A stretch of DNA of 64,000 bases, taken from positions 6,470 to 70,469 of the IMG/VR virus record IMGVR_UViG_3300027749_000100. One strand, 5' to 3'. A program made the translations under genes and the position numbers. The notes under the pieces were generated by a model. That model was given only the letters and a program-made list of their open reading frames with translations. It was not told the origin of the DNA and made no database searches. This document shows, piece after piece, positions 1-64,000 of the stretch. How positions within the stretch are numbered: the first letter of the stretch is position 1; each line of letters begins with the position of its first letter. Source of the stretch: a virus.

Positions 1-1548
1 AGTGACAGCAAATCCTCCTGTACTGTTATAAGAAGTTACAGAGTTGCCTGTTATATAAATTTGCGCTCCCACACGAATAGTTCCAAAGCCATGAGTTATG
101 ACAGTTGTAGAGCCACTTCTAGTCATTGCAGTAATTGTTTTTGTTTCTGGTACCCAAGTAGCTGTTAACGAAGCCGAATATACGCCAGAGGACACACTCA
201 CGGTACCAAGAGTAAGACTTGGCAACTTTGTATATGTTGTGCCGCTAACTTGAGTATATATACTCGAAGCTGAGCAAAAAACCATCATGGGGTATACATA
301 TGTATTTACAGTATCGTAAACAGATACGTATCTAGCAATATTGCTTAAAGTAACACTTGCTGGAGCAGCACCCGTAGAATCATCAGCTTTGTACATTTCC
401 ATATATCCAATGCCATATGTTCCTCCTTCATACACAGTAATTCCGGAAGGATTTGCATTGATATCAAAATTTGGGCGTTCAATACTGTTAACGGAACCTC
501 CCCCCAATCCTGGAGAGAATCCAATTGGGAAAAAAAGCCCGTTGCCATAGTAATCAAGAATTGAAAGAGCAGTCGGTGTAGTTGCAATAGGATTGCTTGG
601 ACTGGAAATATACGCGGTAGCCGTTGCCGTTTGTGTTCCCTCGACTACTTGATCTACATACACTTTTCCCGCCAAAGATCCAGATGCAATACCAGTCGAT
701 GAATTTATGGAATACAAATTTGCGGGAACATACGCACGAGTAGTTTTTGATGTTGTATTGTACTCAAAATAATCAAAACCATAGTCAGTGTAATTTGTGG
801 CGGATCCTAAATATTCCTGCCTGTCGCCCGCCCCTGATAATGAAGAAAGTAACTGCAAATACATTACTGCAGTTCCACCAAAATCAACATATATTTTTTG
901 AGTTGGTGCATTCGTCCCTATTGGACCAAATGAAAAATCCAAATAAATGACAGTTCCTCCTTCGGCAGCACTTGTATTTCGCCAAGCTAAAGAACTTGTT
1001 GTGACAGGAGAAATAGTAACAGATCCAGTTTCTCCATATAGCACCCCTCCTCCGGCTGTTGCTGATCGTATTTGAACCGTGAATTTTTTGATCGGCTTAT
1101 TTGGATTTCCGACAATTAATGTTGTATACGTAAATGTCGTTGAGTTGCCTCCACCCGGTGCGGACGCATTTGCAACCACGAAGGATCCGTATGTGCCATT
1201 TGTTGCAAAATCAGCAGCATCAGTAGGATTTGTTGAATCTGGAGCAATATACCAGTACAATGTTGATCCCACGGCAAACTGCAACGTAGTTACTACAGTC
1301 ACGGTATTTGTTGAATTTTCAAGAACAGTAACTGGCGTACTCAGAGATTTTAATATTGCATTTGGCCACAAGGATTCGTAGTCGTACAAATATTCATCAA
1401 ACAAATCCCATCTTTCCGGAGCAGCCGTTGCGCTGGCAACGGTTGCTGGCCCAACAACGGATCCGTTTCCTCTTTGCATGACTCTGGACATAATACCTTT
1501 GACAGATCTTCTGCCAATAATATTTTTATTTCTGGTAAAATATCCCAT
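1..1548 (-). CDS. Putative tail fibre / receptor-binding protein, truncated by the window edge
   Basis: ATG at 1548 (MGYFTRNKNIIGRR...) just after the stop of 1558..1953. My manual translation stays open to position 1 and is T/S/G/Y-rich. It is absent from the ORF track because no stop lies inside the window. Confidence 0.7.
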   Translation of the reverse strand, partial: MGYFTRNKNIIGRRSVKGIMSRVMQRGNGSVVGPATVASATAAPERWDLFDEYLYDYESLWPNAILKSLSTPVTVLENSTNTVTVVTTLQFAVGSTLYWYIAPDSTNPTDAADFATNGTYGSFVVANASAPGGGNSTTFTYTTLIVGNPNKPIKKFTVQIRSATAGGGVLYGETGSVTISPVTTSSLAWRNTSAAEGGTVIYLDFSFGPIGTNAPTQKIYVDFGGTAVMYLQLLSSLSGAGDRQEYLGSATNYTDYGFDYFEYNTTSKTTRAYVPANLYSINSSTGIASGSLAGKVYVDQVVEGTQTATATAYISSPSNPIATTPTALSILDYYGNGLFFPIGFSPGLGGGSVNSIERPNFDINANPSGITVYEGGTYGIGYMEMYKADDSTGAAPASVTLSNIARYVSVYDTVNTYVYPMMVFCSASSIYTQVSGTTYTKLPSLTLGTVSVSSGVYSASLTATWVPETKTITAMTRSGSTTVITHGFGTIRVGAQIYITGNSVTSYNSTGGFAVT

Positions 1549-1557
1549 TTTTTTTGC

Positions 1558-1953
1558 CTAGCTAATGGTGTCGTAACTACATATCACATTTATTGAAGAA
1601 GCCGTTCCTGCTGAAACTTGCAAAGCATCCGATTCGACAAGATACACATTTGTATCTTTTGATATCATTACTAATGTTGAATTTGCTGGAACTGAAATTG
1701 AGTTTCCCAAATAGAACGCGATTGATCCGCGGTAAATACTTGCTGTAACAGGAATTGCAGAAGCGCTAGAGTTTGAAAACACCAAGCTGTTTATTTTAAT
1801 AATAGTATTTGCACCACAAGTTATCAAAGTCTGTTGTGTTGAAGTAAGCGCCAAGGTAATCGCCGGAAAAGTTCCCACAGTGGTAACTGAACTGCTTGCA
1901 ACAGCAGTTGCGCCATTAATGGTAGCGACGTTTACTATATTTGGATTGGCCAT
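1558..1953 (-). CDS. Small tail-fibre-associated (adaptor-like) virion protein
   Basis: MANPNIVNVATINGAT... start with an AGGAGA RBS. It follows a fibre ending TTGKAIAMAIVFS, a pairing I recall from aquatic phage fibre loci. Confidence 0.65.
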   Translation of the reverse strand: MANPNIVNVATINGATAVASSSVTTVGTFPAITLALTSTQQTLITCGANTIIKINSLVFSNSSASAIPVTASIYRGSIAFYLGNSISVPANSTLVMISKDTNVYLVESDALQVSAGTASSINVICSYDTIS

Positions 1954-1964
1954 TTTTTATCTCC

Positions 1965-4900
1965 TTATGAAAACACTATCGCCATTGCGATAGCTTTGCC
2001 TGTAGTTGCCATATTGCTCGGCATTGTAGATTGCGGCAACGTTCCGGTTGCATTAGATATAGTGACATACGCCGAGCTGTACCACTGAGTTGTGCTTACT
2101 CCCAAGAACTCCACGATTCCGTTTACTGGAAGCAGGAAGGCGGCATTTGCTGCCAGCGAGTCAATACTTCCCGAAGCGGCAGGATACACATTCAGCGTAT
2201 TTGCCCCCCGGTTGACAATACGGACAACCCGTCCGACGGTGGCTGTGGGAAGGCTTACTCCAGTTGAGGCAGCAACGCCCTGCACCAAGTTGATGTCAGT
2301 CGTGATTGCCGTTGCAGACGTGTTCGTGCTGCCCAAGGCCGTAATGCCGACTGCGTTGGAATAGGTGATAAGCGGGGTGCCAATCGTGGGACTTGACCCA
2401 AAGACCAAGGCTCCAGTGCCGGTCTCATCCGTCATCACCGCAGACAAAGTTGAACTTGTTCCGTAATTCAGGAACGTCGAGACGCCTGTTGCAAGAGTCG
2501 TGACACCTGTTCCTCCTTGCGAAACCGCCAAGGATCCCGTGCTCAGGTTTGTCAGGCTGCCGCTGGTCAGCAAGCTCTGCACACCGGCAGCAAATGAAGT
2601 AACACCGGTGCCTCCCGACAATATGGGCAACGTCCCGGTTGCATTCGCTATATTGACATACGCCGAGCTGTACCACTGGGTTGTGCTTGTTGCCAAGAAC
2701 TCCACGAATCCGTTTACTGGAAGCAGGAATGCGACATTTATTGACAGCCCGTCAATATATCCTCCAACTGCAGGATACACGTTCAGCGTATTTGCCCCCC
2801 GGTTGACAATACGGACAACCCGTCCGGCAGTGGCTGTGGGAAGGCTTACTCCAGTTGAGGCATTAACGCCCTGCACCAAGTTGATGTCAGTCGTGATTGC
2901 CGTTGCAGACGTGTTCGTACTGCCCAAGGCCGTAATGCCGACTGCGTTGGAGTAGGTGATAAGCGGGGTGCCAATCGTGGGACTTGACCCAAAGACCAAG
3001 GCTCCAGTGCCGGTCTCATCCGTCATCACCGCAGACAAAGTTGAACTTGTTCCGTAATTCAGGAACGTCGAGACGCCTGTTGCAAGAGTCGTGACACCTG
3101 TTCCTCCTTGCGAAACCGCCAAGGATCCCGTGCTCAGGTTTGTCAGGCTGCCGCTGGTCAGCAGGTTCTGCACACCGGTAGCAAATGTAGTAACACCGGT
3201 GCCTCCCGACAGTATGGGCAGCGTCCCGGTTGCATTCGCTATATTGACATACGCCGAGCTGTACCACTGGGTTGTGCTTGTTGCCAAGAACTCCACGAAT
3301 CCGTTTACTGGAAGCAGGAAGGCGGCATTTGCTGCCAGCGAGTCAATAATTCCCGAAGTGGCAGGATACACATTCAGCGTATTTGCCCCCCGGTTGACAA
3401 TACGGACAACCCGTCCGACGGTGGCTGTGGGAAGGCTTACTCCAGTCGAGGCGGCAACGGTCGTCACCAAGTTGATGTCAGTCGTGATTGCCGTTGCAGA
3501 CGTGTTCGTGCTGCCCGAGGACGTAATGCCGACTGCGTTGGAGAACGTGATAGCCGGGGTATCAATCGTGGGACTTGACCCAAAGACCAATGCTCCAGTT
3601 CCTGTCTCACCGGTAACCGCAGCAGCCAAGCTCGAAGTTGTTCCATAGTTCAGGAACGTCGAGATTCCAGTTGCAAGAGTCGTGACATTCGTTCCTCCTT
3701 GCGAAACCGCCAAGGATCCCGTGCTTAGGTTTGTCAGGTTGCCGCTGGTCAGCAGGTTCTGCACACCGGTACCGAATGCAGTAACACCGGTGCCTCCCGA
3801 CGTTATGGGCAGCGTTCCGGTCACTGCGGTAGCCAGAGGAAGACCTTGTGCATTACTCAAATAAATTGAAGAAGAAGAATACCATTGAGTTCCAGATACT
3901 GCTTGAAACTCCAAAAAAGCGCCAATAGGTAATGATATAGAAGTATTTGCCGCAAGAGCATCAATGAAACCTCCTAATGCCGGAAAAATATTAATCGCCC
4001 TCACTGATTTATTGAGAATAGTTATTCTCCTGTTGACTGTAGACGCAGGAAGGACAACCGAAATATTTGATGCATCCGCTGACGTGGTAACAACATTGAA
4101 ATCGGAAGTAATTGTTGCTGCTCCAGACTGAGTCGTTCCTGTCGCCGTAACACTGGCGGAAACAGGGTAGAGATAACCATCTCCGGTGTAGATGGTTCCA
4201 TCGACAATCATGTCCGCAGTGGTATTTCTTGTCGGCACTACATAGGCACTGGAGTTGGTTAATATTGCAGGAGTCGTTGTATCCACCAAAGAGGATGTCG
4301 CTGATGAGTTGACAAGTTTGTACGCAGTATTACTTGCATCATTTCGAAGCACATCATACGTTGACGCACCATCGACCAAAACCCAATTTATTGTGTTATT
4401 AGTCGTTGCATTTCCATTCGTTAAAGCAACAATAGGAGAGTCGACCGTTGTGTTTCCAAATTGATCCTTTGCTACAATTTTGTAATTGTAAACAGTTGTT
4501 CCAGCGGTGCTGCTGTTAACAGCCGTGGGCGCGGCTGGTGTTGCAATTTTTTGCAACCGCGCTCGGCCTCCGATGATCTGCAACCCGTAGGCAAGCGAAG
4601 TAGCGTCAAGTAATCCGGCTCCTAACGCTCCCTTCGTGCTGATATTTTGCTGGAATCTATTGAGGGAAGAAGTAAACGTCACGCTGGACGTTCCGGAAAT
4701 GGAGAATCCCAGAGTTCCTCCTCCAGAAACATTGTATATTCCTGTACCTGAGTCTGAGTTCCAACTGTACGTCGGAGCGCTAGCCGACCCTCTTGCGGCT
4801 TGCCATATTTTTCCGGCAACAATTGCCCCTGTACCTTTTGGAGTGATGTACAGGTTGACATTACTTGACCCAACACCATCATCGGAATATATGGTTGCAT

Positions 4901-5942
4901 CTCCGCCGCCAATATACACCTTGTTTGTTCCGCTTCCTGCGACAACCAAAGTGGCATTGACACTTGTTGCGGAACTTGAAACAAGATTTCTTAAATCAAT
5001 AACGGTTGTTTGATAGCATGCTGCAATAGGCAACGCATACACTCTCCCATCAACCGTGTTGAGAAGCAAAGCGTCGGCAGCGGTTCCATTTCCTGCGATG
5101 AACACACGATCATCGCCTTCTGCCGCAATATCTGCGTCAGCCATTGAGACTGAGTTAAATACAGGCACCGTTGTCGTCGATGCCGAAGAGAGTCGATCAG
5201 CACGGACAAACGGACGACCGGATGCAAATCCAGAAATTCTCCCGCCTTGGGCAACAATTGTTGCGTCAGGCGCATATGACGACGCTGCTCCTGCTGAAAA
5301 ACCTTTGTATGGATTAGTCCCATTGGCAGCTGAGTCCCAGTTTGTAAAATCTTTTCCGGTATTTGATCGCAATCTCCATCGCAACTGAATTCGCCGTGTT
5401 GTTTCTGCGCCGAACGAGGAGTCGAGCAATTCGTTTGTTAACGGATCATTTACTTCTCCTCCGTACTTGGGTACAAGCGTAGCCTTTTTGGTTGCACTTC
5501 CCGAAACAGATGTTCCGTCTATTGTTTCATCGACGTTGGATGGAATAACTTCTTGAAACCACAATTCAAGCCATACAAATGTTGCATTGCTGATTGATGA
5601 TCCCGCAGTTATACTTATGGTATTCTGAAGGTTGGTTCCCACGACGGTTGCAATTCTTGCAATGGATCCAAGCACATTGACTTTTGAATCTTGCATGACA
5701 AATGTTGTGCTATTTGTAAGCGACACTGTTGACGCATTAATAAATCCTGATTTTAACAGTGTTCGAGAAACTTGAGATATTCCGTCGCGCATGATTCTTT
5801 GCATGACGTTCAAGTCAAAATCAAGGAGACTCTTGCTTTGTTGAAAAACAACAGAATCCCAAGATTTTCCTTCAATATTAATATCGGACACTCTGCTTAC
5901 CCGTGTAGGATAAAATCCCAAACTTGGATTAATCGGTTTCAT
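1965..5942 (-). CDS. Long tail fibre protein with N-terminal baseplate-anchor region and three 197-aa repeats
   Basis: Directly follows the baseplate genes. N-terminus VVFQQSKSLLDFDLN...VWLELW...ETTRRIQLRWRLR is typical of myophage proximal fibre proteins. Contains an FN3-like segment and C-terminal tandem repeats. Confidence 0.8.
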   Translation of the reverse strand: MKPINPSLGFYPTRVSRVSDINIEGKSWDSVVFQQSKSLLDFDLNVMQRIMRDGISQVSRTLLKSGFINASTVSLTNSTTFVMQDSKVNVLGSIARIATVVGTNLQNTISITAGSSISNATFVWLELWFQEVIPSNVDETIDGTSVSGSATKKATLVPKYGGEVNDPLTNELLDSSFGAETTRRIQLRWRLRSNTGKDFTNWDSAANGTNPYKGFSAGAASSYAPDATIVAQGGRISGFASGRPFVRADRLSSASTTTVPVFNSVSMADADIAAEGDDRVFIAGNGTAADALLLNTVDGRVYALPIAACYQTTVIDLRNLVSSSATSVNATLVVAGSGTNKVYIGGGDATIYSDDGVGSSNVNLYITPKGTGAIVAGKIWQAARGSASAPTYSWNSDSGTGIYNVSGGGTLGFSISGTSSVTFTSSLNRFQQNISTKGALGAGLLDATSLAYGLQIIGGRARLQKIATPAAPTAVNSSTAGTTVYNYKIVAKDQFGNTTVDSPIVALTNGNATTNNTINWVLVDGASTYDVLRNDASNTAYKLVNSSATSSLVDTTTPAILTNSSAYVVPTRNTTADMIVDGTIYTGDGYLYPVSASVTATGTTQSGAATITSDFNVVTTSADASNISVVLPASTVNRRITILNKSVRAINIFPALGGFIDALAANTSISLPIGAFLEFQAVSGTQWYSSSSIYLSNAQGLPLATAVTGTLPITSGGTGVTAFGTGVQNLLTSGNLTNLSTGSLAVSQGGTNVTTLATGISTFLNYGTTSSLAAAVTGETGTGALVFGSSPTIDTPAITFSNAVGITSSGSTNTSATAITTDINLVTTVAASTGVSLPTATVGRVVRIVNRGANTLNVYPATSGIIDSLAANAAFLLPVNGFVEFLATSTTQWYSSAYVNIANATGTLPILSGGTGVTTFATGVQNLLTSGSLTNLSTGSLAVSQGGTGVTTLATGVSTFLNYGTSSTLSAVMTDETGTGALVFGSSPTIGTPLITYSNAVGITALGSTNTSATAITTDINLVQGVNASTGVSLPTATAGRVVRIVNRGANTLNVYPAVGGYIDGLSINVAFLLPVNGFVEFLATSTTQWYSSAYVNIANATGTLPILSGGTGVTSFAAGVQSLLTSGSLTNLSTGSLAVSQGGTGVTTLATGVSTFLNYGTSSTLSAVMTDETGTGALVFGSSPTIGTPLITYSNAVGITALGSTNTSATAITTDINLVQGVAASTGVSLPTATVGRVVRIVNRGANTLNVYPAASGSIDSLAANAAFLLPVNGIVEFLGVSTTQWYSSAYVTISNATGTLPQSTMPSNMATTGKAIAMAIVFS
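2041..3815 (-). repeat. Three tandem near-identical 591-nt repeats in the tail fibre gene
   Basis: Shadow ORFs recur at a 591-nt offset (2425/3016; 2500/3091/3682). Protein unit is ATGTLPI.SGGTGVT...QWYSSAYV. Confidence 0.9.
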
Positions 5943-5962
5943 TTATTACTCCACATGCAACA

Positions 5963-7174
5963 TTACACATATGACTTTACCGCAAAAGACAATCCTGCTG
6001 GCTTCCATTTATTCACAAGACCATACACAAGGGAACTGAGTTCTTGACTTAACGTTTCTCCTGCTGCCAGTTGCACATAGACAAGAAACGATCCCGATCC
6101 AGTTTCTGGCCCAATGCGCAACGTATCGTCAACCGTCGTCAAATTTATTCCAGTTACTCGTGCTCCTATGAGAATATTGGATACGTTTGTAGTCGATGAA
6201 ATAGTATACGTTCCAGCTCCGCCAGTTCCAGTTCCGGCCGATACAATGGTTGTGGTTCCCGCTGAAAAATTTGTCTCACTTCCTATATTATACAACGTGA
6301 GACCAGAATAAAATTTGCCCAAAGGAACAGGTATCGCAGAGGCCGCATCTGCCACGATTGTCAGTAAAGTGTTGTTAGTTACAGAACCTTTTCCTGATGC
6401 ATTGCCAAGATAGGGCAATGCACTCGCTATGCTTTGACCGGCTGTCTTACTTGTCCCGCCAAGCGTAAACGCCACGCCGCCATCAATTACCCGAACGGAT
6501 CTTCCAATTGAATCGGAAACAAGATTTGCAATTGCATAATTATTGCTTTTTTCAGAAGAAATTTCTCGTTGAACTCTGTTTCTATACGTAGTGTCGTCTC
6601 CGACTTCTGATGCAAGACGATCTTGACCAAGAACATGTCCCCAGAAGTCGATCCATTTATCGTCAGCCAGACGAATGTCCATTTGACGAAGAGAACTTTT
6701 GATGTCTTGATTTCCAAAATTCAAGGCAAGTGCAATCGACATGAAAAATGAATAATTCGGATTGGTAAATTTTGACCATGTAAATGCTTCGCTTCCAAAT
6801 GAAGCCGCTCCTTCAATCAACGCAGTCGATAGATAGTCTCCCGATGTTGAAGAACTTGATGCTGCCAGAGACACTTGGAACGTTGAGTTGCCATATTTTC
6901 CTTTGAAATATGCAACGAATTCACTCATTGTGTATAAAGAAAGATCTATCACTTCTTGATCAATATACGAGACAGTGGAAGACAGGACAAATACACCGTC
7001 AACGACAAACGCCGACACAGTATCGGTGCTTATTCTGTTTGCCCATAAAGGAGAAGTGATAGTAAAGGTTATTGCATCCTCTTCCATGAAATTCAAGGAC
7101 AAGGATTCTGGCATTTCTGCCATTAGCCTCTGTAATATCGACGACGACTGAGGAAGAGGATTTGGTATTGTCAT
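5963..7174 (-). CDS. Baseplate wedge protein (P2 gpI-like)
   Basis: ADDKWIDFWGHVLGQDRL..E..DDTTYRNRV motif and C-terminal KWKPAG; immediately downstream of the baseplate J-like gene. Confidence 0.7.
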   Translation of the reverse strand: MTIPNPLPQSSSILQRLMAEMPESLSLNFMEEDAITFTITSPLWANRISTDTVSAFVVDGVFVLSSTVSYIDQEVIDLSLYTMSEFVAYFKGKYGNSTFQVSLAASSSSTSGDYLSTALIEGAASFGSEAFTWSKFTNPNYSFFMSIALALNFGNQDIKSSLRQMDIRLADDKWIDFWGHVLGQDRLASEVGDDTTYRNRVQREISSEKSNNYAIANLVSDSIGRSVRVIDGGVAFTLGGTSKTAGQSIASALPYLGNASGKGSVTNNTLLTIVADAASAIPVPLGKFYSGLTLYNIGSETNFSAGTTTIVSAGTGTGGAGTYTISSTTNVSNILIGARVTGINLTTVDDTLRIGPETGSGSFLVYVQLAAGETLSQELSSLVYGLVNKWKPAGLSFAVKSYV

Positions 7175-7178
7175 GATG

Positions 7179-10100
7179 TTATCTTATAGTGATAATTCCG
7201 GGAACAAGAATTATTCCCAATCCGGGCACTATATTATCTTGATCATTATTTCCTGAATCAAATACAGAAATTGATGCTGAGTTTATTCCTGTAATTTTCA
7301 TTATTTTTTGCAATAATGTGGATTTATCAAAAATCACTACCCTTGAAGGTGAAAACGTATAATCCAACGCGTCAGGCAGCACATCTTGATAAGTCAAAGT
7401 TCCTGATGACCCCACGTAATTTGCAACATATCCCCACGCGGTACCATTCCATCTGACAATATCATATGATGCAATGTTAGTTCCTGACACAGACCAAGTA
7501 AGCGTATTATATGTACTGCTGTTTAGTGAAGACGGACCGGTTGTAATCGCAACCGATTTGGATGGATATGATTTATTCCCATTTACATCTATTGCAATAA
7601 TTTTATATTGATATGTTGTAGATCCAGATCCAGCGTTTGTAGCAATACTTGTAATTACTGGTATTGGAAATCCATCGCTTATGGACAATGTTTGAAAATA
7701 ACTGGTAACTGTATTGTATATATTTACTTGTACCATTTTTAATGTTATGCCAGAATCCGTAACAACATGGACTGAAATGTCTTGATATTGCCGACTTGCA
7801 GCAAACACTGTAACTGGAATTCCTGCTGGCTTGTATCCGGGATACGTTATCTGGTATTCATCCGTGTAGCCATTGATGATCTTTTGCGTTTTCAAGACAA
7901 GATCTGCTGACGCTCCGTCGTTTGTTCCATTGTGGATATACAGTGAAACCGCATTGTTTGAACTTTCATAGGCAAGAACAGAAGTAACGGAATCGACGAC
8001 AAATCCGTTTGTATTTTTGATGGAAACAGATGATGCTCCGGATTCTAGTGAATACAATGTGCCACGAGAAAGATTTTTAATTATTTTTCCAAAACGAATT
8101 CTCCATTCTTCTTCTGTTTCCAAATCATATCCATTGATTAATGCCTCATCATTTAATCCGCTATCAATTCCACTGATATTTGTAATAATATTTGTGATGG
8201 TTTTTCCGGGAGTATTTCCTAATTTACCAGCAAAAACACATTCTATATCTACCGTTATTAATCTATCTGATGCCGCCATGGTGCTTACATATGGCACAAT
8301 ATATTGCTTGGAAGTATTCACAACTCCCACCTGCGTTCCTGATCCTATGACAATAGGCCCGGATACTGAATGAGCAGTCGGTATGTATAACCACGATGAA
8401 GAAGTTCCCGATAATCCGGCGTCAACATATTTCCATACAGATATGTTATTGACGCTCGTGGTTTCAACAACTGTTGCCAATAATTCGGCGTTTGAAAATA
8501 CACACGATGTTGCAATGTTTGTTCCAATATCAGTTAAAGACGTAGAAAGAACATCAATACTTACCGCAGAACTCATTGATGAATTTGTGCTTCTGTAAAC
8601 ACGATAAGCAATGGCTCCGGCAACTGCAGACCATGTCAATAAAGCTGATTTTTGCGACGAAGAGGTTGTGAGTGAAACGCTGGGACTGCCAAGGCTTTCT
8701 GCACTCTTTGTCAATGTACTGACGCTCCAGTAATATGCTGTAGATGCAGTAAGTGATTGAGAAACCTCCGATGACAACGTAGCAGACAAATTCTGTGGAT
8801 AATCCAATGATGGATCCTGACTAGATCGATACACATTGTATCCTGTTGTTGCATTTCCATCAATAGCTTCTACAGAACTCCATGTCATTGACACAGTGTT
8901 TCCTGTAGGCGTAATCGAGGCCGTTGATGGTAACGTTTCAGCAGGCACCGCGTTCGTAGTGTTTTTGGCAGAAACAGCCCATGTTATTGTGGTGTTTGGC
9001 CAATTTGCACTTGTGCCCCCAAAGACGGAATCGACAAACGCATTTGTCGTTGATGTTCTATATTTTGCATTAATCATGTATTGATTTTGCGAAACATAAA
9101 TACGGTAACTTGTTGCAGACGGAATTGCGTTCCAAGTAAGGGAAGCCCTTCCGTTTGCTGCAATGACTGCGCTAATTGCAGGTGTCGCACTTGTCTCCCG
9201 ACCATTATTAATCGCTGTAACACTGTAGTAGTATGTTCCGGCTGAATAGGTTCCCCCATCGGGCAGTGCCGATACCAGTGTCATCGATACCGGCGATGTC
9301 AGGGAAGGTGCAGAAAATGCTGCCCAAGGATTTGTCCATGAAACCGTAGACGGGTATCCTGCTGGACGATTTCCCCCTGTCGTAATTACTGTCATTGAAT
9401 ACGTGGTTCCATCATTTGAAAAACCACTGATTGCCAACGATCCTGTTCCAATATCTGCAGATGAAATCAAGGATGACGCCGAAGTAAAATACCCTGACGA
9501 CACAGGAAAATTTAATGTATATTGCCATTGATTTGCTGCAGTCAGTGAAGTTGACGTTACGGACATTGAATTGTTCAAGGAATACGTCGACCCAGTTAGT
9601 ACACCTATTATTTTCGTAGGATTGGTAATAGTTGCTCCTGTTACAGTAGGAGGGGAAGTTAGCAATGTTGACGTTAACACGGTAACCGTACTGGTAGTAG
9701 AGGATTCTACAAGCCATGTTTGATTGTATGCAGGTGTGCCCACTCCGCTAATGATGATGTACGAACCTGCTGCAATGGCCTCGCTTCTCGATGTATGGGT
9801 AACGACAAATCTATTTGTTGGACTACTTGATGAAATAATGCCTGTTATTGTCAATGTTTCAGCAGATCCAATTCCAGATAGGTATTGCCCAACTGACAGG
9901 GCGACATTATTTGACACGGTCAATGTATTTGATGCAGAAGTTATACTGCTTCCACTATTTGAACTAACTCCTACATATCCGGTGAATGCAACACTGTTGT
10001 ACGGAATTATTTTCGTGGTTGAAACAAATGCTGTTGACACGTTCAGTGTGCCAGCAGTCATCGTGGCAGTTGACGAAATCTTGATTACGGTTGCGGATGT

Positions 10101-10664
10101 CACTTCGGTAACCCTGACTATTCCACTTCCTAGGCTTCCCAACGACAAGGTGGTTGCACCAGAAAGAGTGGCACCCACTATCACGTAAGGCGACCATGTC
10201 GCTCCCGCAAGGGTAACTGTAGTTGTGTAGGGGCCAGATCCCGAAATTGCGCCCACTGTTATTGATGTTGGAGTTCCCGAATACACAGTTCCAGATGTAG
10301 CAACAGTTGCACTTGATGTTGATTGAGTTAGCGCGGATGTTGCGTCAGAAGATTGCACGAGTGTCAAGTTGGCAGGAGGCTGCAACATTTCTCGATAAAA
10401 AGTATACAATCCTGTTGCTTTTGTTGCTTCAAGCAACGGTGCGGAAAATGCTTGTTTTACGGAACTTCTGATTGAATCTGTTAGACTTTGTGCAAAGACA
10501 ATATTTTGCCGATATATTTCATTACCTACCGATTCAAAAATAGAACGAATGATACTTCCTTCGCTGAAATCGGTGAGCAATCCAGTATGACCAGAAAGAT
10601 ACCCGATCATTGATGCGACAAGATCTTCTTTTTTTCTTAAATTAAATTTTGTATAATCTATCAT
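7179..10664 (-). CDS. Baseplate J-like wedge protein with large inserted FN3-like/beta domains
   Basis: N-terminal LTDFSEGSIIRSIFES; C-terminal GKLGNTPGKTIT...NGYDLETEEEWRIRF...LSRGT and GYKPAGIPV motifs of gpJ/gp47-type proteins. Confidence 0.85.
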   Translation of the reverse strand: MIDYTKFNLRKKEDLVASMIGYLSGHTGLLTDFSEGSIIRSIFESVGNEIYRQNIVFAQSLTDSIRSSVKQAFSAPLLEATKATGLYTFYREMLQPPANLTLVQSSDATSALTQSTSSATVATSGTVYSGTPTSITVGAISGSGPYTTTVTLAGATWSPYVIVGATLSGATTLSLGSLGSGIVRVTEVTSATVIKISSTATMTAGTLNVSTAFVSTTKIIPYNSVAFTGYVGVSSNSGSSITSASNTLTVSNNVALSVGQYLSGIGSAETLTITGIISSSSPTNRFVVTHTSRSEAIAAGSYIIISGVGTPAYNQTWLVESSTTSTVTVLTSTLLTSPPTVTGATITNPTKIIGVLTGSTYSLNNSMSVTSTSLTAANQWQYTLNFPVSSGYFTSASSLISSADIGTGSLAISGFSNDGTTYSMTVITTGGNRPAGYPSTVSWTNPWAAFSAPSLTSPVSMTLVSALPDGGTYSAGTYYYSVTAINNGRETSATPAISAVIAANGRASLTWNAIPSATSYRIYVSQNQYMINAKYRTSTTNAFVDSVFGGTSANWPNTTITWAVSAKNTTNAVPAETLPSTASITPTGNTVSMTWSSVEAIDGNATTGYNVYRSSQDPSLDYPQNLSATLSSEVSQSLTASTAYYWSVSTLTKSAESLGSPSVSLTTSSSQKSALLTWSAVAGAIAYRVYRSTNSSMSSAVSIDVLSTSLTDIGTNIATSCVFSNAELLATVVETTSVNNISVWKYVDAGLSGTSSSWLYIPTAHSVSGPIVIGSGTQVGVVNTSKQYIVPYVSTMAASDRLITVDIECVFAGKLGNTPGKTITNIITNISGIDSGLNDEALINGYDLETEEEWRIRFGKIIKNLSRGTLYSLESGASSVSIKNTNGFVVDSVTSVLAYESSNNAVSLYIHNGTNDGASADLVLKTQKIINGYTDEYQITYPGYKPAGIPVTVFAASRQYQDISVHVVTDSGITLKMVQVNIYNTVTSYFQTLSISDGFPIPVITSIATNAGSGSTTYQYKIIAIDVNGNKSYPSKSVAITTGPSSLNSSTYNTLTWSVSGTNIASYDIVRWNGTAWGYVANYVGSSGTLTYQDVLPDALDYTFSPSRVVIFDKSTLLQKIMKITGINSASISVFDSGNNDQDNIVPGLGIILVPGIITIR

Positions 10665-10680
10665 GTTTTTATCACTTTTT

Positions 10681-12060
10681 TTAGAATGACAAAGAAATTG
10701 GGCTTATATTGACAACAGAACCTGACGTAGATACCTTTATGGACAAATCCTGAATCATGGCCACAGATGTCTGGGGATTATACGTAATATTCACGCTCAA
10801 TATCGATGCTACCCTCTGTTCCGAAAGTACTGTTTGAATAATTAAACCACGCAAGCGATTTATAAAACTGGGGGTATATTTCGACCCTATCTGAGAAAGG
10901 GCCATATTCCCAAATTCCGGTTGCGTCATCATGTATCCCATCCGGGTAAGCAATCGGGCGCGAATGGTTTGCTTCAAATTTTCAACTCCCGATACCGTAG
11001 AAAAATCTATCACTCCTTGATTACTGAATTGCAATATTCCATTTTCATTCATGAGTATATCTTTTCCTAATGAATCAATCCACTCGCTACTTTTATTATC
11101 ATTACTTAACGCATAATTTGCAATAAGACCAGATTGAGTGTCAGAAGACAATGGCAATCGGATTATATCGCCTATTTTCAAAACCCGAGTTTTGTTTTCT
11201 TCTGGATTTTTATGAATAGAAGCGAATGTTCCCGCAGGATAAAAATGAAGCAGTCCTTCACGTGCAGTGTTTGACAAGACAGGAGTCGTCGTTCCGGTCG
11301 CAATGCCTCCAACTGGCTCAGTGTATACTGTGCCAACGGTTCCTAATGGACTTTGGAGGTATTCCTGCCCCGCAATCGTACCTACATAGACATTAATTCC
11401 GACGACATTTGTCGGCCAACTCTGAGGAGGCGTAAATTGCAACCGTCGGTTAGCGCTTACTGAATACGCGACTGGTTTGCCACTCGCATCGGTCTTGTTT
11501 GGCGATGCCGTGGTCTGTCCCGAGGTTGTAAGATACGAGTATCGTACAAAGTACTGTCTTGCTCCCAGAGATCCTCCTGCAACACTTGAAACGAAGTTTG
11601 CGTCAATGGCGTTACTCAAAGGAGGAGTGATAACGTCTGTATCAAAAATCAAGGTTCCTGCGGCATAGCTTGTGAATACACCCGATCCTGTTTCATCTAC
11701 GTTCGTGGCTACGCTGTAATATTTTTGTATTTTCAATGTATCGCTGGTATAGTTCCCAAACCCATCATATGCCTTTAAAAAAATGACATCGTTTTTTTGC
11801 AGCAATGATTCTGTAAGTGTTCCATTATCTATTTGATTGAAGACATTTATGTTTGTGCTTCCCGTATACAATGATTGAGAGAGCTGGAACGTCGACTTGG
11901 GAAGTCCTAACGTCTCATAAATATCATCACTTATGTACGGAAATCTCAGTTGATTTAAATTGGCAATATCGTTCCAAAGAGTGACATCACCCAACATCTG
12001 TTGAGCAATGCGCTGGAGAGTATCTCCCTGCTTTATTTTGTAATTAGTAAATATTGCCAT
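10681..12060 (-). CDS. LysM-domain baseplate wedge protein with C-terminal gp25/GPW-like domain
   Basis: N-terminal YKIKQGDTLQRIAQQMLGD..LWNDIANLN (LysM); C-terminal VSGVENLKQTIRARLLT..G....PEFG (gp25-like). Confidence 0.8.
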   Translation of the reverse strand: MAIFTNYKIKQGDTLQRIAQQMLGDVTLWNDIANLNQLRFPYISDDIYETLGLPKSTFQLSQSLYTGSTNINVFNQIDNGTLTESLLQKNDVIFLKAYDGFGNYTSDTLKIQKYYSVATNVDETGSGVFTSYAAGTLIFDTDVITPPLSNAIDANFVSSVAGGSLGARQYFVRYSYLTTSGQTTASPNKTDASGKPVAYSVSANRRLQFTPPQSWPTNVVGINVYVGTIAGQEYLQSPLGTVGTVYTEPVGGIATGTTTPVLSNTAREGLLHFYPAGTFASIHKNPEENKTRVLKIGDIIRLPLSSDTQSGLIANYALSNDNKSSEWIDSLGKDILMNENGILQFSNQGVIDFSTVSGVENLKQTIRARLLTRMGYMMTQPEFGNMALSQIGSKYTPSFINRLRGLIIQTVLSEQRVASILSVNITYNPQTSVAMIQDLSIKVSTSGSVVNISPISLSF

Positions 12061-12078
12061 CTTTATTCCTTTTTCTGC

Positions 12079-12606
12079 TTATGGCAATTCTATAGTAAAT
12101 CCAAGAAGCAATCTTCCAAGATAAATATTGACATCGAATGGTGTCTCATATGAATTATATTCTATTACATTTTCAGTTAATTTCCATAATTCAAACTGGG
12201 TAAGCATGGAAAATCCGTCTGATGTCAATTGTACATTCATCCCACCATCGGAAACTGATGCATACGGGGCATGATGTCTGTGAAGGATCATGTACCACTC
12301 AAGGTCTCTTATGGCTTGCTGTATCTTGGCCAAATGTATATCTACCATAATTGATGTTTTTTCGGTTGCCATGACTGTCAATCCGGTCAGCCCCTTGTCA
12401 ATCGCTGCGCAGATTCTTGCTATGGTGGCTCTTGATCCTATCGTATGATATTCATTTGTTATCCAGCAGTTTTCCAGAAAACTGCCCACCAAATTTATTG
12501 ATGAGTATAATTCAAAAAAATCCTGAACTTCAGGAGGCAGCCTGCTATATAAGTCTGATTGTCCATATTGGTCTAGTGTATTGTTGGCTGTTTTTGTTAT
12601 TTGCAT
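12079..12606 (-). CDS. Hypothetical baseplate-region protein
   Basis: 175-aa ORF tightly packed in the baseplate operon; no recognisable motif. Confidence 0.55.
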   Translation of the reverse strand: MQITKTANNTLDQYGQSDLYSRLPPEVQDFFELYSSINLVGSFLENCWITNEYHTIGSRATIARICAAIDKGLTGLTVMATEKTSIMVDIHLAKIQQAIRDLEWYMILHRHHAPYASVSDGGMNVQLTSDGFSMLTQFELWKLTENVIEYNSYETPFDVNIYLGRLLLGFTIELP

Positions 12607-12616
12607 AATAATTTAC

Positions 12617-13558
12617 TTAAAGATAATAACTTGTTGTTGGTGGTGAAATATTTTTTGGTATTTTTATGGTTAATACTTCGTTGATTAATACTGTTATTTT
12701 TTTATTTTTATTATTTGGATCTTCAATAACCGGCCATATACTAAATTCCCAATCTTTTATTTGAGGATTTGCTCGACGAATTACTTCGCTTACCCAAAAA
12801 TACGTAGCTTGTGAACCATATTGTCGCGCAATACTAGTCAGATTTTCACCTTTTTGCACAGTGTGTGTAAAATAACCTCCAAAAGGGGTCAGTGCCTGTG
12901 CGTTTAATAGTTTATTATTCTCTTCGTCAATTGTAGCTCCAGTTGATACACTTTTCACTGTTGCCGGTACGCCGGGAAAAGACACGGTGTCTCCCTTTAA
13001 CGACTCTGCGGAACGCATAATTTTGTTCCGTAAGTTGTATCCTTCTTGATTTAGATTAAAAACATTATTTCCAAGTGCAATTAATGTCAATTTATATCGA
13101 AATATCATTGGAGATCTTACCGATCTGCTAATTGAAAGATTTTGCAATGTTACTTGCCATTGTCCAAATTGAGGTGCATCTGGGGTGGCTATAGTAAGCA
13201 CCAAAACCGTAGTGGCAGTGTTTCCTTTTTGGCATAACTCGTTATATTTCTGAAATAATGATGTTAATAATTGATAGGATAAATATGGCTGACCAAAAAA
13301 TCCGGTGACATTAGGATCCCGAAATTGATTTTTTCTAAAACCAGTTGTTCCCGCAATCTGGATGGTTGTTATTCCTCCCCCAAGATTATCAGCAAATGCT
13401 GTTCCGTCAATACTTTGATATATTGCAACTCTTGACGGTTGACTTATATCAATTTCTTCTGGCGATACATAAAAACTATAGATCATTATAGGATCACTAC
13501 TGGCACTATTTGACAAATCGGTGAGGGATATTTCAATATTGGCAGATTCCATTGTCAT
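12617..13558 (-). CDS. Tail tube initiator-like protein with C-terminal LysM
   Basis: FYVSPEEIDISQPSRV...G...IQIAGTTG N-terminal domain; HTVQKGENLTSIARQYG...IRRANPQI LysM. Confidence 0.7.
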   Translation of the reverse strand: MTMESANIEISLTDLSNSASSDPIMIYSFYVSPEEIDISQPSRVAIYQSIDGTAFADNLGGGITTIQIAGTTGFRKNQFRDPNVTGFFGQPYLSYQLLTSLFQKYNELCQKGNTATTVLVLTIATPDAPQFGQWQVTLQNLSISRSVRSPMIFRYKLTLIALGNNVFNLNQEGYNLRNKIMRSAESLKGDTVSFPGVPATVKSVSTGATIDEENNKLLNAQALTPFGGYFTHTVQKGENLTSIARQYGSQATYFWVSEVIRRANPQIKDWEFSIWPVIEDPNNKNKKITVLINEVLTIKIPKNISPPTTSYYL

Positions 13559-13586
13559 AATTGTTGCCCTTTGTTAATTGACCAAA

Positions 13587-14522
13587 TCAAGCATTTGCTT
13601 TCTTTGCCAATTCTTGCCATAGTGAATTTACCTGTGAAGTAAGAATTTGTTGCGATATGTTAAAATCAAGAACTAACTGCAAAAGATCTTTTATGATTAT
13701 ACCATCAATTGAAGTGTTTTTTGATTCCGACGCAATATAAAATTGCCCCTTTGTCTTTATGTATCCACCCGATGCCCCAAGTGTAAAATTACCCTTGGTA
13801 TTATCAGTAACCGAAAAAACTCCCTGTTCGGAAATTTTCATTTTTGTTCCAGAGCCATGATTCAGTACGTAGATATTTGATTTTGTACTTTTGGGAATGT
13901 ACCATGGATGCGTATTCACATCTATATTGCCTGTTGACACCGGATTTCCACTAGCATCTTTTTGCCCATTTATTTTTGTAAGCAACTCCCCATCTTCAGG
14001 ACGACATATTTTTATATATGTTCCATCTGGAAACGAGAACTCATACAAACCTTCCTGTGTCCATCGTTCGTAAATGTTGCTTGAGTGCCTTTCCAATCTC
14101 AAACCGGGCGCAGGAAAAGAAATTTCACTAGAACCCGAATCCACAAATCCTATGCATATAGGATGCATCATCGTTCCGCCGACAAATGCGATAACTGCGA
14201 TAGCATCTTTTTCTCCGCTAATAGCCGCAAGTCCTCCGGGCGCATTGGGATCGGGCGTCTTTATTACTGGTAGCCAGTGAGATCCCTCTTTTTGACTGAA
14301 ATTTGAAGACATTATACGGACATTATAAAGTGGAGCACTACCAAGTTGATCAAGAACTCCGATGCATGTCAATGTCCTTTTTGCATAATTAATTGACAAC
14401 ACTCTTGCCAACATAATTCCCGACATGTTTGCATACACATCATCTTGATCGATAAATGATGTCGCGTTTAATCCGGGATCTCTTGTAAATTTTTTTATTT
14501 CTTCTGTTGGATACAAATCCAT
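13587..14522 (-). CDS. Baseplate spike / gpV-like protein
   Basis: OB-fold-like N-terminus (LARVLSINY...AVIAFVGGTMMHPICIG) followed by short beta repeats; sits after the hub gene. Confidence 0.6.
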   Translation of the reverse strand: MDLYPTEEIKKFTRDPGLNATSFIDQDDVYANMSGIMLARVLSINYAKRTLTCIGVLDQLGSAPLYNVRIMSSNFSQKEGSHWLPVIKTPDPNAPGGLAAISGEKDAIAVIAFVGGTMMHPICIGFVDSGSSEISFPAPGLRLERHSSNIYERWTQEGLYEFSFPDGTYIKICRPEDGELLTKINGQKDASGNPVSTGNIDVNTHPWYIPKSTKSNIYVLNHGSGTKMKISEQGVFSVTDNTKGNFTLGASGGYIKTKGQFYIASESKNTSIDGIIIKDLLQLVLDFNISQQILTSQVNSLWQELAKKANA

Positions 14523-14537
14523 TTTTCTATCCTTGTG

Positions 14538-16151
14538 TTACGGCTTTTTATTTCTCAATTGAGCATTTACTCCAAGATACGTTCTTCTTGGATTTGAATA
14601 TGTATCTTGAGGCATAAATTTTGGATACATTTCTGTTATTCCAGTTCCTCTTGAAACTTGAATTTTTGTAAGGAATTGTGGCGACGGAAAAATCTTGAAT
14701 GAATGTTCTACTGATTGTACATAATATCTTTCTTCCTGCACACCAAATTTATCCGAATCATCTGTACCAGTAGAAGGTTTGGGAATTATCAATTCCTGCC
14801 CAATTTTTATATCAGGGTTTCCTCTTATGACCAATACGCCAGAGTACAATGAATCTGTAAAAGCAAAAACATCAATTATCCATTTGTTAAGCAATGTCAA
14901 ATGTTCAATAATATCAAGTCTTGCCTGTTTTCCTTCATTGCTGTCACTGTTTCTCTTATTCGGTTCTACAGTTTCGAGATATCCTTGCAAGGAGTTTGGC
15001 AAAAAAGTGATTTTGGTAACCATCGGTTTATACCCGAATTGTTCAATACCAGCCATGTCATAATAAGGATTTATTTGGTTAGCCCCCGGACTATCAGGTA
15101 ATGCCATTTGCCCACCTGTATCCCCAAAAGCCCCTGTTGCGTATTGTGTCCAAAAATATGTATATCTATCTTGGTCACTTCTTCGCAACTCTCTTTGAAT
15201 AATCTGCGATCTTTCAATTGTTATTACTTGTGGCGATTCTTGTGCCCATGGAATTTTTGTTGAATTTTTTTCATATGAAGGAAATTCATTATTTCCATTC
15301 CTATATGGAGTCCACCTGACAATAATATTTGTCAGATCTTCTGTATCTTCTGCAAATATTTCAAAAAATGGGCGTTGAATAAAATATTCAATAAATGTCC
15401 AATATGTTCCAGTCCAGTTTTGGATAAGAGGAACTTGAAATACTCCCATGAGAGAATTTGATCCATCATCTGCTACTGTTTTTCCGTCACGTGTAGGAAT
15501 ATTAAATTTTACGTTAAATTTGAAATCGCGCTGTGTTCCAGAATCTGTCTTGTCTGACATAGAATCTTTCATTGCATTGACAACAAATGCCTCAACCCAC
15601 TTGTTTATTGGTATCCACGCCTGTCCTTTTGCTGTAGAGTCAGTCAGCATTGTTAGGCCGGGAAACAAGTTGAATGTTATATTTAACCCATTGTCTTTTG
15701 TTACGTTGGTAAAAATATTCCGATCAGCGGTTACAACACTAGGAGGAACAACCAGCCTCCTATTCTGCAATATCTTTACCATATCATGCCCGGAAATACT
15801 GAACATCCTTGAAGGAGCACCGTCTGGACCTTGCGAAGGAGATTCCGACATTGAAATCTGAGAAACCAATCCCCGCATAATCAATACTGGTTCATTATTT
15901 CTTTTACTGGCGCTATTTATTTTTGCTCTGTCAATACGTATTTCCACATAATCATTAACTCGTATTGGCAAATCAACCATGACGTTTTTACGAATAATCG
16001 GTCTCAAATACAAAGTCCATGTGCCAGCAGGAGTTGTCAATGCCCGACTAACAGATCCTGACACAACATATTGCGTAAGGTCTAATCCTGCAACGATGAC
16101 TTTTATTCTGAATGTGTCTATGTTTCCATTTGAGGATTTTGATTCTGTCAT
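14538..16151 (-). CDS. Baseplate hub protein
   Basis: Follows the tape measure gene; SGVLVIRGNPDIKIGQEL...YYVQSVEHSF....F.TKIQVSRG is a hub-type C-terminus. Confidence 0.75.
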   Translation of the reverse strand: MTESKSSNGNIDTFRIKVIVAGLDLTQYVVSGSVSRALTTPAGTWTLYLRPIIRKNVMVDLPIRVNDYVEIRIDRAKINSASKRNNEPVLIMRGLVSQISMSESPSQGPDGAPSRMFSISGHDMVKILQNRRLVVPPSVVTADRNIFTNVTKDNGLNITFNLFPGLTMLTDSTAKGQAWIPINKWVEAFVVNAMKDSMSDKTDSGTQRDFKFNVKFNIPTRDGKTVADDGSNSLMGVFQVPLIQNWTGTYWTFIEYFIQRPFFEIFAEDTEDLTNIIVRWTPYRNGNNEFPSYEKNSTKIPWAQESPQVITIERSQIIQRELRRSDQDRYTYFWTQYATGAFGDTGGQMALPDSPGANQINPYYDMAGIEQFGYKPMVTKITFLPNSLQGYLETVEPNKRNSDSNEGKQARLDIIEHLTLLNKWIIDVFAFTDSLYSGVLVIRGNPDIKIGQELIIPKPSTGTDDSDKFGVQEERYYVQSVEHSFKIFPSPQFLTKIQVSRGTGITEMYPKFMPQDTYSNPRRTYLGVNAQLRNKKP

Positions 16152-16155
16152 TTTT

Positions 16156-19100
16156 TCAACTTACGTTTTTCGCGCCTGCAACAAAATTCACAGTGCCATC
16201 CGTCGCATTTATATTAAATGTCAACCCAGTCAGGGCAGTTCTCAGTGACGTGACAAACGTTGCTCCCATCGCTGATAGCGATCCAGTATCTATGACTGCA
16301 ACTTGATTACCGGATACGTCCGCACCCTGTTCAAGAAGCCTCTGGTTATTCTGAGCAAACATATATGACTCCGTTATATTCTTCCCCTCTTTATCGTTAA
16401 CTTGCATATGCATAGTACTGTTAGATCCTTCAGAACCCTCCCAATTGCCCCCTTTTCCCAAAAGCGTTCCTTGCGCAATTTTTTGTCCTTCCGCAAAAGC
16501 AGGTGCGTCTTTAATCTGCATCTCCGCAAGAGTAAACAGATTTCCACTGTCTCCTCTGAATCGTATTGTTCTGCCTTTATGCGCCATAGCGGAGTCGTCT
16601 TCTACAACACTTTCTATTTTACCCGATTCTGGCGCAGCAAATCCTATTTGCGTTGCTTTGTCTCTTGCCGTAACATCTATTGCGCCATGGATTTTATCCT
16701 TCGCTACGGCACTGGGAGCATTTACTCCCAATGTAACAAGCCCACCTGCTGATGTATCTTTTTCATTAGCAGTCAAAGTTGTATTTTTTATACCACCAGC
16801 ATTATCAATAACCACAAATCCGCTTGCGGCTGCATTTCCCAATGGCACTGCGCCCGGAGTACTCGGATTGCCCGAAGTACCTGTTTGAAACGATTGAAGT
16901 CTGGCAAGCTTCGCTTCACTAGCAACAATATTCCTGTCTCTGTATTGCCGCGTCCAAGCATCTTGCTTATTTATGCCTGCGCCAAACCCACGTTCTCTGT
17001 TTGCATAACCCTCAATCTCTTCTGGAGTATAGGTTGGTGGAAGATCATCCCTAATCTTTTTTAGACTTGTAAGGTTTGCTTGTTCGGTGGCAATATCTTT
17101 TTGCAGTTTGTTCGGATCTGCACTCAACTGATTTAGATAGGCAATATCATTTGTAGCGGACTCAACCGCTCTTGTTGCAGCAACACTCTGTTGTTGTGTT
17201 GAGAGGTTTGCTGTCTGATATTGAGGTGATTTGGGATCGAGTACGTAAAGTTTATTTGCGTCTATTATGGCTTGCTGGCTTTTTATTTGCTCAGCATATG
17301 AACGACCTTGAGGAGCAATTGGCACAACGGTTTGACCGGCACCAGTACGAGCTCCTGGCTGGACAGGCATAATCCTGCCACGAGCATCATCTAACTGCTT
17401 GTATTGCTCATTCTGATGAGCGTCGTATGCTCCTGATGCTTGACTTGCAGCATACATTCCCACAAATGGTGCAGCAATCATTGCAATGGGAACAGACCAC
17501 CCTGCGGTTGGTAGTGCTAAGGCAGCACCAAGCATCAGAGTGCCTTCGGCAGCAGCCAGCCCAGCAGCAAGCCCCACTCCCGCAGATCCAAGATCTCTAT
17601 TGACCCATTCGTTCACCGAATCTCGTTGGGGGCCAACTAATGATTCAAGGCCACTCTTGACAAAAGTCGAATCAACAGTGAACCCGAAACCTTCAGCAGC
17701 TCCAACAATCTTTGATACGGCTGCATCCATTCCTCCGGGATATTTAAGGCCCAATTGCAATGCTTGAAGCGCCGCACCCACATAGCCAAGTTTTTTTAAT
17801 AATCCACTGAAACTTCCCATCCACTTGGAACTTTGAATGGCAAGGGTTGTTTTTTGTGACAAACTATTCACCGTACTCGCTACACGACCCGCAAGTCTTG
17901 GAGCAAGTGGGGTGGAGGATGTGCCACCCGGTGCAACTGTTGGAACAGCCACGGTTTCAGCAACCAGTGGAATAGGTGCTCCTCCGGAGCCAGCAAATTG
18001 ACCCCCAACTAGACGAGTAGGGCTTCCCGGCACACCGGGACGGGCAGCAGTAACTGGAACACCTGAAGCATTTGAAACACCTGTAGTATTTGAAATCACC
18101 GTAGATGGAGTTATCACGGTAGAGCTTTCTGCTAACGGTGCCGTAGAACTCCACGCACTTCGTACCGCACCGCTAACAGATTGCATGGCTCCTGATGCAA
18201 TAGTGGCTTCGCCATAAGAAGCAAACCCTGTTGTTTTTGCCGTATCAAACCAATTCGATTTCAATGTGTCTATCGGATGCATAACAGCGTTAAAGGCAGT
18301 GGAATTATTTTCAAGAAAACTCACGACCCCAGAAGACTGATTTTGCGGTGACCTATTTCCTGAACGTTGACGCTCATCTACACGAGCAGGGGGTGGCGGT
18401 GCATTGGAAGGGGCAACTGCAATACTTGGGCCACCTGAATTTCCACCAAATAGGGGCGCGTCAAAATCAAATCCTAAATTGCTAAGTCCCTGCTCAATAG
18501 GATTTATGGGTCCTCCCATTGGCCCTTTTCCTGCACCTTTGTCAAATGGATTGGCACTGGGTTGCGGCTTTCCAGAAGGTTTGACGCCAAGGAATGACAT
18601 CAAAGCAGGCGCGGCTACGGCAGCGGCACCTGCTATCGTTAAAACTTGAAGGATTGGCAATGAAAGTATTTTTTCAAGCATGCTCACGATGCCACCAAGT
18701 GCAACTGCTGCTGCTGGCCCAAATGTGGCTATTCCGGCAACCCCCAAGCGAAGTGCCTCTGCAGCAGTACCTCGCTGTCCGGATTCTCCATTAATTGAAT
18801 TGACTGCAGTAGTACGAGTTTCCGGATCTGTGCCCATGAGCGTTTGTGCAAATTTGGTAACTTCCTGAACTACTCCACTAAGTATTTGTGCTTGAGATTG
18901 CAAACTTTGAAAATCAGCAAGAGTGTTGTCTTTTTCTACATGAACAGTATTTGGTCGCTCTAAATTATTTGGCCCTAGACCAATATTTAAATTCTTATTC
19001 CCACCAGTCAGCGCAGTTGTTTCTGTCAGTAATTTTTCATACGCCTCCTTGCCCATTCGCAAGTTTGTTTTTTCATCTTGATCGTAGGCTCCTTCATCTC

Positions 19101-21159
19101 CACGACCTTGCAGGCGTTGCTGAATTTTATTCACTCCCGCGGTGTATTTTGCCTGTATTTCTTTTTGCATGCGTGCTTCATCCGGACTGAGAAGACCTTG
19201 AAGCATGTTGCCTTGTGTTTGCAATGAGACATTGGTTGCTTGCAAGTTCGTTTGAAAATCATTCGTTGTTGCAGATCCCAAGATTCTTTGTGCCGTTGCC
19301 TTTCCCGCATCCTGCAGTTTGTTGTATCCTGCAGATTTGGGCTGGTCTTTCGGCAATGTCCCTCCTGCTGCGTCTCTATTGGCAGGATCATACGCTATGA
19401 TCATTTTCTCCAGATCGTTTGTGCTAAAATTGTCACCAAATAATTTTCTTGTGGTAAATAATGCGTTATTCGCTTCTTCAGACAATCTTTTCTCAGGATG
19501 TAATTGTCGATCTTTTAACTCAGCTTGAAGTTTTGCCGCATCCATTCCGCCTAGGCCAAGTTTTGCTACATCATTGAATAATTTTTGCTGTACATTAGGG
19601 TCTCCACTTGTTGTAGCTCTATTGAATTCGTTAAGTAGTTCCGTTCCTCCCATCTCAGGATGAGCTTGCTGATATTGTGACAATAACAACGCATTATTAC
19701 CGCTTCTTGAAACATACGAATCAAGACCTCTTGCAAGTTCAGGAGCACGTTCCTGCAGTGCTGCGCTTCCTACATTCTGCGCAACCCTATTGGTTATTGC
19801 CATGTTTTCTGCAATTGCAGTTACATTGGCAATTCCTCCTCGGGCAGTGATGGTCTGCGCAGTGACTCCAAGCTCCTGAATGACTTCATCCATGCGATCC
19901 ATCAACCGGCCGTTGGCTAGCGAATCTCCCACAACTGTGGCAAACTGTTTTGGATCCATGGCAAATCCACCAGAGTTTACTCCGTTTGCAGAAACTCCTC
20001 CAACAGCCCCGGTCTTGCCCAATGCTTCAAGTGTGTTTTGATAATTTCCTCGGCTTGCTCCCAATGCAAAGGCCGTGCCTGCGGAAGCTTCCATTTCGCG
20101 AAGCGTATCGTTTGTAGACGCACCGGGCGAAGTTCCCCTTCCAGTACTAGCCCCTTGTCCATATCTTGCAGCCGTCTGAGCAAACCCAAATGATTCATTT
20201 TGGGACATGCCGGTTTTGTCACCCATGTGACGTATCTGGTCACGATATGGAGTGAGTTCTGTAGATCTGTAATCAAGTGTCCTGCGAGACAATTGGCCTA
20301 CATCGTAATCAAATTTTTCCTGACCTTGCCTGCCAGACGCCATCTTGATGCCATCCACGATGCCCTTGACTGCGCCAAAGACGCCCTCTGCAACACCAGA
20401 TAACGTGTTGCCAAATCCTTTGAACAACCCATCACCACCATCGTCATCTTTTTTATCGGTAGAGGGAGAAGCAGTTGCGGTACTTTTCCCTTTTTCAACA
20501 GGGACGATGGGATATATTTTCTCGTCCGTAAGTAATTTTTGCGCAGGAAGTAATTTCTGCTCTTCCTGAGGAGGAGGAAGTAATTTTTGCTCTTTGATTA
20601 CAGTAGTGAGTAATACTATTGCGTTTTTTAAATCACTAGTTTCTCTGCTTACAATAGCATAAGGAGTAGTGGGGGTGTTATAGGCGGGAGCAGGAAGCAC
20701 AGGCTGTGGCTGTCTAGGCTCGACAGGGCCTCGTGTGGCTTGGGGTTGCGGGCCAGATGGCCCGTTTGGCTGTCTGGGTCCACCGCCTTGCTGAGAACCA
20801 ATACCCTTTGACAAGACTTCCTTGAGTTCTTTTACCTCCTTGGACAAAAGGAGCAGGTTATCACCCAGTGTCTTTGTATATTGAGTTGATTCTGAAATCG
20901 TTCTTCCATGAGCTTCAAGCCTTGATGAAAAATCATCAAATTTTCTTGACGCATCAGTAAACGCCGTGCCTATGCCTCCAAGACGACCTCCCAGCGTCTC
21001 AATGGATGTTTCAATCTTTCCAAGAGACGCAGTAAATGTTTCCAACTTACTGGTATATTCACCAAGGCTTGCAGTAAATTGACCAATGCCACTAGCAACA
21101 TTGACGGGCGCAGCATTGCTTCTTCCTGTCCGAGTTGGGCCAACACCACCGGAACCCAT
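16156..21159 (-). CDS. Tape measure protein with C-terminal M23 peptidase-like domain
   Basis: ~1670-aa A/G-rich helical ORF after the chaperone pair. C-terminus HGAIDV...AAPESGKI...EGQKIAQGTLLG..G...MHMQV. Start placed at ATG 21159 (GGAGAG upstream) rather than TTG 21180. Confidence 0.85.
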   Translation of the reverse strand: MGSGGVGPTRTGRSNAAPVNVASGIGQFTASLGEYTSKLETFTASLGKIETSIETLGGRLGGIGTAFTDASRKFDDFSSRLEAHGRTISESTQYTKTLGDNLLLLSKEVKELKEVLSKGIGSQQGGGPRQPNGPSGPQPQATRGPVEPRQPQPVLPAPAYNTPTTPYAIVSRETSDLKNAIVLLTTVIKEQKLLPPPQEEQKLLPAQKLLTDEKIYPIVPVEKGKSTATASPSTDKKDDDGGDGLFKGFGNTLSGVAEGVFGAVKGIVDGIKMASGRQGQEKFDYDVGQLSRRTLDYRSTELTPYRDQIRHMGDKTGMSQNESFGFAQTAARYGQGASTGRGTSPGASTNDTLREMEASAGTAFALGASRGNYQNTLEALGKTGAVGGVSANGVNSGGFAMDPKQFATVVGDSLANGRLMDRMDEVIQELGVTAQTITARGGIANVTAIAENMAITNRVAQNVGSAALQERAPELARGLDSYVSRSGNNALLLSQYQQAHPEMGGTELLNEFNRATTSGDPNVQQKLFNDVAKLGLGGMDAAKLQAELKDRQLHPEKRLSEEANNALFTTRKLFGDNFSTNDLEKMIIAYDPANRDAAGGTLPKDQPKSAGYNKLQDAGKATAQRILGSATTNDFQTNLQATNVSLQTQGNMLQGLLSPDEARMQKEIQAKYTAGVNKIQQRLQGRGDEGAYDQDEKTNLRMGKEAYEKLLTETTALTGGNKNLNIGLGPNNLERPNTVHVEKDNTLADFQSLQSQAQILSGVVQEVTKFAQTLMGTDPETRTTAVNSINGESGQRGTAAEALRLGVAGIATFGPAAAVALGGIVSMLEKILSLPILQVLTIAGAAAVAAPALMSFLGVKPSGKPQPSANPFDKGAGKGPMGGPINPIEQGLSNLGFDFDAPLFGGNSGGPSIAVAPSNAPPPPARVDERQRSGNRSPQNQSSGVVSFLENNSTAFNAVMHPIDTLKSNWFDTAKTTGFASYGEATIASGAMQSVSGAVRSAWSSTAPLAESSTVITPSTVISNTTGVSNASGVPVTAARPGVPGSPTRLVGGQFAGSGGAPIPLVAETVAVPTVAPGGTSSTPLAPRLAGRVASTVNSLSQKTTLAIQSSKWMGSFSGLLKKLGYVGAALQALQLGLKYPGGMDAAVSKIVGAAEGFGFTVDSTFVKSGLESLVGPQRDSVNEWVNRDLGSAGVGLAAGLAAAEGTLMLGAALALPTAGWSVPIAMIAAPFVGMYAASQASGAYDAHQNEQYKQLDDARGRIMPVQPGARTGAGQTVVPIAPQGRSYAEQIKSQQAIIDANKLYVLDPKSPQYQTANLSTQQQSVAATRAVESATNDIAYLNQLSADPNKLQKDIATEQANLTSLKKIRDDLPPTYTPEEIEGYANRERGFGAGINKQDAWTRQYRDRNIVASEAKLARLQSFQTGTSGNPSTPGAVPLGNAAASGFVVIDNAGGIKNTTLTANEKDTSAGGLVTLGVNAPSAVAKDKIHGAIDVTARDKATQIGFAAPESGKIESVVEDDSAMAHKGRTIRFRGDSGNLFTLAEMQIKDAPAFAEGQKIAQGTLLGKGGNWEGSEGSNSTMHMQVNDKEGKNITESYMFAQNNQRLLEQGADVSGNQVAVIDTGSLSAMGATFVTSLRTALTGLTFNINATDGTVNFVAGAKNVS

Positions 21160-21160
21160 G

Positions 21161-21754
21161 TTACTGCTGCTCTCCGTCAATATTTTCTGGGCCGTCTATG
21201 GAATCCATTGTTTCCCACTCCTCGTCAACCATTTTCCAGAAATTTTCATCATCCATTCCATACGTCATGTCAACTGATTGTGTTTGCCCTTGGGACGAGG
21301 AACCTGCAAATTTTGTGACATGAGCCGGAATAGATTTATTTGTTATTCGAGTATATCCGTCATCTTCTTGTATTTCTATTGCCTCATCTTCATCATCATT
21401 TGATTCAGGGGTTTGATTATAATTATTTATAGGAATAGTGTAATCGTCATGAACGCCAAAACCGTTAGGAGGTGGCAACACTCCACCATATGGCCTGAGC
21501 ATGGTGAATGGAGGCATCTTCAAGTCGGGAGAATCGTCTCCCCACTTTCGAATGCCCCATTTTATTTCGGCCCAGAATTGGCGACGATAAAAATCAATAT
21601 GCGCTGCATCGTAATCTACAGGTTTTTCCTGAAATTCTTGCATTGAAATATTGTATTGATTTCTATACCATTCAAGTATTTCCGATTGATAGACCCCATC
21701 AAGTGCTTTTTTCTTGATGTCTCGTATGTATGATTCGCTATATGAGTTAACGAA
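21161..21754 (-). CDS. Tail assembly chaperone extension (GT-like), probably reached by +1 frameshift
   Basis: Open +1 frame overlapping the end of 21747..22169 with no convincing own start; lies between the chaperone and tape measure genes. Confidence 0.65.
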   Translation of the reverse strand, partial: FVNSYSESYIRDIKKKALDGVYQSEILEWYRNQYNISMQEFQEKPVDYDAAHIDFYRRQFWAEIKWGIRKWGDDSPDLKMPPFTMLRPYGGVLPPPNGFGVHDDYTIPINNYNQTPESNDDEDEAIEIQEDDGYTRITNKSIPAHVTKFAGSSSQGQTQSVDMTYGMDDENFWKMVDEEWETMDSIDGPENIDGEQQ

Positions 21755-22169
21755 ACGAGTTTCGCCAATTCTCCCATTCGCGATAATAATGAAGAAGATC
21801 GTCAAACTCGTAGATATTTTCCAGAAACTTGTCAATGCTTCCTGCGGCATATGCAGGAAGAGATCCGGGAGACTGCGTGATAAACTGCAACATGATGCTC
21901 ATCCATGTTGTCTCATAGGTTCTGGTATCAACAGTTGCTCCGTTCAGTGCGGCTGCAACCGCTTTTCCAACCATTCTCTGAGTATTCAAATTTCCACGAA
22001 CAACAAGGATTTTTCCTGCAGGCCCATCAATTTCATGTGGCTTTGTAGGGTCATATGCCTTCTTGTCAGAAGCGAAGGAAATAATTGGCTTTTCCTTTTC
22101 AATATCTACAATCTTGTCCAGTGAATTCTCATTTTCAGTAGGGGTTGGTTCGGTGGATTTTGTAGGCAC
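21747..22169 (-). CDS. Tail assembly chaperone (G-like)
   Basis: 140 aa, GTG start with AGGAG RBS, between tube and tape measure; ends ...WRNSFR*. Confidence 0.75.
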   Translation of the reverse strand: MPTKSTEPTPTENENSLDKIVDIEKEKPIISFASDKKAYDPTKPHEIDGPAGKILVVRGNLNTQRMVGKAVAAALNGATVDTRTYETTWMSIMLQFITQSPGSLPAYAAGSIDKFLENIYEFDDLLHYYREWENWRNSFR

Positions 22170-22205
22170 AATATACTCCTTGAATAGATTACGGGCGACG
22201 TGACC

Positions 22206-22234
22206 AGTATATCACGTCGCCCGCAATTATGCAA
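22206..22234 (-). promoter_or_regulatory. Sigma70-type promoter TTGCAT-N17-TATACT; its -10 lies in the loop of a 12-bp inverted repeat (22192..22223)
   Basis: Minus strand reads TTGCAT aattgcgggcgacgtga TATACT, with an extended -10 TG; arms are CGGGCGACGTGA / TCACGTCGCCCG. Confidence 0.6.
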
Positions 22235-22262
22235 TGAATAAGAAAGTAGTTTGCGTTAACTA

Positions 22263-22856
22263 CTAAACATTTGTACTTGATACAGTGTTGGACAAAGTTC
22301 CCTTTCTGTCCAAAGCATAAAAGGTTACATTATGCATGAGAACTCGATTGGACTGCACATCAAGGTCTCCCGATGCAAAATAACATGACGTGTATTCCAC
22401 GAGAGTTGTCCCAGTTGTTCCAGCAGAAGCATCCACGATTTTAATATCAAACGTCTTGCCATGCAATTCTCGCAGTAACCCAGAGTTCGCAGCTAAGCCA
22501 GTACTTGTATTTGCTGTATTTGCGTCCACTCCGGCTACTCCACTAAAATCTTTTGCTCCGCCAGTTAACCCAATCGTGCCAGACGCAAGAAATCCGAAAT
22601 TACCAGCACCTGTTGGCTCAAGATTTCTCTTGGCCAACGAATCATTCTTGAGTACCATGAGCGTGCAACTAATTTCATGACGAGCATGAGTAGGAACATA
22701 CTCAATAGCCTGAAGCTGACCAAGCACTTGAATTGGCTCAAGCGCATAGTCATCCCTGCATCGCGCAGCCTGAGCAAATCCAATAGGGAGATCATCCATG
22801 TATAGTACGACCTTGCCTCCTACTAATACATTGCTTTTCGATAATGTTGATGCCAT
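22263..22856 (-). CDS. Tail tube protein
   Basis: Follows the sheath gene; IGFAQ....DDYALEPIQVLGQLQAIEYVP...FDIKIVD...LVEYTSC resembles SPO1/Twort-like tube proteins. Confidence 0.85.
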   Translation of the reverse strand: MASTLSKSNVLVGGKVVLYMDDLPIGFAQAARCRDDYALEPIQVLGQLQAIEYVPTHARHEISCTLMVLKNDSLAKRNLEPTGAGNFGFLASGTIGLTGGAKDFSGVAGVDANTANTSTGLAANSGLLRELHGKTFDIKIVDASAGTTGTTLVEYTSCYFASGDLDVQSNRVLMHNVTFYALDRKGTLSNTVSSTNV

Positions 22857-22880
22857 TTATTTTGTCCTTCCCTTTTACTA

Positions 22881-25106
22881 CTACGAAACGTAGGCAGTGA
22901 TGAGTATGTAATTTGCTGGCTTGGCTGGTGAAATATTGAAGTCGATGTAGAACGCATCGCCAACAACTCGCACAACAACGTTCTTGAATGCCGGAAAAAG
23001 TGTCGGATTGGTCGGATCTGCCACAATCAATCCATTCTGTTCCGCTTGACCAAGCACACTGGTGACAATTGACTGGAGTGCTGATTGCAAGAACACTGTG
23101 GACTTGGATCCAATTTTCGACACAACCGCATCTCGCACTCTCTTGGAAACCGCATCAGCAGCCCGCAAGGTAGAGACTTCCCGTCGCGCAAACTTGGTGT
23201 CTCCCGTCCATGTTGTCAGTGACTGAACAATGACAAATCCGCGGACAGGATCATTCTTGTACGTAAACACTCCGCCATTCACAAGATTGTCGATGGTTGC
23301 AATGGAAGAAATTGTTTCAATGCCAGATATGGGAATGGTCTTGTTTGTGAGTGGTTCAGCCGGATCAGTTTGCGAAGACAGCAGCCCAGCAACTTGCGCC
23401 GCAGCGTAATATGGAGGATATGTCTGCAGATTTCCAGACACATCATAATCCTTGACGCCCGGCCACACCCGCACAACACGCTTGCTATTCATCGACGCAG
23501 CGTTGAGAATTGCATTTGCAGCAGTTTCTCCAAGATCCGCACCACAAACAGCCAGTTTCTCAAACTTGCCGGTAACCGAAGACATATACTCGACATGGGA
23601 CTGTGCCGTCTTGTGATACGTCAGATTACCCGTCATCGGAACGACGAAATATGCAGGAACATTTTGCAAGACACTGAATGCATTTGTCCAGTCAGTAGCA
23701 GTAATGGTTCCATCATCGGCACCAGCAAATCCGTATGTATTATTATCAATGCTGCCATAATTAGCCGTCAATGTTGCAACAAGGAATGTTCCCAAAATTG
23801 GCCCATTCAATGCGTTAACCATTGCCTGTCCGTTTGCCGCCAATGTAAGATATGTCTGCGTTGCCGCGGCGTTAATTGTTGCGTCTGTAACACGATCCAA
23901 TCCGGCACAAAGTTGCGAACCCGATTCTCCGGTTACAACAGCGGCGAGCAATCCTGCCGTTGTTAACGAAAACGTGCTATTGATAATCGCAACGAGATTA
24001 TCCAGTCTGGAATAATCGGCGAAAAGGAAAGTTGCCGACTTTGTGCTAGTTCCAATTGTAGCACCCGTTGCATACGTGACAGCAGAAGAATTGTACGTAA
24101 CCCTGTACGTTGCACCAGACGCTCCCAATGTTCCACTTGAGAGAGTTAGCACTGCTGTGTTAATTGCAGTTGTGCTTCCAGTAATAGTGTCTCCGATACG
24201 TATCATTCCAGAAGACGCAGTAGTTACTGTTAGTGTTGATGTCGTCACAGTGGTAGGTATAGCATACCCATTGGTTCCCGCCGTGGTTCCCGACACGATC
24301 ACACTTGCGCCATATCCTGCGCCCCCGCTAACAATAGTCAAACCAGTTACTGCCCCATTTGTTCCTGTCCCGTTGATCTGTAGTATTGCGCTTGTAGTTG
24401 GCGTGGCACTTAATCCTATTGACCCGACGGTTACCTGATCCCCGACAGTATACAGTGTTCCTGCTACTCGAATTGCTGCCGCGGTAATGACTCCGCTGGC
24501 ATCTGTAGTCATGTCAACAGTCAATCCTGATCCGTTAGCAATTCCTCCGGTGAATGTCGATGTGGTACTGATCGTCACGCCAGTTCCGCTAATGGTAACT
24601 TTTCCACCTGCGGTTCCGGTACCAATGATTTTCAGCCAATTTTCGCCAATATTATCAACCGCGTAACTACGATTGTCGTGTAACGTAAGAGTAGCCTTCT
24701 TGGTTCCCGCATTTGTTCCCGTACTAGTTACGAGATACCACGACTTCGCAAACTTCCCGTACTCGTTTGTCGTAGCGGCAATGGCATTTACCCCTCCGCT
24801 GGTAATATTTGTGGTTCCCGGAGTGGCTGCTCCGACACGGACACCGTAGACCGTTCCCGCTCCGGCATTCAACGCTCGCGAAATTCCATCCACCAGTGGG
24901 TAGTTGGTTCCGCCATTGCCGTAAATCGCAGCCGCACTGGCGGCATCGGTAAAGGCAAGCGCCGTATTTGGCTGTCCCCGTTCAGCGATACCGACAATGG
25001 AAACCGCGTTTGGGGTATTGGTTAGAAAAGATGTGGCTTGCGCATCATCAATATAAGAGGCTACTCCCGGAGCAGATAACACGACACCTCTGAATCCTAC
25101 TGACAT
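22881..25106 (-). CDS. Contractile tail sheath protein with T/G/A-rich inserted domains
   Basis: IVGIAERGQPN, DWTNAFSVL, PPYYAAAQVAGL....PAEPLTNK, IVQSLTT, REVS..RAAD and ISPAKPANYILIT sheath motifs. Confidence 0.92.
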   Translation of the reverse strand: MSVGFRGVVLSAPGVASYIDDAQATSFLTNTPNAVSIVGIAERGQPNTALAFTDAASAAAIYGNGGTNYPLVDGISRALNAGAGTVYGVRVGAATPGTTNITSGGVNAIAATTNEYGKFAKSWYLVTSTGTNAGTKKATLTLHDNRSYAVDNIGENWLKIIGTGTAGGKVTISGTGVTISTTSTFTGGIANGSGLTVDMTTDASGVITAAAIRVAGTLYTVGDQVTVGSIGLSATPTTSAILQINGTGTNGAVTGLTIVSGGAGYGASVIVSGTTAGTNGYAIPTTVTTSTLTVTTASSGMIRIGDTITGSTTAINTAVLTLSSGTLGASGATYRVTYNSSAVTYATGATIGTSTKSATFLFADYSRLDNLVAIINSTFSLTTAGLLAAVVTGESGSQLCAGLDRVTDATINAAATQTYLTLAANGQAMVNALNGPILGTFLVATLTANYGSIDNNTYGFAGADDGTITATDWTNAFSVLQNVPAYFVVPMTGNLTYHKTAQSHVEYMSSVTGKFEKLAVCGADLGETAANAILNAASMNSKRVVRVWPGVKDYDVSGNLQTYPPYYAAAQVAGLLSSQTDPAEPLTNKTIPISGIETISSIATIDNLVNGGVFTYKNDPVRGFVIVQSLTTWTGDTKFARREVSTLRAADAVSKRVRDAVVSKIGSKSTVFLQSALQSIVTSVLGQAEQNGLIVADPTNPTLFPAFKNVVVRVVGDAFYIDFNISPAKPANYILITAYVS

Positions 25107-25171
25107 TTTGTGTACTCCTTATAATATAGTTTCTCATACTCAACGTAGTATTTACTATATTCTCTCATTTT

Positions 25172-25522
25172 TCAGATGTCGTGCAGCCACCTTGTCAGTT
25201 CCAAGTACCACAGAGAAGGGGTGAGCAGCACCAACCCTTTCTGTTGTGCGTAGAACGCAAATGTTCCGAGAACTTCTGGCTCATGACTCTTTTCGGTGGC
25301 TACCCACTGCTCCAGAAATACTGGACGCTCTTCTGATCGCCATGGCGATGGCTCAACTGGTTCCGGCTGGATTTCTTCTTCCGCCTGAATTTCTTCTACT
25401 GCATCAACGGAAATTTCCTCGGTTGACGCAACAACGGTTTCTTCGGCAACAACTTCCACGGGCGTTTCCTCCACTTGGACTTCTTCGACTAACGCGGCTG
25501 GCTGACTTGCATTTCTGGCCAT
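25172..25522 (-). CDS. Small acidic hypothetical protein
   Basis: AGGAGA RBS; Glu-rich N-terminal half; precedes the sheath gene. Confidence 0.6.
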   Translation of the reverse strand: MARNASQPAALVEEVQVEETPVEVVAEETVVASTEEISVDAVEEIQAEEEIQPEPVEPSPWRSEERPVFLEQWVATEKSHEPEVLGTFAFYAQQKGLVLLTPSLWYLELTRWLHDI

Positions 25523-25548
25523 TTCATTCTCCTTGCGTCATGTATTGA

Positions 25549-26205
25549 TTAATTTGTTTCTACGTTGCCCACATCGATTGATAACGCAAACCCTTGCTTG
25601 CCGTACATTCTTCCTGTCCATGTATGCAGATAGGTGCAAGACACACTGAGTGTCCTTGCAAAAGCCGACGTTGGCAAATAGGATTCATCAGGACGCAAGT
25701 CAGTTCCGCTATACGAAAGTTCACCAATTCCGTAATCACTAAATGTAATGATATTCTCCTCCCCAATTGGAGGCGTTTCGCCTTCGTACATTGCTCGTTC
25801 CAGAAGGCAGTACATTGCTGTCAGCATGTCTGCGTTCGGGGCCATGAGGACAAATCTAAAAGTGCCCGTTTTTAACCGGGCACTTTCCTTCCAGTATTCC
25901 TGTGGAGTAAGATCGTCTGGTTCGTAGCCTATGCCTTCTCCGGCATAATTTCCAAGTATGTGCTGACGATCACTATCCGCATCAACGACGAGGCTGATAA
26001 TTGGTGGAGGCTGCGTCAAGACAGAATACCCGCTTCCTATTTTCCATACATATCGATCATCTTGCAACCATTTTTTGATCATTTCCCGCCCGCGTTCATC
26101 AATGAACGCAAGTGTCTCGTCAACCTTCCACAGATTCTGACCTGATTTCAATAGATTGTAGAACTCAATAACCCTGTTCTTGAAAACATATTCTGGCACT
26201 GACAT
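25549..26205 (-). CDS. Tail completion / terminator-like protein
   Basis: Position upstream of the sheath; P.ISLVVD.D...LGN and FARTLSVSCTY pattern. Confidence 0.6.
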   Translation of the reverse strand: MSVPEYVFKNRVIEFYNLLKSGQNLWKVDETLAFIDERGREMIKKWLQDDRYVWKIGSGYSVLTQPPPIISLVVDADSDRQHILGNYAGEGIGYEPDDLTPQEYWKESARLKTGTFRFVLMAPNADMLTAMYCLLERAMYEGETPPIGEENIITFSDYGIGELSYSGTDLRPDESYLPTSAFARTLSVSCTYLHTWTGRMYGKQGFALSIDVGNVETN

Positions 26206-26210
26206 TAGTG

Positions 26211-26621
26211 TTACTTTGCAATTGCCGCAAGATACACCGTGGTTGATGCAGTGAGCGCAGTACTGACAGAAAATCGATAATATCGGAATGGATACTCAGA
26301 CGTGCATGTCGTTACCGGAGTTGCAACAGAAATGGCAGAACTAATGGGCGTCCATGCCATTCCAGTAACGGAACCTTGCAATGTGATTGCTCCTGTTCCA
26401 GCGCCAACGTTGGCAATCTCAACGGTAAAGTGTGTCTTGCCCGACAGTTCATAGGAATCGCTTACATACGCCGTTGTTGCCGACGCCAAGTTTGTCCATA
26501 CCGGAATTACCAGAAGATTTTTCGCGAGAAAGAATCTTCTTTGTGCTTCTTGCATATCATCTATGATATGCGCGGAAGCATTATTTTCATGTAATTTTTT
26601 TAGCGCAATTTCACCGGCCAT
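26211..26621 (-). CDS. Hypothetical virion protein (small beta-sandwich)
   Basis: ITLQGSVTGMAWT...PFRYYRFSV pattern; upstream extended -10 TGATATACT. Confidence 0.55.
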   Translation of the reverse strand: MAGEIALKKLHENNASAHIIDDMQEAQRRFFLAKNLLVIPVWTNLASATTAYVSDSYELSGKTHFTVEIANVGAGTGAITLQGSVTGMAWTPISSAISVATPVTTCTSEYPFRYYRFSVSTALTASTTVYLAAIAK

Positions 26622-26650
26622 TTTTCATCCTATCTTGCAGTACTGTTTCT

Positions 26651-26659
26651 AGTATATCA
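26651..26659 (-). promoter_or_regulatory. Extended -10 element TGATATACT
   Basis: Identical to the -10 region at 22206..22214; intergenic, ~30 nt upstream of a start codon. Confidence 0.4.
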
Positions 26660-26675
26660 CTTTTTATTGAGGTTT

Positions 26676-29093
26676 TTATTTTTTATTTTTTTCTTCAAGT
26701 GCAAATATTCTGGATGTCAAATTTTCTATTTCTAATGATAATTCCTTGAACGCATTTACCAATGCCCACATGAGATCACTGGCGTTGATGTTGTAGATTT
26801 GCGTTTCTATTTCTTCGCCATTTTCTGATTTTTCCTTGTATGTATACGTTCCAACCATTTCGGGCCAAGAAGACAATATTTCCTGCGCAATTACTGAGAC
26901 ATGATCCTTGCCGTCATCTTTTGATCCAAATTTTCCATTCAGGCGATACACGACTGGATTCAATTGCTTGATGGCACTTAGGCCTTTGACATAGGGATGA
27001 AGAACTGTCTTGATTCGAGAGTCGGAAGCGATGGTCCATGTATCTGTGTCCGGCTTGGATGCAGAATCTGTATTAACAACAAGTGAAGAACATTGCATTA
27101 TGCCGAACAAGCCCACGTTCCATATTTGTGTGGCATACACATTGTGACAAAAAACACCGTCTGCTATGTTGACCAGACATGCGTCTTGGTATGGGCCATT
27201 AGCAAAAGGAGTTATAGATGCAGAAACAGTTCCATCCCAACGAGCTCCAATCATCGAATCAATAGAAAATGTTCCAATGTTAAATGGTCCATAATCCTCT
27301 GATGGGTACAAATAATGTGATGCCGCATGAGGCTCCATGGTTAGTGTTTGATTGCTTGATCCATCAAATTTATTTAAAAGAGCATCCGTGGTGGCTATAT
27401 TCATATAAAGTCCTCTGTCCCAAGGATAGAGTTCTGTTTCGCTGGCTGTGCCCATATAGTTAGTGGAAAATGGATAAGAAGTGATTCCTGAAAATGATGG
27501 AGGATCGGGTGGTGTTCCATCTGCTATGGCTGTAATTCTTCCGTATGTATCAACAGTGATGTTTGAGTTTACAAAAGAACCGGGATTTAAATATGACTGA
27601 GTATTATACATGAAAATATTGTTTGATCCATAATTAAGAACGTATACGATGTTATTTAACATAATAATTGAAGTTGGATTGAGATCGGAATTTTGCGATT
27701 CAAGATATGTCAAATTTCCAAAAGTTAGATCAATAACAAATAAATCTACAAGCCCTGTTGAATTGGCAATAGTTTTACAAACAAACAAATGTGTTCCTGC
27801 AGAATTTACACAACTTGACGAAAAAGATTCTGAATAATTGGCGTTAAATGTGTGCAGTAACGAAAGAGAATAATAATTGTCATATATAAATGTTACAATT
27901 CGGTCAGTACACGTAGCGTAAAGAAAATAACATTCAGGATTATTTGTTGCAACAAACTCTAAATCTTGAAGAACTCCACCAGTTTCTACCGATGTAACAT
28001 GTGTCAATTCTCCAGTTTCTGCATTAATAGCGTATTGGCGCAAATATCCATCTGAACATCCTACAAGAAGATTTTCATTAAATTTGTCAACAATCATTGT
28101 TGTTGGGGAAACATATGCCGCCAAACTATATGCAAGAGTAAGCGTTCCATCTTCATTGATAAAATATGAATTTATGTAATCTCCACCAATGAAAAGAAAT
28201 TTTGATTTATCCGTTTTTCTCAGCCATTCTGAAGCTGATGACAAAGAATCTACAGCAATAACAGTAGTGTTATTGCATGTTGATCCAATAGTATTATCAA
28301 AATAAGTTAATGTTCCAGAATAATCAGTATAATAACTTGATATTCCGTTATTGATTGGAGTAAGAACATATACAACTTCCGTTTTAGATGTATTGGTTGT
28401 TTGAGCAACAACTACTGATTTTTGATTGTCATTTAATACAAACGCCCCATTAGTCTGTTCTGACACAAGAGACAAATTTCCCGAAGATTGATCAATGGAG
28501 TAGGCGGCTAGTGTCATACCAGCCCTCACGTAAAGAACCATGTCTGCTGTACTATTATTTTGTTGTCCAGTCACCGTAAGAACCGTCATTGACCTTGGCC
28601 CTACTCCTCCATTTCCACTATTTGATCCAGTTAATGTGGAATAAGAAGTATTGAAAGTTAATTTTACATAGTTATAATTTGTTAGTGAAATATCATTCAT
28701 TAACAATGTTCTTGGGGCAGCGCCACCATTCCAAAAACCAATAGTGTTTGTTGATTCATCTTGTATTTGCAAAGATGAATTAGAAGACAATTTATTAAAC
28801 ATTGATCCTAGCGCAATTGAAGATATTGTAGAATTTTGCAACTTATTATTTGTAATTGTCAAATTTTGAATTTGCTGATTGTATATTTTTCCAGACAATG
28901 TTCCTTGATTGTCAACAGTCTCGTTGTTTGTTGCCACAAGATATCCGGTCAAATCTGGAAGATAATGCGTAGCGGCTCCTGCAACAGCAGGAGCAATTAA
29001 ATTGACATCTCCGGTGTAGTATCCTCCTAATTGAAGGGAAAGATTTACACCAGAACATGCCAACGCCCGTGTTGCGCCTCCATAAAGCGGCAT
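26676..29093 (-). CDS. Fibre protein with divergent beta-propeller insert and C-terminal intramolecular chaperone (peptidase S74-like)
   Basis: SDSRIK...LSAIKQLNPVVYR...VIAQE chaperone motif; blades such as YSIDQSSGNLSL and YAINAETGELTH. Confidence 0.8.
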   Translation of the reverse strand: MPLYGGATRALACSGVNLSLQLGGYYTGDVNLIAPAVAGAATHYLPDLTGYLVATNNETVDNQGTLSGKIYNQQIQNLTITNNKLQNSTISSIALGSMFNKLSSNSSLQIQDESTNTIGFWNGGAAPRTLLMNDISLTNYNYVKLTFNTSYSTLTGSNSGNGGVGPRSMTVLTVTGQQNNSTADMVLYVRAGMTLAAYSIDQSSGNLSLVSEQTNGAFVLNDNQKSVVVAQTTNTSKTEVVYVLTPINNGISSYYTDYSGTLTYFDNTIGSTCNNTTVIAVDSLSSASEWLRKTDKSKFLFIGGDYINSYFINEDGTLTLAYSLAAYVSPTTMIVDKFNENLLVGCSDGYLRQYAINAETGELTHVTSVETGGVLQDLEFVATNNPECYFLYATCTDRIVTFIYDNYYSLSLLHTFNANYSESFSSSCVNSAGTHLFVCKTIANSTGLVDLFVIDLTFGNLTYLESQNSDLNPTSIIMLNNIVYVLNYGSNNIFMYNTQSYLNPGSFVNSNITVDTYGRITAIADGTPPDPPSFSGITSYPFSTNYMGTASETELYPWDRGLYMNIATTDALLNKFDGSSNQTLTMEPHAASHYLYPSEDYGPFNIGTFSIDSMIGARWDGTVSASITPFANGPYQDACLVNIADGVFCHNVYATQIWNVGLFGIMQCSSLVVNTDSASKPDTDTWTIASDSRIKTVLHPYVKGLSAIKQLNPVVYRLNGKFGSKDDGKDHVSVIAQEILSSWPEMVGTYTYKEKSENGEEIETQIYNINASDLMWALVNAFKELSLEIENLTSRIFALEEKNKK

Positions 29094-30269
29094 TTATTGA
29101 GCCGCCTCAAGTATTGCCGCTCGTGCTTTCAGTGCATCCACTTGTGCCGATAATTCCTTAACTGCATTTACCATCGCCCACTTTATATCATTTGCATTGA
29201 TATTATAAAGTTCTGTAGAAATTTCTGTTCCATCATCCTTTTTTTCAACATGCGTGTATGTTCCAACCATTTCAGGCCACGAAACTGCCGCCTCTTGTGC
29301 AATCACTGAAACGTGATCTTTTCCGTTGTCTTTTGATCCGTACAAGCCATTGAGCCTATATACTACAGGGTTTAATTGCTTAATGGCAGAAAGTCCTTTT
29401 TGATACAAATGAAGAACGTTTTTTACTCTTGAATCAGAAGTAATTGTCCATAAATCAGTAGCTGGCTTTGTTGCGTTATCGGTGTTTACAATAAGTGAAT
29501 TGCACTGAATTTCATAAAGTGCAGTAACATTTTGCGCATATATTCCAGCGTAATCAGTAGCAAAATCAACATAATTGCTTTCTGTTTTTTTTAAAGTTAA
29601 TATTGCTGCCTCTGAGCCATCATAAAAGTCGAGTATACCGGTCATGCCCACAGTGCTAAATTGAAGAGCTCCATAGGTAGTCAATTGAGAAAGATGCTCA
29701 ATGCCTCTAGACACCGTTACTTCTGATGAACCATCCCAACTTGTAACAATATTTTGACTTGTATCTAATGCAACAAGTCCTGTTCCGAAATTCAACGGAT
29801 ATGACGTTGTTCCATTTACAGAACCTCCTGACGCTCCTCCGTTTGATGCAGCGGTCACTCGCCCATATTGATCAACAGTCAGGGAAGCGTCGGTATAGGT
29901 GCCTGCGGGATTTGAAGCAAGCGGTTTCAACGAGATGGTTTTTGCGGCCGATCCATTATATGTTGTTCCACTATTTAACATTAGCGTATTGTTGTCAACA
30001 GTGAGATTAAACAAATTTGATCCCAAAGACACTCCAGATATGCTTGAGTTAGCCAATTTCCCATTGGCAATGGGTCCTGCCAGCATTGAGTTTGTAACCG
30101 TGCCAGTATCGCCGGATCCGATCAATGTGCCGGAAGCCGCCGGAAGCTGGAGTGTTACTCCGGTTGTTCCCGCTGGAGCAGCATAAATAGTTGCTGACCC
30201 GCTGGTTGACCCATACAACGTCAAGGATGCTCCAGTAAATGCTTTTGTCAGTCCCCCGTATGAAGGCAT
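29094..30269 (-). CDS. Fibre protein with C-terminal intramolecular chaperone (peptidase S74-like)
   Basis: SDSRVKN...LSAIKQLNPVVYR...VIAQE followed by a coiled coil; shaft motif TVDQYGRVTAASNG. Confidence 0.8.
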   Translation of the reverse strand: MPSYGGLTKAFTGASLTLYGSTSGSATIYAAPAGTTGVTLQLPAASGTLIGSGDTGTVTNSMLAGPIANGKLANSSISGVSLGSNLFNLTVDNNTLMLNSGTTYNGSAAKTISLKPLASNPAGTYTDASLTVDQYGRVTAASNGGASGGSVNGTTSYPLNFGTGLVALDTSQNIVTSWDGSSEVTVSRGIEHLSQLTTYGALQFSTVGMTGILDFYDGSEAAILTLKKTESNYVDFATDYAGIYAQNVTALYEIQCNSLIVNTDNATKPATDLWTITSDSRVKNVLHLYQKGLSAIKQLNPVVYRLNGLYGSKDNGKDHVSVIAQEAAVSWPEMVGTYTHVEKKDDGTEISTELYNINANDIKWAMVNAVKELSAQVDALKARAAILEAAQ

Positions 30270-30281
30270 TTTGGTTCTCCT

Positions 30282-33200
30282 CTATCCCACTTCGGTAGTT
30301 TCAATGACTGCCACCCAGCGAATTCGCGTGCTTGCTAATCCAGTTACAGCAATTTGCAAAGATCCAAACATCGATGTTTCTGCAACAACAGTAAACGAAA
30401 CTTGCGAAAGCTGCGAATCAACAGCAACAGCAGTAACAGTAGGAGATCCAATAATGGTTGTTGTTCCATTTGTTGCTGTTTTTCTAATTGCTCCCGTAAT
30501 TTCCCAATTTCCGCCAAATGATCCATAGGTTGTAGTTGAATTTGTTCCTATTGTTCCAGAAGAAGCAACTAATTGAATAGTAAATCTGTACGTACTATTA
30601 TTAGGTAAAACAATATGGTTTGCTGAATCAAATGTTCCCGTTCCATCTGCGGTCATATTAACTGCAGACGCATTTGTTGTAGTTGCGCGAAGAACATGCA
30701 ACCCGAATTGCGCGTCGCCATTGGAAGCAAATCGCCCAGCAGAATAAGCAAATTTTCCGTACAATTGCGCATTACCATACAGTCCTCCCGGAATAGCAGA
30801 GTAATCTCCAGAAGCTGCATTGCCCGAACCTCCGCTGATAACCGAAACTGATCCGCTAGATACTTGCAAAGATGCATTACGTATTGTTTGCCAATCTACT
30901 GAATTTGTTCCTCTCTTGTTTCCTCCTGTTGATGAATTATCGGGAATGTTTCCAAGCAGCGATCCTGTTCCTTTTGGTCGTAAAACAAGATCAACATCAG
31001 TAGTTGATCCCGCTGCCGTCAAAGAATCCACATAAGTATAAGTATTAGGCGAAGATGTGCTTTCAGCAAAAGCAACCTGCGTGATTGATGTGCCTCCCGT
31101 TCCGTTTTCTGCAGCGATAATTCTTCCTTGCGCATCCACAGTAATATTTGCAGATGTGTAAGAACCTGCAGATACATCAGTGTTTGTCAAAGAAATAGTG
31201 ACTGCAGAAGAGCCATTGAAACTGGTTCCTGAAAGTCCGCTACCTATAGTTAGAGCATTGGTAGTTGTGACCCCAGCTCCCGGTGTTGACCAGAAAAGTT
31301 CACCCGACCCATTGGTGCTAAGCACCTGTCCGCTTGCTCCGTCAGAAGGCAATACATATGTAGTTGATCCCGCAATGGCAGGAGCGACAAGACTCACTGC
31401 TCCTGATGTTGATCCGGAAATACTTAGTGTTCCCTTGACATCGAGAATGTCTCTGAATGTTCCACTATTTGCCGCAAAATTATTGATACGATAGGTTTGT
31501 ACCGTAGTAGTGCCAAGACGATTCACCACAAAAGCAAACCTGCCAGTTGGGTCAACCGCAACACCATAAGGAGCTAACCCCGTTGCTGCCGTTCCGACCG
31601 AGGTCAATGCTCCGGTGGATTGATTGATGGTATAGGCCTGCACCGTGGAGCTACTATAATTCGTCACAAAAGCAAATCTGCCAGTTGGGTCAACCGCAAC
31701 ACCATTAGGAGCTGACCCCGTTGCTGCTGTTCCAATCGAGGTCAATGCTCCGGTAGATTGATTGATGGTGAAGGCTTGTACCGTAGTGCTACCATAATTC
31801 GTCACAAAAGCAAACCTGCCAGTTGGGTCAACCGCAACACCCTGAGGAGCTAACCCCGTTGCTGCCGTCCCTACCGAGGTCAATGCTCCGGTAGCTTGAT
31901 TAATGGTGTAGGACTGAACTCCTGTTGCGGCGCTACCATAATTCACCACAAAAGCAAATCTGCCAGTTGGGTCAACCGCAACACCACAAGGATTTGTCCC
32001 CGTTGCTGCTGTTCCAATCGAGGTTAATGCTCCGGTAGATTGATTGATCGTATAGGCTTGCACGGTATTGCTAATGCTAGAATAATTCGTCACAAAAGCA
32101 AATCTGCCAGTTGGATCAACCGCAACAGCATAGGGATAATTCCCCGTTGCTACCGCACCTACCGAAGTCAATGCTCCGGTAGATTGATTGATGGTATAGG
32201 CTTGTACGGTGGCGCTACTATAATTCGGGACAAAAACAAACCTGCCAGTGGGGTCAACCGCAACACCGTAGGGACCTGATCCCGTTGCTGCCGTGCCTAC
32301 CGAGGTCAATGCTCCGGTAGATTGATTGATTGTATAGGCTTGCACCGTGGCGCTACTACCATTTGTCACAAAAGCAAACCTGCCAGTTGGGTCAACCGCA
32401 ACACCAGAAGGAGCTGACCCCGTTGCTGCCGTCCCTACCGAGGTCAATGCCCCTGTTCCTCCGTGAAAAGTCGGTGGAGGAAGAAGATTATTACTCGTCA
32501 CCGCCCCATACGTAATCGACGATCCCGAGATGGGATTTCCGACAATATATTGAGTTGATCTCAATTGCCCTTGAATATCTGCTCCTGCTTGTATCGATTG
32601 TGTTCTTCCCGCTCCTACCACAAGAGGCGCGGCAAACGTCTGTGTGGCTGTCCATGCATGTGCAATTGCTAGCGCATCCGCCGCAGTAGTAATTCTTCCC
32701 TGTGCATCTACTGTAATACTTGCAACAGGGTATGAACCTGCTGTTACTGCAGTGTTTGCCAATGCAATTGTTACTGCAGCAGAACCATTGAAACTTGTTC
32801 CCGAAAGTCCCGTTCCAATGGTCAGCGCATTGGGAGTGTTAACACTAATGTCTCCCGATCCATTGAACGCAACACCGTTGATGTTTCGAGAAGTGGTAAG
32901 CGTTGCAGCACTTGTTGCCGTGGAAGCATTTCCGGAAAGTGCTCCATAAAACGTTGTCGCTTCCATGTCTCCAAGTGTGCCGGAATATACTTCAGAAACA
33001 TTTGTTCCGTCAGGGATAAATGCAAATCTTTGATTATTTCGCCGAAATCCAAAAAATCCTTTTTTTGCGGTAGAATTATACCACTGAAACTCAACACCTC
33101 TGTCTTTTGCATCATTGGAAATGAGTGTCGCGCCATCGACACCTCCGCCAAGGCTGATGATTGGATCCTTCAAAACTGTCGTTGTTGCATTAACTGTAAT

Positions 33201-33926
33201 TGTAGTTCCATTTACCGTAAAATTTCCACCAACAGTCACGTCGGCAAATGTTTGCGCAGCAGTCCAAGTATTTGAATTGCCTAAATTTAAGGTAATGGTG
33301 TTTGCTTCTGATCCATTAAACGTTCCAGTTGTTCCAGAAAGTCCTGATCCAATGGTGAGTGCATTTGGAACACCACTTCCGTTTGAAGCGGACGTAATCC
33401 TTCCTTGCGCATCGACAGTGATGTTTGCTGTAGAATACGAACCTGCTGTTACTGCAGTATTTGCCAATGCAATTGTTACTGCAGCAGAACCATTGAAACT
33501 TGTTCCCGAAAGTCCCGTTCCAATGGTTAGAGAATTTGTTGTGGTGCTTGTTGCGCTGCCGCTTGATGCAGCAGTGATTCGTCCTTGAGCATCGACAGTC
33601 AGGGCAGCATTCGTATAGGAACCCGGAGTAACTGCAGTGGAAGCAATTCCAATGGTTACATCTCCGGTGGCTGCATTGACAGAAATTCCCGTTCCAGCAG
33701 CAACTGAGGTGACCGGCTTCTTCCAAGTTCCGGGCGTTCCTCCCGCAATGCATATGTGAAGTACGCCTGAGCGATCAATGACAAAATCACCAACAGAAAA
33801 CGTTCCCGTCGTCGGGGCACCCGAAGCAGTTGCTCCCACATATCGAGACAGCTCTTTTGATCCGCTTAACCCTGTAGCGGTCAAAGTGGACGTTCCGGAA
33901 AATGAACTCAGTTTCGCTACTGGCAT
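30282..33926 (-). CDS. Fibre protein with shaft repeats, one 7-blade YVTN/lactonase-like beta-propeller and conserved ...TTEVG C-terminal domain
   Basis: Repeated GSY..ANITVDAQGRITAAS shaft motif; seven GVAVDPTGRFAFV blades. Confidence 0.85.
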   Translation of the reverse strand: MPVAKLSSFSGTSTLTATGLSGSKELSRYVGATASGAPTTGTFSVGDFVIDRSGVLHICIAGGTPGTWKKPVTSVAAGTGISVNAATGDVTIGIASTAVTPGSYTNAALTVDAQGRITAASSGSATSTTTNSLTIGTGLSGTSFNGSAAVTIALANTAVTAGSYSTANITVDAQGRITSASNGSGVPNALTIGSGLSGTTGTFNGSEANTITLNLGNSNTWTAAQTFADVTVGGNFTVNGTTITVNATTTVLKDPIISLGGGVDGATLISNDAKDRGVEFQWYNSTAKKGFFGFRRNNQRFAFIPDGTNVSEVYSGTLGDMEATTFYGALSGNASTATSAATLTTSRNINGVAFNGSGDISVNTPNALTIGTGLSGTSFNGSAAVTIALANTAVTAGSYPVASITVDAQGRITTAADALAIAHAWTATQTFAAPLVVGAGRTQSIQAGADIQGQLRSTQYIVGNPISGSSITYGAVTSNNLLPPPTFHGGTGALTSVGTAATGSAPSGVAVDPTGRFAFVTNGSSATVQAYTINQSTGALTSVGTAATGSGPYGVAVDPTGRFVFVPNYSSATVQAYTINQSTGALTSVGAVATGNYPYAVAVDPTGRFAFVTNYSSISNTVQAYTINQSTGALTSIGTAATGTNPCGVAVDPTGRFAFVVNYGSAATGVQSYTINQATGALTSVGTAATGLAPQGVAVDPTGRFAFVTNYGSTTVQAFTINQSTGALTSIGTAATGSAPNGVAVDPTGRFAFVTNYSSSTVQAYTINQSTGALTSVGTAATGLAPYGVAVDPTGRFAFVVNRLGTTTVQTYRINNFAANSGTFRDILDVKGTLSISGSTSGAVSLVAPAIAGSTTYVLPSDGASGQVLSTNGSGELFWSTPGAGVTTTNALTIGSGLSGTSFNGSSAVTISLTNTDVSAGSYTSANITVDAQGRIIAAENGTGGTSITQVAFAESTSSPNTYTYVDSLTAAGSTTDVDLVLRPKGTGSLLGNIPDNSSTGGNKRGTNSVDWQTIRNASLQVSSGSVSVISGGSGNAASGDYSAIPGGLYGNAQLYGKFAYSAGRFASNGDAQFGLHVLRATTTNASAVNMTADGTGTFDSANHIVLPNNSTYRFTIQLVASSGTIGTNSTTTYGSFGGNWEITGAIRKTATNGTTTIIGSPTVTAVAVDSQLSQVSFTVVAETSMFGSLQIAVTGLASTRIRWVAVIETTEVG
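31485..32450 (-). repeat. 7 x ~138-nt propeller-blade repeats (VAVDPTGRFAFV subtype)
   Basis: Seven blades counted in the translation; DNA framework near-identical between units. Confidence 0.92.
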
Positions 33927-34264
33927 TATGTAATCTCCACTCCAAACACACTAACAGCCAAAGTATTTGCACTGGCCGAAAAAAGCAAATATTTATTTGT
34001 CGCATCCAATGTCAATCCGACCGTGATGAACGATGTATCATTTGCGGACACTGTTCCATCATAGATGATGTATCCGTTGATATCTCCGGGATAGACATTG
34101 GCAGTGGAAACACAAAGGCGATACGTGACGTTGGATGATCCCGTGTTGCACACGGACATGGTGCTTACCACCGCAGCAGTTGTGGCACAGGTATACAATA
34201 CTTGCGCGGTCGCAGGTGTTGAATTGGAAATAATTGAATTCAATCTTTTATATACTTGCGCCAC
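33926..34264 (-). CDS. Small fibre-associated (adaptor-like) virion protein
   Basis: GTG start with GGGAGA RBS; LYTC....VVSTMSVCN...YIIYD..V.ANDT...VGLTL; similar size and pattern to 1558..1953; TAATG coupling to the next gene. Confidence 0.7.
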   Translation of the reverse strand: MAQVYKRLNSIISNSTPATAQVLYTCATTAAVVSTMSVCNTGSSNVTYRLCVSTANVYPGDINGYIIYDGTVSANDTSFITVGLTLDATNKYLLFSASANTLAVSVFGVEIT

Positions 34265-34346
34265 ATTATTTCTCCCTTGATATTTGACTTATTGTATCAA
34301 ATGATGCAGTATTGTTTTGCGTTGCTTTTTGTCGCGTACAAAGAGA

Positions 34347-34523
34347 TCAAGAGGGGCGTTGAATTTTCTTGCTTGCCCATTTTTCAATTTCCACGCTGGT
34401 GCCGACATACCAGCCGTCATCAAGTTGAACCATCCGGTGGTTTACCTCAATGTCGCTCACATCCTCATCGGTCAATGGGCCATAGATATACGGATCGTCA
34501 AATCGGTCAAAAATGGAAATCAT
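34347..34523 (-). CDS. Possible small acidic hypothetical protein
   Basis: GGAGGA precedes ATG (MISIFDRFDD...) and the ORF fills the gap between two genes. Confidence 0.45.
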   Translation of the reverse strand: MISIFDRFDDPYIYGPLTDEDVSDIEVNHRMVQLDDGWYVGTSVEIEKWASKKIQRPS

Positions 34524-34537
34524 GATGTCCTCCAGAC

Positions 34538-35755
34538 TTATCCCCAAAAGGATTTTGTTTCAAGCCAATAATATAATTTTGTAATAAAAGTATACGGTCT
34601 TATGGTGGCGTTTGCAATGGTTTTTATTGCGCCGCTAATTGGAGGGGAAATTGGTCGATAGGTACTGAGTGCGTCGAAATTGAAATTGCGAAATCCCACA
34701 CGAGTGTTTCGAGTGATGACAGGAAAATTGAATGCTTTTGATTGAGATGTTTGATAATAGACTATATTTGGATAATAAGAAAAAACAGTGCTCGAACCAG
34801 TATTTGCCACATACACAAATTTCCCTGTGGGATCACAGGCAACGCCTTGGGGATTAGTTCCCGTTGCCACCGCTCCCACCGAAGTCAATGCTCCGGTGAT
34901 TGCATTGATCGTGTAGGCCTGAACGGTGCTTGAAGTAAAATTCGCCACATACACAAATTTCCCCGTGGGATCACAGGCAACAATGTAGGGATTAGTTCCC
35001 GTTGCCGTTGTTCCCATCGAGGTCAATGCTCCGGTACTTGCATTGATCGTGTAGGCCGAAACGGTGTCTGAACTATAATTCGTCACATACACAAATTTCC
35101 CCGTGGGATCACAAGCAACGCCGTAGGGATTAGTTCCCGTTGCCGTTGTTCCCACCGAGGTCAATGCTCCGGTGATTGCATTGATCGTGTAGGCCTGAAC
35201 GGTGTTTGGATTAATATTCGCCACATACACAAATTTCCCCGTGGGATCACAGGCAACACCGTTGGGACCAGCCCCCGTTGCCGCTGTTCCCACCGAGGTC
35301 AATGCTCCGGTTACTTGATTGATCGTGTAGGCCTGAACGGTGTTTCCTCCGAGTCCATTGTAATTATTCGCCACATAGACAAATTTCCCCGAGGGATCAC
35401 AGGCAACACCCCAAGGAAATGCTCCCGTTGCGGTTGTTCCCACCGAGGTCAATGCTCCGGTACTTGCATTGATCGTGTAGGCTTGAACGGTGCTTGAACC
35501 AGCATTCGTCACATACACGAATTTCCCTGTGGGATCACAGGCGACAAAGTAGGGACTAGTTCCCGTTGCTGCCGTCCCGACCGAGGTCAATGCTCCGGTA
35601 CTTGCATTGATCGTGTAGGCCTGAACGGTACTTGAACTCAGATTCGTCACATACACAAATTTTCCTGTGGGATCACAGGCAACGCCGATGGGAATACTCC
35701 CGGTCATTGCTGTTCCCAAATTGCTGAAATTGTGTGAAAATACAATTCCTGCCAT
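34538..35755 (-). CDS. Single 7-blade beta-propeller protein with basic C-terminal tail
   Basis: Seven VACDP(T/S)GKFVYV blades; ends ...KSFWG. Confidence 0.85.
   Translation of the reverse strand: MAGIVFSHNFSNLGTAMTGSIPIGVACDPTGKFVYVTNLSSSTVQAYTINASTGALTSVGTAATGTSPYFVACDPTGKFVYVTNAGSSTVQAYTINASTGALTSVGTTATGAFPWGVACDPSGKFVYVANNYNGLGGNTVQAYTINQVTGALTSVGTAATGAGPNGVACDPTGKFVYVANINPNTVQAYTINAITGALTSVGTTATGTNPYGVACDPTGKFVYVTNYSSDTVSAYTINASTGALTSMGTTATGTNPYIVACDPTGKFVYVANFTSSTVQAYTINAITGALTSVGAVATGTNPQGVACDPTGKFVYVANTGSSTVFSYYPNIVYYQTSQSKAFNFPVITRNTRVGFRNFNFDALSTYRPISPPISGAIKTIANATIRPYTFITKLYYWLETKSFWG
34775..35720 (-). repeat. 7 x ~138-nt propeller-blade repeats (VACDPTGKFVYV subtype)
   Basis: Seven blades counted; boundaries approximate. 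Confidence 0.9.
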
Positions 35756-35801
35756 ACTTACACTTCAGCAGACATATTTTTTGGCGCAAAAAAATTATGC
35801 A

Positions 35802-38800
35802 TCATGTTCCCCAATACGTCACATTTCTTGGAAGCATGGTTGTTATTTTTTTATTTACTTGATAGGGGGTAATACGGGAAGTATTTATTTTTGTGTCCGG
35901 ATTTATTGATGGCTGAGAAACCTGATAGTCAAATTGCGTCAAGGCCAATCCGGCATATCCTGAAGTCGCTGCCGCCAAATATCTATTTCTGTTTGAAATA
36001 GTTGCTAATTGCAAAGTAGAATCGGAAGAATATGTATTAATATATGTCAATGCACCGGTTGATTGATTGATAGAATATACTTCTATTGCAGATCCATTAT
36101 TGTAATAAAAAACTTCCGAACGTGAATCAACTGCAGAATAATATGTAAAGCCTGTTGATCCATAATTTCCAACAAGTGTCAACGCCCCAGTTGACTGGTT
36201 GATAGAGTATGAAAATATGGAAGATGGTAAAGCAGGGCCAATAAAACAGGCGTATAAAAATCTATTGTATGTATCAACTACTAAATCAACACATTGCTCA
36301 GTAGAGGCAGGAGATATTGCCGATCCAACTGCAGTCAAAACTCCTGTTGTTTGATTTATGGAATATGCTTGCAATATTCCCGCAATGCCGTTATTACTTC
36401 CTCCAACATACAGGAATTTTCCTGTGTTATCGCTTTTTGTAACATATGGCCGTGTCATTGTTGCAGGAAGAGTGGTTGTACCTAAAAACGTAAACCCTAT
36501 ATAAATTGTGTACGTTTGAACAGTGTTATCACCATAATTCACCACATAGACAAATTTTCCCGTGGGATCGCAAGCAACGTGGTAGGAAGATGTCCCCGCT
36601 GTCGCTGTTCCCACCGAGGTCAATGCTCCGGTACTTGCATTGATCGTGTAAGCTTGAACGGTATTTGAGGCCACATTCGCCACATACACAAATTTCCCTG
36701 TGGGATCACAGGCAACGCCGTAGGGACAAGTTCCTGTTGCCGCTGTTCCCACCGAGGTCAATGCTCCGGTGATTGCATTGATCGTGTAGGCCTGAACGGT
36801 GTATGGACCAAAATTCGCCACATACACAAATTTCCCCGTGGGATCACAGGCAACGCCTTGGGGATTATTTCCCGTTGCCACCGCTCCCACCGAAGTCAAT
36901 GCTCCGGTGATTGCATTGATCGTGTAAGCTTGAACGGTGTTGTCAATAGCATTCGTCACATAGACAAATTTTCCCGTGGGATCACAGGCAACGCTTTGGG
37001 GACCACTTCCCGTTGCCGCTGTTCCCACCGAGGTCAATGCTCCGGTACTTGCATTGATCGTGTAGGCTTGAACGGTGTTTCCGCCCACTCCATTGAAAGC
37101 ATTCACCACAAACACGAACTTTCCCGTGGGATCACAAGCAACGGCGTAGGGAGTTGTCCCCGTTGCTACCGCTCCCACCGAGGTTAATGCTCCGGTACTT
37201 GCATTGATCGTGTAGGCTTGCACGGTGTTTGAACCAAGATTCACCACATAGACAAACTTTCCCGTGGGATCACAAGCAACGCCGTAGGGATTTGTCCCCG
37301 TTGCTGCCGTTCCCACCGAAGTCAATGCTCCGGTAGTTGCATTGATTGTGTAGGCTTGAACGGTATTTGTACCAGTATTCGTCACATACACAAACTTTCC
37401 CGTGGGATCGCAGGCAATGAAGTAAGGAGCAGTCCCCGTCCCCGTCGCCACCGTTCCCATAGAGTTCAATGCTCCAGTATCGTCTTTTACATCAAACCTT
37501 TTTAATTGATTTACGTCACTTTCTAGAGCATAAAAAAATCTTCCATATGATTCAAAAGTTATACTTGCCTTACTACTAGCGGCTGTAGTAATTGTGTAGG
37601 CTTGAACGGTGGCTGAACTCTGATTCGCCACATACACAAATCTGCCGGTTGGATCAGACGCAACACCCCAAGGATTTGATCCCGTTGCCGCTGATCCCAT
37701 CAAAGTCAATGCTCCGGTACTTGCATTGATCGTGTAGGCTCGAACGGTACCTGAAGTATAATTCGTCACATAGACTTTCCCCGTGGAGTCACAAGCAACG
37801 GCGAAGGGATTAGTTCCCGTTGCCACCGCTCCCACCGAAGTCAATGCTCCGGTACTTGCATTGATCGTGTAGGCTTGAACCGTGTTGTCACCAGAATGCG
37901 CCACATAGACAAACTTCCCCGTAGGATCACAGGCAACGCTTTGGGGACCACTTCCCGTTGCCGCTGTTCCCACCGAGGTCAATGCTCCGGTAGTTTGATT
38001 GATTGTGTAGGCCTGAACGGTGCCCGATGCACCGATAGAATTCGTCACATACACAAATTTCCCTGTGGGATCACAGGCAACACCGTAGGGGCCAGCTCCC
38101 GTTGCCGCTGTTCCCACCGAGGTCAATGCTCCGGTACTTGCATTGATCGTGTAGGCTTGAACGGTCCATGGAGTATAATTCGCCACATACACAAATTTCC
38201 CCGTGGGATCACAGGCAACGCCTTGGGGATTATTTCCCGTTGCTGCCGTCCCGACCGAGGTCAATGCTCCGGTACTTGCATTGATTGTGTAGGCTTGAAC
38301 GGTGGCTGAACCAGTATTCGTCACGTACACGAATTTTCCCGTGGGATCACAGGCAACGCCTTGAGGACTTGTCCCCGTTGTCACCGCCCCCACCGAGGTT
38401 AATGCTCCGGTAGTTGCATTGATCGTGTAGGCATGAACGATACTTGAACCCTGATTCGTCACATAGACAAATTTCCCCGTGGGGTCACAGGCAACGCCGG
38501 TGGGATAAGTTTCCGTTGCCGCTGTGCCCACCGAGGTCAATGCTTCAGACAATAACGACGCAGATAGCACTCTTTGCCTTTCAATAAATTCGCCAGTGGT
38601 TATGCTGTAAGAAAATCTAATCCAATAAAAACCAGTCTCTGACTGTAATTTGACAAAAAGTTCATTTTTTTGCGGATGAAACACAGCGCTATATATGGTA
38701 TTGCCGCTAGAAACTGTATGTTCTCCTAGTTTTATTAAATAATCATTATTTATTTTGTATAATACGCCTTTGTCCGCGCCTCCAACATACATTAAAGTCC

Positions 38801-41078
38801 TTGTTTTGTCAACAGCGACGCATTGTGAACCAGATTGTGCAATACGACTGTATCCCGAAACATAATTTCCAACTTCACCAACATCTTTATATCTATAATA
38901 ATATGTAGATCGTATAAAACTTTTGGAAGAACTGGTAAATGGATACGAGTATGCGTTGTTTTTTATTTTACTTAAGGACGACCGCGGCAAGGAAAAGGAT
39001 TTGGAAGAACTGGTAGAAATATTGTTTAGGTAATTTGTCGAAAGAGGAAACAATTCGCAAAGGCGATATGAAAAATTATTAGAAATTTTATTTTTTGAGG
39101 ATACAGAATAATAAGAAATAATGGGAGTAAAATAACGCTGAACGGTGTTTGAGCTATTATTCGCCACATAGACAAACTTCCCCGTGGGATCACAGGCAAC
39201 GCCGTAGGGACTAGTTCCCGTTGCTGCCGTCCCGACCGAGGTCAATGCTCCGGTACTTGCATTGATCGTATAGGCCTGAACGGTGTCTGCATTAGCATTC
39301 GTCACATACACAAACTTCCCCGTGGGATCACAGGCAACACCACGAGGAGCACTCCCCGTTGCCGCTGTTCCCACCGAGGTCAATGCTCCGGTGATTGCAT
39401 TGATTGTGTAGGCCTGAACGGTGTTTGAAACATAATTCGTCACATACACAAACTTCCCCGTGGGATCACAGGCAACACCACGAGGAGCACTCCCCGTTGC
39501 CACCGCTCCCACCGAGGTCAATGCTCCGGTGATTGCATTGATCGTGTAGGCCTCAACGTCGAATGAAGTAGCAATCGTCACATACAAAAACTTCCCCGTG
39601 GGGTCACAGGCCACTTCATAGGGAGTTGTCCCCGTTGCTTTTGTTCCCACCGAGGTTAATGCTCCGGTACTTGCATTGATTGTGTAATACTGAACGGTGT
39701 TTGAAACTCGATTCAACACATACACAAATTTCCCTGTGGGGTCACAGGCCACTCCATAGGGATAAGTTCCCGTTGACACTGCTCCCACCGAAGTCAATGC
39801 GCCGGTACTTGCATTGATCGTGTAGGCCTCAACGGTGCCAAAACTAAGGTTGGTCACATAGACAAATTTCCCCGTGGGATCACAGGCAACACCGGAGGGA
39901 GCTGATCCCGTTGCGGTTGTTCCCACCGAGGTCAATGCGCCGGTACTTGCATTGATTGTGTAGGCCGAAACGCTGGCTGAGCTATTATTCACCACATAGA
40001 CAAATTTTCCCGTGGGATCGCAAGCAACGTTGTAGGGAGTTGTCCCCGTTGCCGCTGTTCCCACCGAGGTCAATGCTCCGGTACTTGCATTGATCGTGTA
40101 CGCCTGAACGGTGTTTCCTCCGGCTCCAGTGAAACTATTCGCCACAAAAACAAATTTCCCCGTGGGATCACAGGCAACGCCTTGAGGACTTGTCCCCGTT
40201 GCCACCGCCCCCACCGAGGTTAATGCTCCGGTAGTTGCATTGATCGTGTAGGCCTGAACGGTGTTTGAATACTGATTCGCCACATAAACGAATTTCCCCG
40301 TGGGATCACAGGCAACACCCACAGGGTATGTCCCCGTTGCCACCGCTCCCGCCGAAGTCAATGCTCCGGTACTTGCATTGATTGTGTAGGCCTGAACGGT
40401 GGTTGAATTATAATTCGTCACATACACGAATTTCCCCGTGGGATCACAGGCAACGTTTTGGGGAAAACTCCCCGTTGCTGCCGTCCCGACCGAGGTCAAT
40501 GCTCCGGTGATTGCATTGATTGTGTAGGCCTGAACGGTGTCTGATTGATTATTCGTCACATACACAAATTTCCCCGTGGGATCACAGGCAACGCCTGTAG
40601 GGTTATTTCCCGTTGCCGCTGTTCCCACCGAGGTCAATGCTCCGGTGATTGCATTGATTGTGTAGGCTTGAACGGTGTTTGATAAAACATTCACCACATA
40701 GACAAACTTCCCCGTGGGATCACAGGCAACACCGAGGGCACCTGTTCCCGCTGCCGTTGTTCCCATCGAGGTCAATGCTCCGGTAACACTGTTGATCGTG
40801 TAGGCCGAAACCGTATATGAACTGCCATTCACCACATAGACAAACTTCCCCGTGGGATCACAAGCAACGCCTCGGGGATTAGTTCCCGTTGCCGTTGTTC
40901 CCACCGAGGTCAATGCTCCGGTAGTTGCATTGATCGTGTAGGCCTGAACGGTGTTTGAAACATAATTCGTCACATACACAAACTTCCCCGTGGGATCACA
41001 GGCAACACCCCAAGGATTTGTTCCCGCGCTTACAGGATTAACATTGGGAAAATTATATCCAGCATCAATTTGCGCCAT
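35802..41078 (-). CDS. Multi-beta-propeller adhesin-like protein (14+7+7 conserved blades plus ~7 divergent blades)
   Basis: 28 near-identical blades in three blocks, separated by AT-rich divergent segments. Confidence 0.88.
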   Translation of the reverse strand: MAQIDAGYNFPNVNPVSAGTNPWGVACDPTGKFVYVTNYVSNTVQAYTINATTGALTSVGTTATGTNPRGVACDPTGKFVYVVNGSSYTVSAYTINSVTGALTSMGTTAAGTGALGVACDPTGKFVYVVNVLSNTVQAYTINAITGALTSVGTAATGNNPTGVACDPTGKFVYVTNNQSDTVQAYTINAITGALTSVGTAATGSFPQNVACDPTGKFVYVTNYNSTTVQAYTINASTGALTSAGAVATGTYPVGVACDPTGKFVYVANQYSNTVQAYTINATTGALTSVGAVATGTSPQGVACDPTGKFVFVANSFTGAGGNTVQAYTINASTGALTSVGTAATGTTPYNVACDPTGKFVYVVNNSSASVSAYTINASTGALTSVGTTATGSAPSGVACDPTGKFVYVTNLSFGTVEAYTINASTGALTSVGAVSTGTYPYGVACDPTGKFVYVLNRVSNTVQYYTINASTGALTSVGTKATGTTPYEVACDPTGKFLYVTIATSFDVEAYTINAITGALTSVGAVATGSAPRGVACDPTGKFVYVTNYVSNTVQAYTINAITGALTSVGTAATGSAPRGVACDPTGKFVYVTNANADTVQAYTINASTGALTSVGTAATGTSPYGVACDPTGKFVYVANNSSNTVQRYFTPIISYYSVSSKNKISNNFSYRLCELFPLSTNYLNNISTSSSKSFSLPRSSLSKIKNNAYSYPFTSSSKSFIRSTYYYRYKDVGEVGNYVSGYSRIAQSGSQCVAVDKTRTLMYVGGADKGVLYKINNDYLIKLGEHTVSSGNTIYSAVFHPQKNELFVKLQSETGFYWIRFSYSITTGEFIERQRVLSASLLSEALTSVGTAATETYPTGVACDPTGKFVYVTNQGSSIVHAYTINATTGALTSVGAVTTGTSPQGVACDPTGKFVYVTNTGSATVQAYTINASTGALTSVGTAATGNNPQGVACDPTGKFVYVANYTPWTVQAYTINASTGALTSVGTAATGAGPYGVACDPTGKFVYVTNSIGASGTVQAYTINQTTGALTSVGTAATGSGPQSVACDPTGKFVYVAHSGDNTVQAYTINASTGALTSVGAVATGTNPFAVACDSTGKVYVTNYTSGTVRAYTINASTGALTLMGSAATGSNPWGVASDPTGRFVYVANQSSATVQAYTITTAASSKASITFESYGRFFYALESDVNQLKRFDVKDDTGALNSMGTVATGTGTAPYFIACDPTGKFVYVTNTGTNTVQAYTINATTGALTSVGTAATGTNPYGVACDPTGKFVYVVNLGSNTVQAYTINASTGALTSVGAVATGTTPYAVACDPTGKFVFVVNAFNGVGGNTVQAYTINASTGALTSVGTAATGSGPQSVACDPTGKFVYVTNAIDNTVQAYTINAITGALTSVGAVATGNNPQGVACDPTGKFVYVANFGPYTVQAYTINAITGALTSVGTAATGTCPYGVACDPTGKFVYVANVASNTVQAYTINASTGALTSVGTATAGTSSYHVACDPTGKFVYVVNYGDNTVQTYTIYIGFTFLGTTTLPATMTRPYVTKSDNTGKFLYVGGSNNGIAGILQAYSINQTTGVLTAVGSAISPASTEQCVDLVVDTYNRFLYACFIGPALPSSIFSYSINQSTGALTLVGNYGSTGFTYYSAVDSRSEVFYYNNGSAIEVYSINQSTGALTYINTYSSDSTLQLATISNRNRYLAAATSGYAGLALTQFDYQVSQPSINPDTKINTSRITPYQVNKKITTMLPRNVTYWGT
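36504..37472 (-). repeat. 7-blade repeat block
   Basis: ALNSMG...VQTYTI; seven blades. Confidence 0.9.
37590..38543 (-). repeat. 7-blade repeat block
   Basis: ALTSVG...VQAYTI; seven blades. Confidence 0.9.
39133..41028 (-). repeat. 14-blade repeat block
   Basis: Fourteen consecutive blades with a ~138-nt period. Confidence 0.9.
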
Positions 41079-41080
41079 GA

Positions 41081-43432
41081 TTAAACCTTCAACAGCAGTC
41101 TGCTTGTTGCAAACGCCTGATTACTCGAAGTAGTAAACACATTATTTGAATAATACAATGTGCTTGCAGTGGCAAAAACGACACGAGGACCAGTCACTTG
41201 CAAGTTACCCACGAACGCTCCCATGGCGTTGGTGGTGATGGTAACGGTTGCCTGAGTGATGTACGTCGGAAGACCGGGCGTGGCATTGGTTGGATCGGAA
41301 AGAAGAACTCTGGCGTTGTAACTTGCCGAACTTTTTCCCTTGGTGGTAATGCAGAATATGCCACGAAACGGCGCGACAAGAAGATCGCCAAGGTAATCGG
41401 TTGATGCTTCAACCCTGTGCGAGTATGTGTTTGCCAGCACACCAGTCGTCAGCGTGTTATTGGCCTGTGAAACCAATGCATTGCTCACGCGATGAATCGC
41501 CCCGGTGGTCAAGTTACTGATGATCGCATAAATTGTTCCAGTAAGTGAATCAATGTAAAAAGAAGTGGCATTGACTGGAGTGGCACTTGTTGTGGTGTTT
41601 ACCAAGTTGGCAACATCGTACAGCAGCACTCCTGTATCGGCGGTGAATGAAGACATTCTTTGTGTTTGCGCCGATGCTGCGGTGCCGTTCTGGCTGGCCA
41701 CATAGCACACACCCGCGTAATCAGGCACTGGAGTGCCCCATGCGGCGGCAAATGCCAACGTGGTGGCACTCGGGTGAATGCCTGCATTTGCCGTGTATGT
41801 CGAACGATTCACCATTGTTACCGTTGGCCTCAACATCACTTGGCGTGATGAGGCATACACGTACTTGTTGTCAATGCCAAGATATCCGCTTCCCATCATG
41901 CCAATGGTTGCCGTAGCCGACGCTGCGGTGGTATATCCTGTTCCGCCATAGATGACCGTAATTGCGCCAGCAGGAACGCCTGTGGTCACACCAATGGACA
42001 GAAGAGCGTAGTTGCCGGAAGTCGACAGACTGAAATACAATGTTCCCGTCTGACCGCCAAGATATCCCGTGCCTCCGGCACTTATTGTTGCAGCGGTGAT
42101 TACACCGGACGATGCTGTGGTCGTGACAGTCAATCCTGATCCTGCCGTATTTGGAAAGGTCAGTGAAGTTGCTGCCAACGTTTCCGTGTCAATCTTTACA
42201 AGACCAAAATATGTTGCGCCATAAAGCGTCCGTTCTCCATCAAACAGGAGATCAATGACTGACGTGTTTGCCGTAGCCGTAGGATTTGTCCACGCAAGCG
42301 TTGGAGCGACCGTACCGGAAGACATGGGCCAGTAATAAATGCCCTGCTGGTTGCAAGCCCAGAGGTTATCACCAATGGCGATGACCTTGCTTGCCTGACT
42401 CGTAAGCGCCGAACTTGCCACTGGAGTGGACATCTTGTTGGCACCATACGTAATGGTACCGATTTCCGATCCGCCATTCAGCGGAAGAATGGCGCAATCG
42501 GTATTTGTTCCAGTAGAAGAAACCCAACCTCCAGTACTGTCCAGAGGAATGGTAATCGTATCCAAATGCGATCCGATTGTTCCGGTAACGCTCAAGTTGT
42601 ATGTTCTGCCAAACGGCATGTACTTGGTGCTTGCATCCACGGAAATGGGCGATGCATACACCTTGCTTGAAGAGGTGTCCCATCCATACGTCATGTTGTA
42701 GTACGATCCAAGATGAAGAAGGTTCGAGTCAACGGTGATGGCCACTGTTCCGGATGGATACACCGGAGGATACATTCCGCGATTGGTAACTGGAGCGTAT
42801 AGCGCAGCAGCGGCAGCGCCAGTCAATCCGTCCTGTGTCCTCGGGAACGCATACATGATTCTGCTTACGGCCGTTAATTTGCCGTGCGGAGTGCCCATCA
42901 TCACGCTGCTCGTCCATGCCCAGCATGGTGCGTTATTGGCAACGGTATCTTCGGGCACCGCACGTTCAAACTCGAATACGCCAGTCCACATGTCTGGCTC
43001 CGACTTGATGTAGGGCCAGATCACCAAATGCCTTGCCGATGCGCCGACAAAAATAAAACAATCCTTCAGATCATAATGCTGGGCAAATGCTCCTGCACCA
43101 GTCCACGATTCATTGGTGGCAACGTGCGTTGATGCATTCCAACTTTCACAAGTGGAGGTATAAAATGTGGATTTTACGACATCCCAGCGCAAAATAAAAT
43201 ATTTGTATGTTGTCGCATCTGCATTCAGCACTCGATACACATACGTATAAAGCGGAGAAAAAGTACTTGTCGTACCAAGTCCGGGTACAGAGTTGGCGAC
43301 ATAATCATACTGCGTCCACCCAAGCGTGGTAATTGCCGTATTGACACCGGAAAAAATATTCGTGAACGTCACTTCGTTCGAGATATTTACCCGATAGCTA
43401 TTTGCCCCATACAGATAATTTGTTACGGTCAT
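41081..43432 (-). CDS. Putative virion structural protein (aromatic N-terminal domain, beta-rich C-terminal region)
   Basis: 783-aa ORF within the fibre block; contains a GSGLTV...GGTGY insert also seen in the sheath. Confidence 0.65.
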   Translation of the reverse strand: MTVTNYLYGANSYRVNISNEVTFTNIFSGVNTAITTLGWTQYDYVANSVPGLGTTSTFSPLYTYVYRVLNADATTYKYFILRWDVVKSTFYTSTCESWNASTHVATNESWTGAGAFAQHYDLKDCFIFVGASARHLVIWPYIKSEPDMWTGVFEFERAVPEDTVANNAPCWAWTSSVMMGTPHGKLTAVSRIMYAFPRTQDGLTGAAAAALYAPVTNRGMYPPVYPSGTVAITVDSNLLHLGSYYNMTYGWDTSSSKVYASPISVDASTKYMPFGRTYNLSVTGTIGSHLDTITIPLDSTGGWVSSTGTNTDCAILPLNGGSEIGTITYGANKMSTPVASSALTSQASKVIAIGDNLWACNQQGIYYWPMSSGTVAPTLAWTNPTATANTSVIDLLFDGERTLYGATYFGLVKIDTETLAATSLTFPNTAGSGLTVTTTASSGVITAATISAGGTGYLGGQTGTLYFSLSTSGNYALLSIGVTTGVPAGAITVIYGGTGYTTAASATATIGMMGSGYLGIDNKYVYASSRQVMLRPTVTMVNRSTYTANAGIHPSATTLAFAAAWGTPVPDYAGVCYVASQNGTAASAQTQRMSSFTADTGVLLYDVANLVNTTTSATPVNATSFYIDSLTGTIYAIISNLTTGAIHRVSNALVSQANNTLTTGVLANTYSHRVEASTDYLGDLLVAPFRGIFCITTKGKSSASYNARVLLSDPTNATPGLPTYITQATVTITTNAMGAFVGNLQVTGPRVVFATASTLYYSNNVFTTSSNQAFATSRLLLKV

Positions 43433-43447
43433 TCTTTGCTCCCTGAA

Positions 43448-46400
43448 TTATGGCTGAGTATAGTATAGCGTAATGGATGCATCTGAGGCTCCATTTGATG
43501 ACACTGTGTCAATGTAGATGGCGTCACTTGATGTAGATGCAGTGGTGATTGTAACAATGGAAGAAACGTATTGATTTTGCGCAATGGTCAACGTGCCAAT
43601 TGTCGTGGCATTTTCGCGAAGAGTAAAAACAAGCGCTCCTGTGGTTGGCGCAACGGAGCAGGAAGCATACGCGGTGGTGATGATAATGTTTGCGGGAGGA
43701 GACCATCTCGGACTTGTCTGTACAAGCACTGGTCCGATGATATTGTAGGTCTTTGAATATATTGTTGATCCGCCACTTCCTCCCGTGCCGTTCGATGCGG
43801 CAGTGATTCTTCCTTGGGCATCCACGGTGATATTGGCACTGGTATATGAAGCGGGTGTCACCGCGGTGTTTGCCAAGGCTACGGTGACCGCAGCAGAACC
43901 GTCAAAACTGGTTCCACTCAATCCCGTTCCAATGGTCAAAGCATTGGTGGTTGTACCTCCTCCACCTCCGCCTCCCGTGCCGTTCGATGCTGCGGTAATG
44001 CGACCTTTCGAGTCAACAGTAATATTTGCATTGGTATACGAAGCAGGTGTCACCGCAGTATTTGCCAGTGTCAGGGTAATCGCCGTCGTGCCCGAACCAG
44101 AGGCGTCTCCGCTCACGGTAATCGATTGGTTTCCTGTCAGGTACGTCGAGGTATCCAGCGACCATGTATCAGCAGCCGTCTTCTTCAGAAGACCCGATGT
44201 CCCAGACAGACCGGCAATCGCCGTCAGGTCAGCGTCGAGAGGCTGGGCATCGGTAATTCCGTAACCAGTCAGGGTGGTTGGATTTGTTCCGGCAGTGATC
44301 CGGCCCTTCGTATCTACCGTGACGCTTCGGTATGTACTGGCGCTGACTCCCGTTGTAGCCAGTGTCAAAGTAATCGCGGTCGTGCCTGAACCCGCTGCAT
44401 CTCCGCTCACGGTAATCGACTGGTTTGCCGTCAGATATGTCGAGGTATCCAGCGACCATGTATCAGCAGCCGTCTTCTTCAGAAGACCCGCTGTTCCGAC
44501 AAGACCGGCAATCGCCGTCAGGTCTGCATCCAGAGGCTGGGCATCGGTAATTCCGTAACCTGAAAGGGTCGTAGCCGTAGGCCCAGTCGTGCCGTTCGAT
44601 GCTGCGGTAATGCGTCCTTTCGAGTCAACAGTAATATTCGCATTGGTATATGAGGCGGGTGTCACCGCAGTATTTGCCAGTGTCAAGGTAATCGCGGTTG
44701 TTCCCGAACCAGAAGCGTCTCCGGTAACCGAGACGGACTGATTTCCTGTCAGATACGTCGAGGTATCCAGCGACCATGTATCAGCAGCCGTCTTCTTCAG
44801 AAGACCCGATGTCCCAGACAAACCGGCAATCGCCGTCAGGTCAGCGTCGAGAGGCTGGGCATCGGTAATTCCGTAACCTGAAAGGGTCGTAGCCGTAGGC
44901 CCAGTCGTGCCGTTCGATGCTGCGGTAATGCGACCTTTCGAGTCAACAGTAATATTCGCATTGGTATATGAGGCGGGTGTCACCGCAGTATTTGCCAGTG
45001 TCAAGGTAATCGCGGTTGTTCCCGAACCAGAAGCGTCTCCGGTAACCGAGACGGACTGATTTCCTGTCAGATACGTCGAGGTATCCAGCGACCATGTATC
45101 AGCAGCCGTCTTCTTCAGAAGACCCGATGTCCCAGACAAACCGGCAATCGCCGTCAGGTCAGCGTCGAGAGGCTGGGCATCGGTAATTCCGTAACCAGTC
45201 AGGGTGGTCGGGTTTGTCCCGGCAGTGACCCTGCCCTTGGTATCAACGGTAACGCTTCGGTAGGTACTAGCACTGACCCCCGTTGTTGCCAATGTCAAGG
45301 TAATCGCGGTTGTTCCCGAACCAGAAGCGTCTCCGCTCACGGTAATGGACTGGTTTGTTCCGTTTGACCAACTTAGCACTCCGCTTGAACTGGAAGACAA
45401 AACCTGACCTGTTATTGGCGCAGAGGAAGGCAATGTATAAACCATACTTTGTGTAATAGTGTCGGGACGCTTTATAGAAATAAAATTACTCGAAGAAATA
45501 ATGTCTTTAAATCTCAGCATTCCATCTGTTTGCAGCGTTCCGTATTGATCAATAAAAATATTTGGATCTGGATCATACGATTTAAAAGCAACTGAAATTC
45601 CTTGAGAAGTTGAAAAAAATACGGTGTCAGATATATTATCTCCAACTCCTATTATAATTCCAGAGAGAGGATCAACAGTGAATATTGTTTCATCTCGCAC
45701 GTTTCCGCTGGCAATAGATGTTCCGGAGTAAAGTACATTGCTCCAATATGCGGGAAGAAAAAATTTGAATGCATCTCTATTTTCCACGCCATCGACAAAA
45801 GTTTGCTTAGCATTCCAGTTGTTATACATGCTGGTATTCAATGACAAAGTGACAGCATCTGATCCATCAAAAGTATTTTTTGAACCACTAAGTCCATTGC
45901 CAAAAATTAACGGATTTGAATTGGCAGTTGAAGAAGCACTAATGGTTATATTTCCTGAATTGTTAGCAATTGAAACATTTGCTCCCGCTGTCAATTGAGC
46001 TAATTGAAACCCTGTTCCTGTGCCGATAAGCAACTCCCCGTTGCTTGGCGTTGCAGTTTGTCCTGTGCCGCCATAATTAACATTAATTGCAGAAGCAAGC
46101 CATGAACCAGAAACAATATTTCCTAGCGCAGAATTGCCTGACCCTACATATAACGCATAATTATTCGTCGCGCCAGTTGGTGAATCGACATATATTCCAT
46201 AAGAATTTACTGAGTTTGTTATTGAAGTTTCTACAAATAATCCATACGCATTTGTCAGTGAAAGATTTGATAGCGTGCCTGTTTTTTTGGGCACGCCAAA
46301 AATATGCTGCGTTGCTGCATTAGTTATGGTCATTCCAGAAACTAATGCGTTAAAATTGCTAGACTTGTAACTGTTTGCATGAAAATCTGAAACAGTCAAC

Positions 46401-46633
46401 ATAGGTAATAATGTTGTAATTGCGGCTGTGGATGCCGCAACATTTATGCCATTTACATACATTGTGGACGCAGAAACACTGAGAGACGTAGCAGACAAAG
46501 TATTTTTTGGAGTAGATTGAATAGTTAATCCATAGTTTACTTCCGAAGAAGTTCCTACAGCTAGTCCTCCTGTAACGACTTGACTACCAACAAGATCGAA
46601 CCTGTTGGTAGCCGTAAAACTTGTCTGAGGCAT
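43448..46633 (-). CDS. Fibre protein with 98/106-aa tandem shaft repeats
   Basis: VTVDTKGRVTAGTNPTTL.GYGITDAQPLDADLTAIAGL phage fibre repeats. Confidence 0.85.
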   Translation of the reverse strand: MPQTSFTATNRFDLVGSQVVTGGLAVGTSSEVNYGLTIQSTPKNTLSATSLSVSASTMYVNGINVAASTAAITTLLPMLTVSDFHANSYKSSNFNALVSGMTITNAATQHIFGVPKKTGTLSNLSLTNAYGLFVETSITNSVNSYGIYVDSPTGATNNYALYVGSGNSALGNIVSGSWLASAINVNYGGTGQTATPSNGELLIGTGTGFQLAQLTAGANVSIANNSGNITISASSTANSNPLIFGNGLSGSKNTFDGSDAVTLSLNTSMYNNWNAKQTFVDGVENRDAFKFFLPAYWSNVLYSGTSIASGNVRDETIFTVDPLSGIIIGVGDNISDTVFFSTSQGISVAFKSYDPDPNIFIDQYGTLQTDGMLRFKDIISSSNFISIKRPDTITQSMVYTLPSSAPITGQVLSSSSSGVLSWSNGTNQSITVSGDASGSGTTAITLTLATTGVSASTYRSVTVDTKGRVTAGTNPTTLTGYGITDAQPLDADLTAIAGLSGTSGLLKKTAADTWSLDTSTYLTGNQSVSVTGDASGSGTTAITLTLANTAVTPASYTNANITVDSKGRITAASNGTTGPTATTLSGYGITDAQPLDADLTAIAGLSGTSGLLKKTAADTWSLDTSTYLTGNQSVSVTGDASGSGTTAITLTLANTAVTPASYTNANITVDSKGRITAASNGTTGPTATTLSGYGITDAQPLDADLTAIAGLVGTAGLLKKTAADTWSLDTSTYLTANQSITVSGDAAGSGTTAITLTLATTGVSASTYRSVTVDTKGRITAGTNPTTLTGYGITDAQPLDADLTAIAGLSGTSGLLKKTAADTWSLDTSTYLTGNQSITVSGDASGSGTTAITLTLANTAVTPASYTNANITVDSKGRITAASNGTGGGGGGGTTTNALTIGTGLSGTSFDGSAAVTVALANTAVTPASYTSANITVDAQGRITAASNGTGGSGGSTIYSKTYNIIGPVLVQTSPRWSPPANIIITTAYASCSVAPTTGALVFTLRENATTIGTLTIAQNQYVSSIVTITTASTSSDAIYIDTVSSNGASDASITLYYTQP
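43975..45355 (-). repeat. Tandem 318-nt and 294-nt repeats in order A-B-B-A-B(partial)
   Basis: Anchor CGGTAATTCCGTAACC occurs at 44251, 44545, 44863 and 45181 (spacings 294, 318, 318). Confidence 0.9.
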
Positions 46634-46642
46634 TTTCTATCC

Positions 46643-48871
46643 TTACGATACTTCTAAGGTAGTAATTGACGCCGCCCAGAGTGTAGTAGAAGCAACCTCA
46701 CTTGTAACACTAATTAATATGTTATTTGAACTTCCGCAAGTTACATCAATAGTTGATGCGTCAAGAGCTCCATCGCCGAATGCGGAAACAATTGGATCGG
46801 CAACCATTGTTGCTCCTCCCGATCCTCTCTTGAATGTCGTGACAATATCCCATGAGGCAGATGCGGTATTAGCAGCGTTGTACGCAATGATCTTGATAGA
46901 TGTCGCCCATGTCGTGTTTGCAGGAATGATAACTTGATCAGTATTGTCTGCGCTCCACGCTGCGCCACTGACTGTCATTTTTGTAGCATTAGTCGAGGCA
47001 GTAGACATTCTCATGGTATAAATACCCGCATTTACTTTCACTCCGTTCGCCGTGTTATTGTTCAGCGATGATTGACCGAAAGCAAGCGCAGAAGAGCCAA
47101 TGTTATAGGTGCTGAGTACTTTTTGCGAAGAACCTCCATTAGCGAAAATATACAATTCGCCCGAATTGGTATACAGACGAGTGTCTCCAGAGGCTGTTCC
47201 CGCAGTGCCAATTCCATCTTTGAAATTGATGCCAAGCGCACCGTCCGTAGTGACAAATCCACTTGCAGTAACCAATCCTGTGGAACTTAACGATGTTGCA
47301 TTTGATGCGCCAATATTTCCGCTACTATAAAGAATGGTTCCTCCCGATCCAAAATTTATTGTGGAATTATCTGTTCCGGTAAATGTGAGCGTATTGTTTA
47401 TTGTTGCAATTTTTCCATCTGCAATAGTTAATGTTGCGCTGTTCGCGGGGGCAGTGATGATAAGCTTATTCACTGATGTTGCTGTAGCAGCACCAATGTT
47501 GGGTGTTGTAAGTGTAATTCCGCCAAGAGTCAAATCTCCGCTTGCTCGGTTAAGGGCAATGCCTGTAGTTCCGATATATACAGTAGAGTTGCCAAGAACT
47601 CCGCTTGAAATTGTTCCTGAAAGATTACCTGCCGTAAGACTTGTAAGATTTGCTCCAGAAACTGCGCCAAAAGAACCAGACCAAGTTCCACTCGAAATTG
47701 TACCAACGGTTGTTATTGATGATTGGCCGACATACGAGGAAGAAATATCAATGCTATCAGCAGCGACACTGATTCGATTTGCTGTTCCTACTACGTTCAG
47801 TGTTGAACCGGTTTTTGTCAGTCCATCTCCGGCACTTACAGCGCCCGCTCCGCTGAATTGGGTGAACGTCAGTGCATCTGTTCCGATAGCAATCACACCA
47901 TCGTTGGTCAAAGTCCATCCAGTATCTGAATATTCAGTTCCCTGCTCAACAAAGAAAAACGCATTTGCTGAAACATTTGATGAACTGTCAAAATCTGTTG
48001 CCCTTGTCCATGACCCAGAGGATACAACGTAGATACCGTTTTGCAAACCTACAGTCTGATTTTTCACAAGAATCCGATTGCCAACGGTCAAAGTTCCTGC
48101 GGTATCAAGTCCTGCCTGATTTGCTGTTCCTGTAAGATTAATATTCCCATTGGTTGTCCATTGCACCGACGGATGAACGTCAATTCCTTGAACAAGACTG
48201 TCCACATAACCTTTGTTTGCTGCATCTGTGGATGCAGTAGGCGTGGCAACATTGGTGATACGCTTGGACGAAACATCAACAGTTCCGGTGCCATTTGGCG
48301 CAAAAGTAACACTGGTGTTTGTTCCCCCGGCCGTAAAGGTCAGTGCCCCTGCACCAGTGATAGACCCATTTGCTACATTAAGAGTTCCATTGAAAGTAGT
48401 TGTGCCGCCAGATGCTCCAATACTTAATGTTGTCGCCGCTTTTGCAAAATTTACTTCTGTTGCAATTGTGTTAATAAGATCAAAAGATGTAGATCCCGTT
48501 ACAATGGAATCCGTTACAAAAATACTTCCTTCTGAGTAAACACTGTAATTTAGAGTTCCGCCAACGGTGGGTTTTTCAACATACAGGGAATACGCATTTG
48601 TTGTAGTTCCAGAACTGTTTGTAGGCTTGGAAATAAACAAGGAAGTGGAAGATGCAAGCAATCCAGATCCTGAGACAGGGCCAGAAATTTTTGCGCCATA
48701 AATATTTCCTGCAACCGCACCCGTTGTCGTAGGTCCAGTTACAGTAAGTGAGGCACTTCCAATTGTGGAAAGATTTGTGCGATTGACAACAAGTCCGCCC
48801 ACATTATTAACGCCCTCAATAGGCGAACTAAAGGTCGTTTTGTTGTTTGCAGAAAATGTTGTTATCGGCAT
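46643..48871 (-). CDS. Fibre protein with ...TTLEVS C-terminal domain
   Basis: ITNVATPTASTDAANKGYVD and RILVKNQT...NGIYVV..GSWTRATDFD are common phage fibre motifs. Confidence 0.8.
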   Translation of the reverse strand: MPITTFSANNKTTFSSPIEGVNNVGGLVVNRTNLSTIGSASLTVTGPTTTGAVAGNIYGAKISGPVSGSGLLASSTSLFISKPTNSSGTTTNAYSLYVEKPTVGGTLNYSVYSEGSIFVTDSIVTGSTSFDLINTIATEVNFAKAATTLSIGASGGTTTFNGTLNVANGSITGAGALTFTAGGTNTSVTFAPNGTGTVDVSSKRITNVATPTASTDAANKGYVDSLVQGIDVHPSVQWTTNGNINLTGTANQAGLDTAGTLTVGNRILVKNQTVGLQNGIYVVSSGSWTRATDFDSSSNVSANAFFFVEQGTEYSDTGWTLTNDGVIAIGTDALTFTQFSGAGAVSAGDGLTKTGSTLNVVGTANRISVAADSIDISSSYVGQSSITTVGTISSGTWSGSFGAVSGANLTSLTAGNLSGTISSGVLGNSTVYIGTTGIALNRASGDLTLGGITLTTPNIGAATATSVNKLIITAPANSATLTIADGKIATINNTLTFTGTDNSTINFGSGGTILYSSGNIGASNATSLSSTGLVTASGFVTTDGALGINFKDGIGTAGTASGDTRLYTNSGELYIFANGGSSQKVLSTYNIGSSALAFGQSSLNNNTANGVKVNAGIYTMRMSTASTNATKMTVSGAAWSADNTDQVIIPANTTWATSIKIIAYNAANTASASWDIVTTFKRGSGGATMVADPIVSAFGDGALDASTIDVTCGSSNNILISVTSEVASTTLWAASITTLEVS

Positions 48872-48966
48872 AATGAACCTCCCTCATTTGATAATAATCA
48901 ATAATACCATCTTTCGTGATTATTTTATTGGCAAAAATTATGACAAAATACACAAGGCTTCAAGCA

Positions 48967-49425
48967 TCACGAAATCTCAGTTGTTGTTACTGTTGCAATC
49001 CAATTCAACGTACCTGCCAAAGCAAATCCGGCGCAAGTAATATTCAACCCTCCATTTATTAAATCTTCGGAGTACAATATAGATGTTTGGGAAAGAGCAG
49101 AGTCGGAAATCATTGAACCCATAGAATTATTAATAATTAAAACCGTACTTGCTGAACTCCCTCTCCGTGCCAGCAATGCAAATTCCCACGATGCCGCAGA
49201 TGTTCCAGTTCCTGCAATTGTGGCACAAATTACTATTTTGCAAAAATAAGTCGTATAATTTTTAAATGTCACGATATTTCCTACCGTGGCAGATGGCAAC
49301 CCATCTGTTGTGAGACGCACACTTCCTGCGTTGTTCGTTGATCCTTTTAATGTAAATATTTTTACAAACGGACTTGTTGTGTTTAAACTGCTTAAGTTTG
49401 TAGAAACTCCAGATAAGACAGGCAT
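48967..49425 (-). CDS. Stand-alone copy of the shared fibre C-terminal domain
   Basis: TGATG coupling at 49425 gives MPVLSG...; ends NWIATVTTTEIS. Confidence 0.7.
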   Translation of the reverse strand: MPVLSGVSTNLSSLNTTSPFVKIFTLKGSTNNAGSVRLTTDGLPSATVGNIVTFKNYTTYFCKIVICATIAGTGTSAASWEFALLARRGSSASTVLIINNSMGSMISDSALSQTSILYSEDLINGGLNITCAGFALAGTLNWIATVTTTEIS

Positions 49426-50537
49426 CACGTAACCTCCGTTGTTTGCACTGTAGCAACCCAATTGATCGTCTGCCCTGACAACCCAAGCACTTGCAAAAGC
49501 AAACCTCCACGAACTGTATCTGCGTCAATATTGACTGATGTCTGTGTCAAATCACTATCTGCAACAACTTCATATTGCGTTATTCCGACTAGGGTTGTTG
49601 ACGCTGCCGAATTGCCTCTTCGCAACAAACCGGACACTGTCCACATTCCTGCGCTTAATCCCGATCTATTTGCTATGAGATTGATCGAAAACGTGCAACT
49701 GCTCTGATTATTAACCGTTACGGTGTTAACGATAGATGGCGCTGCGCCATCTATCGTTAATGTTGCATACGCTAGGCTATTCGTCGTGGTCTTTTTCAAG
49801 ACCATCATTGAAAATTGTGCATTTGCAGGGCCAATGTAAAAAGGATTTGCAATAACCGATTGAGCCTCACCACCAATGACGGTGATGTCGATGGTAGAGG
49901 TTTCCAGATTATTGACAATGGAAACGCCAGAAAGGAAATTCAGCGTGCTTTGGGCACCAATGAGCGTTCCGTTTGACTTGATCGTTACCGGCCACGTTGA
50001 GGGAGTGCCGTGAACGTGATCAAAAGGCGCGGCAAAAGTAGAAATACCCACTTGGGCAAGGCTGCCGATGGAAAGCGTGGAAGGGAACCCGGACTTTCCA
50101 AGAGCCAGCCCTATGGTTGCCTCAGCAACCGCAGGGGTGGCCATCGCCTGTCCGGCAAAACTGTTGCTCATGGCTTGCACTTCCTGCGTGACAGGAAGTA
50201 CAAGCTCGGGAACAAAGCCCGATGCCGGGACAGTGATGACCCATTCAAGCCGGTATGATGCACCTATTGCAACAAAGATTGACCGGGAAGACGGGGTAAT
50301 GGTGTAGGAACCCGGAATCTGGCTATCGGCAGGAACAATTGTCAACGGCAAGCTGACGGAATCATATGCGTCCTTGACAATCAATGTCACCAACGCATTG
50401 TTAATGGGTAATTGATCGCGGGAAACAGAAATGGAAAAAGTTGTTGATGCTCCCACAACAGGGGAAGACACCCACGTTTTTGCGGATAACGCTGGACCAA
50501 TTTGTGGGTGAATTTGCGTGTTGTAGAGATTCATCAA
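49425..50537 (-). CDS. Putative head/fibre-anchor protein with the shared C-terminal domain
   Basis: Ig-like beta N-terminus; ends NWVATVQTTEVT; lies two genes downstream of the capsid gene. Confidence 0.65.
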   Translation of the reverse strand: MMNLYNTQIHPQIGPALSAKTWVSSPVVGASTTFSISVSRDQLPINNALVTLIVKDAYDSVSLPLTIVPADSQIPGSYTITPSSRSIFVAIGASYRLEWVITVPASGFVPELVLPVTQEVQAMSNSFAGQAMATPAVAEATIGLALGKSGFPSTLSIGSLAQVGISTFAAPFDHVHGTPSTWPVTIKSNGTLIGAQSTLNFLSGVSIVNNLETSTIDITVIGGEAQSVIANPFYIGPANAQFSMMVLKKTTTNSLAYATLTIDGAAPSIVNTVTVNNQSSCTFSINLIANRSGLSAGMWTVSGLLRRGNSAASTTLVGITQYEVVADSDLTQTSVNIDADTVRGGLLLQVLGLSGQTINWVATVQTTEVT

Positions 50538-50549
50538 AAACTTTACTCA

Positions 50550-51008
50550 TTACTCGTTTTTCGAAGGCACAATTTCAAACGCTGCATCAGGGCCACTTGT
50601 TATCGATTGTGCAACATCAGAGGGGACTGATGCATAACCATTGTCATCAAGACTGAGGATATAGTTATGAACTCCTCCCCATTGCATTGATGTGGTAATT
50701 GCACGATGATCCTCAGTCCAATGAATGAACTTTATTGTAACAGATTTCTGACTAGCAAGATTATCTTCAAAGATTCTTATTTTGTCCTGTGTTTGCTCAC
50801 GAACAAAGAGTTCCTGATTCTGAATGATTTCTTCAGTTGTAACAACATTCTTTGCCGCAGATTCTGCCAACGACGCAACCATTTCTGGATCTGATCCATT
50901 TTCAATTGCAGCAATCACTTGCTTGCCAATCTCAGATTGAGCCTGTGCAACTTCTTCCAAACGTTGCTTGGCTTTCATCGCTCGTTCTACCGCATTCCCA
51001 CGTCCCAT
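50550..51008 (-). CDS. Hypothetical protein downstream of the major capsid gene
   Basis: AAGGA RBS; helical N-terminus; 152 aa. Confidence 0.6.
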   Translation of the reverse strand: MGRGNAVERAMKAKQRLEEVAQAQSEIGKQVIAAIENGSDPEMVASLAESAAKNVVTTEEIIQNQELFVREQTQDKIRIFEDNLASQKSVTIKFIHWTEDHRAITTSMQWGGVHNYILSLDDNGYASVPSDVAQSITSGPDAAFEIVPSKNE

Positions 51009-51034
51009 AGTACAGTCCTTTTTTAATGTGACAG

Positions 51035-51087
51035 AAAACGCCTGTGCCCGTAACCCGCAAGTTGCGGTAACGGAACACAGGCGTTTT
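51035..51087 (-). terminator. Long hairpin / intrinsic terminator after the major capsid gene
   Basis: AAAACGCCTGTG...CACAGGCGTTTT arms with an inner imperfect stem. Confidence 0.65.
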
Positions 51088-51114
51088 GCTAGCCCGATAG
51101 ATTATACCGGATTC

Positions 51115-52866
51115 TTACGTAAGCGCACCCACGTTCTTGAAGATGAACTGACGTTCTTCCGCCTTGAGAACCAGTGTATGGTACAGAAGAAGCAGATACT
51201 CAAACGTTGTGCTTGTCGGAGCAAGCGGCATCTTGAGCAGCGGCGACATCTGGGCGATACAAAGATCGGCAGCGTTGCGATTCAACAACGGAGCAATGTT
51301 TGTTCCGGGTCGAATATTGTTGTACAGTTCAGGAGTTCCGTTACGGTCGATGAAAACTACTCCGCCAGTCGGAATTGTAGCAGGAACTGGAACGTAGCCG
51401 ACATACTGCCAACGAGGATCACTAACGCTTGGTGCAGAACCACCAGAAGCCGTATCGCATCGGTAGATACGAAGTGCTCGCGCAGCTCCCTGCGTGTTGC
51501 TAAGGTTGTACTGAATATTGACTATGATCTCTTGCCCCACCAACGAACCGGCAGTGGATGTGACATTAACAGCTCCGGTTGTCCACGCAGCAGATCCACT
51601 TGCAACGGTTGTACCAACGGCGCTGGTGGCTGTACTCTCTCCAGCGTCCGAAACCGCGGAGACTGCATAATGATACGTAGCAGCAGCAGTCGGAAACGAA
51701 GAACCAGTCGCTGCAGATCCCGCAGCGTTAGCACCTTGCGCCGTAAGCGTAAGAGCCTGAGCTGCAGCCTTCAAACCAAGTGGCGCAGTAGGAGCATTAA
51801 GATCACCAGCACCTTGCGCGTAGTCCAGTGTGTATCCCGACTCAACCGGCTCTGTGAAGATCGACCACTCGAAAGGAATGACACCGAACGATGTTGCCTG
51901 ACCCACGACAGAGAGACCAGCAATCAGGTTGGTTCGCGCCGAAGTAGAAAGCTCAGAACGATCAACCGATGTTCCGGGGCCAGTGATGGTGCTGGGCGAG
52001 CCTTGCGAATAGATCGTGCTGTACCGCAGCTTGCCAAGATCCTCGATATTGCGAGGCGACATGAACAAGGTAAGATCCTGAAAGTTCAGCAACTTGCCTT
52101 CTGTCACAAGCTTCGCTGCAACATTCGCAATCGCGTCAAGAGTGAGCGGCTGCCCCTTCATGTCGATGACATTCTGCGAACGGGCCTTGGTCAACTGCTT
52201 GAGAATTCCACTGTAGTTGCTATCGACATTGTTGTCGTCAAGGATCGCATCGTCGCCGTACATGACAGCCCGCTCAATCCGCTGCATGAAGTCCATGGTA
52301 CGACCAAGCTGATCCTCAGCAACCGGATCCATCGACATTCCACCAAGGATATTCGTCAGAACAACCGGATGGGTAACCCCACCCTTCGTTCCGAGGAACT
52401 TGATGTATGCCCCGTTTCTCTGCCACTGACCGGATCCACCAGTAGGCTTGTCGCCTTCCTTGAATCCGAACGCACCACGGGTCGAACCGTAACTCTTGCG
52501 ACGGTTCCACTGATAGAACGGCTGCTTGCTAGGCTCCTTGTGGAGCCAGCGGAAAATCTTGAGATGCTCCGCTGTCGCAAGAACACTCGTCATGGTATTG
52601 TCAAGATTTTCAAGACGCAAGGCAGTGGCCTGACCCGGCTGCAAGTTCCCCGACGTGACGGCTCCATTTCCCCATTGATTCGGAAATGTGCCACCACCGG
52701 CACCACCCTGATAGGACGCACCGGTGCCAAGCGCCTTGGAAATCTCATCGACGATATCGTCGCCACCGAATTGATTCCTCGACCAGTCGCGGACAATCAT
52801 GTCGAACGACTTGTTCAAGGGTTCGGGCTTCTTGAAGCCCTGAGGAAGTTCCGTTAACAGTGACAT
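51115..52866 (-). CDS. Major capsid protein (SPO1/Twort-like) with FN3-like insertion
   Basis: ALRLENLDNTMTSV, F.EG..P, IERAVMYGD, NVIDMKGQPL and PLLKMPLA motifs; follows protease and scaffold; AGGAG RBS. Confidence 0.9.
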   Translation of the reverse strand: MSLLTELPQGFKKPEPLNKSFDMIVRDWSRNQFGGDDIVDEISKALGTGASYQGGAGGGTFPNQWGNGAVTSGNLQPGQATALRLENLDNTMTSVLATAEHLKIFRWLHKEPSKQPFYQWNRRKSYGSTRGAFGFKEGDKPTGGSGQWQRNGAYIKFLGTKGGVTHPVVLTNILGGMSMDPVAEDQLGRTMDFMQRIERAVMYGDDAILDDNNVDSNYSGILKQLTKARSQNVIDMKGQPLTLDAIANVAAKLVTEGKLLNFQDLTLFMSPRNIEDLGKLRYSTIYSQGSPSTITGPGTSVDRSELSTSARTNLIAGLSVVGQATSFGVIPFEWSIFTEPVESGYTLDYAQGAGDLNAPTAPLGLKAAAQALTLTAQGANAAGSAATGSSFPTAAATYHYAVSAVSDAGESTATSAVGTTVASGSAAWTTGAVNVTSTAGSLVGQEIIVNIQYNLSNTQGAARALRIYRCDTASGGSAPSVSDPRWQYVGYVPVPATIPTGGVVFIDRNGTPELYNNIRPGTNIAPLLNRNAADLCIAQMSPLLKMPLAPTSTTFEYLLLLYHTLVLKAEERQFIFKNVGALT

Positions 52867-52892
52867 TTATGTTCTCCTTACTCTTTCTCAGC

Positions 52893-54494
<1,602 letters not shown>

Positions 54495-54512
54495 TTTGTC
54501 CTCCTTGGTTCT

Positions 54513-55466
54513 TTACCGAAATAAGTTCAAATGTTGAGATAAGGCATCAGCGGCCACTCTCGGAGATATACCCAAACAATATACCAAATGATCCAATGCT
54601 CCGTGATGACCCTTTACAAATTTGCCATTTTTTTTGCAATTCCTACCATCAGTACAATCAGTATATATCATTTGTATGATATCTTTTGGGCTTATCAGTG
54701 TGCTACTCAAAGTTGGAGAAAGTTCTTCCTTTACCAAAGCAGTCACGGAATCTGTACCAATGGTCTTTGTCATTGATGGTGCAAGCGATTTTACCAAATG
54801 ACTAAAACTTTTAAAAATAAAATGAGGCGCATTGTTGTCAAGCGTGTCCATGAGAACACTGCTGTGCACTTTGAATCCCTGACTCTTAGCAACGACACAT
54901 CGAGCTACTGCTTGTGCATTGACAGGCTCATGAGTTGTCGCCATATGTCGAACAATGGTTTCTGTCAGAATATTGCCATTTCGTAAACGAACTCCACCTT
55001 CGACAGAGAAACCCAATGCCCGGTCGTTTCCTACTCCATGTGCGTTATTCAATGCTTGCGAAAGATTCCACACCGCGTCCGCTCTGGGAATTCCATCAAA
55101 AAGCAATCCGCGGAAAAAAGTGCAAGGAAGATTATTAGGCGTTGTTGGCCCTCCCGGCATCTTGATTACTTCAAGAGGCTTGCCAATCTGATCTTCAGGA
55201 GCATGAGAGTGGTTCCAGTTCACATACCCTTTTTCAAGCAAGTAGGAACAATCCATCTTGTCCTGCATGACCACTTCGCCTTGCTGATCTTTTTCTTCCG
55301 TAGAGGCAATGCCTTCAATAATTCTTCCGGATTTTTTCTCGCCCATTGAATCGGTATATTCACCGACAAAAGACTTGATAAACCGCAAAGGAAACTCAAA
55401 GGTCGCGTCCACGCCTTGCGAAAGTAATTCTCTTCTATGGTCTGAAGTATTCATTATTGCACTCAT
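54513..55466 (-). CDS. Prohead (capsid maturation) protease
   Basis: IEGIAST...DQQGE.V....D..Y....GYVNWNH, IGKP, LGFSVEG (catalytic Ser region) and T..PVN motifs. The start codon is uncertain. Confidence 0.88.
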   Translation of the reverse strand: MSAIMNTSDHRRELLSQGVDATFEFPLRFIKSFVGEYTDSMGEKKSGRIIEGIASTEEKDQQGEVVMQDKMDCSYLLEKGYVNWNHSHAPEDQIGKPLEVIKMPGGPTTPNNLPCTFFRGLLFDGIPRADAVWNLSQALNNAHGVGNDRALGFSVEGGVRLRNGNILTETIVRHMATTHEPVNAQAVARCVVAKSQGFKVHSSVLMDTLDNNAPHFIFKSFSHLVKSLAPSMTKTIGTDSVTALVKEELSPTLSSTLISPKDIIQMIYTDCTDGRNCKKNGKFVKGHHGALDHLVYCLGISPRVAADALSQHLNLFR

Positions 55467-55517
55467 ACATGATATTTTACACAAAAAATTTTTTATGCTT
55501 ACCCTTTCACTATGTTA

Positions 55518-55546
55518 AATATAGCGAGGGGAATGTAAAAATGCAA
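55518..55546 (-). promoter_or_regulatory. Sigma70-type promoter TTGCAT-N17-TATATT for the protease-scaffold-capsid operon
   Basis: 17-nt spacer; the -35 overlaps the T-tract of the upstream terminator. Confidence 0.55.
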
Positions 55547-55585
55547 AAAAAGCCCGCCGGGGTCTGAACCCGGCGGGCTTTTTGC
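55543..55585. terminator. Bidirectional intrinsic terminator
   Basis: AAAAAAAGCCCGCCGGG-loop-CCCGGCGGGCTTTTT. Confidence 0.85.
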
Positions 55586-55678
55586 TCATCGAAAGGTGAC
55601 GAGCCTTGCGACAAGCGGAACAGAATAATGGTACGAAACCAAGTGTGCCATGCGGGGTTGACAATTGTCAACCCCGAT

Positions 55679-56320
55679 TTACTCCGGACGCGAAACTGCT
55701 GCTCGCGCGTTCAACGACTGGAAGAATGATGCTGCTTGCTCTCGTGTGTATTCAGATGCGTCTTCCAGAGAAATGCCCTTGAGTTTCGCAATCTTCTGGG
55801 CAATGGCCTCAGTGACTTTTTCATTGCCCACGGAATCAGGAACAGGTCGCGCAGGAACAATTCCGTCCGAGCTTCTCGCAATGGCATCCTGTGAAGATGC
55901 AAAATTCCGTGCCCGTTCTGCAAACACTTCGTTGCGGACATTCTCCTCAAGGCCATCGCCACGACCCAGTGCATCCATCCACGCACGCTTCTTTGCGCGG
56001 GATTCTGCAATGTGCATGTAAAACGCAGGATTGGAAACACCGTGCACGACATTTGCCGCATTTTTTCGGGGATACGCTGCTCCCATTCCCGAATATTTTC
56101 GGAATGGATCACCCTCCCTGAGAGGAGGCATGACGACTTCTGCCTTGATGATGCAAAGATATTCGTTTGCCGCAGTAGGGGAAACCTCAACGGTTGTGTC
56201 GGTTGAAATCATTCCTGCGTTACGGATTTCCTCCAGTACCTGATTGTATGACGGGCCAGAATCCCGTCCTCCAAAACTTGGGCGAGAAGCGTAAGCAGCC
56301 GGACGACGATCTGAAGACAT
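55679..56320 (-). CDS. Putative Rad52/Sak-like single-strand annealing protein
   Basis: CIIKAEV...KYSGMGAA and helix HIAESRAKKRAWMDALGRG match the Rad52/Sak-type pattern as I recall it. Start moved to ATG 56320 (AGGAGA RBS). Confidence 0.55.
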   Translation of the reverse strand: MSSDRRPAAYASRPSFGGRDSGPSYNQVLEEIRNAGMISTDTTVEVSPTAANEYLCIIKAEVVMPPLREGDPFRKYSGMGAAYPRKNAANVVHGVSNPAFYMHIAESRAKKRAWMDALGRGDGLEENVRNEVFAERARNFASSQDAIARSSDGIVPARPVPDSVGNEKVTEAIAQKIAKLKGISLEDASEYTREQAASFFQSLNARAAVSRPE

Positions 56321-56371
56321 GACAAAATCTCCTGCCATAGTTTGTGCCACAGTTTGTGGCACAGTGTAACA

Positions 56372-56409
56372 CAAAAAAACACCGCCGGAGCTCGTAACCC
56401 CGACGGTGT
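56372..56409 (-). terminator. Intrinsic terminator in the leader of the Sak-like gene
   Basis: Minus strand ACACCGTCGGGG-ttacgag-CTCCGGCGGTGT followed by a T-tract. Confidence 0.75.
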
Positions 56410-56452
56410 AGCGTTCTGCACTACCCCTGCAAAAGGTGAACAGATCACGATT

Positions 56453-56481
56453 AGTATAGTCGATCAAATGGCGTCTGTCAA
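56453..56481 (-). promoter_or_regulatory. Near-consensus sigma70 promoter TTGACA-N17-TATACT
   Basis: Perfect -35, 17-nt spacer, 5/6 match to -10. Confidence 0.8.
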
Positions 56482-56483
56482 GG

Positions 56484-57161
56484 TCACGCCCAGTTGGACG
56501 CTGGCCACGGCAAATGAATCTTCCTCAAAATGATCCGTTGTCCAAGATCCCTTCCCCGCTCCCACCTTGGCGCAGGAGGTGCCCAACAGATGAATTCGAA
56601 ACGAGGCTCATAGGTAACGGCATAGATGTCATCCATGCCGGGGCCACGTCCTGCAACCCATTGAACGGTCTTCCCCAAATCGCCACCAATGACGAAATCG
56701 GTGTCCTTTGCCCATACGGTCTCCACTCCGGTAACCGGATTGATCTTGGATATGCGAATGAAGTTACCCATGGGAACATAAAGCAACCGATCCTTTGATC
56801 CTCTTTGAAGCAATTCACCGGGATAGGGGAACCCTCGGTTCCATTTGGGAATGATTTTGTCGTAGTCCTTGAAACGACGTGTCAATCCGGGACTTGCCGA
56901 ACATGACATATCTTCGGGAAGTGCAATGCCATTTTGAAGCCATTGACGACCAGTCCGATCAGAATCCAGACCAGTCACTATTGCTGTAATCGTTTTTGGG
57001 TCAAACCAGTACACACCCAACCCTTTGCATCGTATGCAATTCAAATCTGCATTTTCTGGCAAACCGTCAGTTGAACAAGTGCACAATTGTGATTTGTAAT
57101 GAGTAACCTGCTCTCCATGAGAAAGTACCAATTTCTTGTGCAAATTTATATTGATTGTCAT
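56484..57161 (-). CDS. Head closure / neck protein with CxC...CxxC motif
   Basis: LCTCS...NCIRCKGLG; TAATG start at 57161; follows the adaptor-like gene. Confidence 0.65.
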   Translation of the reverse strand: MTININLHKKLVLSHGEQVTHYKSQLCTCSTDGLPENADLNCIRCKGLGVYWFDPKTITAIVTGLDSDRTGRQWLQNGIALPEDMSCSASPGLTRRFKDYDKIIPKWNRGFPYPGELLQRGSKDRLLYVPMGNFIRISKINPVTGVETVWAKDTDFVIGGDLGKTVQWVAGRGPGMDDIYAVTYEPRFEFICWAPPAPRWERGRDLGQRIILRKIHLPWPASNWA

Positions 57162-57163
57162 TA

Positions 57164-58621
57164 TTATGATCCCAATGTAACAATTGACAGTCCACCGAGT
57201 TTTGTCTTGATCCTCGGGGTTTCCGTAGCAATCCATTGCCGATGCTCTGCAATCGTCGATCCATATGGCCCCTGTGGGTTATAGGAAAACGAACTTGACA
57301 GGCCGTCCCGACTTGTAGACTGGCTTCCCAGTCCCCCCTGATATCCCCGTTGTGCTTCAATCAGGATGCTTGCAGCAGCAGTTCTTGCAATAAGTTCACG
57401 AACTATTGCTCGATCCCGATCAAGAAGATCAGGCAATCCTATGGTTGCAGAATAATTCCAAAATGCCGGAATATTGCCAAATCCATAAAACATGTAGAAT
57501 GGAGCAAGCATGGGATGCGTGAATACTGTCCATTGCGCAATGCTTCCAAGGGATGGCACAAGTGTTACAAATCCACTGATCCTGTCAACAGTGGTTGTGA
57601 ACCACTGACTTTGCACTTGAATTAATTTGTCAACTTGATGCAAACCATACAAGTCATGAATTTTCAAGACCCATTGATACGGTAACTTGAAATTTGGCCA
57701 ACTCAGTCCGCCTGTAGGCACAAAATAATCCGACGCCCTGCCTATCCTGTCCCAATGATCGTGCATGTGATTTTGCACAGCAGCATCTCCGGCACGCAAC
57801 GGCATTGTTGTATACAGGTAGGGTTCAAGAGGAAACCCCAGTTGCGACTCGATGGAACCCATGGCATTGTCAATGCGACGATAAATCAATCCGTCAGTCA
57901 TCTCGTTTTGCACAACAAGGATTTTTTCATTGACACTTGCAGTGGGAAGCAAAATGGGATCAACAGTTACCGAAATGTAATTGGCATCTCCCTCGTCCAT
58001 GAGCAGGTAGGAAGTTTTGGTGTCTGATGAAACCATGACGGATGATCCACCATCCCATGACAATAACCATGACCCGGAGGAATATGCCAAGACTAATGAT
58101 TTGATTCCTAGAGATGTATCTGATGACAATTCATCAATGGTGACACCTGTGATTGCCTTGGGCTGAAATTTGACGCCGGTTATTTCCGATGTCCTGAGCG
58201 GAACACCGTAACACCAATCGTCCCTTATTTCTCTCATGGTTACTATGGATATGCGTATGGGAACTCTTGCATACCATGCTAGCGAAGAATTTGCGACAGA
58301 AGAAACCCTGACGAGATATTCCCCGGCCAGCAACCTTGCAATGCCATCAGCATCAACGTCGTCGATTCCAATGGTAAATGATGCCCTCAGATATCCGTTT
58401 GAGGCATCAGTGCTTGTGGCAGTAACAATAGTACTCATTACCGTTGAATATGCGTCCGGCCAATTCAACGACCGCTCTCTTCGCACTTCAAACTTGTACT
58501 GCTCTCCAAGCACGATTGTTCCTGCCGTTACCCGCATGGTAACAGTAATTACTTTCATGTCTGAGCGATATTTGCAATATTCTGTTTTGTCCGTACTTAT
58601 TGCTGCATTTGTTACTGGCAT
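57164..58621 (-). CDS. Head-tail adaptor / neck protein with N-terminal extension
   Basis: IDNAMGSIESQLG..L.P, IPAFW.Y...GL and G.GSQSTSRDGLSSSFSY...YG motifs of myophage neck-1 proteins. Confidence 0.7.
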   Translation of the reverse strand: MPVTNAAISTDKTEYCKYRSDMKVITVTMRVTAGTIVLGEQYKFEVRRERSLNWPDAYSTVMSTIVTATSTDASNGYLRASFTIGIDDVDADGIARLLAGEYLVRVSSVANSSLAWYARVPIRISIVTMREIRDDWCYGVPLRTSEITGVKFQPKAITGVTIDELSSDTSLGIKSLVLAYSSGSWLLSWDGGSSVMVSSDTKTSYLLMDEGDANYISVTVDPILLPTASVNEKILVVQNEMTDGLIYRRIDNAMGSIESQLGFPLEPYLYTTMPLRAGDAAVQNHMHDHWDRIGRASDYFVPTGGLSWPNFKLPYQWVLKIHDLYGLHQVDKLIQVQSQWFTTTVDRISGFVTLVPSLGSIAQWTVFTHPMLAPFYMFYGFGNIPAFWNYSATIGLPDLLDRDRAIVRELIARTAAASILIEAQRGYQGGLGSQSTSRDGLSSSFSYNPQGPYGSTIAEHRQWIATETPRIKTKLGGLSIVTLGS

Positions 58622-58652
58622 TTTAATCCGTCTTCATGTATTTGTATGAATA

Positions 58653-59240
58653 TTAAAGTTTATTGCTATTTAACCAATCCTCGTATTCTTGATCTTCATT
58701 TACGGGTACTTGTGAGGTATTGACAATAGTCTCATCATACCATTCTTCATCTTCATTCTCTACTGCTTGTATTTTTTCGGCAATTAAATTGACATTGTTC
58801 TCCAGTGATTTCATCATCCTGTTTACACAGTAATCAGCATCCTGAGTTATTTCTTTGCCGTCAAAATGGAACACCATGTATCCTTTTGATTGCAGCCATG
58901 CGTCTTTCCGGCGATCTTTCATCTTGGCTTTGGTGCTGCTGTGCCAGAATTCGCCATCTGCTTCCACGCAGGCCATGTAATCGGGCAGAAGAAAATCAAT
59001 TGACCAAGGACCAATGCTTGCTTGCTCTATAAAATTAATCCCCTTCCTTAGCAACGCATACCGTAATTGATTTTCAATGCCGGTTGCCTTTTGCAAGGAG
59101 GGGGATTTCGGTGTTTGATTTGACCAAGGGTTTCTGGCAAGGTTTCCTTGCCGCTGGCGCGTATTTGATGAAGAGTTCACCGAGCGCATCCCGGAAACCT
59201 TTGGTTCCCGAGATGCACGAACGCCTATCCGTTCATCCAT
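58653..59240 (-). CDS. DUF559/Vsr-like PD-(D/E)xK endonuclease domain protein
   Basis: T.IE..L...L......F.EQ..IGPWSIDF......VEADGEFWH......DRRKDAWL...GY.V.HF. Confidence 0.8.
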   Translation of the reverse strand: MDERIGVRASREPKVSGMRSVNSSSNTRQRQGNLARNPWSNQTPKSPSLQKATGIENQLRYALLRKGINFIEQASIGPWSIDFLLPDYMACVEADGEFWHSSTKAKMKDRRKDAWLQSKGYMVFHFDGKEITQDADYCVNRMMKSLENNVNLIAEKIQAVENEDEEWYDETIVNTSQVPVNEDQEYEDWLNSNKL

Positions 59241-59249
59241 GAAAAACGC

Positions 59250-60899
59250 TCATGTTCCGGATTTCCTCAGTGGCTGGTCAACCCTTGCAACCCTTCTCTC
59301 CACTTCGTATCTCGGGATGCCAATCTCCTTGGCTAACAATTCAATCAGATAGTCATCAGACCTGTATGTTGATTGTGATTTGCCAAGGGATGATTGCATT
59401 GGCTGCGGATACATCTTGAATGGGAATGGAGTGTTCTCCATTGAGGTAAATGATTTATGGTTTGCTGCAAAAGGGTTTGATGTGTCAATGGCTGCTACCC
59501 GTTTATCAGCACTGAGTTTTTCGATTCTTTGAACGCGTTTTTTTGCACTAGGATCAGTAAGATAGTCAGAAATGGGACGCATTGGGAATATCCCTGCGTT
59601 CGGTTCTTCGTCTTCGCCTTCCTTGAATTTGTACCAAGGCTTGACCTCTGATTCACCCTCAGTTTCTTGTTTTTCTTTTGCATCTGCTATATCGTCATCT
59701 TGAAGTTTACCAAGCACTGTTTTGCCATCCGTGACTTTTTTCGGTACAAATGAAAACCATTTCCCGCCCTCCTTGTATGTGGCTACTGGTCGCCCACCAC
59801 CCTGTCCTGTATTCGGCTCTCCAGTTTTTGGGGGTTTGCCAATGTCTGCCAACTCTTCAGTCAGCTCCTTGTCGGAGCTACTCCTTCCATACTTTTTTGG
59901 CTCTTTCCGTCTATCTTCTGCCATGTCCCTGGCCTCACTTTCCACTTTGCCGTCGTACAAGGCTTCTCTGACCCGCTTGCTTCTTTCCGAAGTTCCCATT
60001 TTCGCTGCCATCTGCCCTTCGACGTATTCTTTATCGTCAGGGTGGATACCACTTTGGTATGGCCCTCGAACACGTAATCCCATCGTTTCAGCAGCCTGCA
60101 GTTTTGCACTGCCACGACGATCCGCACGCACGGCTGCGGCTCTATTTGCCGCTCCAGCCGCGTATGTATCCGACGCTTTTTTGTCTGCTGTTGATTCTGC
60201 TATATTTGCAGTTCTTAGTTCTGCTCGTTGGGCTGGAGTCATGGCATCCCGTTTCAATTCCTCCGGTGTATCTTGCGTCGGATTCAGTCTCGTTAAAGGC
60301 TCCATGCGCTTCACGGATTCTCCCGGTTCCGGACGACGTGTCCCTGAAGTAGTGTCAAATTCAAACAGTGGTGCGCTTGGGCTAAGTGCTGATCTTCTGC
60401 CCTCTGGACCTTTATAGGGTCGGGGTCTATCCCTACTTTCATAATCTTTTATATCTGTTTCAGTTAGACCTCGTCCACCAACTGCCGCTTTCATTAACAT
60501 TGACTTTACAAGGCGAACCAGATTTTTACCGTTCCATCGTCCACCCTGCTCGTTATAGGAAAAGAAAACCCACTCGCTTTTCTGCAAGGATCGCTCCTTA
60601 CCGAATTTGAAATCGCCATAATCCTCAATGATATCAAACAATTCCAGATCTGTCGGCCTTGGCGGAGATCCGCTCTTTGCAAATAATTCAAGATACCCCA
60701 ATTTCAATGCGTTTGGGGTTACCGACTTCTTCATGGTCTTTTCCTTCTTTTTCTTTTTCTTTTTCTTATCGGGATCAGTACCCAATGACTCGCCTCCAAT
60801 GAAAACAGTTCCTTGCATCAAATCCAATTCTGCCTTGGAACTTGGCGATAATGTACCAGTAATGTTGTTTGACTTTGAAACTCTTGTCCTTGTAGACAT
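59250..60899 (-). CDS. Charged low-complexity protein, putative internal head protein
   Basis: AAGGAG RBS, poly-Lys tract, about nine K-S/K-A motifs. Confidence 0.6.
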   Translation of the reverse strand: MSTRTRVSKSNNITGTLSPSSKAELDLMQGTVFIGGESLGTDPDKKKKKKKKEKTMKKSVTPNALKLGYLELFAKSGSPPRPTDLELFDIIEDYGDFKFGKERSLQKSEWVFFSYNEQGGRWNGKNLVRLVKSMLMKAAVGGRGLTETDIKDYESRDRPRPYKGPEGRRSALSPSAPLFEFDTTSGTRRPEPGESVKRMEPLTRLNPTQDTPEELKRDAMTPAQRAELRTANIAESTADKKASDTYAAGAANRAAAVRADRRGSAKLQAAETMGLRVRGPYQSGIHPDDKEYVEGQMAAKMGTSERSKRVREALYDGKVESEARDMAEDRRKEPKKYGRSSSDKELTEELADIGKPPKTGEPNTGQGGGRPVATYKEGGKWFSFVPKKVTDGKTVLGKLQDDDIADAKEKQETEGESEVKPWYKFKEGEDEEPNAGIFPMRPISDYLTDPSAKKRVQRIEKLSADKRVAAIDTSNPFAANHKSFTSMENTPFPFKMYPQPMQSSLGKSQSTYRSDDYLIELLAKEIGIPRYEVERRVARVDQPLRKSGT

Positions 60900-60962
60900 C
60901 CGCGCACTCCTTTTATTTAAAAAGATTATATCAATATAGCAAAATAATTATTGCTCACTCAA

Positions 60963-61802
60963 TTAAATAAGGGTCTTGGGAACAGGCGGCAATGTCTTAC
61001 CGTATGTTTCATGATGCCAATACGGTTCAGTTCTTCCCCCGTTCATTTTTGAAATATGCTGATGAATTTGCGATTGCGTTGATTCAGGATGAAATTCAAG
61101 GACTCTTCTTTCATTTGAGTTTGGCTCAACCGGTCTGCCTGCAGAAGATCTTGATTCTGGCCGCTCAAATACATAATCTCCTGTATCCCGGTCTCGTGGA
61201 AACGCCCTGTTTCGACCACCATTCAGGGATGACAATACGTTGTTTGCCATTCCTCCTACCTCACTGAGAAATTTACCCATTCCTTTTCGAGGAACTCTTT
61301 CAATCCTTACCTTTGGATTTTTTTGCAATTGATGATTTCCGTCATTTCCCATGATCTGATAATTTATATGTTGCCCAAATAGTTTTTCTGATTCTTTATT
61401 TATTTTTGGAACATGAATATCAGAAATGTCTCCTAATGTATCGTTCAAATGTTCTGCGTGTGCTCGAATTGCATCATTTCCATAATGCGAATACACTGCT
61501 TTTGGATCCTGATGTAATTTGCCTGACTTATCAATTCCATGAAATGAATACCACTTGCCGTCATCATGCAGGGCAAAAGGAACTTGAGTAGTAGTATTGC
61601 CAACCTTTATGGTTTTATTGATTATTTTTTGCCCTCTGTACTCAACAATGGTTGACTTTCCATTTGGATGCCACAATGCACCTATGGACTTCGGAGCAAT
61701 TCCTTTTTCCTCATTTCCCTCGTGATAATCACGCAGTGTAGCGCCGAGATCTTTTCTTCTCATCTCGGCGTTTGTCAAAGACTTTTTGAAATACAGGGAC
61801 AT
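60963..61802 (-). CDS. Basic His-rich protein, putative internal head protein
   Basis: Start MSLYFKKSL immediately after the upstream stop codon. Confidence 0.55.
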   Translation of the reverse strand: MSLYFKKSLTNAEMRRKDLGATLRDYHEGNEEKGIAPKSIGALWHPNGKSTIVEYRGQKIINKTIKVGNTTTQVPFALHDDGKWYSFHGIDKSGKLHQDPKAVYSHYGNDAIRAHAEHLNDTLGDISDIHVPKINKESEKLFGQHINYQIMGNDGNHQLQKNPKVRIERVPRKGMGKFLSEVGGMANNVLSSLNGGRNRAFPRDRDTGDYVFERPESRSSAGRPVEPNSNERRVLEFHPESTQSQIHQHISKMNGGRTEPYWHHETYGKTLPPVPKTLI

Positions 61803-61803
61803 G

Positions 61804-63108
61804 TTAGCGACCTGACAGTTTTGACTGTGCAATCTTCAGCGCTTTGTTTACCGTGTTTTTTCCATACGACTTCACAAGGAAATCAATGTCGTCCGAAGTA
61901 GATGGCACTTCATTATTCATCATGCTCAAAATTTCTTCGGTGGCAAAAGACAACTTTGTTCCAAACGGAGTAGCCATGCTTTTCAACGCTGGTTGCTGTA
62001 GCCTTGAAGGCGCTACGTTTTCTCTTGGCGGAGGTGTAGCGGCAATTCTTGCCACTGGCGCAGGAGGCCTCGTCGGTGCTGGACGCTGTGCATTCTCCCT
62101 GTCGCCCGGAGATGCTGCGGGTATGGATGATCGTTGCCCACCGATTTTGTTGGGTGACGGCGTAGCGCCCGCTGCGCTTGCTGCAACCGGACTCTTTGGC
62201 GGCCCAGATCCATTGATCGACTGCAATCTGCGAAACTCATTCTGATCAGTTCCCGTAAATGTCGGGTTCGGATTCTTGTCTGTCTTCATCGATGCCACAA
62301 CACCCTGCATCGCTCCATGCAATTGCACCGGATTCATGTCACCAGACTTTAATCTATTCAACACAGTGGTTGGCAACCTCCGCATCAAATCTCGAACAGG
62401 AATTCCTCCAATGGTTCCCCCTCCACTCGCATACTGCCCAACAGCACCGTTGAGGTTGGAACCTTGCTGGGCGACGCTTGTCAGAAGCTGATGAACGGCC
62501 ATCATCGATTGTCTTGGATCAACGGCCGGACGGTTGTTCCTCCCAAGCGGGCCGGGATTTCTGGGATCTATGGTGGCTTTCTTGAGATTTTTCTTGCTTG
62601 CTTCTGGCTTCTTCTTTGCATCATTGGCTTGTTTTTCCTTGCGCAATTTTGCAATATCCTTGTCACGATCCTCGGGATGCTTGGTATGCGATTCCGTTGC
62701 GATACGATACAGTCCATTCGCCATGCGCTGCAGAACTACTGATCTGCCATGCAGACCCGACTTCTCATTGTTGATATTCATCAAGACGTAGCTCATGAGA
62801 TCCGGGCCTTCCCAGTCCGGCATGCCAGAACTGAGCATCGGCATGGGAAGCGGTTGGTCATATGTACGACCCATGGGAACAGATTTGTTGAACGACTTTT
62901 TCTTTTCCGTTTTCATATTGCGAATTGCCATTCGTTTTTCCTCTGGAGTCATCGTGTTCATATCATCATCGGAAGTTTCGTCCTTGGACAATTTTTCCTT
63001 GGACTGTACATCGTCAAATGATTTATTGTGAACCACATTACCCGAAAATTCCTTTCCGGATCCCCTGACTCCATCGTTTCCTATGATGCCCTTTTTCAAC
63101 AGAACCAT
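61804..63108 (-). CDS. Pro/Lys-rich protein, putative internal head protein
   Basis: GAGGAG RBS; repeated NKSF, NKSV, KKAT, LKSM, VKSY and NKAL motifs. Confidence 0.6.
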   Translation of the reverse strand: MVLLKKGIIGNDGVRGSGKEFSGNVVHNKSFDDVQSKEKLSKDETSDDDMNTMTPEEKRMAIRNMKTEKKKSFNKSVPMGRTYDQPLPMPMLSSGMPDWEGPDLMSYVLMNINNEKSGLHGRSVVLQRMANGLYRIATESHTKHPEDRDKDIAKLRKEKQANDAKKKPEASKKNLKKATIDPRNPGPLGRNNRPAVDPRQSMMAVHQLLTSVAQQGSNLNGAVGQYASGGGTIGGIPVRDLMRRLPTTVLNRLKSGDMNPVQLHGAMQGVVASMKTDKNPNPTFTGTDQNEFRRLQSINGSGPPKSPVAASAAGATPSPNKIGGQRSSIPAASPGDRENAQRPAPTRPPAPVARIAATPPPRENVAPSRLQQPALKSMATPFGTKLSFATEEILSMMNNEVPSTSDDIDFLVKSYGKNTVNKALKIAQSKLSGR

Positions 63109-63121
63109 TACATTCTCCTCT

Positions 63122-63979
63122 TTATAAATTAATGACAGGATCTTTGGGCTTTCCGGCCCAAGCGTTTCCTCTTGGAACCTGATCGCCCGTGTGTTCGCCC
63201 TCGAATAACTGCACAGGACTTGTTACTCCCGGCAATGTTATGGGAGTTTTTTTGCTTGCAGTAGTTGCAGCAGCTACTCGATTCATATTTATACCTGATT
63301 GTTTTGCTTGATAAGCCTGTGTTCTTGTCATTGATCTTGCCGAAAAAGGAGTTGAAAGAGAAGACTGTCTTCCGGGAGCCACAATTGCTTCTGGTGAACT
63401 CAATGCTTTCTTTATTCTTTTTGCCAGACTTCTCTGAAGATGCACTGATGTTCGATCATAAGGATTATTTGGTTTTTCAGGAGCTGCCTGAGTATTTATT
63501 GCATCGTGAACTGCTCGGGCAGCATCGCCTATTCTTTGTCCCGCTCCTCTTGGCTTTTTTGGCATCCCTGCATAATTATTTTGAATGCCAATTTCTCCAA
63601 TCATTTTTGCATCATGTCCAAAAGTGTTTCTCGATTGAAAATTCCCACCTGCCGGTGCGGTTGTTGTTGCTTGTGCTGATACGTTTGGTTTTGCCTGTGC
63701 TGGTGCGGCTGGTTTCCCCTGTGCTGGTGCGGCTGGTTTCCCCTGTGCTGGTGCGGCTGGTTTCCCCTGTGCTGGTGCGGTTGGTTCTTCTAAGGGAATT
63801 GGATCGTCCGCAAATCCTCCGCGACTTTTTGGTGCTACTTTTCTATACTCTGCATACTTACGATTTAGTAGTTCTTGCGCCCTAGGGTTTGTTTGCCTTG
63901 CACCAGTGTCGGGATGCAAAAAATTGCCGTCTGCATCCCAACTCGGTTCACGGACAACAGCTTTATTTAATGTTTTTTT
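63122..63979 (-). CDS. Pro/Ala-rich protein; probably the 3' part of a gene entering from beyond the window across an A9 run
   Basis: Frame is open from 63979; the annotated TTG start at 63919 lacks an RBS. Confidence 0.5.
   Translation of the reverse strand, partial: KKTLNKAVVREPSWDADGNFLHPDTGARQTNPRAQELLNRKYAEYRKVAPKSRGGFADDPIPLEEPTAPAQGKPAAPAQGKPAAPAQGKPAAPAQAKPNVSAQATTTAPAGGNFQSRNTFGHDAKMIGEIGIQNNYAGMPKKPRGAGQRIGDAARAVHDAINTQAAPEKPNNPYDRTSVHLQRSLAKRIKKALSSPEAIVAPGRQSSLSTPFSARSMTRTQAYQAKQSGINMNRVAAATTASKKTPITLPGVTSPVQLFEGEHTGDQVPRGNAWAGKPKDPVINL
63695..63780 (-). repeat. 24-nt tandem repeat x3.5 encoding PAAPAQGK
   Basis: CTGTGCTGGTGCGGCTGGTTTCCC repeated on the + strand. Confidence 0.9.
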
Positions 63980-64000
63980 TTAAAAGATTTATTGACTGCT

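Follow-up and report, generated by a model that had tools for sequence, protein, structure and literature searches.

Fast-evolving, probably host-binding beta-propellers in the fibre genes of an uncultured freshwater phage

Three genes of a large uncultured freshwater phage, called A, B and C here, carry long tandem series of one beta-propeller blade in which a conserved framework surrounds two hypervariable segments, and the locus raises the question of whether such a library works as an antibody-like system for diversifying receptors, as was originally predicted, or whether it diverged by slower means. We consider it fairly likely that its 42 blades make up six seven-bladed propellers of the lactonase/YVTN kind on tail-fibre-module proteins, and that these serve as host-binding heads diversified by selection and by recombination of blades.

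The window, that is, the whole stretch of 64,000 nucleotides that was analysed, belongs to the myovirus-like IMG/VR fragment IMGVR_UViG_3300027749_000100, a record of 70 kb that is about 40% complete, and it is presumably a short-read assembly. It also encodes a sheath, a baseplate wedge and a major head protein, and the propeller genes are three minus-strand genes inside the fibre block (Table 1). Megablast of 20 kb against 50,697 GenBank phage records gave no match, and in the same collection tblastn with gene B reached at most 29% identity (matches in 13 records) and with the capsid protein at most 32% over about one third of its length; therefore, this phage has no close cultured relative in that collection. 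Of the two S74 fibre genes adjoining gene A, the longer (805 aa) has a very divergent propeller-like insert with merely three weak blade-HMM matches. The small ORF between genes B and A matched no Pfam family in the profile search, and the 783-aa gene matched neither a Pfam nor a PHROG family.

Table 1. Coordinates of the propeller genes, their parts and their neighbours in the window
Feature	Positions	Strand	Basis or remark
Two fibre genes with Peptidase_S74 chaperone ends, adjoining gene A	26676..30269	-	PF13884, 4.6e-09 and 3.5e-07
Gene A	30282..33926	-	ORF, 1214 aa; long fibre protein
Gene A, seven blades (aa 499-824)	31455..32432	-	Single blade run of 7
Small ORF between genes B and A	33926..34264	-	ORF list; 112 aa
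Gene B	34538..35755	-	ORF, 405 aa
Gene B, C-terminal tail (aa 341-405)	34541..34735	-	Conserved in relatives; predicted disordered when taken by itself (AF2 pLDDT 30-37)
Gene B, seven blades (aa 15-340)	34736..35713	-	Motif parse, entropy alignment, AF2, blade runs
Gene C	35802..41078	-	ORF, 1758 aa
Gene C, old blades 4-7 and C-terminal tail (aa 1537-1758)	35805..36470	-	Relatives' alignment, AF2
Gene C, young seven-blade cassette 2 (aa 1211-1536)	36471..37448	-	Motif parse, relatives' alignment, AF2
Gene C, old blade 3 (aa 1175-1210)	37449..37556	-	Kept in both L019 and L023; AF2 strands, model residues 450-480
Gene C, young seven-blade cassette 1 (aa 852-1174)	37557..38525	-	Motif parse, L019 alignment; pLDDT ~90
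Gene C, Ser-rich linker and old blades 1-2 (aa 663-851)	38526..39092	-	Sequence; AF2 strands
Gene C, 14-blade array (aa 15-662), read as two propellers	39093..41036	-	Motif parse and blade-HMM
Gene upstream of gene C, 783 aa	41081..43432	-	Homologues in L009-L011

The predicted count of 42 blades, as 7, 7 and 14+7+7 in the three genes, is reproduced by an anchor-motif parse, which gives 7 in gene A, 7 in gene B and 28 in gene C with periods of 45–50 aa, a canonical blade being 46–50 aa long, and TRF places 138-nt arrays with 78–82% matches at 31527–32450, 34784–35687, 36537–37439, 37594–38544 and 39138–41016. This number covers canonical blades only, because gene C also contains about seven older, degenerate blades (aa 752–837, 1175–1210 and 1537–1686). 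In the alignment of the 42 blades, entropy peaks at the two segments that had been called hypervariable, x-x-P-x-x and the 4–8 residues after Asn, with Shannon maxima of 1.6–3.3 bits near the Pro (columns 6, 7, 9 and 10) and beyond the Asn (columns 25 and 30–32), most framework columns lying at 0–0.9 bits. The claim that the framework is near-identical in DNA failed, given that identity among the 31 non-terminal blades of genes B and C is about 87.5%, with mean pairwise differences of 0.08, 0.07 and 0.225 at codon positions 1, 2 and 3. The loops had also been described as rich in Y, W, F, N and S, which is right for Y, N and S but not for the other two: S, G, N, T and Y are enriched (Y 10% vs. 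3.5% background, N 13% vs. 5.8%), while no enrichment is seen for W (1.1% vs. 1.0%) or F (3.1% vs. 2.9%). The same columns vary in 974 blades of bacterial homologues, and therefore this design is a property of the family as a whole that phages did not invent, nor does the variation alone demonstrate a phage–host arms race.

The three genes embed their blades differently. Gene A begins with N-terminal fibre repeats, continues with one seven-blade A-type propeller (framework VAVDPTGRFAFV) and ends in a C-terminal domain; its N-terminal part matches the structural protein phrog_697 and the tail fiber protein phrog_38058, and its linker–propeller–RINNFAANSGTF module is common to the fibre proteins of L012–L014, L024 and L032. 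Gene B combines one seven-blade C-type propeller (framework VACDPTGKFVYV) with a conserved 65-aa C-terminal tail, a putative virion-attachment piece, which shares 88–95% amino acid identity with its counterparts in the relatives L019, L020 and L022 at a dS of 0.04–0.13. Gene C, aligned with L019, L023 and P0082, starts with 14 young blades and a Ser-rich linker and goes on with what may be an older divergent propeller, split by two young seven-blade cassettes, and a tail, with blade-HMM runs of 14, 16 and 2. Its linker with old blades 1–2 is conserved in L019 and L023 (dS 0.22–0.26) and has eight predicted strands (model residues 22–106, pLDDT 56–64), and old blades 4–7 with the tail are 82–88% identical to L019 and L023 (dS 0.14–0.24), those blades having 13 strands at pLDDT 62–89 and the tail after them falling below 50. 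AF2 modelling of aa 732–1758 gave strands for all the old blades, though at pLDDT 42–89 and pTM 0.45, and a nested old propeller interrupted by the young cassettes is a plausible reading.

All three genes lie far above the gathering cut-off of the Lactonase family PF10282 (21.7), scoring 134.5 (A), 256.5 (B) and 718.2 bits (C), with E-values of 6.4e-39, 5.2e-76 and 2.1e-216, the last over 16 stretches, and with 20 of the 21 matches in the record above the cut-off. The YVTN repeat TIGR02276 (cut-off 27.85) is found in gene B with 58.2 bits and in gene C with 137.3 bits, gene A not being listed. For gene B the prediction is a closed propeller of seven blades, each of them a four-strand meander: its AF2 model (mean pLDDT 83.4) exceeds pLDDT 90 for 301 of 405 residues and over the blades, which contribute 28 strands, or 7 x 4, and drops below 50 at residues 337–405. 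Foldseek relates this model to seven-bladed lactonase and YVTN structures with a probability of 1.00, the top match being 1l0q_A (E 3e-20, 35% identity over 283 columns). The reading of the arrays as six seven-blade propellers agrees both with this strand count and with the lengths of the canonical blade runs that have non-blade sequence on either side, which number 23 across the window and its relatives and are all multiples of seven. The variable residues had been expected on a single face, and in the gene B model both segments do come to the same end of the strands, the x-x-P-x-x segment being the connection from strand 4 to strand 1 and the 4–8 residues after Asn the connection from strand 2 to strand 3, and therefore they share one face by the topology of the meander, a placement derived from strand order and topology and not from measured positions. 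Each propeller would thus display about 14 individual S/G/N/T/Y-rich loops on one face of a constant scaffold.

The expected elevation of dN/dS in the loops was found, with a loop dN of 0.91 that is about 2.7 times the framework dS of 0.34. Framework pS and pN are 0.27 and 0.07, loop pN is 0.53 and loop dS 0.66, and the loops differ more at codon positions 1 and 2 (0.54 and 0.57) than at position 3 (0.41). As a test for selection this excess of loop divergence is weak, since loop dN over loop dS is just 1.4, the loops are near saturation, and counting by pairs takes no account of recombination or of the history that the blades have in common.

Comparison with relatives shows how quickly the arrays change, given that propeller number and every loop differ between genomes whose non-repeat parts are separated from those of the window by a dS of 0.04–0.26. 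The N-terminal array of gene C has 14 blades in the window vs. 21 in each of L019 and L023, and cassette 1 is missing as one unit, with a clean alignment gap, from the L019 orthologue. Among 121 blades from the window and its relatives no loop pair is common to any two, and no blade-by-blade orthology is seen between the window and the related contigs. In-register framework dS is 0.39–0.53, as between random blade pairs and about twice that of the flanking non-repeat sequence (0.14–0.26), which argues for blade replacement or recombination and not just for point change. The suggestion that blades are reshuffled by recombination gains support from these in-register values, but simple reshuffling of ready-made blades is not seen, because no whole blade occurs in two places among the 121. 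Frameworks mixing A-type and C-type are present in the last young blade of P0082 and in the first blade of L022. Framework pS is 0.28 within and 0.52 between the A and C types, and for C-type blades of the window vs. L019, L020 and L022 it is 0.28 within and 0.24–0.28 between genomes, so that no genome-specific concerted evolution is seen among C-type blades. When gene B was compared with its orthologues, in- vs. off-register framework pS gave no diagonal signal, at a noisy 38 or so codons per cell, so that the larger in-register dS comparison above was preferred, and mean r2 among 25 polymorphic framework sites in 59 canonical blades falls to about 1/n beyond 15 nt, a decay that is no evidence for recombination because a star-like history fits equally well. 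This propeller layout recurs in at least five further IMG/VR records and, among the metagenome contigs examined, in about a dozen.

Host recognition determines which bacteria a phage can kill, and the fast, face-specific divergence of the loops between close relatives is typical of host-recognition parts. The gene positions and fibre-type domains suggest that the products of A, B and C are virion proteins. They would give the particle several different binding heads, with the conserved C-terminal tails of B and C fixing their propellers to the virion, and the propeller faces would bind host-surface molecules, either glycan or protein. In L024 a propeller lies directly before a Peptidase_S74 chaperone, a position that becomes the distal tip after cleavage in known S74 fibres. 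Free or particle-bound propellers might instead have another role, in adhesion to particles or slime, in decoration of capsid or fibre, or as decoys against host defences. The homologues of the 783-aa gene in L009–L011 (47–54% identity) all lack downstream blade genes, so that the propeller genes are accessory and dispensable in these syntenic relatives; B and C have no fibre shaft; and bacteria carry the same design on secreted proteins and lipoproteins with Ig-like domains, e.g., at the Polaromonas locus L073 and in P0093. The location of the genes among fibre genes, the L024 arrangement and the pace of loop divergence nevertheless speak against such other roles, which we regard as unlikely, although with a real chance of being right.

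As to how host-binding propellers of this kind would have diversified, blades have probably been amplified over evolutionary time, whole seven-blade cassettes gained and lost, and blades replaced or exchanged where the conserved framework DNA allows homologous recombination, while selection favoured amino acid change in the loops; recombination as the mechanism of exchange is suggested by the framework comparisons. In a stronger version, the six propellers and co-infecting relatives would draw on one exchanging pool of blades, in which short-tract gene conversion and unequal exchange, by way of the conserved framework DNA, turn blades over at a far higher rate than point substitution, so that new binding faces arise within a population and no reverse transcriptase is needed; this seems to us quite unlikely. 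If it were true, the phage would own a recombinational generator of receptor diversity comparable to the repeat instability of fungal HNWD genes and to segmental conversion in pilin and VlsE. A candidate engine for such shuffling, a Sak/Rad52-like recombinase at 55679–56467, was dropped, having no match in Pfam (E <= 0.01) or PHROG (E <= 0.001).

That the propellers are enzymes, i.e., lactonases or polysaccharide depolymerases degrading a host surface polymer or signal, is very unlikely. PF10282 is indeed named for lactonases, Foldseek lists 6-phosphogluconolactonases at E of about 1e-18, and propeller sialidases occur in tailspikes of other phages, according to the part of that report used here (PMC13564897). 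Against the 6-phosphogluconolactonase equivalog NF008258 (cut-off 370), however, genes B and A reach only 130.3 and 136.8 bits, and the 491.5 bits of gene C are a mere sum of 14 stretches over several propellers. The usual active-site side carries residues that differ in every blade and orthologue, so that no conserved catalytic set is visible, and the solved structure that comes closest, an S-layer propeller, is not an enzyme.

As a mechanism, an antibody-like or VLR-like system is not supported. Every blade copy lies inside a long ORF, which leaves no silent cassette store, and no reverse transcriptase (PF00078) was found in the phage's own 70-kb record (about 40% complete) or in four related records (16–75% complete), L024 not being among these. 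A programmed generator that rewrites the loops within the population, either a DGR-like reverse transcriptase or high-frequency segmental gene conversion, as in BPP-1 Mtd, pilin or VlsE, is highly improbable, even though several loop codons vary at bases 1 and 2 but conserve the third (differences of 0.63/0.73/0.18 at column 7 and 0.77/0.74/0.34 at column 25), as AAY-to-NNY mutagenesis would produce, arrays are wholly different between phages with a flank dS of 0.04, and a distant reverse transcriptase may be missed in so incomplete a record. All 21 blade matches of the record fall within the three ORFs, with no non-coding template copy; no template repeat with adenines matching the variable sites was found in 70 kb of genome; framework adenines are invariant, e.g., in AAT at columns 24 and 42; and the codons CAA, TGG and CGA of column 9 are not obtainable by A-mutagenesis of AAY. 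A DGR as the main explanation was thus rejected on the missing reverse transcriptase and non-coding blade copy and on the incompatible codon types, in a genome that is incomplete. Loop variants within the population had also been anticipated, and none appeared in the read check: X1 and X3, the two runs holding the stretch at 99% or more, have no other letters over it, as contigs from which rare variants are dropped. All four read runs (X1, X3, X5 and X6) are Logan contigs, in which rare variants, starts and levels are invisible, and nothing was drawn from X5 and X6, which hold 0.23 and 0.19 of the words and show flank SNPs, joints with 26–53 nt sides and uncovered bins, because short-sided joints and gaps may stem from other organisms or repeats. 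The finding brings to light no diversification mechanism that is new at the molecular level, and we are probably dealing with propellers that bind the host and evolve fast over evolutionary time, not with an antibody-like diversity machine.

That the arrays are short-read assembly artefacts, their repeats collapsed, expanded or mis-ordered, can be discounted almost entirely, although Logan contigs (k=31) fragment over them, Illumina assemblies fail on comparable fungal WD40 arrays (10.1101/2025.01.13.632504, in the part used here) and one 372-nt contig in X1 and X3 joins 37172 to 39645 via a shared 36-nt word, because the longest exact repeat in 31401–41100 is 74 nt and none reaches 77 nt, so that assembly with k >= 77 and 150-nt reads can be unambiguous, the ORF stays open for 1758 aa, bounded runs are always multiples of seven in independent assemblies, and the joint, which would leave 15 blades and has the depth of single-copy contigs as a graph mis-join predicts, was read as a k=31 mis-join.

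Among known systems, the closest counterparts are the fungal high-internal-conservation WD40 arrays (HNWD) and the T-even gp38 adhesins. In the part of the source used here (10.1101/2025.01.13.632504), the HNWD/HET-D/HET-E proteins, which are Podospora anserina NLRs, have near-alike WD40 blades with few hypervariable binding-face positions under diversifying selection and with repeat-number polymorphism, their arrays contain two seven-blade propellers each and can include cryptic divergent blades, and the repeats are more alike within a gene than between paralogs. The phage arrays resemble them in their highly similar repeats with few hypervariable positions on a putative binding face (framework pN 0.07 vs. 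loop pN 0.53), in the repeat-number polymorphism between relatives (14 vs. 21 blades, cassette present or absent) and in being hard to assemble from short reads; greater likeness within a gene is seen here solely for A-type vs. C-type blades (pS 0.28 vs. 0.52) and not for the window vs. its close relatives (0.28 vs. 0.28). They differ in being lactonase/YVTN and not WD40 propellers, and in belonging to fibre-module proteins and not to intracellular NLR sensors; no NACHT or WD40 domains of the NLR architecture were found in genes A, B and C by profile search, so the resemblance is functional only. In gp38, modular exchange sets the host range, and the phage arrays share with it conserved motifs framing hypervariable loops in a host-recognition part, a putative one in our case, whereas gp38, a small tip protein whose single domain has a polyglycine sandwich, is neither propeller nor tandem array, and a relationship to it in sequence or fold is not expected. 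Its glycine-rich motifs flank the hypervariable segments, as stated in the part of the source used here (PMC3157838).

Highly repetitive propellers are described from all kingdoms, viruses included, and from two Lactonase-like (PF10282) families (Pereira and Lupas 2022, PMC9218822, in the portion of its text used here), and 2ymu and the WRAP-T designs are among the Foldseek matches of gene B; for such recently amplified propellers, the same portion (PMC9218822) mentions no phage fibre context, hypervariable loops or multi-propeller proteins, and the word "phage" occurs 0 times in the text of the paper. The best structural match, 1l0q, is a Methanosarcina surface-layer YVTN propeller of the same TIGR02276 repeat family, extracellular and non-enzymatic; unlike the phage arrays, this archaeal S-layer protein has no more than the one propeller, with a PKD domain after it, and we know of no report of blade-specific hypervariable loops for it. 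With the BPP-1 Mtd DGR the phage arrays have in common variable residues on a fixed scaffold, NNY-like codons at some sites and a receptor-binding surface, here a presumed one, but no reverse transcriptase or template repeat was found in the records searched, the scaffold is not a C-type-lectin/FGS fold, and some codons lie beyond A-mutagenesis. Pfam Lactonase domains and propeller lectins are also joined to fibre anchors of eCIS, which, in contrast, are bacterial, the part of that paper used here reporting domain co-occurrence only and no repeat arrays, loop hypervariability or multi-propeller chains (PMC12923769). In the literature searched on phage YVTN proteins, on beta-propeller or lactonase tail fibres and on hypervariable metagenomic propellers, such arrays are not described, though the supplements of PMC9218822 and PMC12923769 might list them.

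Phages are known to vary host recognition through mosaic fibre tips, gp38-type loops, invertible segments and DGRs. The phage described here presents another layout, in which fibre proteins carry one to four lactonase/YVTN propellers in a row, each with about 14 private loops on one face of a constant scaffold, and in which close relatives show turnover of entire propellers and of every loop. Should binding be confirmed, the propellers would be a natural and modular kind of binding scaffold, rich in tyrosine and serine and existing in very many sequence variants, useful for understanding the host range of uncultured freshwater phages and as scaffolds for binders, and a principle known from fungal immune receptors, high internal conservation combined with hypervariable sites, would extend to viruses.

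Three minus-strand ORFs of the fibre block, here named genes A, B and C, carry a 138-nt repeat encoding one propeller blade, and anchor-motif parsing finds seven blades in gene A, seven in gene B and 28 (14+7+7) in gene C, with periods of 45-50 aa, in line with the 138-nt arrays (78-82% matches) given by TRF. The original prediction was thus correct in its count of 42 blades and in its consensus. The two variable segments that it had described are also found in the 42-blade alignment as two entropy maxima, the first at columns 6, 7, 9 and 10, flanking an invariant-like Pro, and the second at columns 25 and 30-32, past the Asn, where an insertion of 2 or 4 residues is present in some blades; most remaining columns stay at 0-0.9 bits. 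Of the residues in which these loops had been called rich, S, N and Y are enriched (as are G and T) and W and F are not, and the term "near-identical" was too strong for the framework DNA, whose mean difference at codon positions 1, 2 and 3 is 0.08, 0.07 and 0.225, or about 87.5% identity. A longer form of the second loop, x-x-N-G-x-G-G-N, with four extra residues, recurs in window blades B3, C7 and C24 and in loci L013, L019, L020, L023, L024, L032 and L054, at differing blade positions, on the frameworks of both gene A (A-type) and genes B and C (C-type), and up to three times per propeller (L020).

Features of the window and their coordinates
Feature	Position	Strand	Remark
Baseplate wedge subunit	7179-10664	-	PHROG match
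Tail sheath	22881-25106	-	PHROG match
Two adjoining paralogous fibre genes	26676-30269		S74-ended
Gene A	30282-33926	-	1214 aa, ORF with blade repeat
Gene B	34538-35755	-	405 aa, ORF with blade repeat
Gene B tail	34541-34735		AF2-disordered
Gene C	35802-41078	-	1758 aa, ORF with blade repeat
Gene C tail	35805-36020		AF2-disordered
783-aa gene	41081-43432	-	upstream of gene C
Fibre protein with other repeats	43448-46633		1061 aa
Major head protein	51115-52866	-	PHROG match
Head maturation protease	54513-55484	-	PHROG match
Recombinase candidate	55679-56467		Sak/Rad52-like

The source record in IMG/VR (70,469 bases, classed linear, CheckV completeness ~40%, 64 kb of it forming the window) has every long ORF of the window on the minus strand, and the PHROG matches to head, sheath, baseplate wedge and protease proteins mark the window as the structural gene block of a large myovirus-like phage. 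A Megablast search with 20 kb of sequence found no match among 50,697 GenBank phage records, and the best identity of the capsid protein in these records was 28-32% across about one third of its length; judged by these searches, the phage appears to be without a close cultured relative among them. Four runs labelled freshwater metagenome contain 69-74% of the window's sampled words. The longer of the two S74-ended fibre genes holds a very divergent blade-like insert of ~360 aa, with only 3 weak matches to a blade HMM built from the window's 42 blades, and this insert is absent from the shorter paralogue. The 1061-aa fibre protein contains several near-identical tandem units of ~80-90 aa (GYGITDAQPLDADLTAIAGL...), a repeat system distinct from the blades. 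For the Sak/Rad52-like recombinase candidate, neither Pfam nor PHROG gave a match at the chosen thresholds.

All three blade genes match Pfam Lactonase PF10282 far over its cut-off, with TIGR02276, the YVTN repeat, as a further match for genes B and C; a single propeller scores 130 bits against the cut-off of 370 for the 6-phosphogluconolactonase equivalog, and so falls below it. The AlphaFold2 model of gene B, made with a 43-row alignment (mean pLDDT 83.4, pTM 0.80, 301 residues at or above 90), has 28 strands in seven groups of four, plus an extra N-terminal strand (8-17) that would close the propeller ring, and a C-terminal tail (337-405) with pLDDT below 50. Among solved structures, Foldseek ranks 1l0q first, a YVTN propeller from the surface-layer protein of an archaeon (E 3e-20, 35% identity); lactonase-family structures come after it, as do 2ymu, a highly repetitive propeller, and its WRAP-T designs. 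In this model each unit runs from strand 1 (x-G-V-A-C-D) through a turn (DPTGK) to strand 2 (FVYVTN), variable segment 2, strand 3 (TVQAYTI), a second turn (NASTGA) and strand 4 (LTSVGTAA), which variable segment 1 joins to strand 1 of the next unit. Because the 4-to-1 and 2-to-3 connections of such a four-strand up-and-down meander share one strand end, with the 1-to-2 and 3-to-4 connections at the other, the strand topology of the predicted fold places both hypervariable segments on one face and the conserved turns on the opposite face, which fits the placement originally proposed. We take the variable face to be the "top" face of the usual convention, formed by the D-A and B-C loops.

In the window and its relatives, 23 of 23 bounded runs of canonical blades found by the blade HMM comprise 7, 14 or 21 blades, a count that leaves aside three runs cut by contig ends and six mixed runs of canonical ("young") and divergent ("old") blades in gene C and its orthologues. 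These multiples support closed seven-bladed units and argue against random misassembly. Exact repeats in 31401-41100 are at most 74 nt long, with none of 77 nt or more, so that a large-k short-read assembly of the arrays can be unique. According to a fungal study, Illumina assembly of such arrays can fail (10.1101/2025.01.13.632504). Logan contigs (k=31) fragment across the arrays, and in the sequencing runs X1 and X3 one 372-nt contig joins 37172 to 39645 (the end of blade C10 to the start of C24) via a 36-nt shared word, in frame and skipping 2472 nt; we read this joint as a mis-join of the k=31 graph, with a deletion variant as a possible alternative.

Gene C has, besides its young blades, divergent blade-like units, two past a Ser-rich linker, one between the young cassettes of seven blades, and about four ahead of the tail, all of them conserved in the orthologous loci L019 and L023 and all predicted as strands in an AF2 model (old parts pLDDT 42-89, pTM 0.45). 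Since these old blades add up to seven (2 + 1 + 4), one reading of 35802-39092 (gene C aa 663-1758) is that two young propellers may have been inserted within an old seven-blade propeller. L019 lacks young cassette 1 as a clean unit, exactly between old blades 2 and 3, a pattern compatible with gain or loss of the cassette where two blades meet. The 65-72-aa C-terminal tails of genes B and C are conserved and have aromatic-Trp-Gly/Ser ends (SFWG, YWGT), and unrelated repeat proteins past the 783-aa gene homologue in L009 (5857-7080) and L011 (5123-5983) also end in FWS; such an end may be a shared docking peptide.

True orthologues of genes C and B are present in L019, L020, L022 and L023 and as proteins P0011 and P0082, with non-repeat parts near those of the window (dS 0.04-0.13 in the B tail, 0.14-0.24 in the C terminus and 0.22-0.35 in the C middle). 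The arrays differ between these related phages, a comparison that the original prediction had named as a check, in blade number (14 in the N-terminal array of gene C in the window vs. 21 in L019 and L023), in the presence of cassette 1, in the number and position of blades with the 4-residue insertion, and in every loop pair: the 121 blades of the window and relatives all differ in their loop pair, with 97 different first loops and 114 different second ones. Compared in register, the framework has a dS of 0.39-0.53, roughly double the value for the flanks, and its pS is the same as for randomly paired blades; some blades mix A-type with C-type framework. Given that point substitution alone would keep in-register blades as alike as the flanks, blades have probably been replaced through recombination, whether inside one genome or among related phages. 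The flanks would be conserved as attachment parts while the arrays turn over, a combination that is usual in the mosaic fibre genes of phages.

Three phages (L009, L010 and L011) share the 783-aa gene at 47-54% identity, and none of the three has blade genes downstream of it, so that the propeller genes are accessory. Other short low-complexity repeat proteins occupy their place in these phages, and in L009 the 783-aa gene is present as two tandem paralogues. Further contigs from IMG/VR and from metagenomes encode fibre proteins with one to four A-type propellers (four in L012 and L014, three in L013, two in L017, and one in L024 and L025), joined by a conserved linker also present in gene A. 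In L024, the propeller directly precedes a Peptidase_S74 chaperone, a position that in known S74 fibres becomes the distal tip.

Divergence of the loops was counted by Nei-Gojobori on 31 non-terminal B/C blades, comparing the eight loop columns (pS 0.44, pN 0.53, dS 0.66, dN 0.91) with the framework columns (pS 0.27, pN 0.07, dS 0.34). Loop dN is thus about 2.7 times the framework dS and 1.4 times the loops' own dS, the elevation that had been looked for; codon positions 1 and 2 of the loops differ by 0.54 and 0.57 and position 3 by less, 0.41, the third base being largely conserved at columns 7, 25, 30, 31 and 32. This pattern fits diversifying selection and is only suggestive of it, because the loops approach saturation and the counts take no account of recombination.

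The antibody-like diversification system originally proposed is, as a programmed system, without support, and a programmed generator such as a DGR retains a small probability because the genome is incomplete. RVT_1 had no match in the 70,469-base record, nor in four related records (16-75% complete). All 21 blade matches in the record lie inside genes A, B and C, and therefore no silent store or template was found there. Framework adenines are fixed, and column 9 contains codons that AAY mutagenesis cannot produce. The stretch is present at 99% or more in X1 and X3, with no listed differences, in contigs where rare variants are invisible.

The same design is found in bacteria. The gene B search gave 5,831 proteins at E <= 0.001 among 8,000 candidates scored, mostly from bacteria, named "lactonase family" or "YVTN family" and 40-58% identical, many with signal peptides and Ig-like domains; a Polaromonas protein (54% identity) is an example of a chromosomal homologue. 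We aligned to the blade HMM 137 C-type and 138 A-type phage blades and 974 bacterial blades, the latter from 118 proteins (120 listed minus two phage orthologues), and in all three sets entropy peaks at columns 6, 7, 9, 10 and 25-28 out of 46 match columns. The fixed scaffold with variable top loops is therefore a trait of the family that the phage uses, and no phage invention. A fibre-like ORF of at least 2168 aa (L071, 333-6836), at the end of a 221-kb contig that is filed under a Gammaproteobacteria MAG, combines GNVGIGTT repeats with a single A-type propeller of seven blades, 68% identical to the blades of gene B; the contig may come from a large phage, or from a prophage that was binned together with bacterial sequence.

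Highly repetitive propellers are already catalogued, including lactonase-like families and some viral ones (PMC9218822), and Lactonase domains are listed on eCIS fibres (PMC12923769). The closest working analogue of the phage blade arrays is the fungal HNWD WD40 array (10.1101/2025.01.13.632504), and the closest phage analogue is gp38 (PMC3157838). Within the literature searched, multi-propeller lactonase/YVTN arrays with blade-specific hypervariable loops in phage fibre genes are not described. These phage propeller arrays are real and of rather striking scale, and their mechanism is ordinary.
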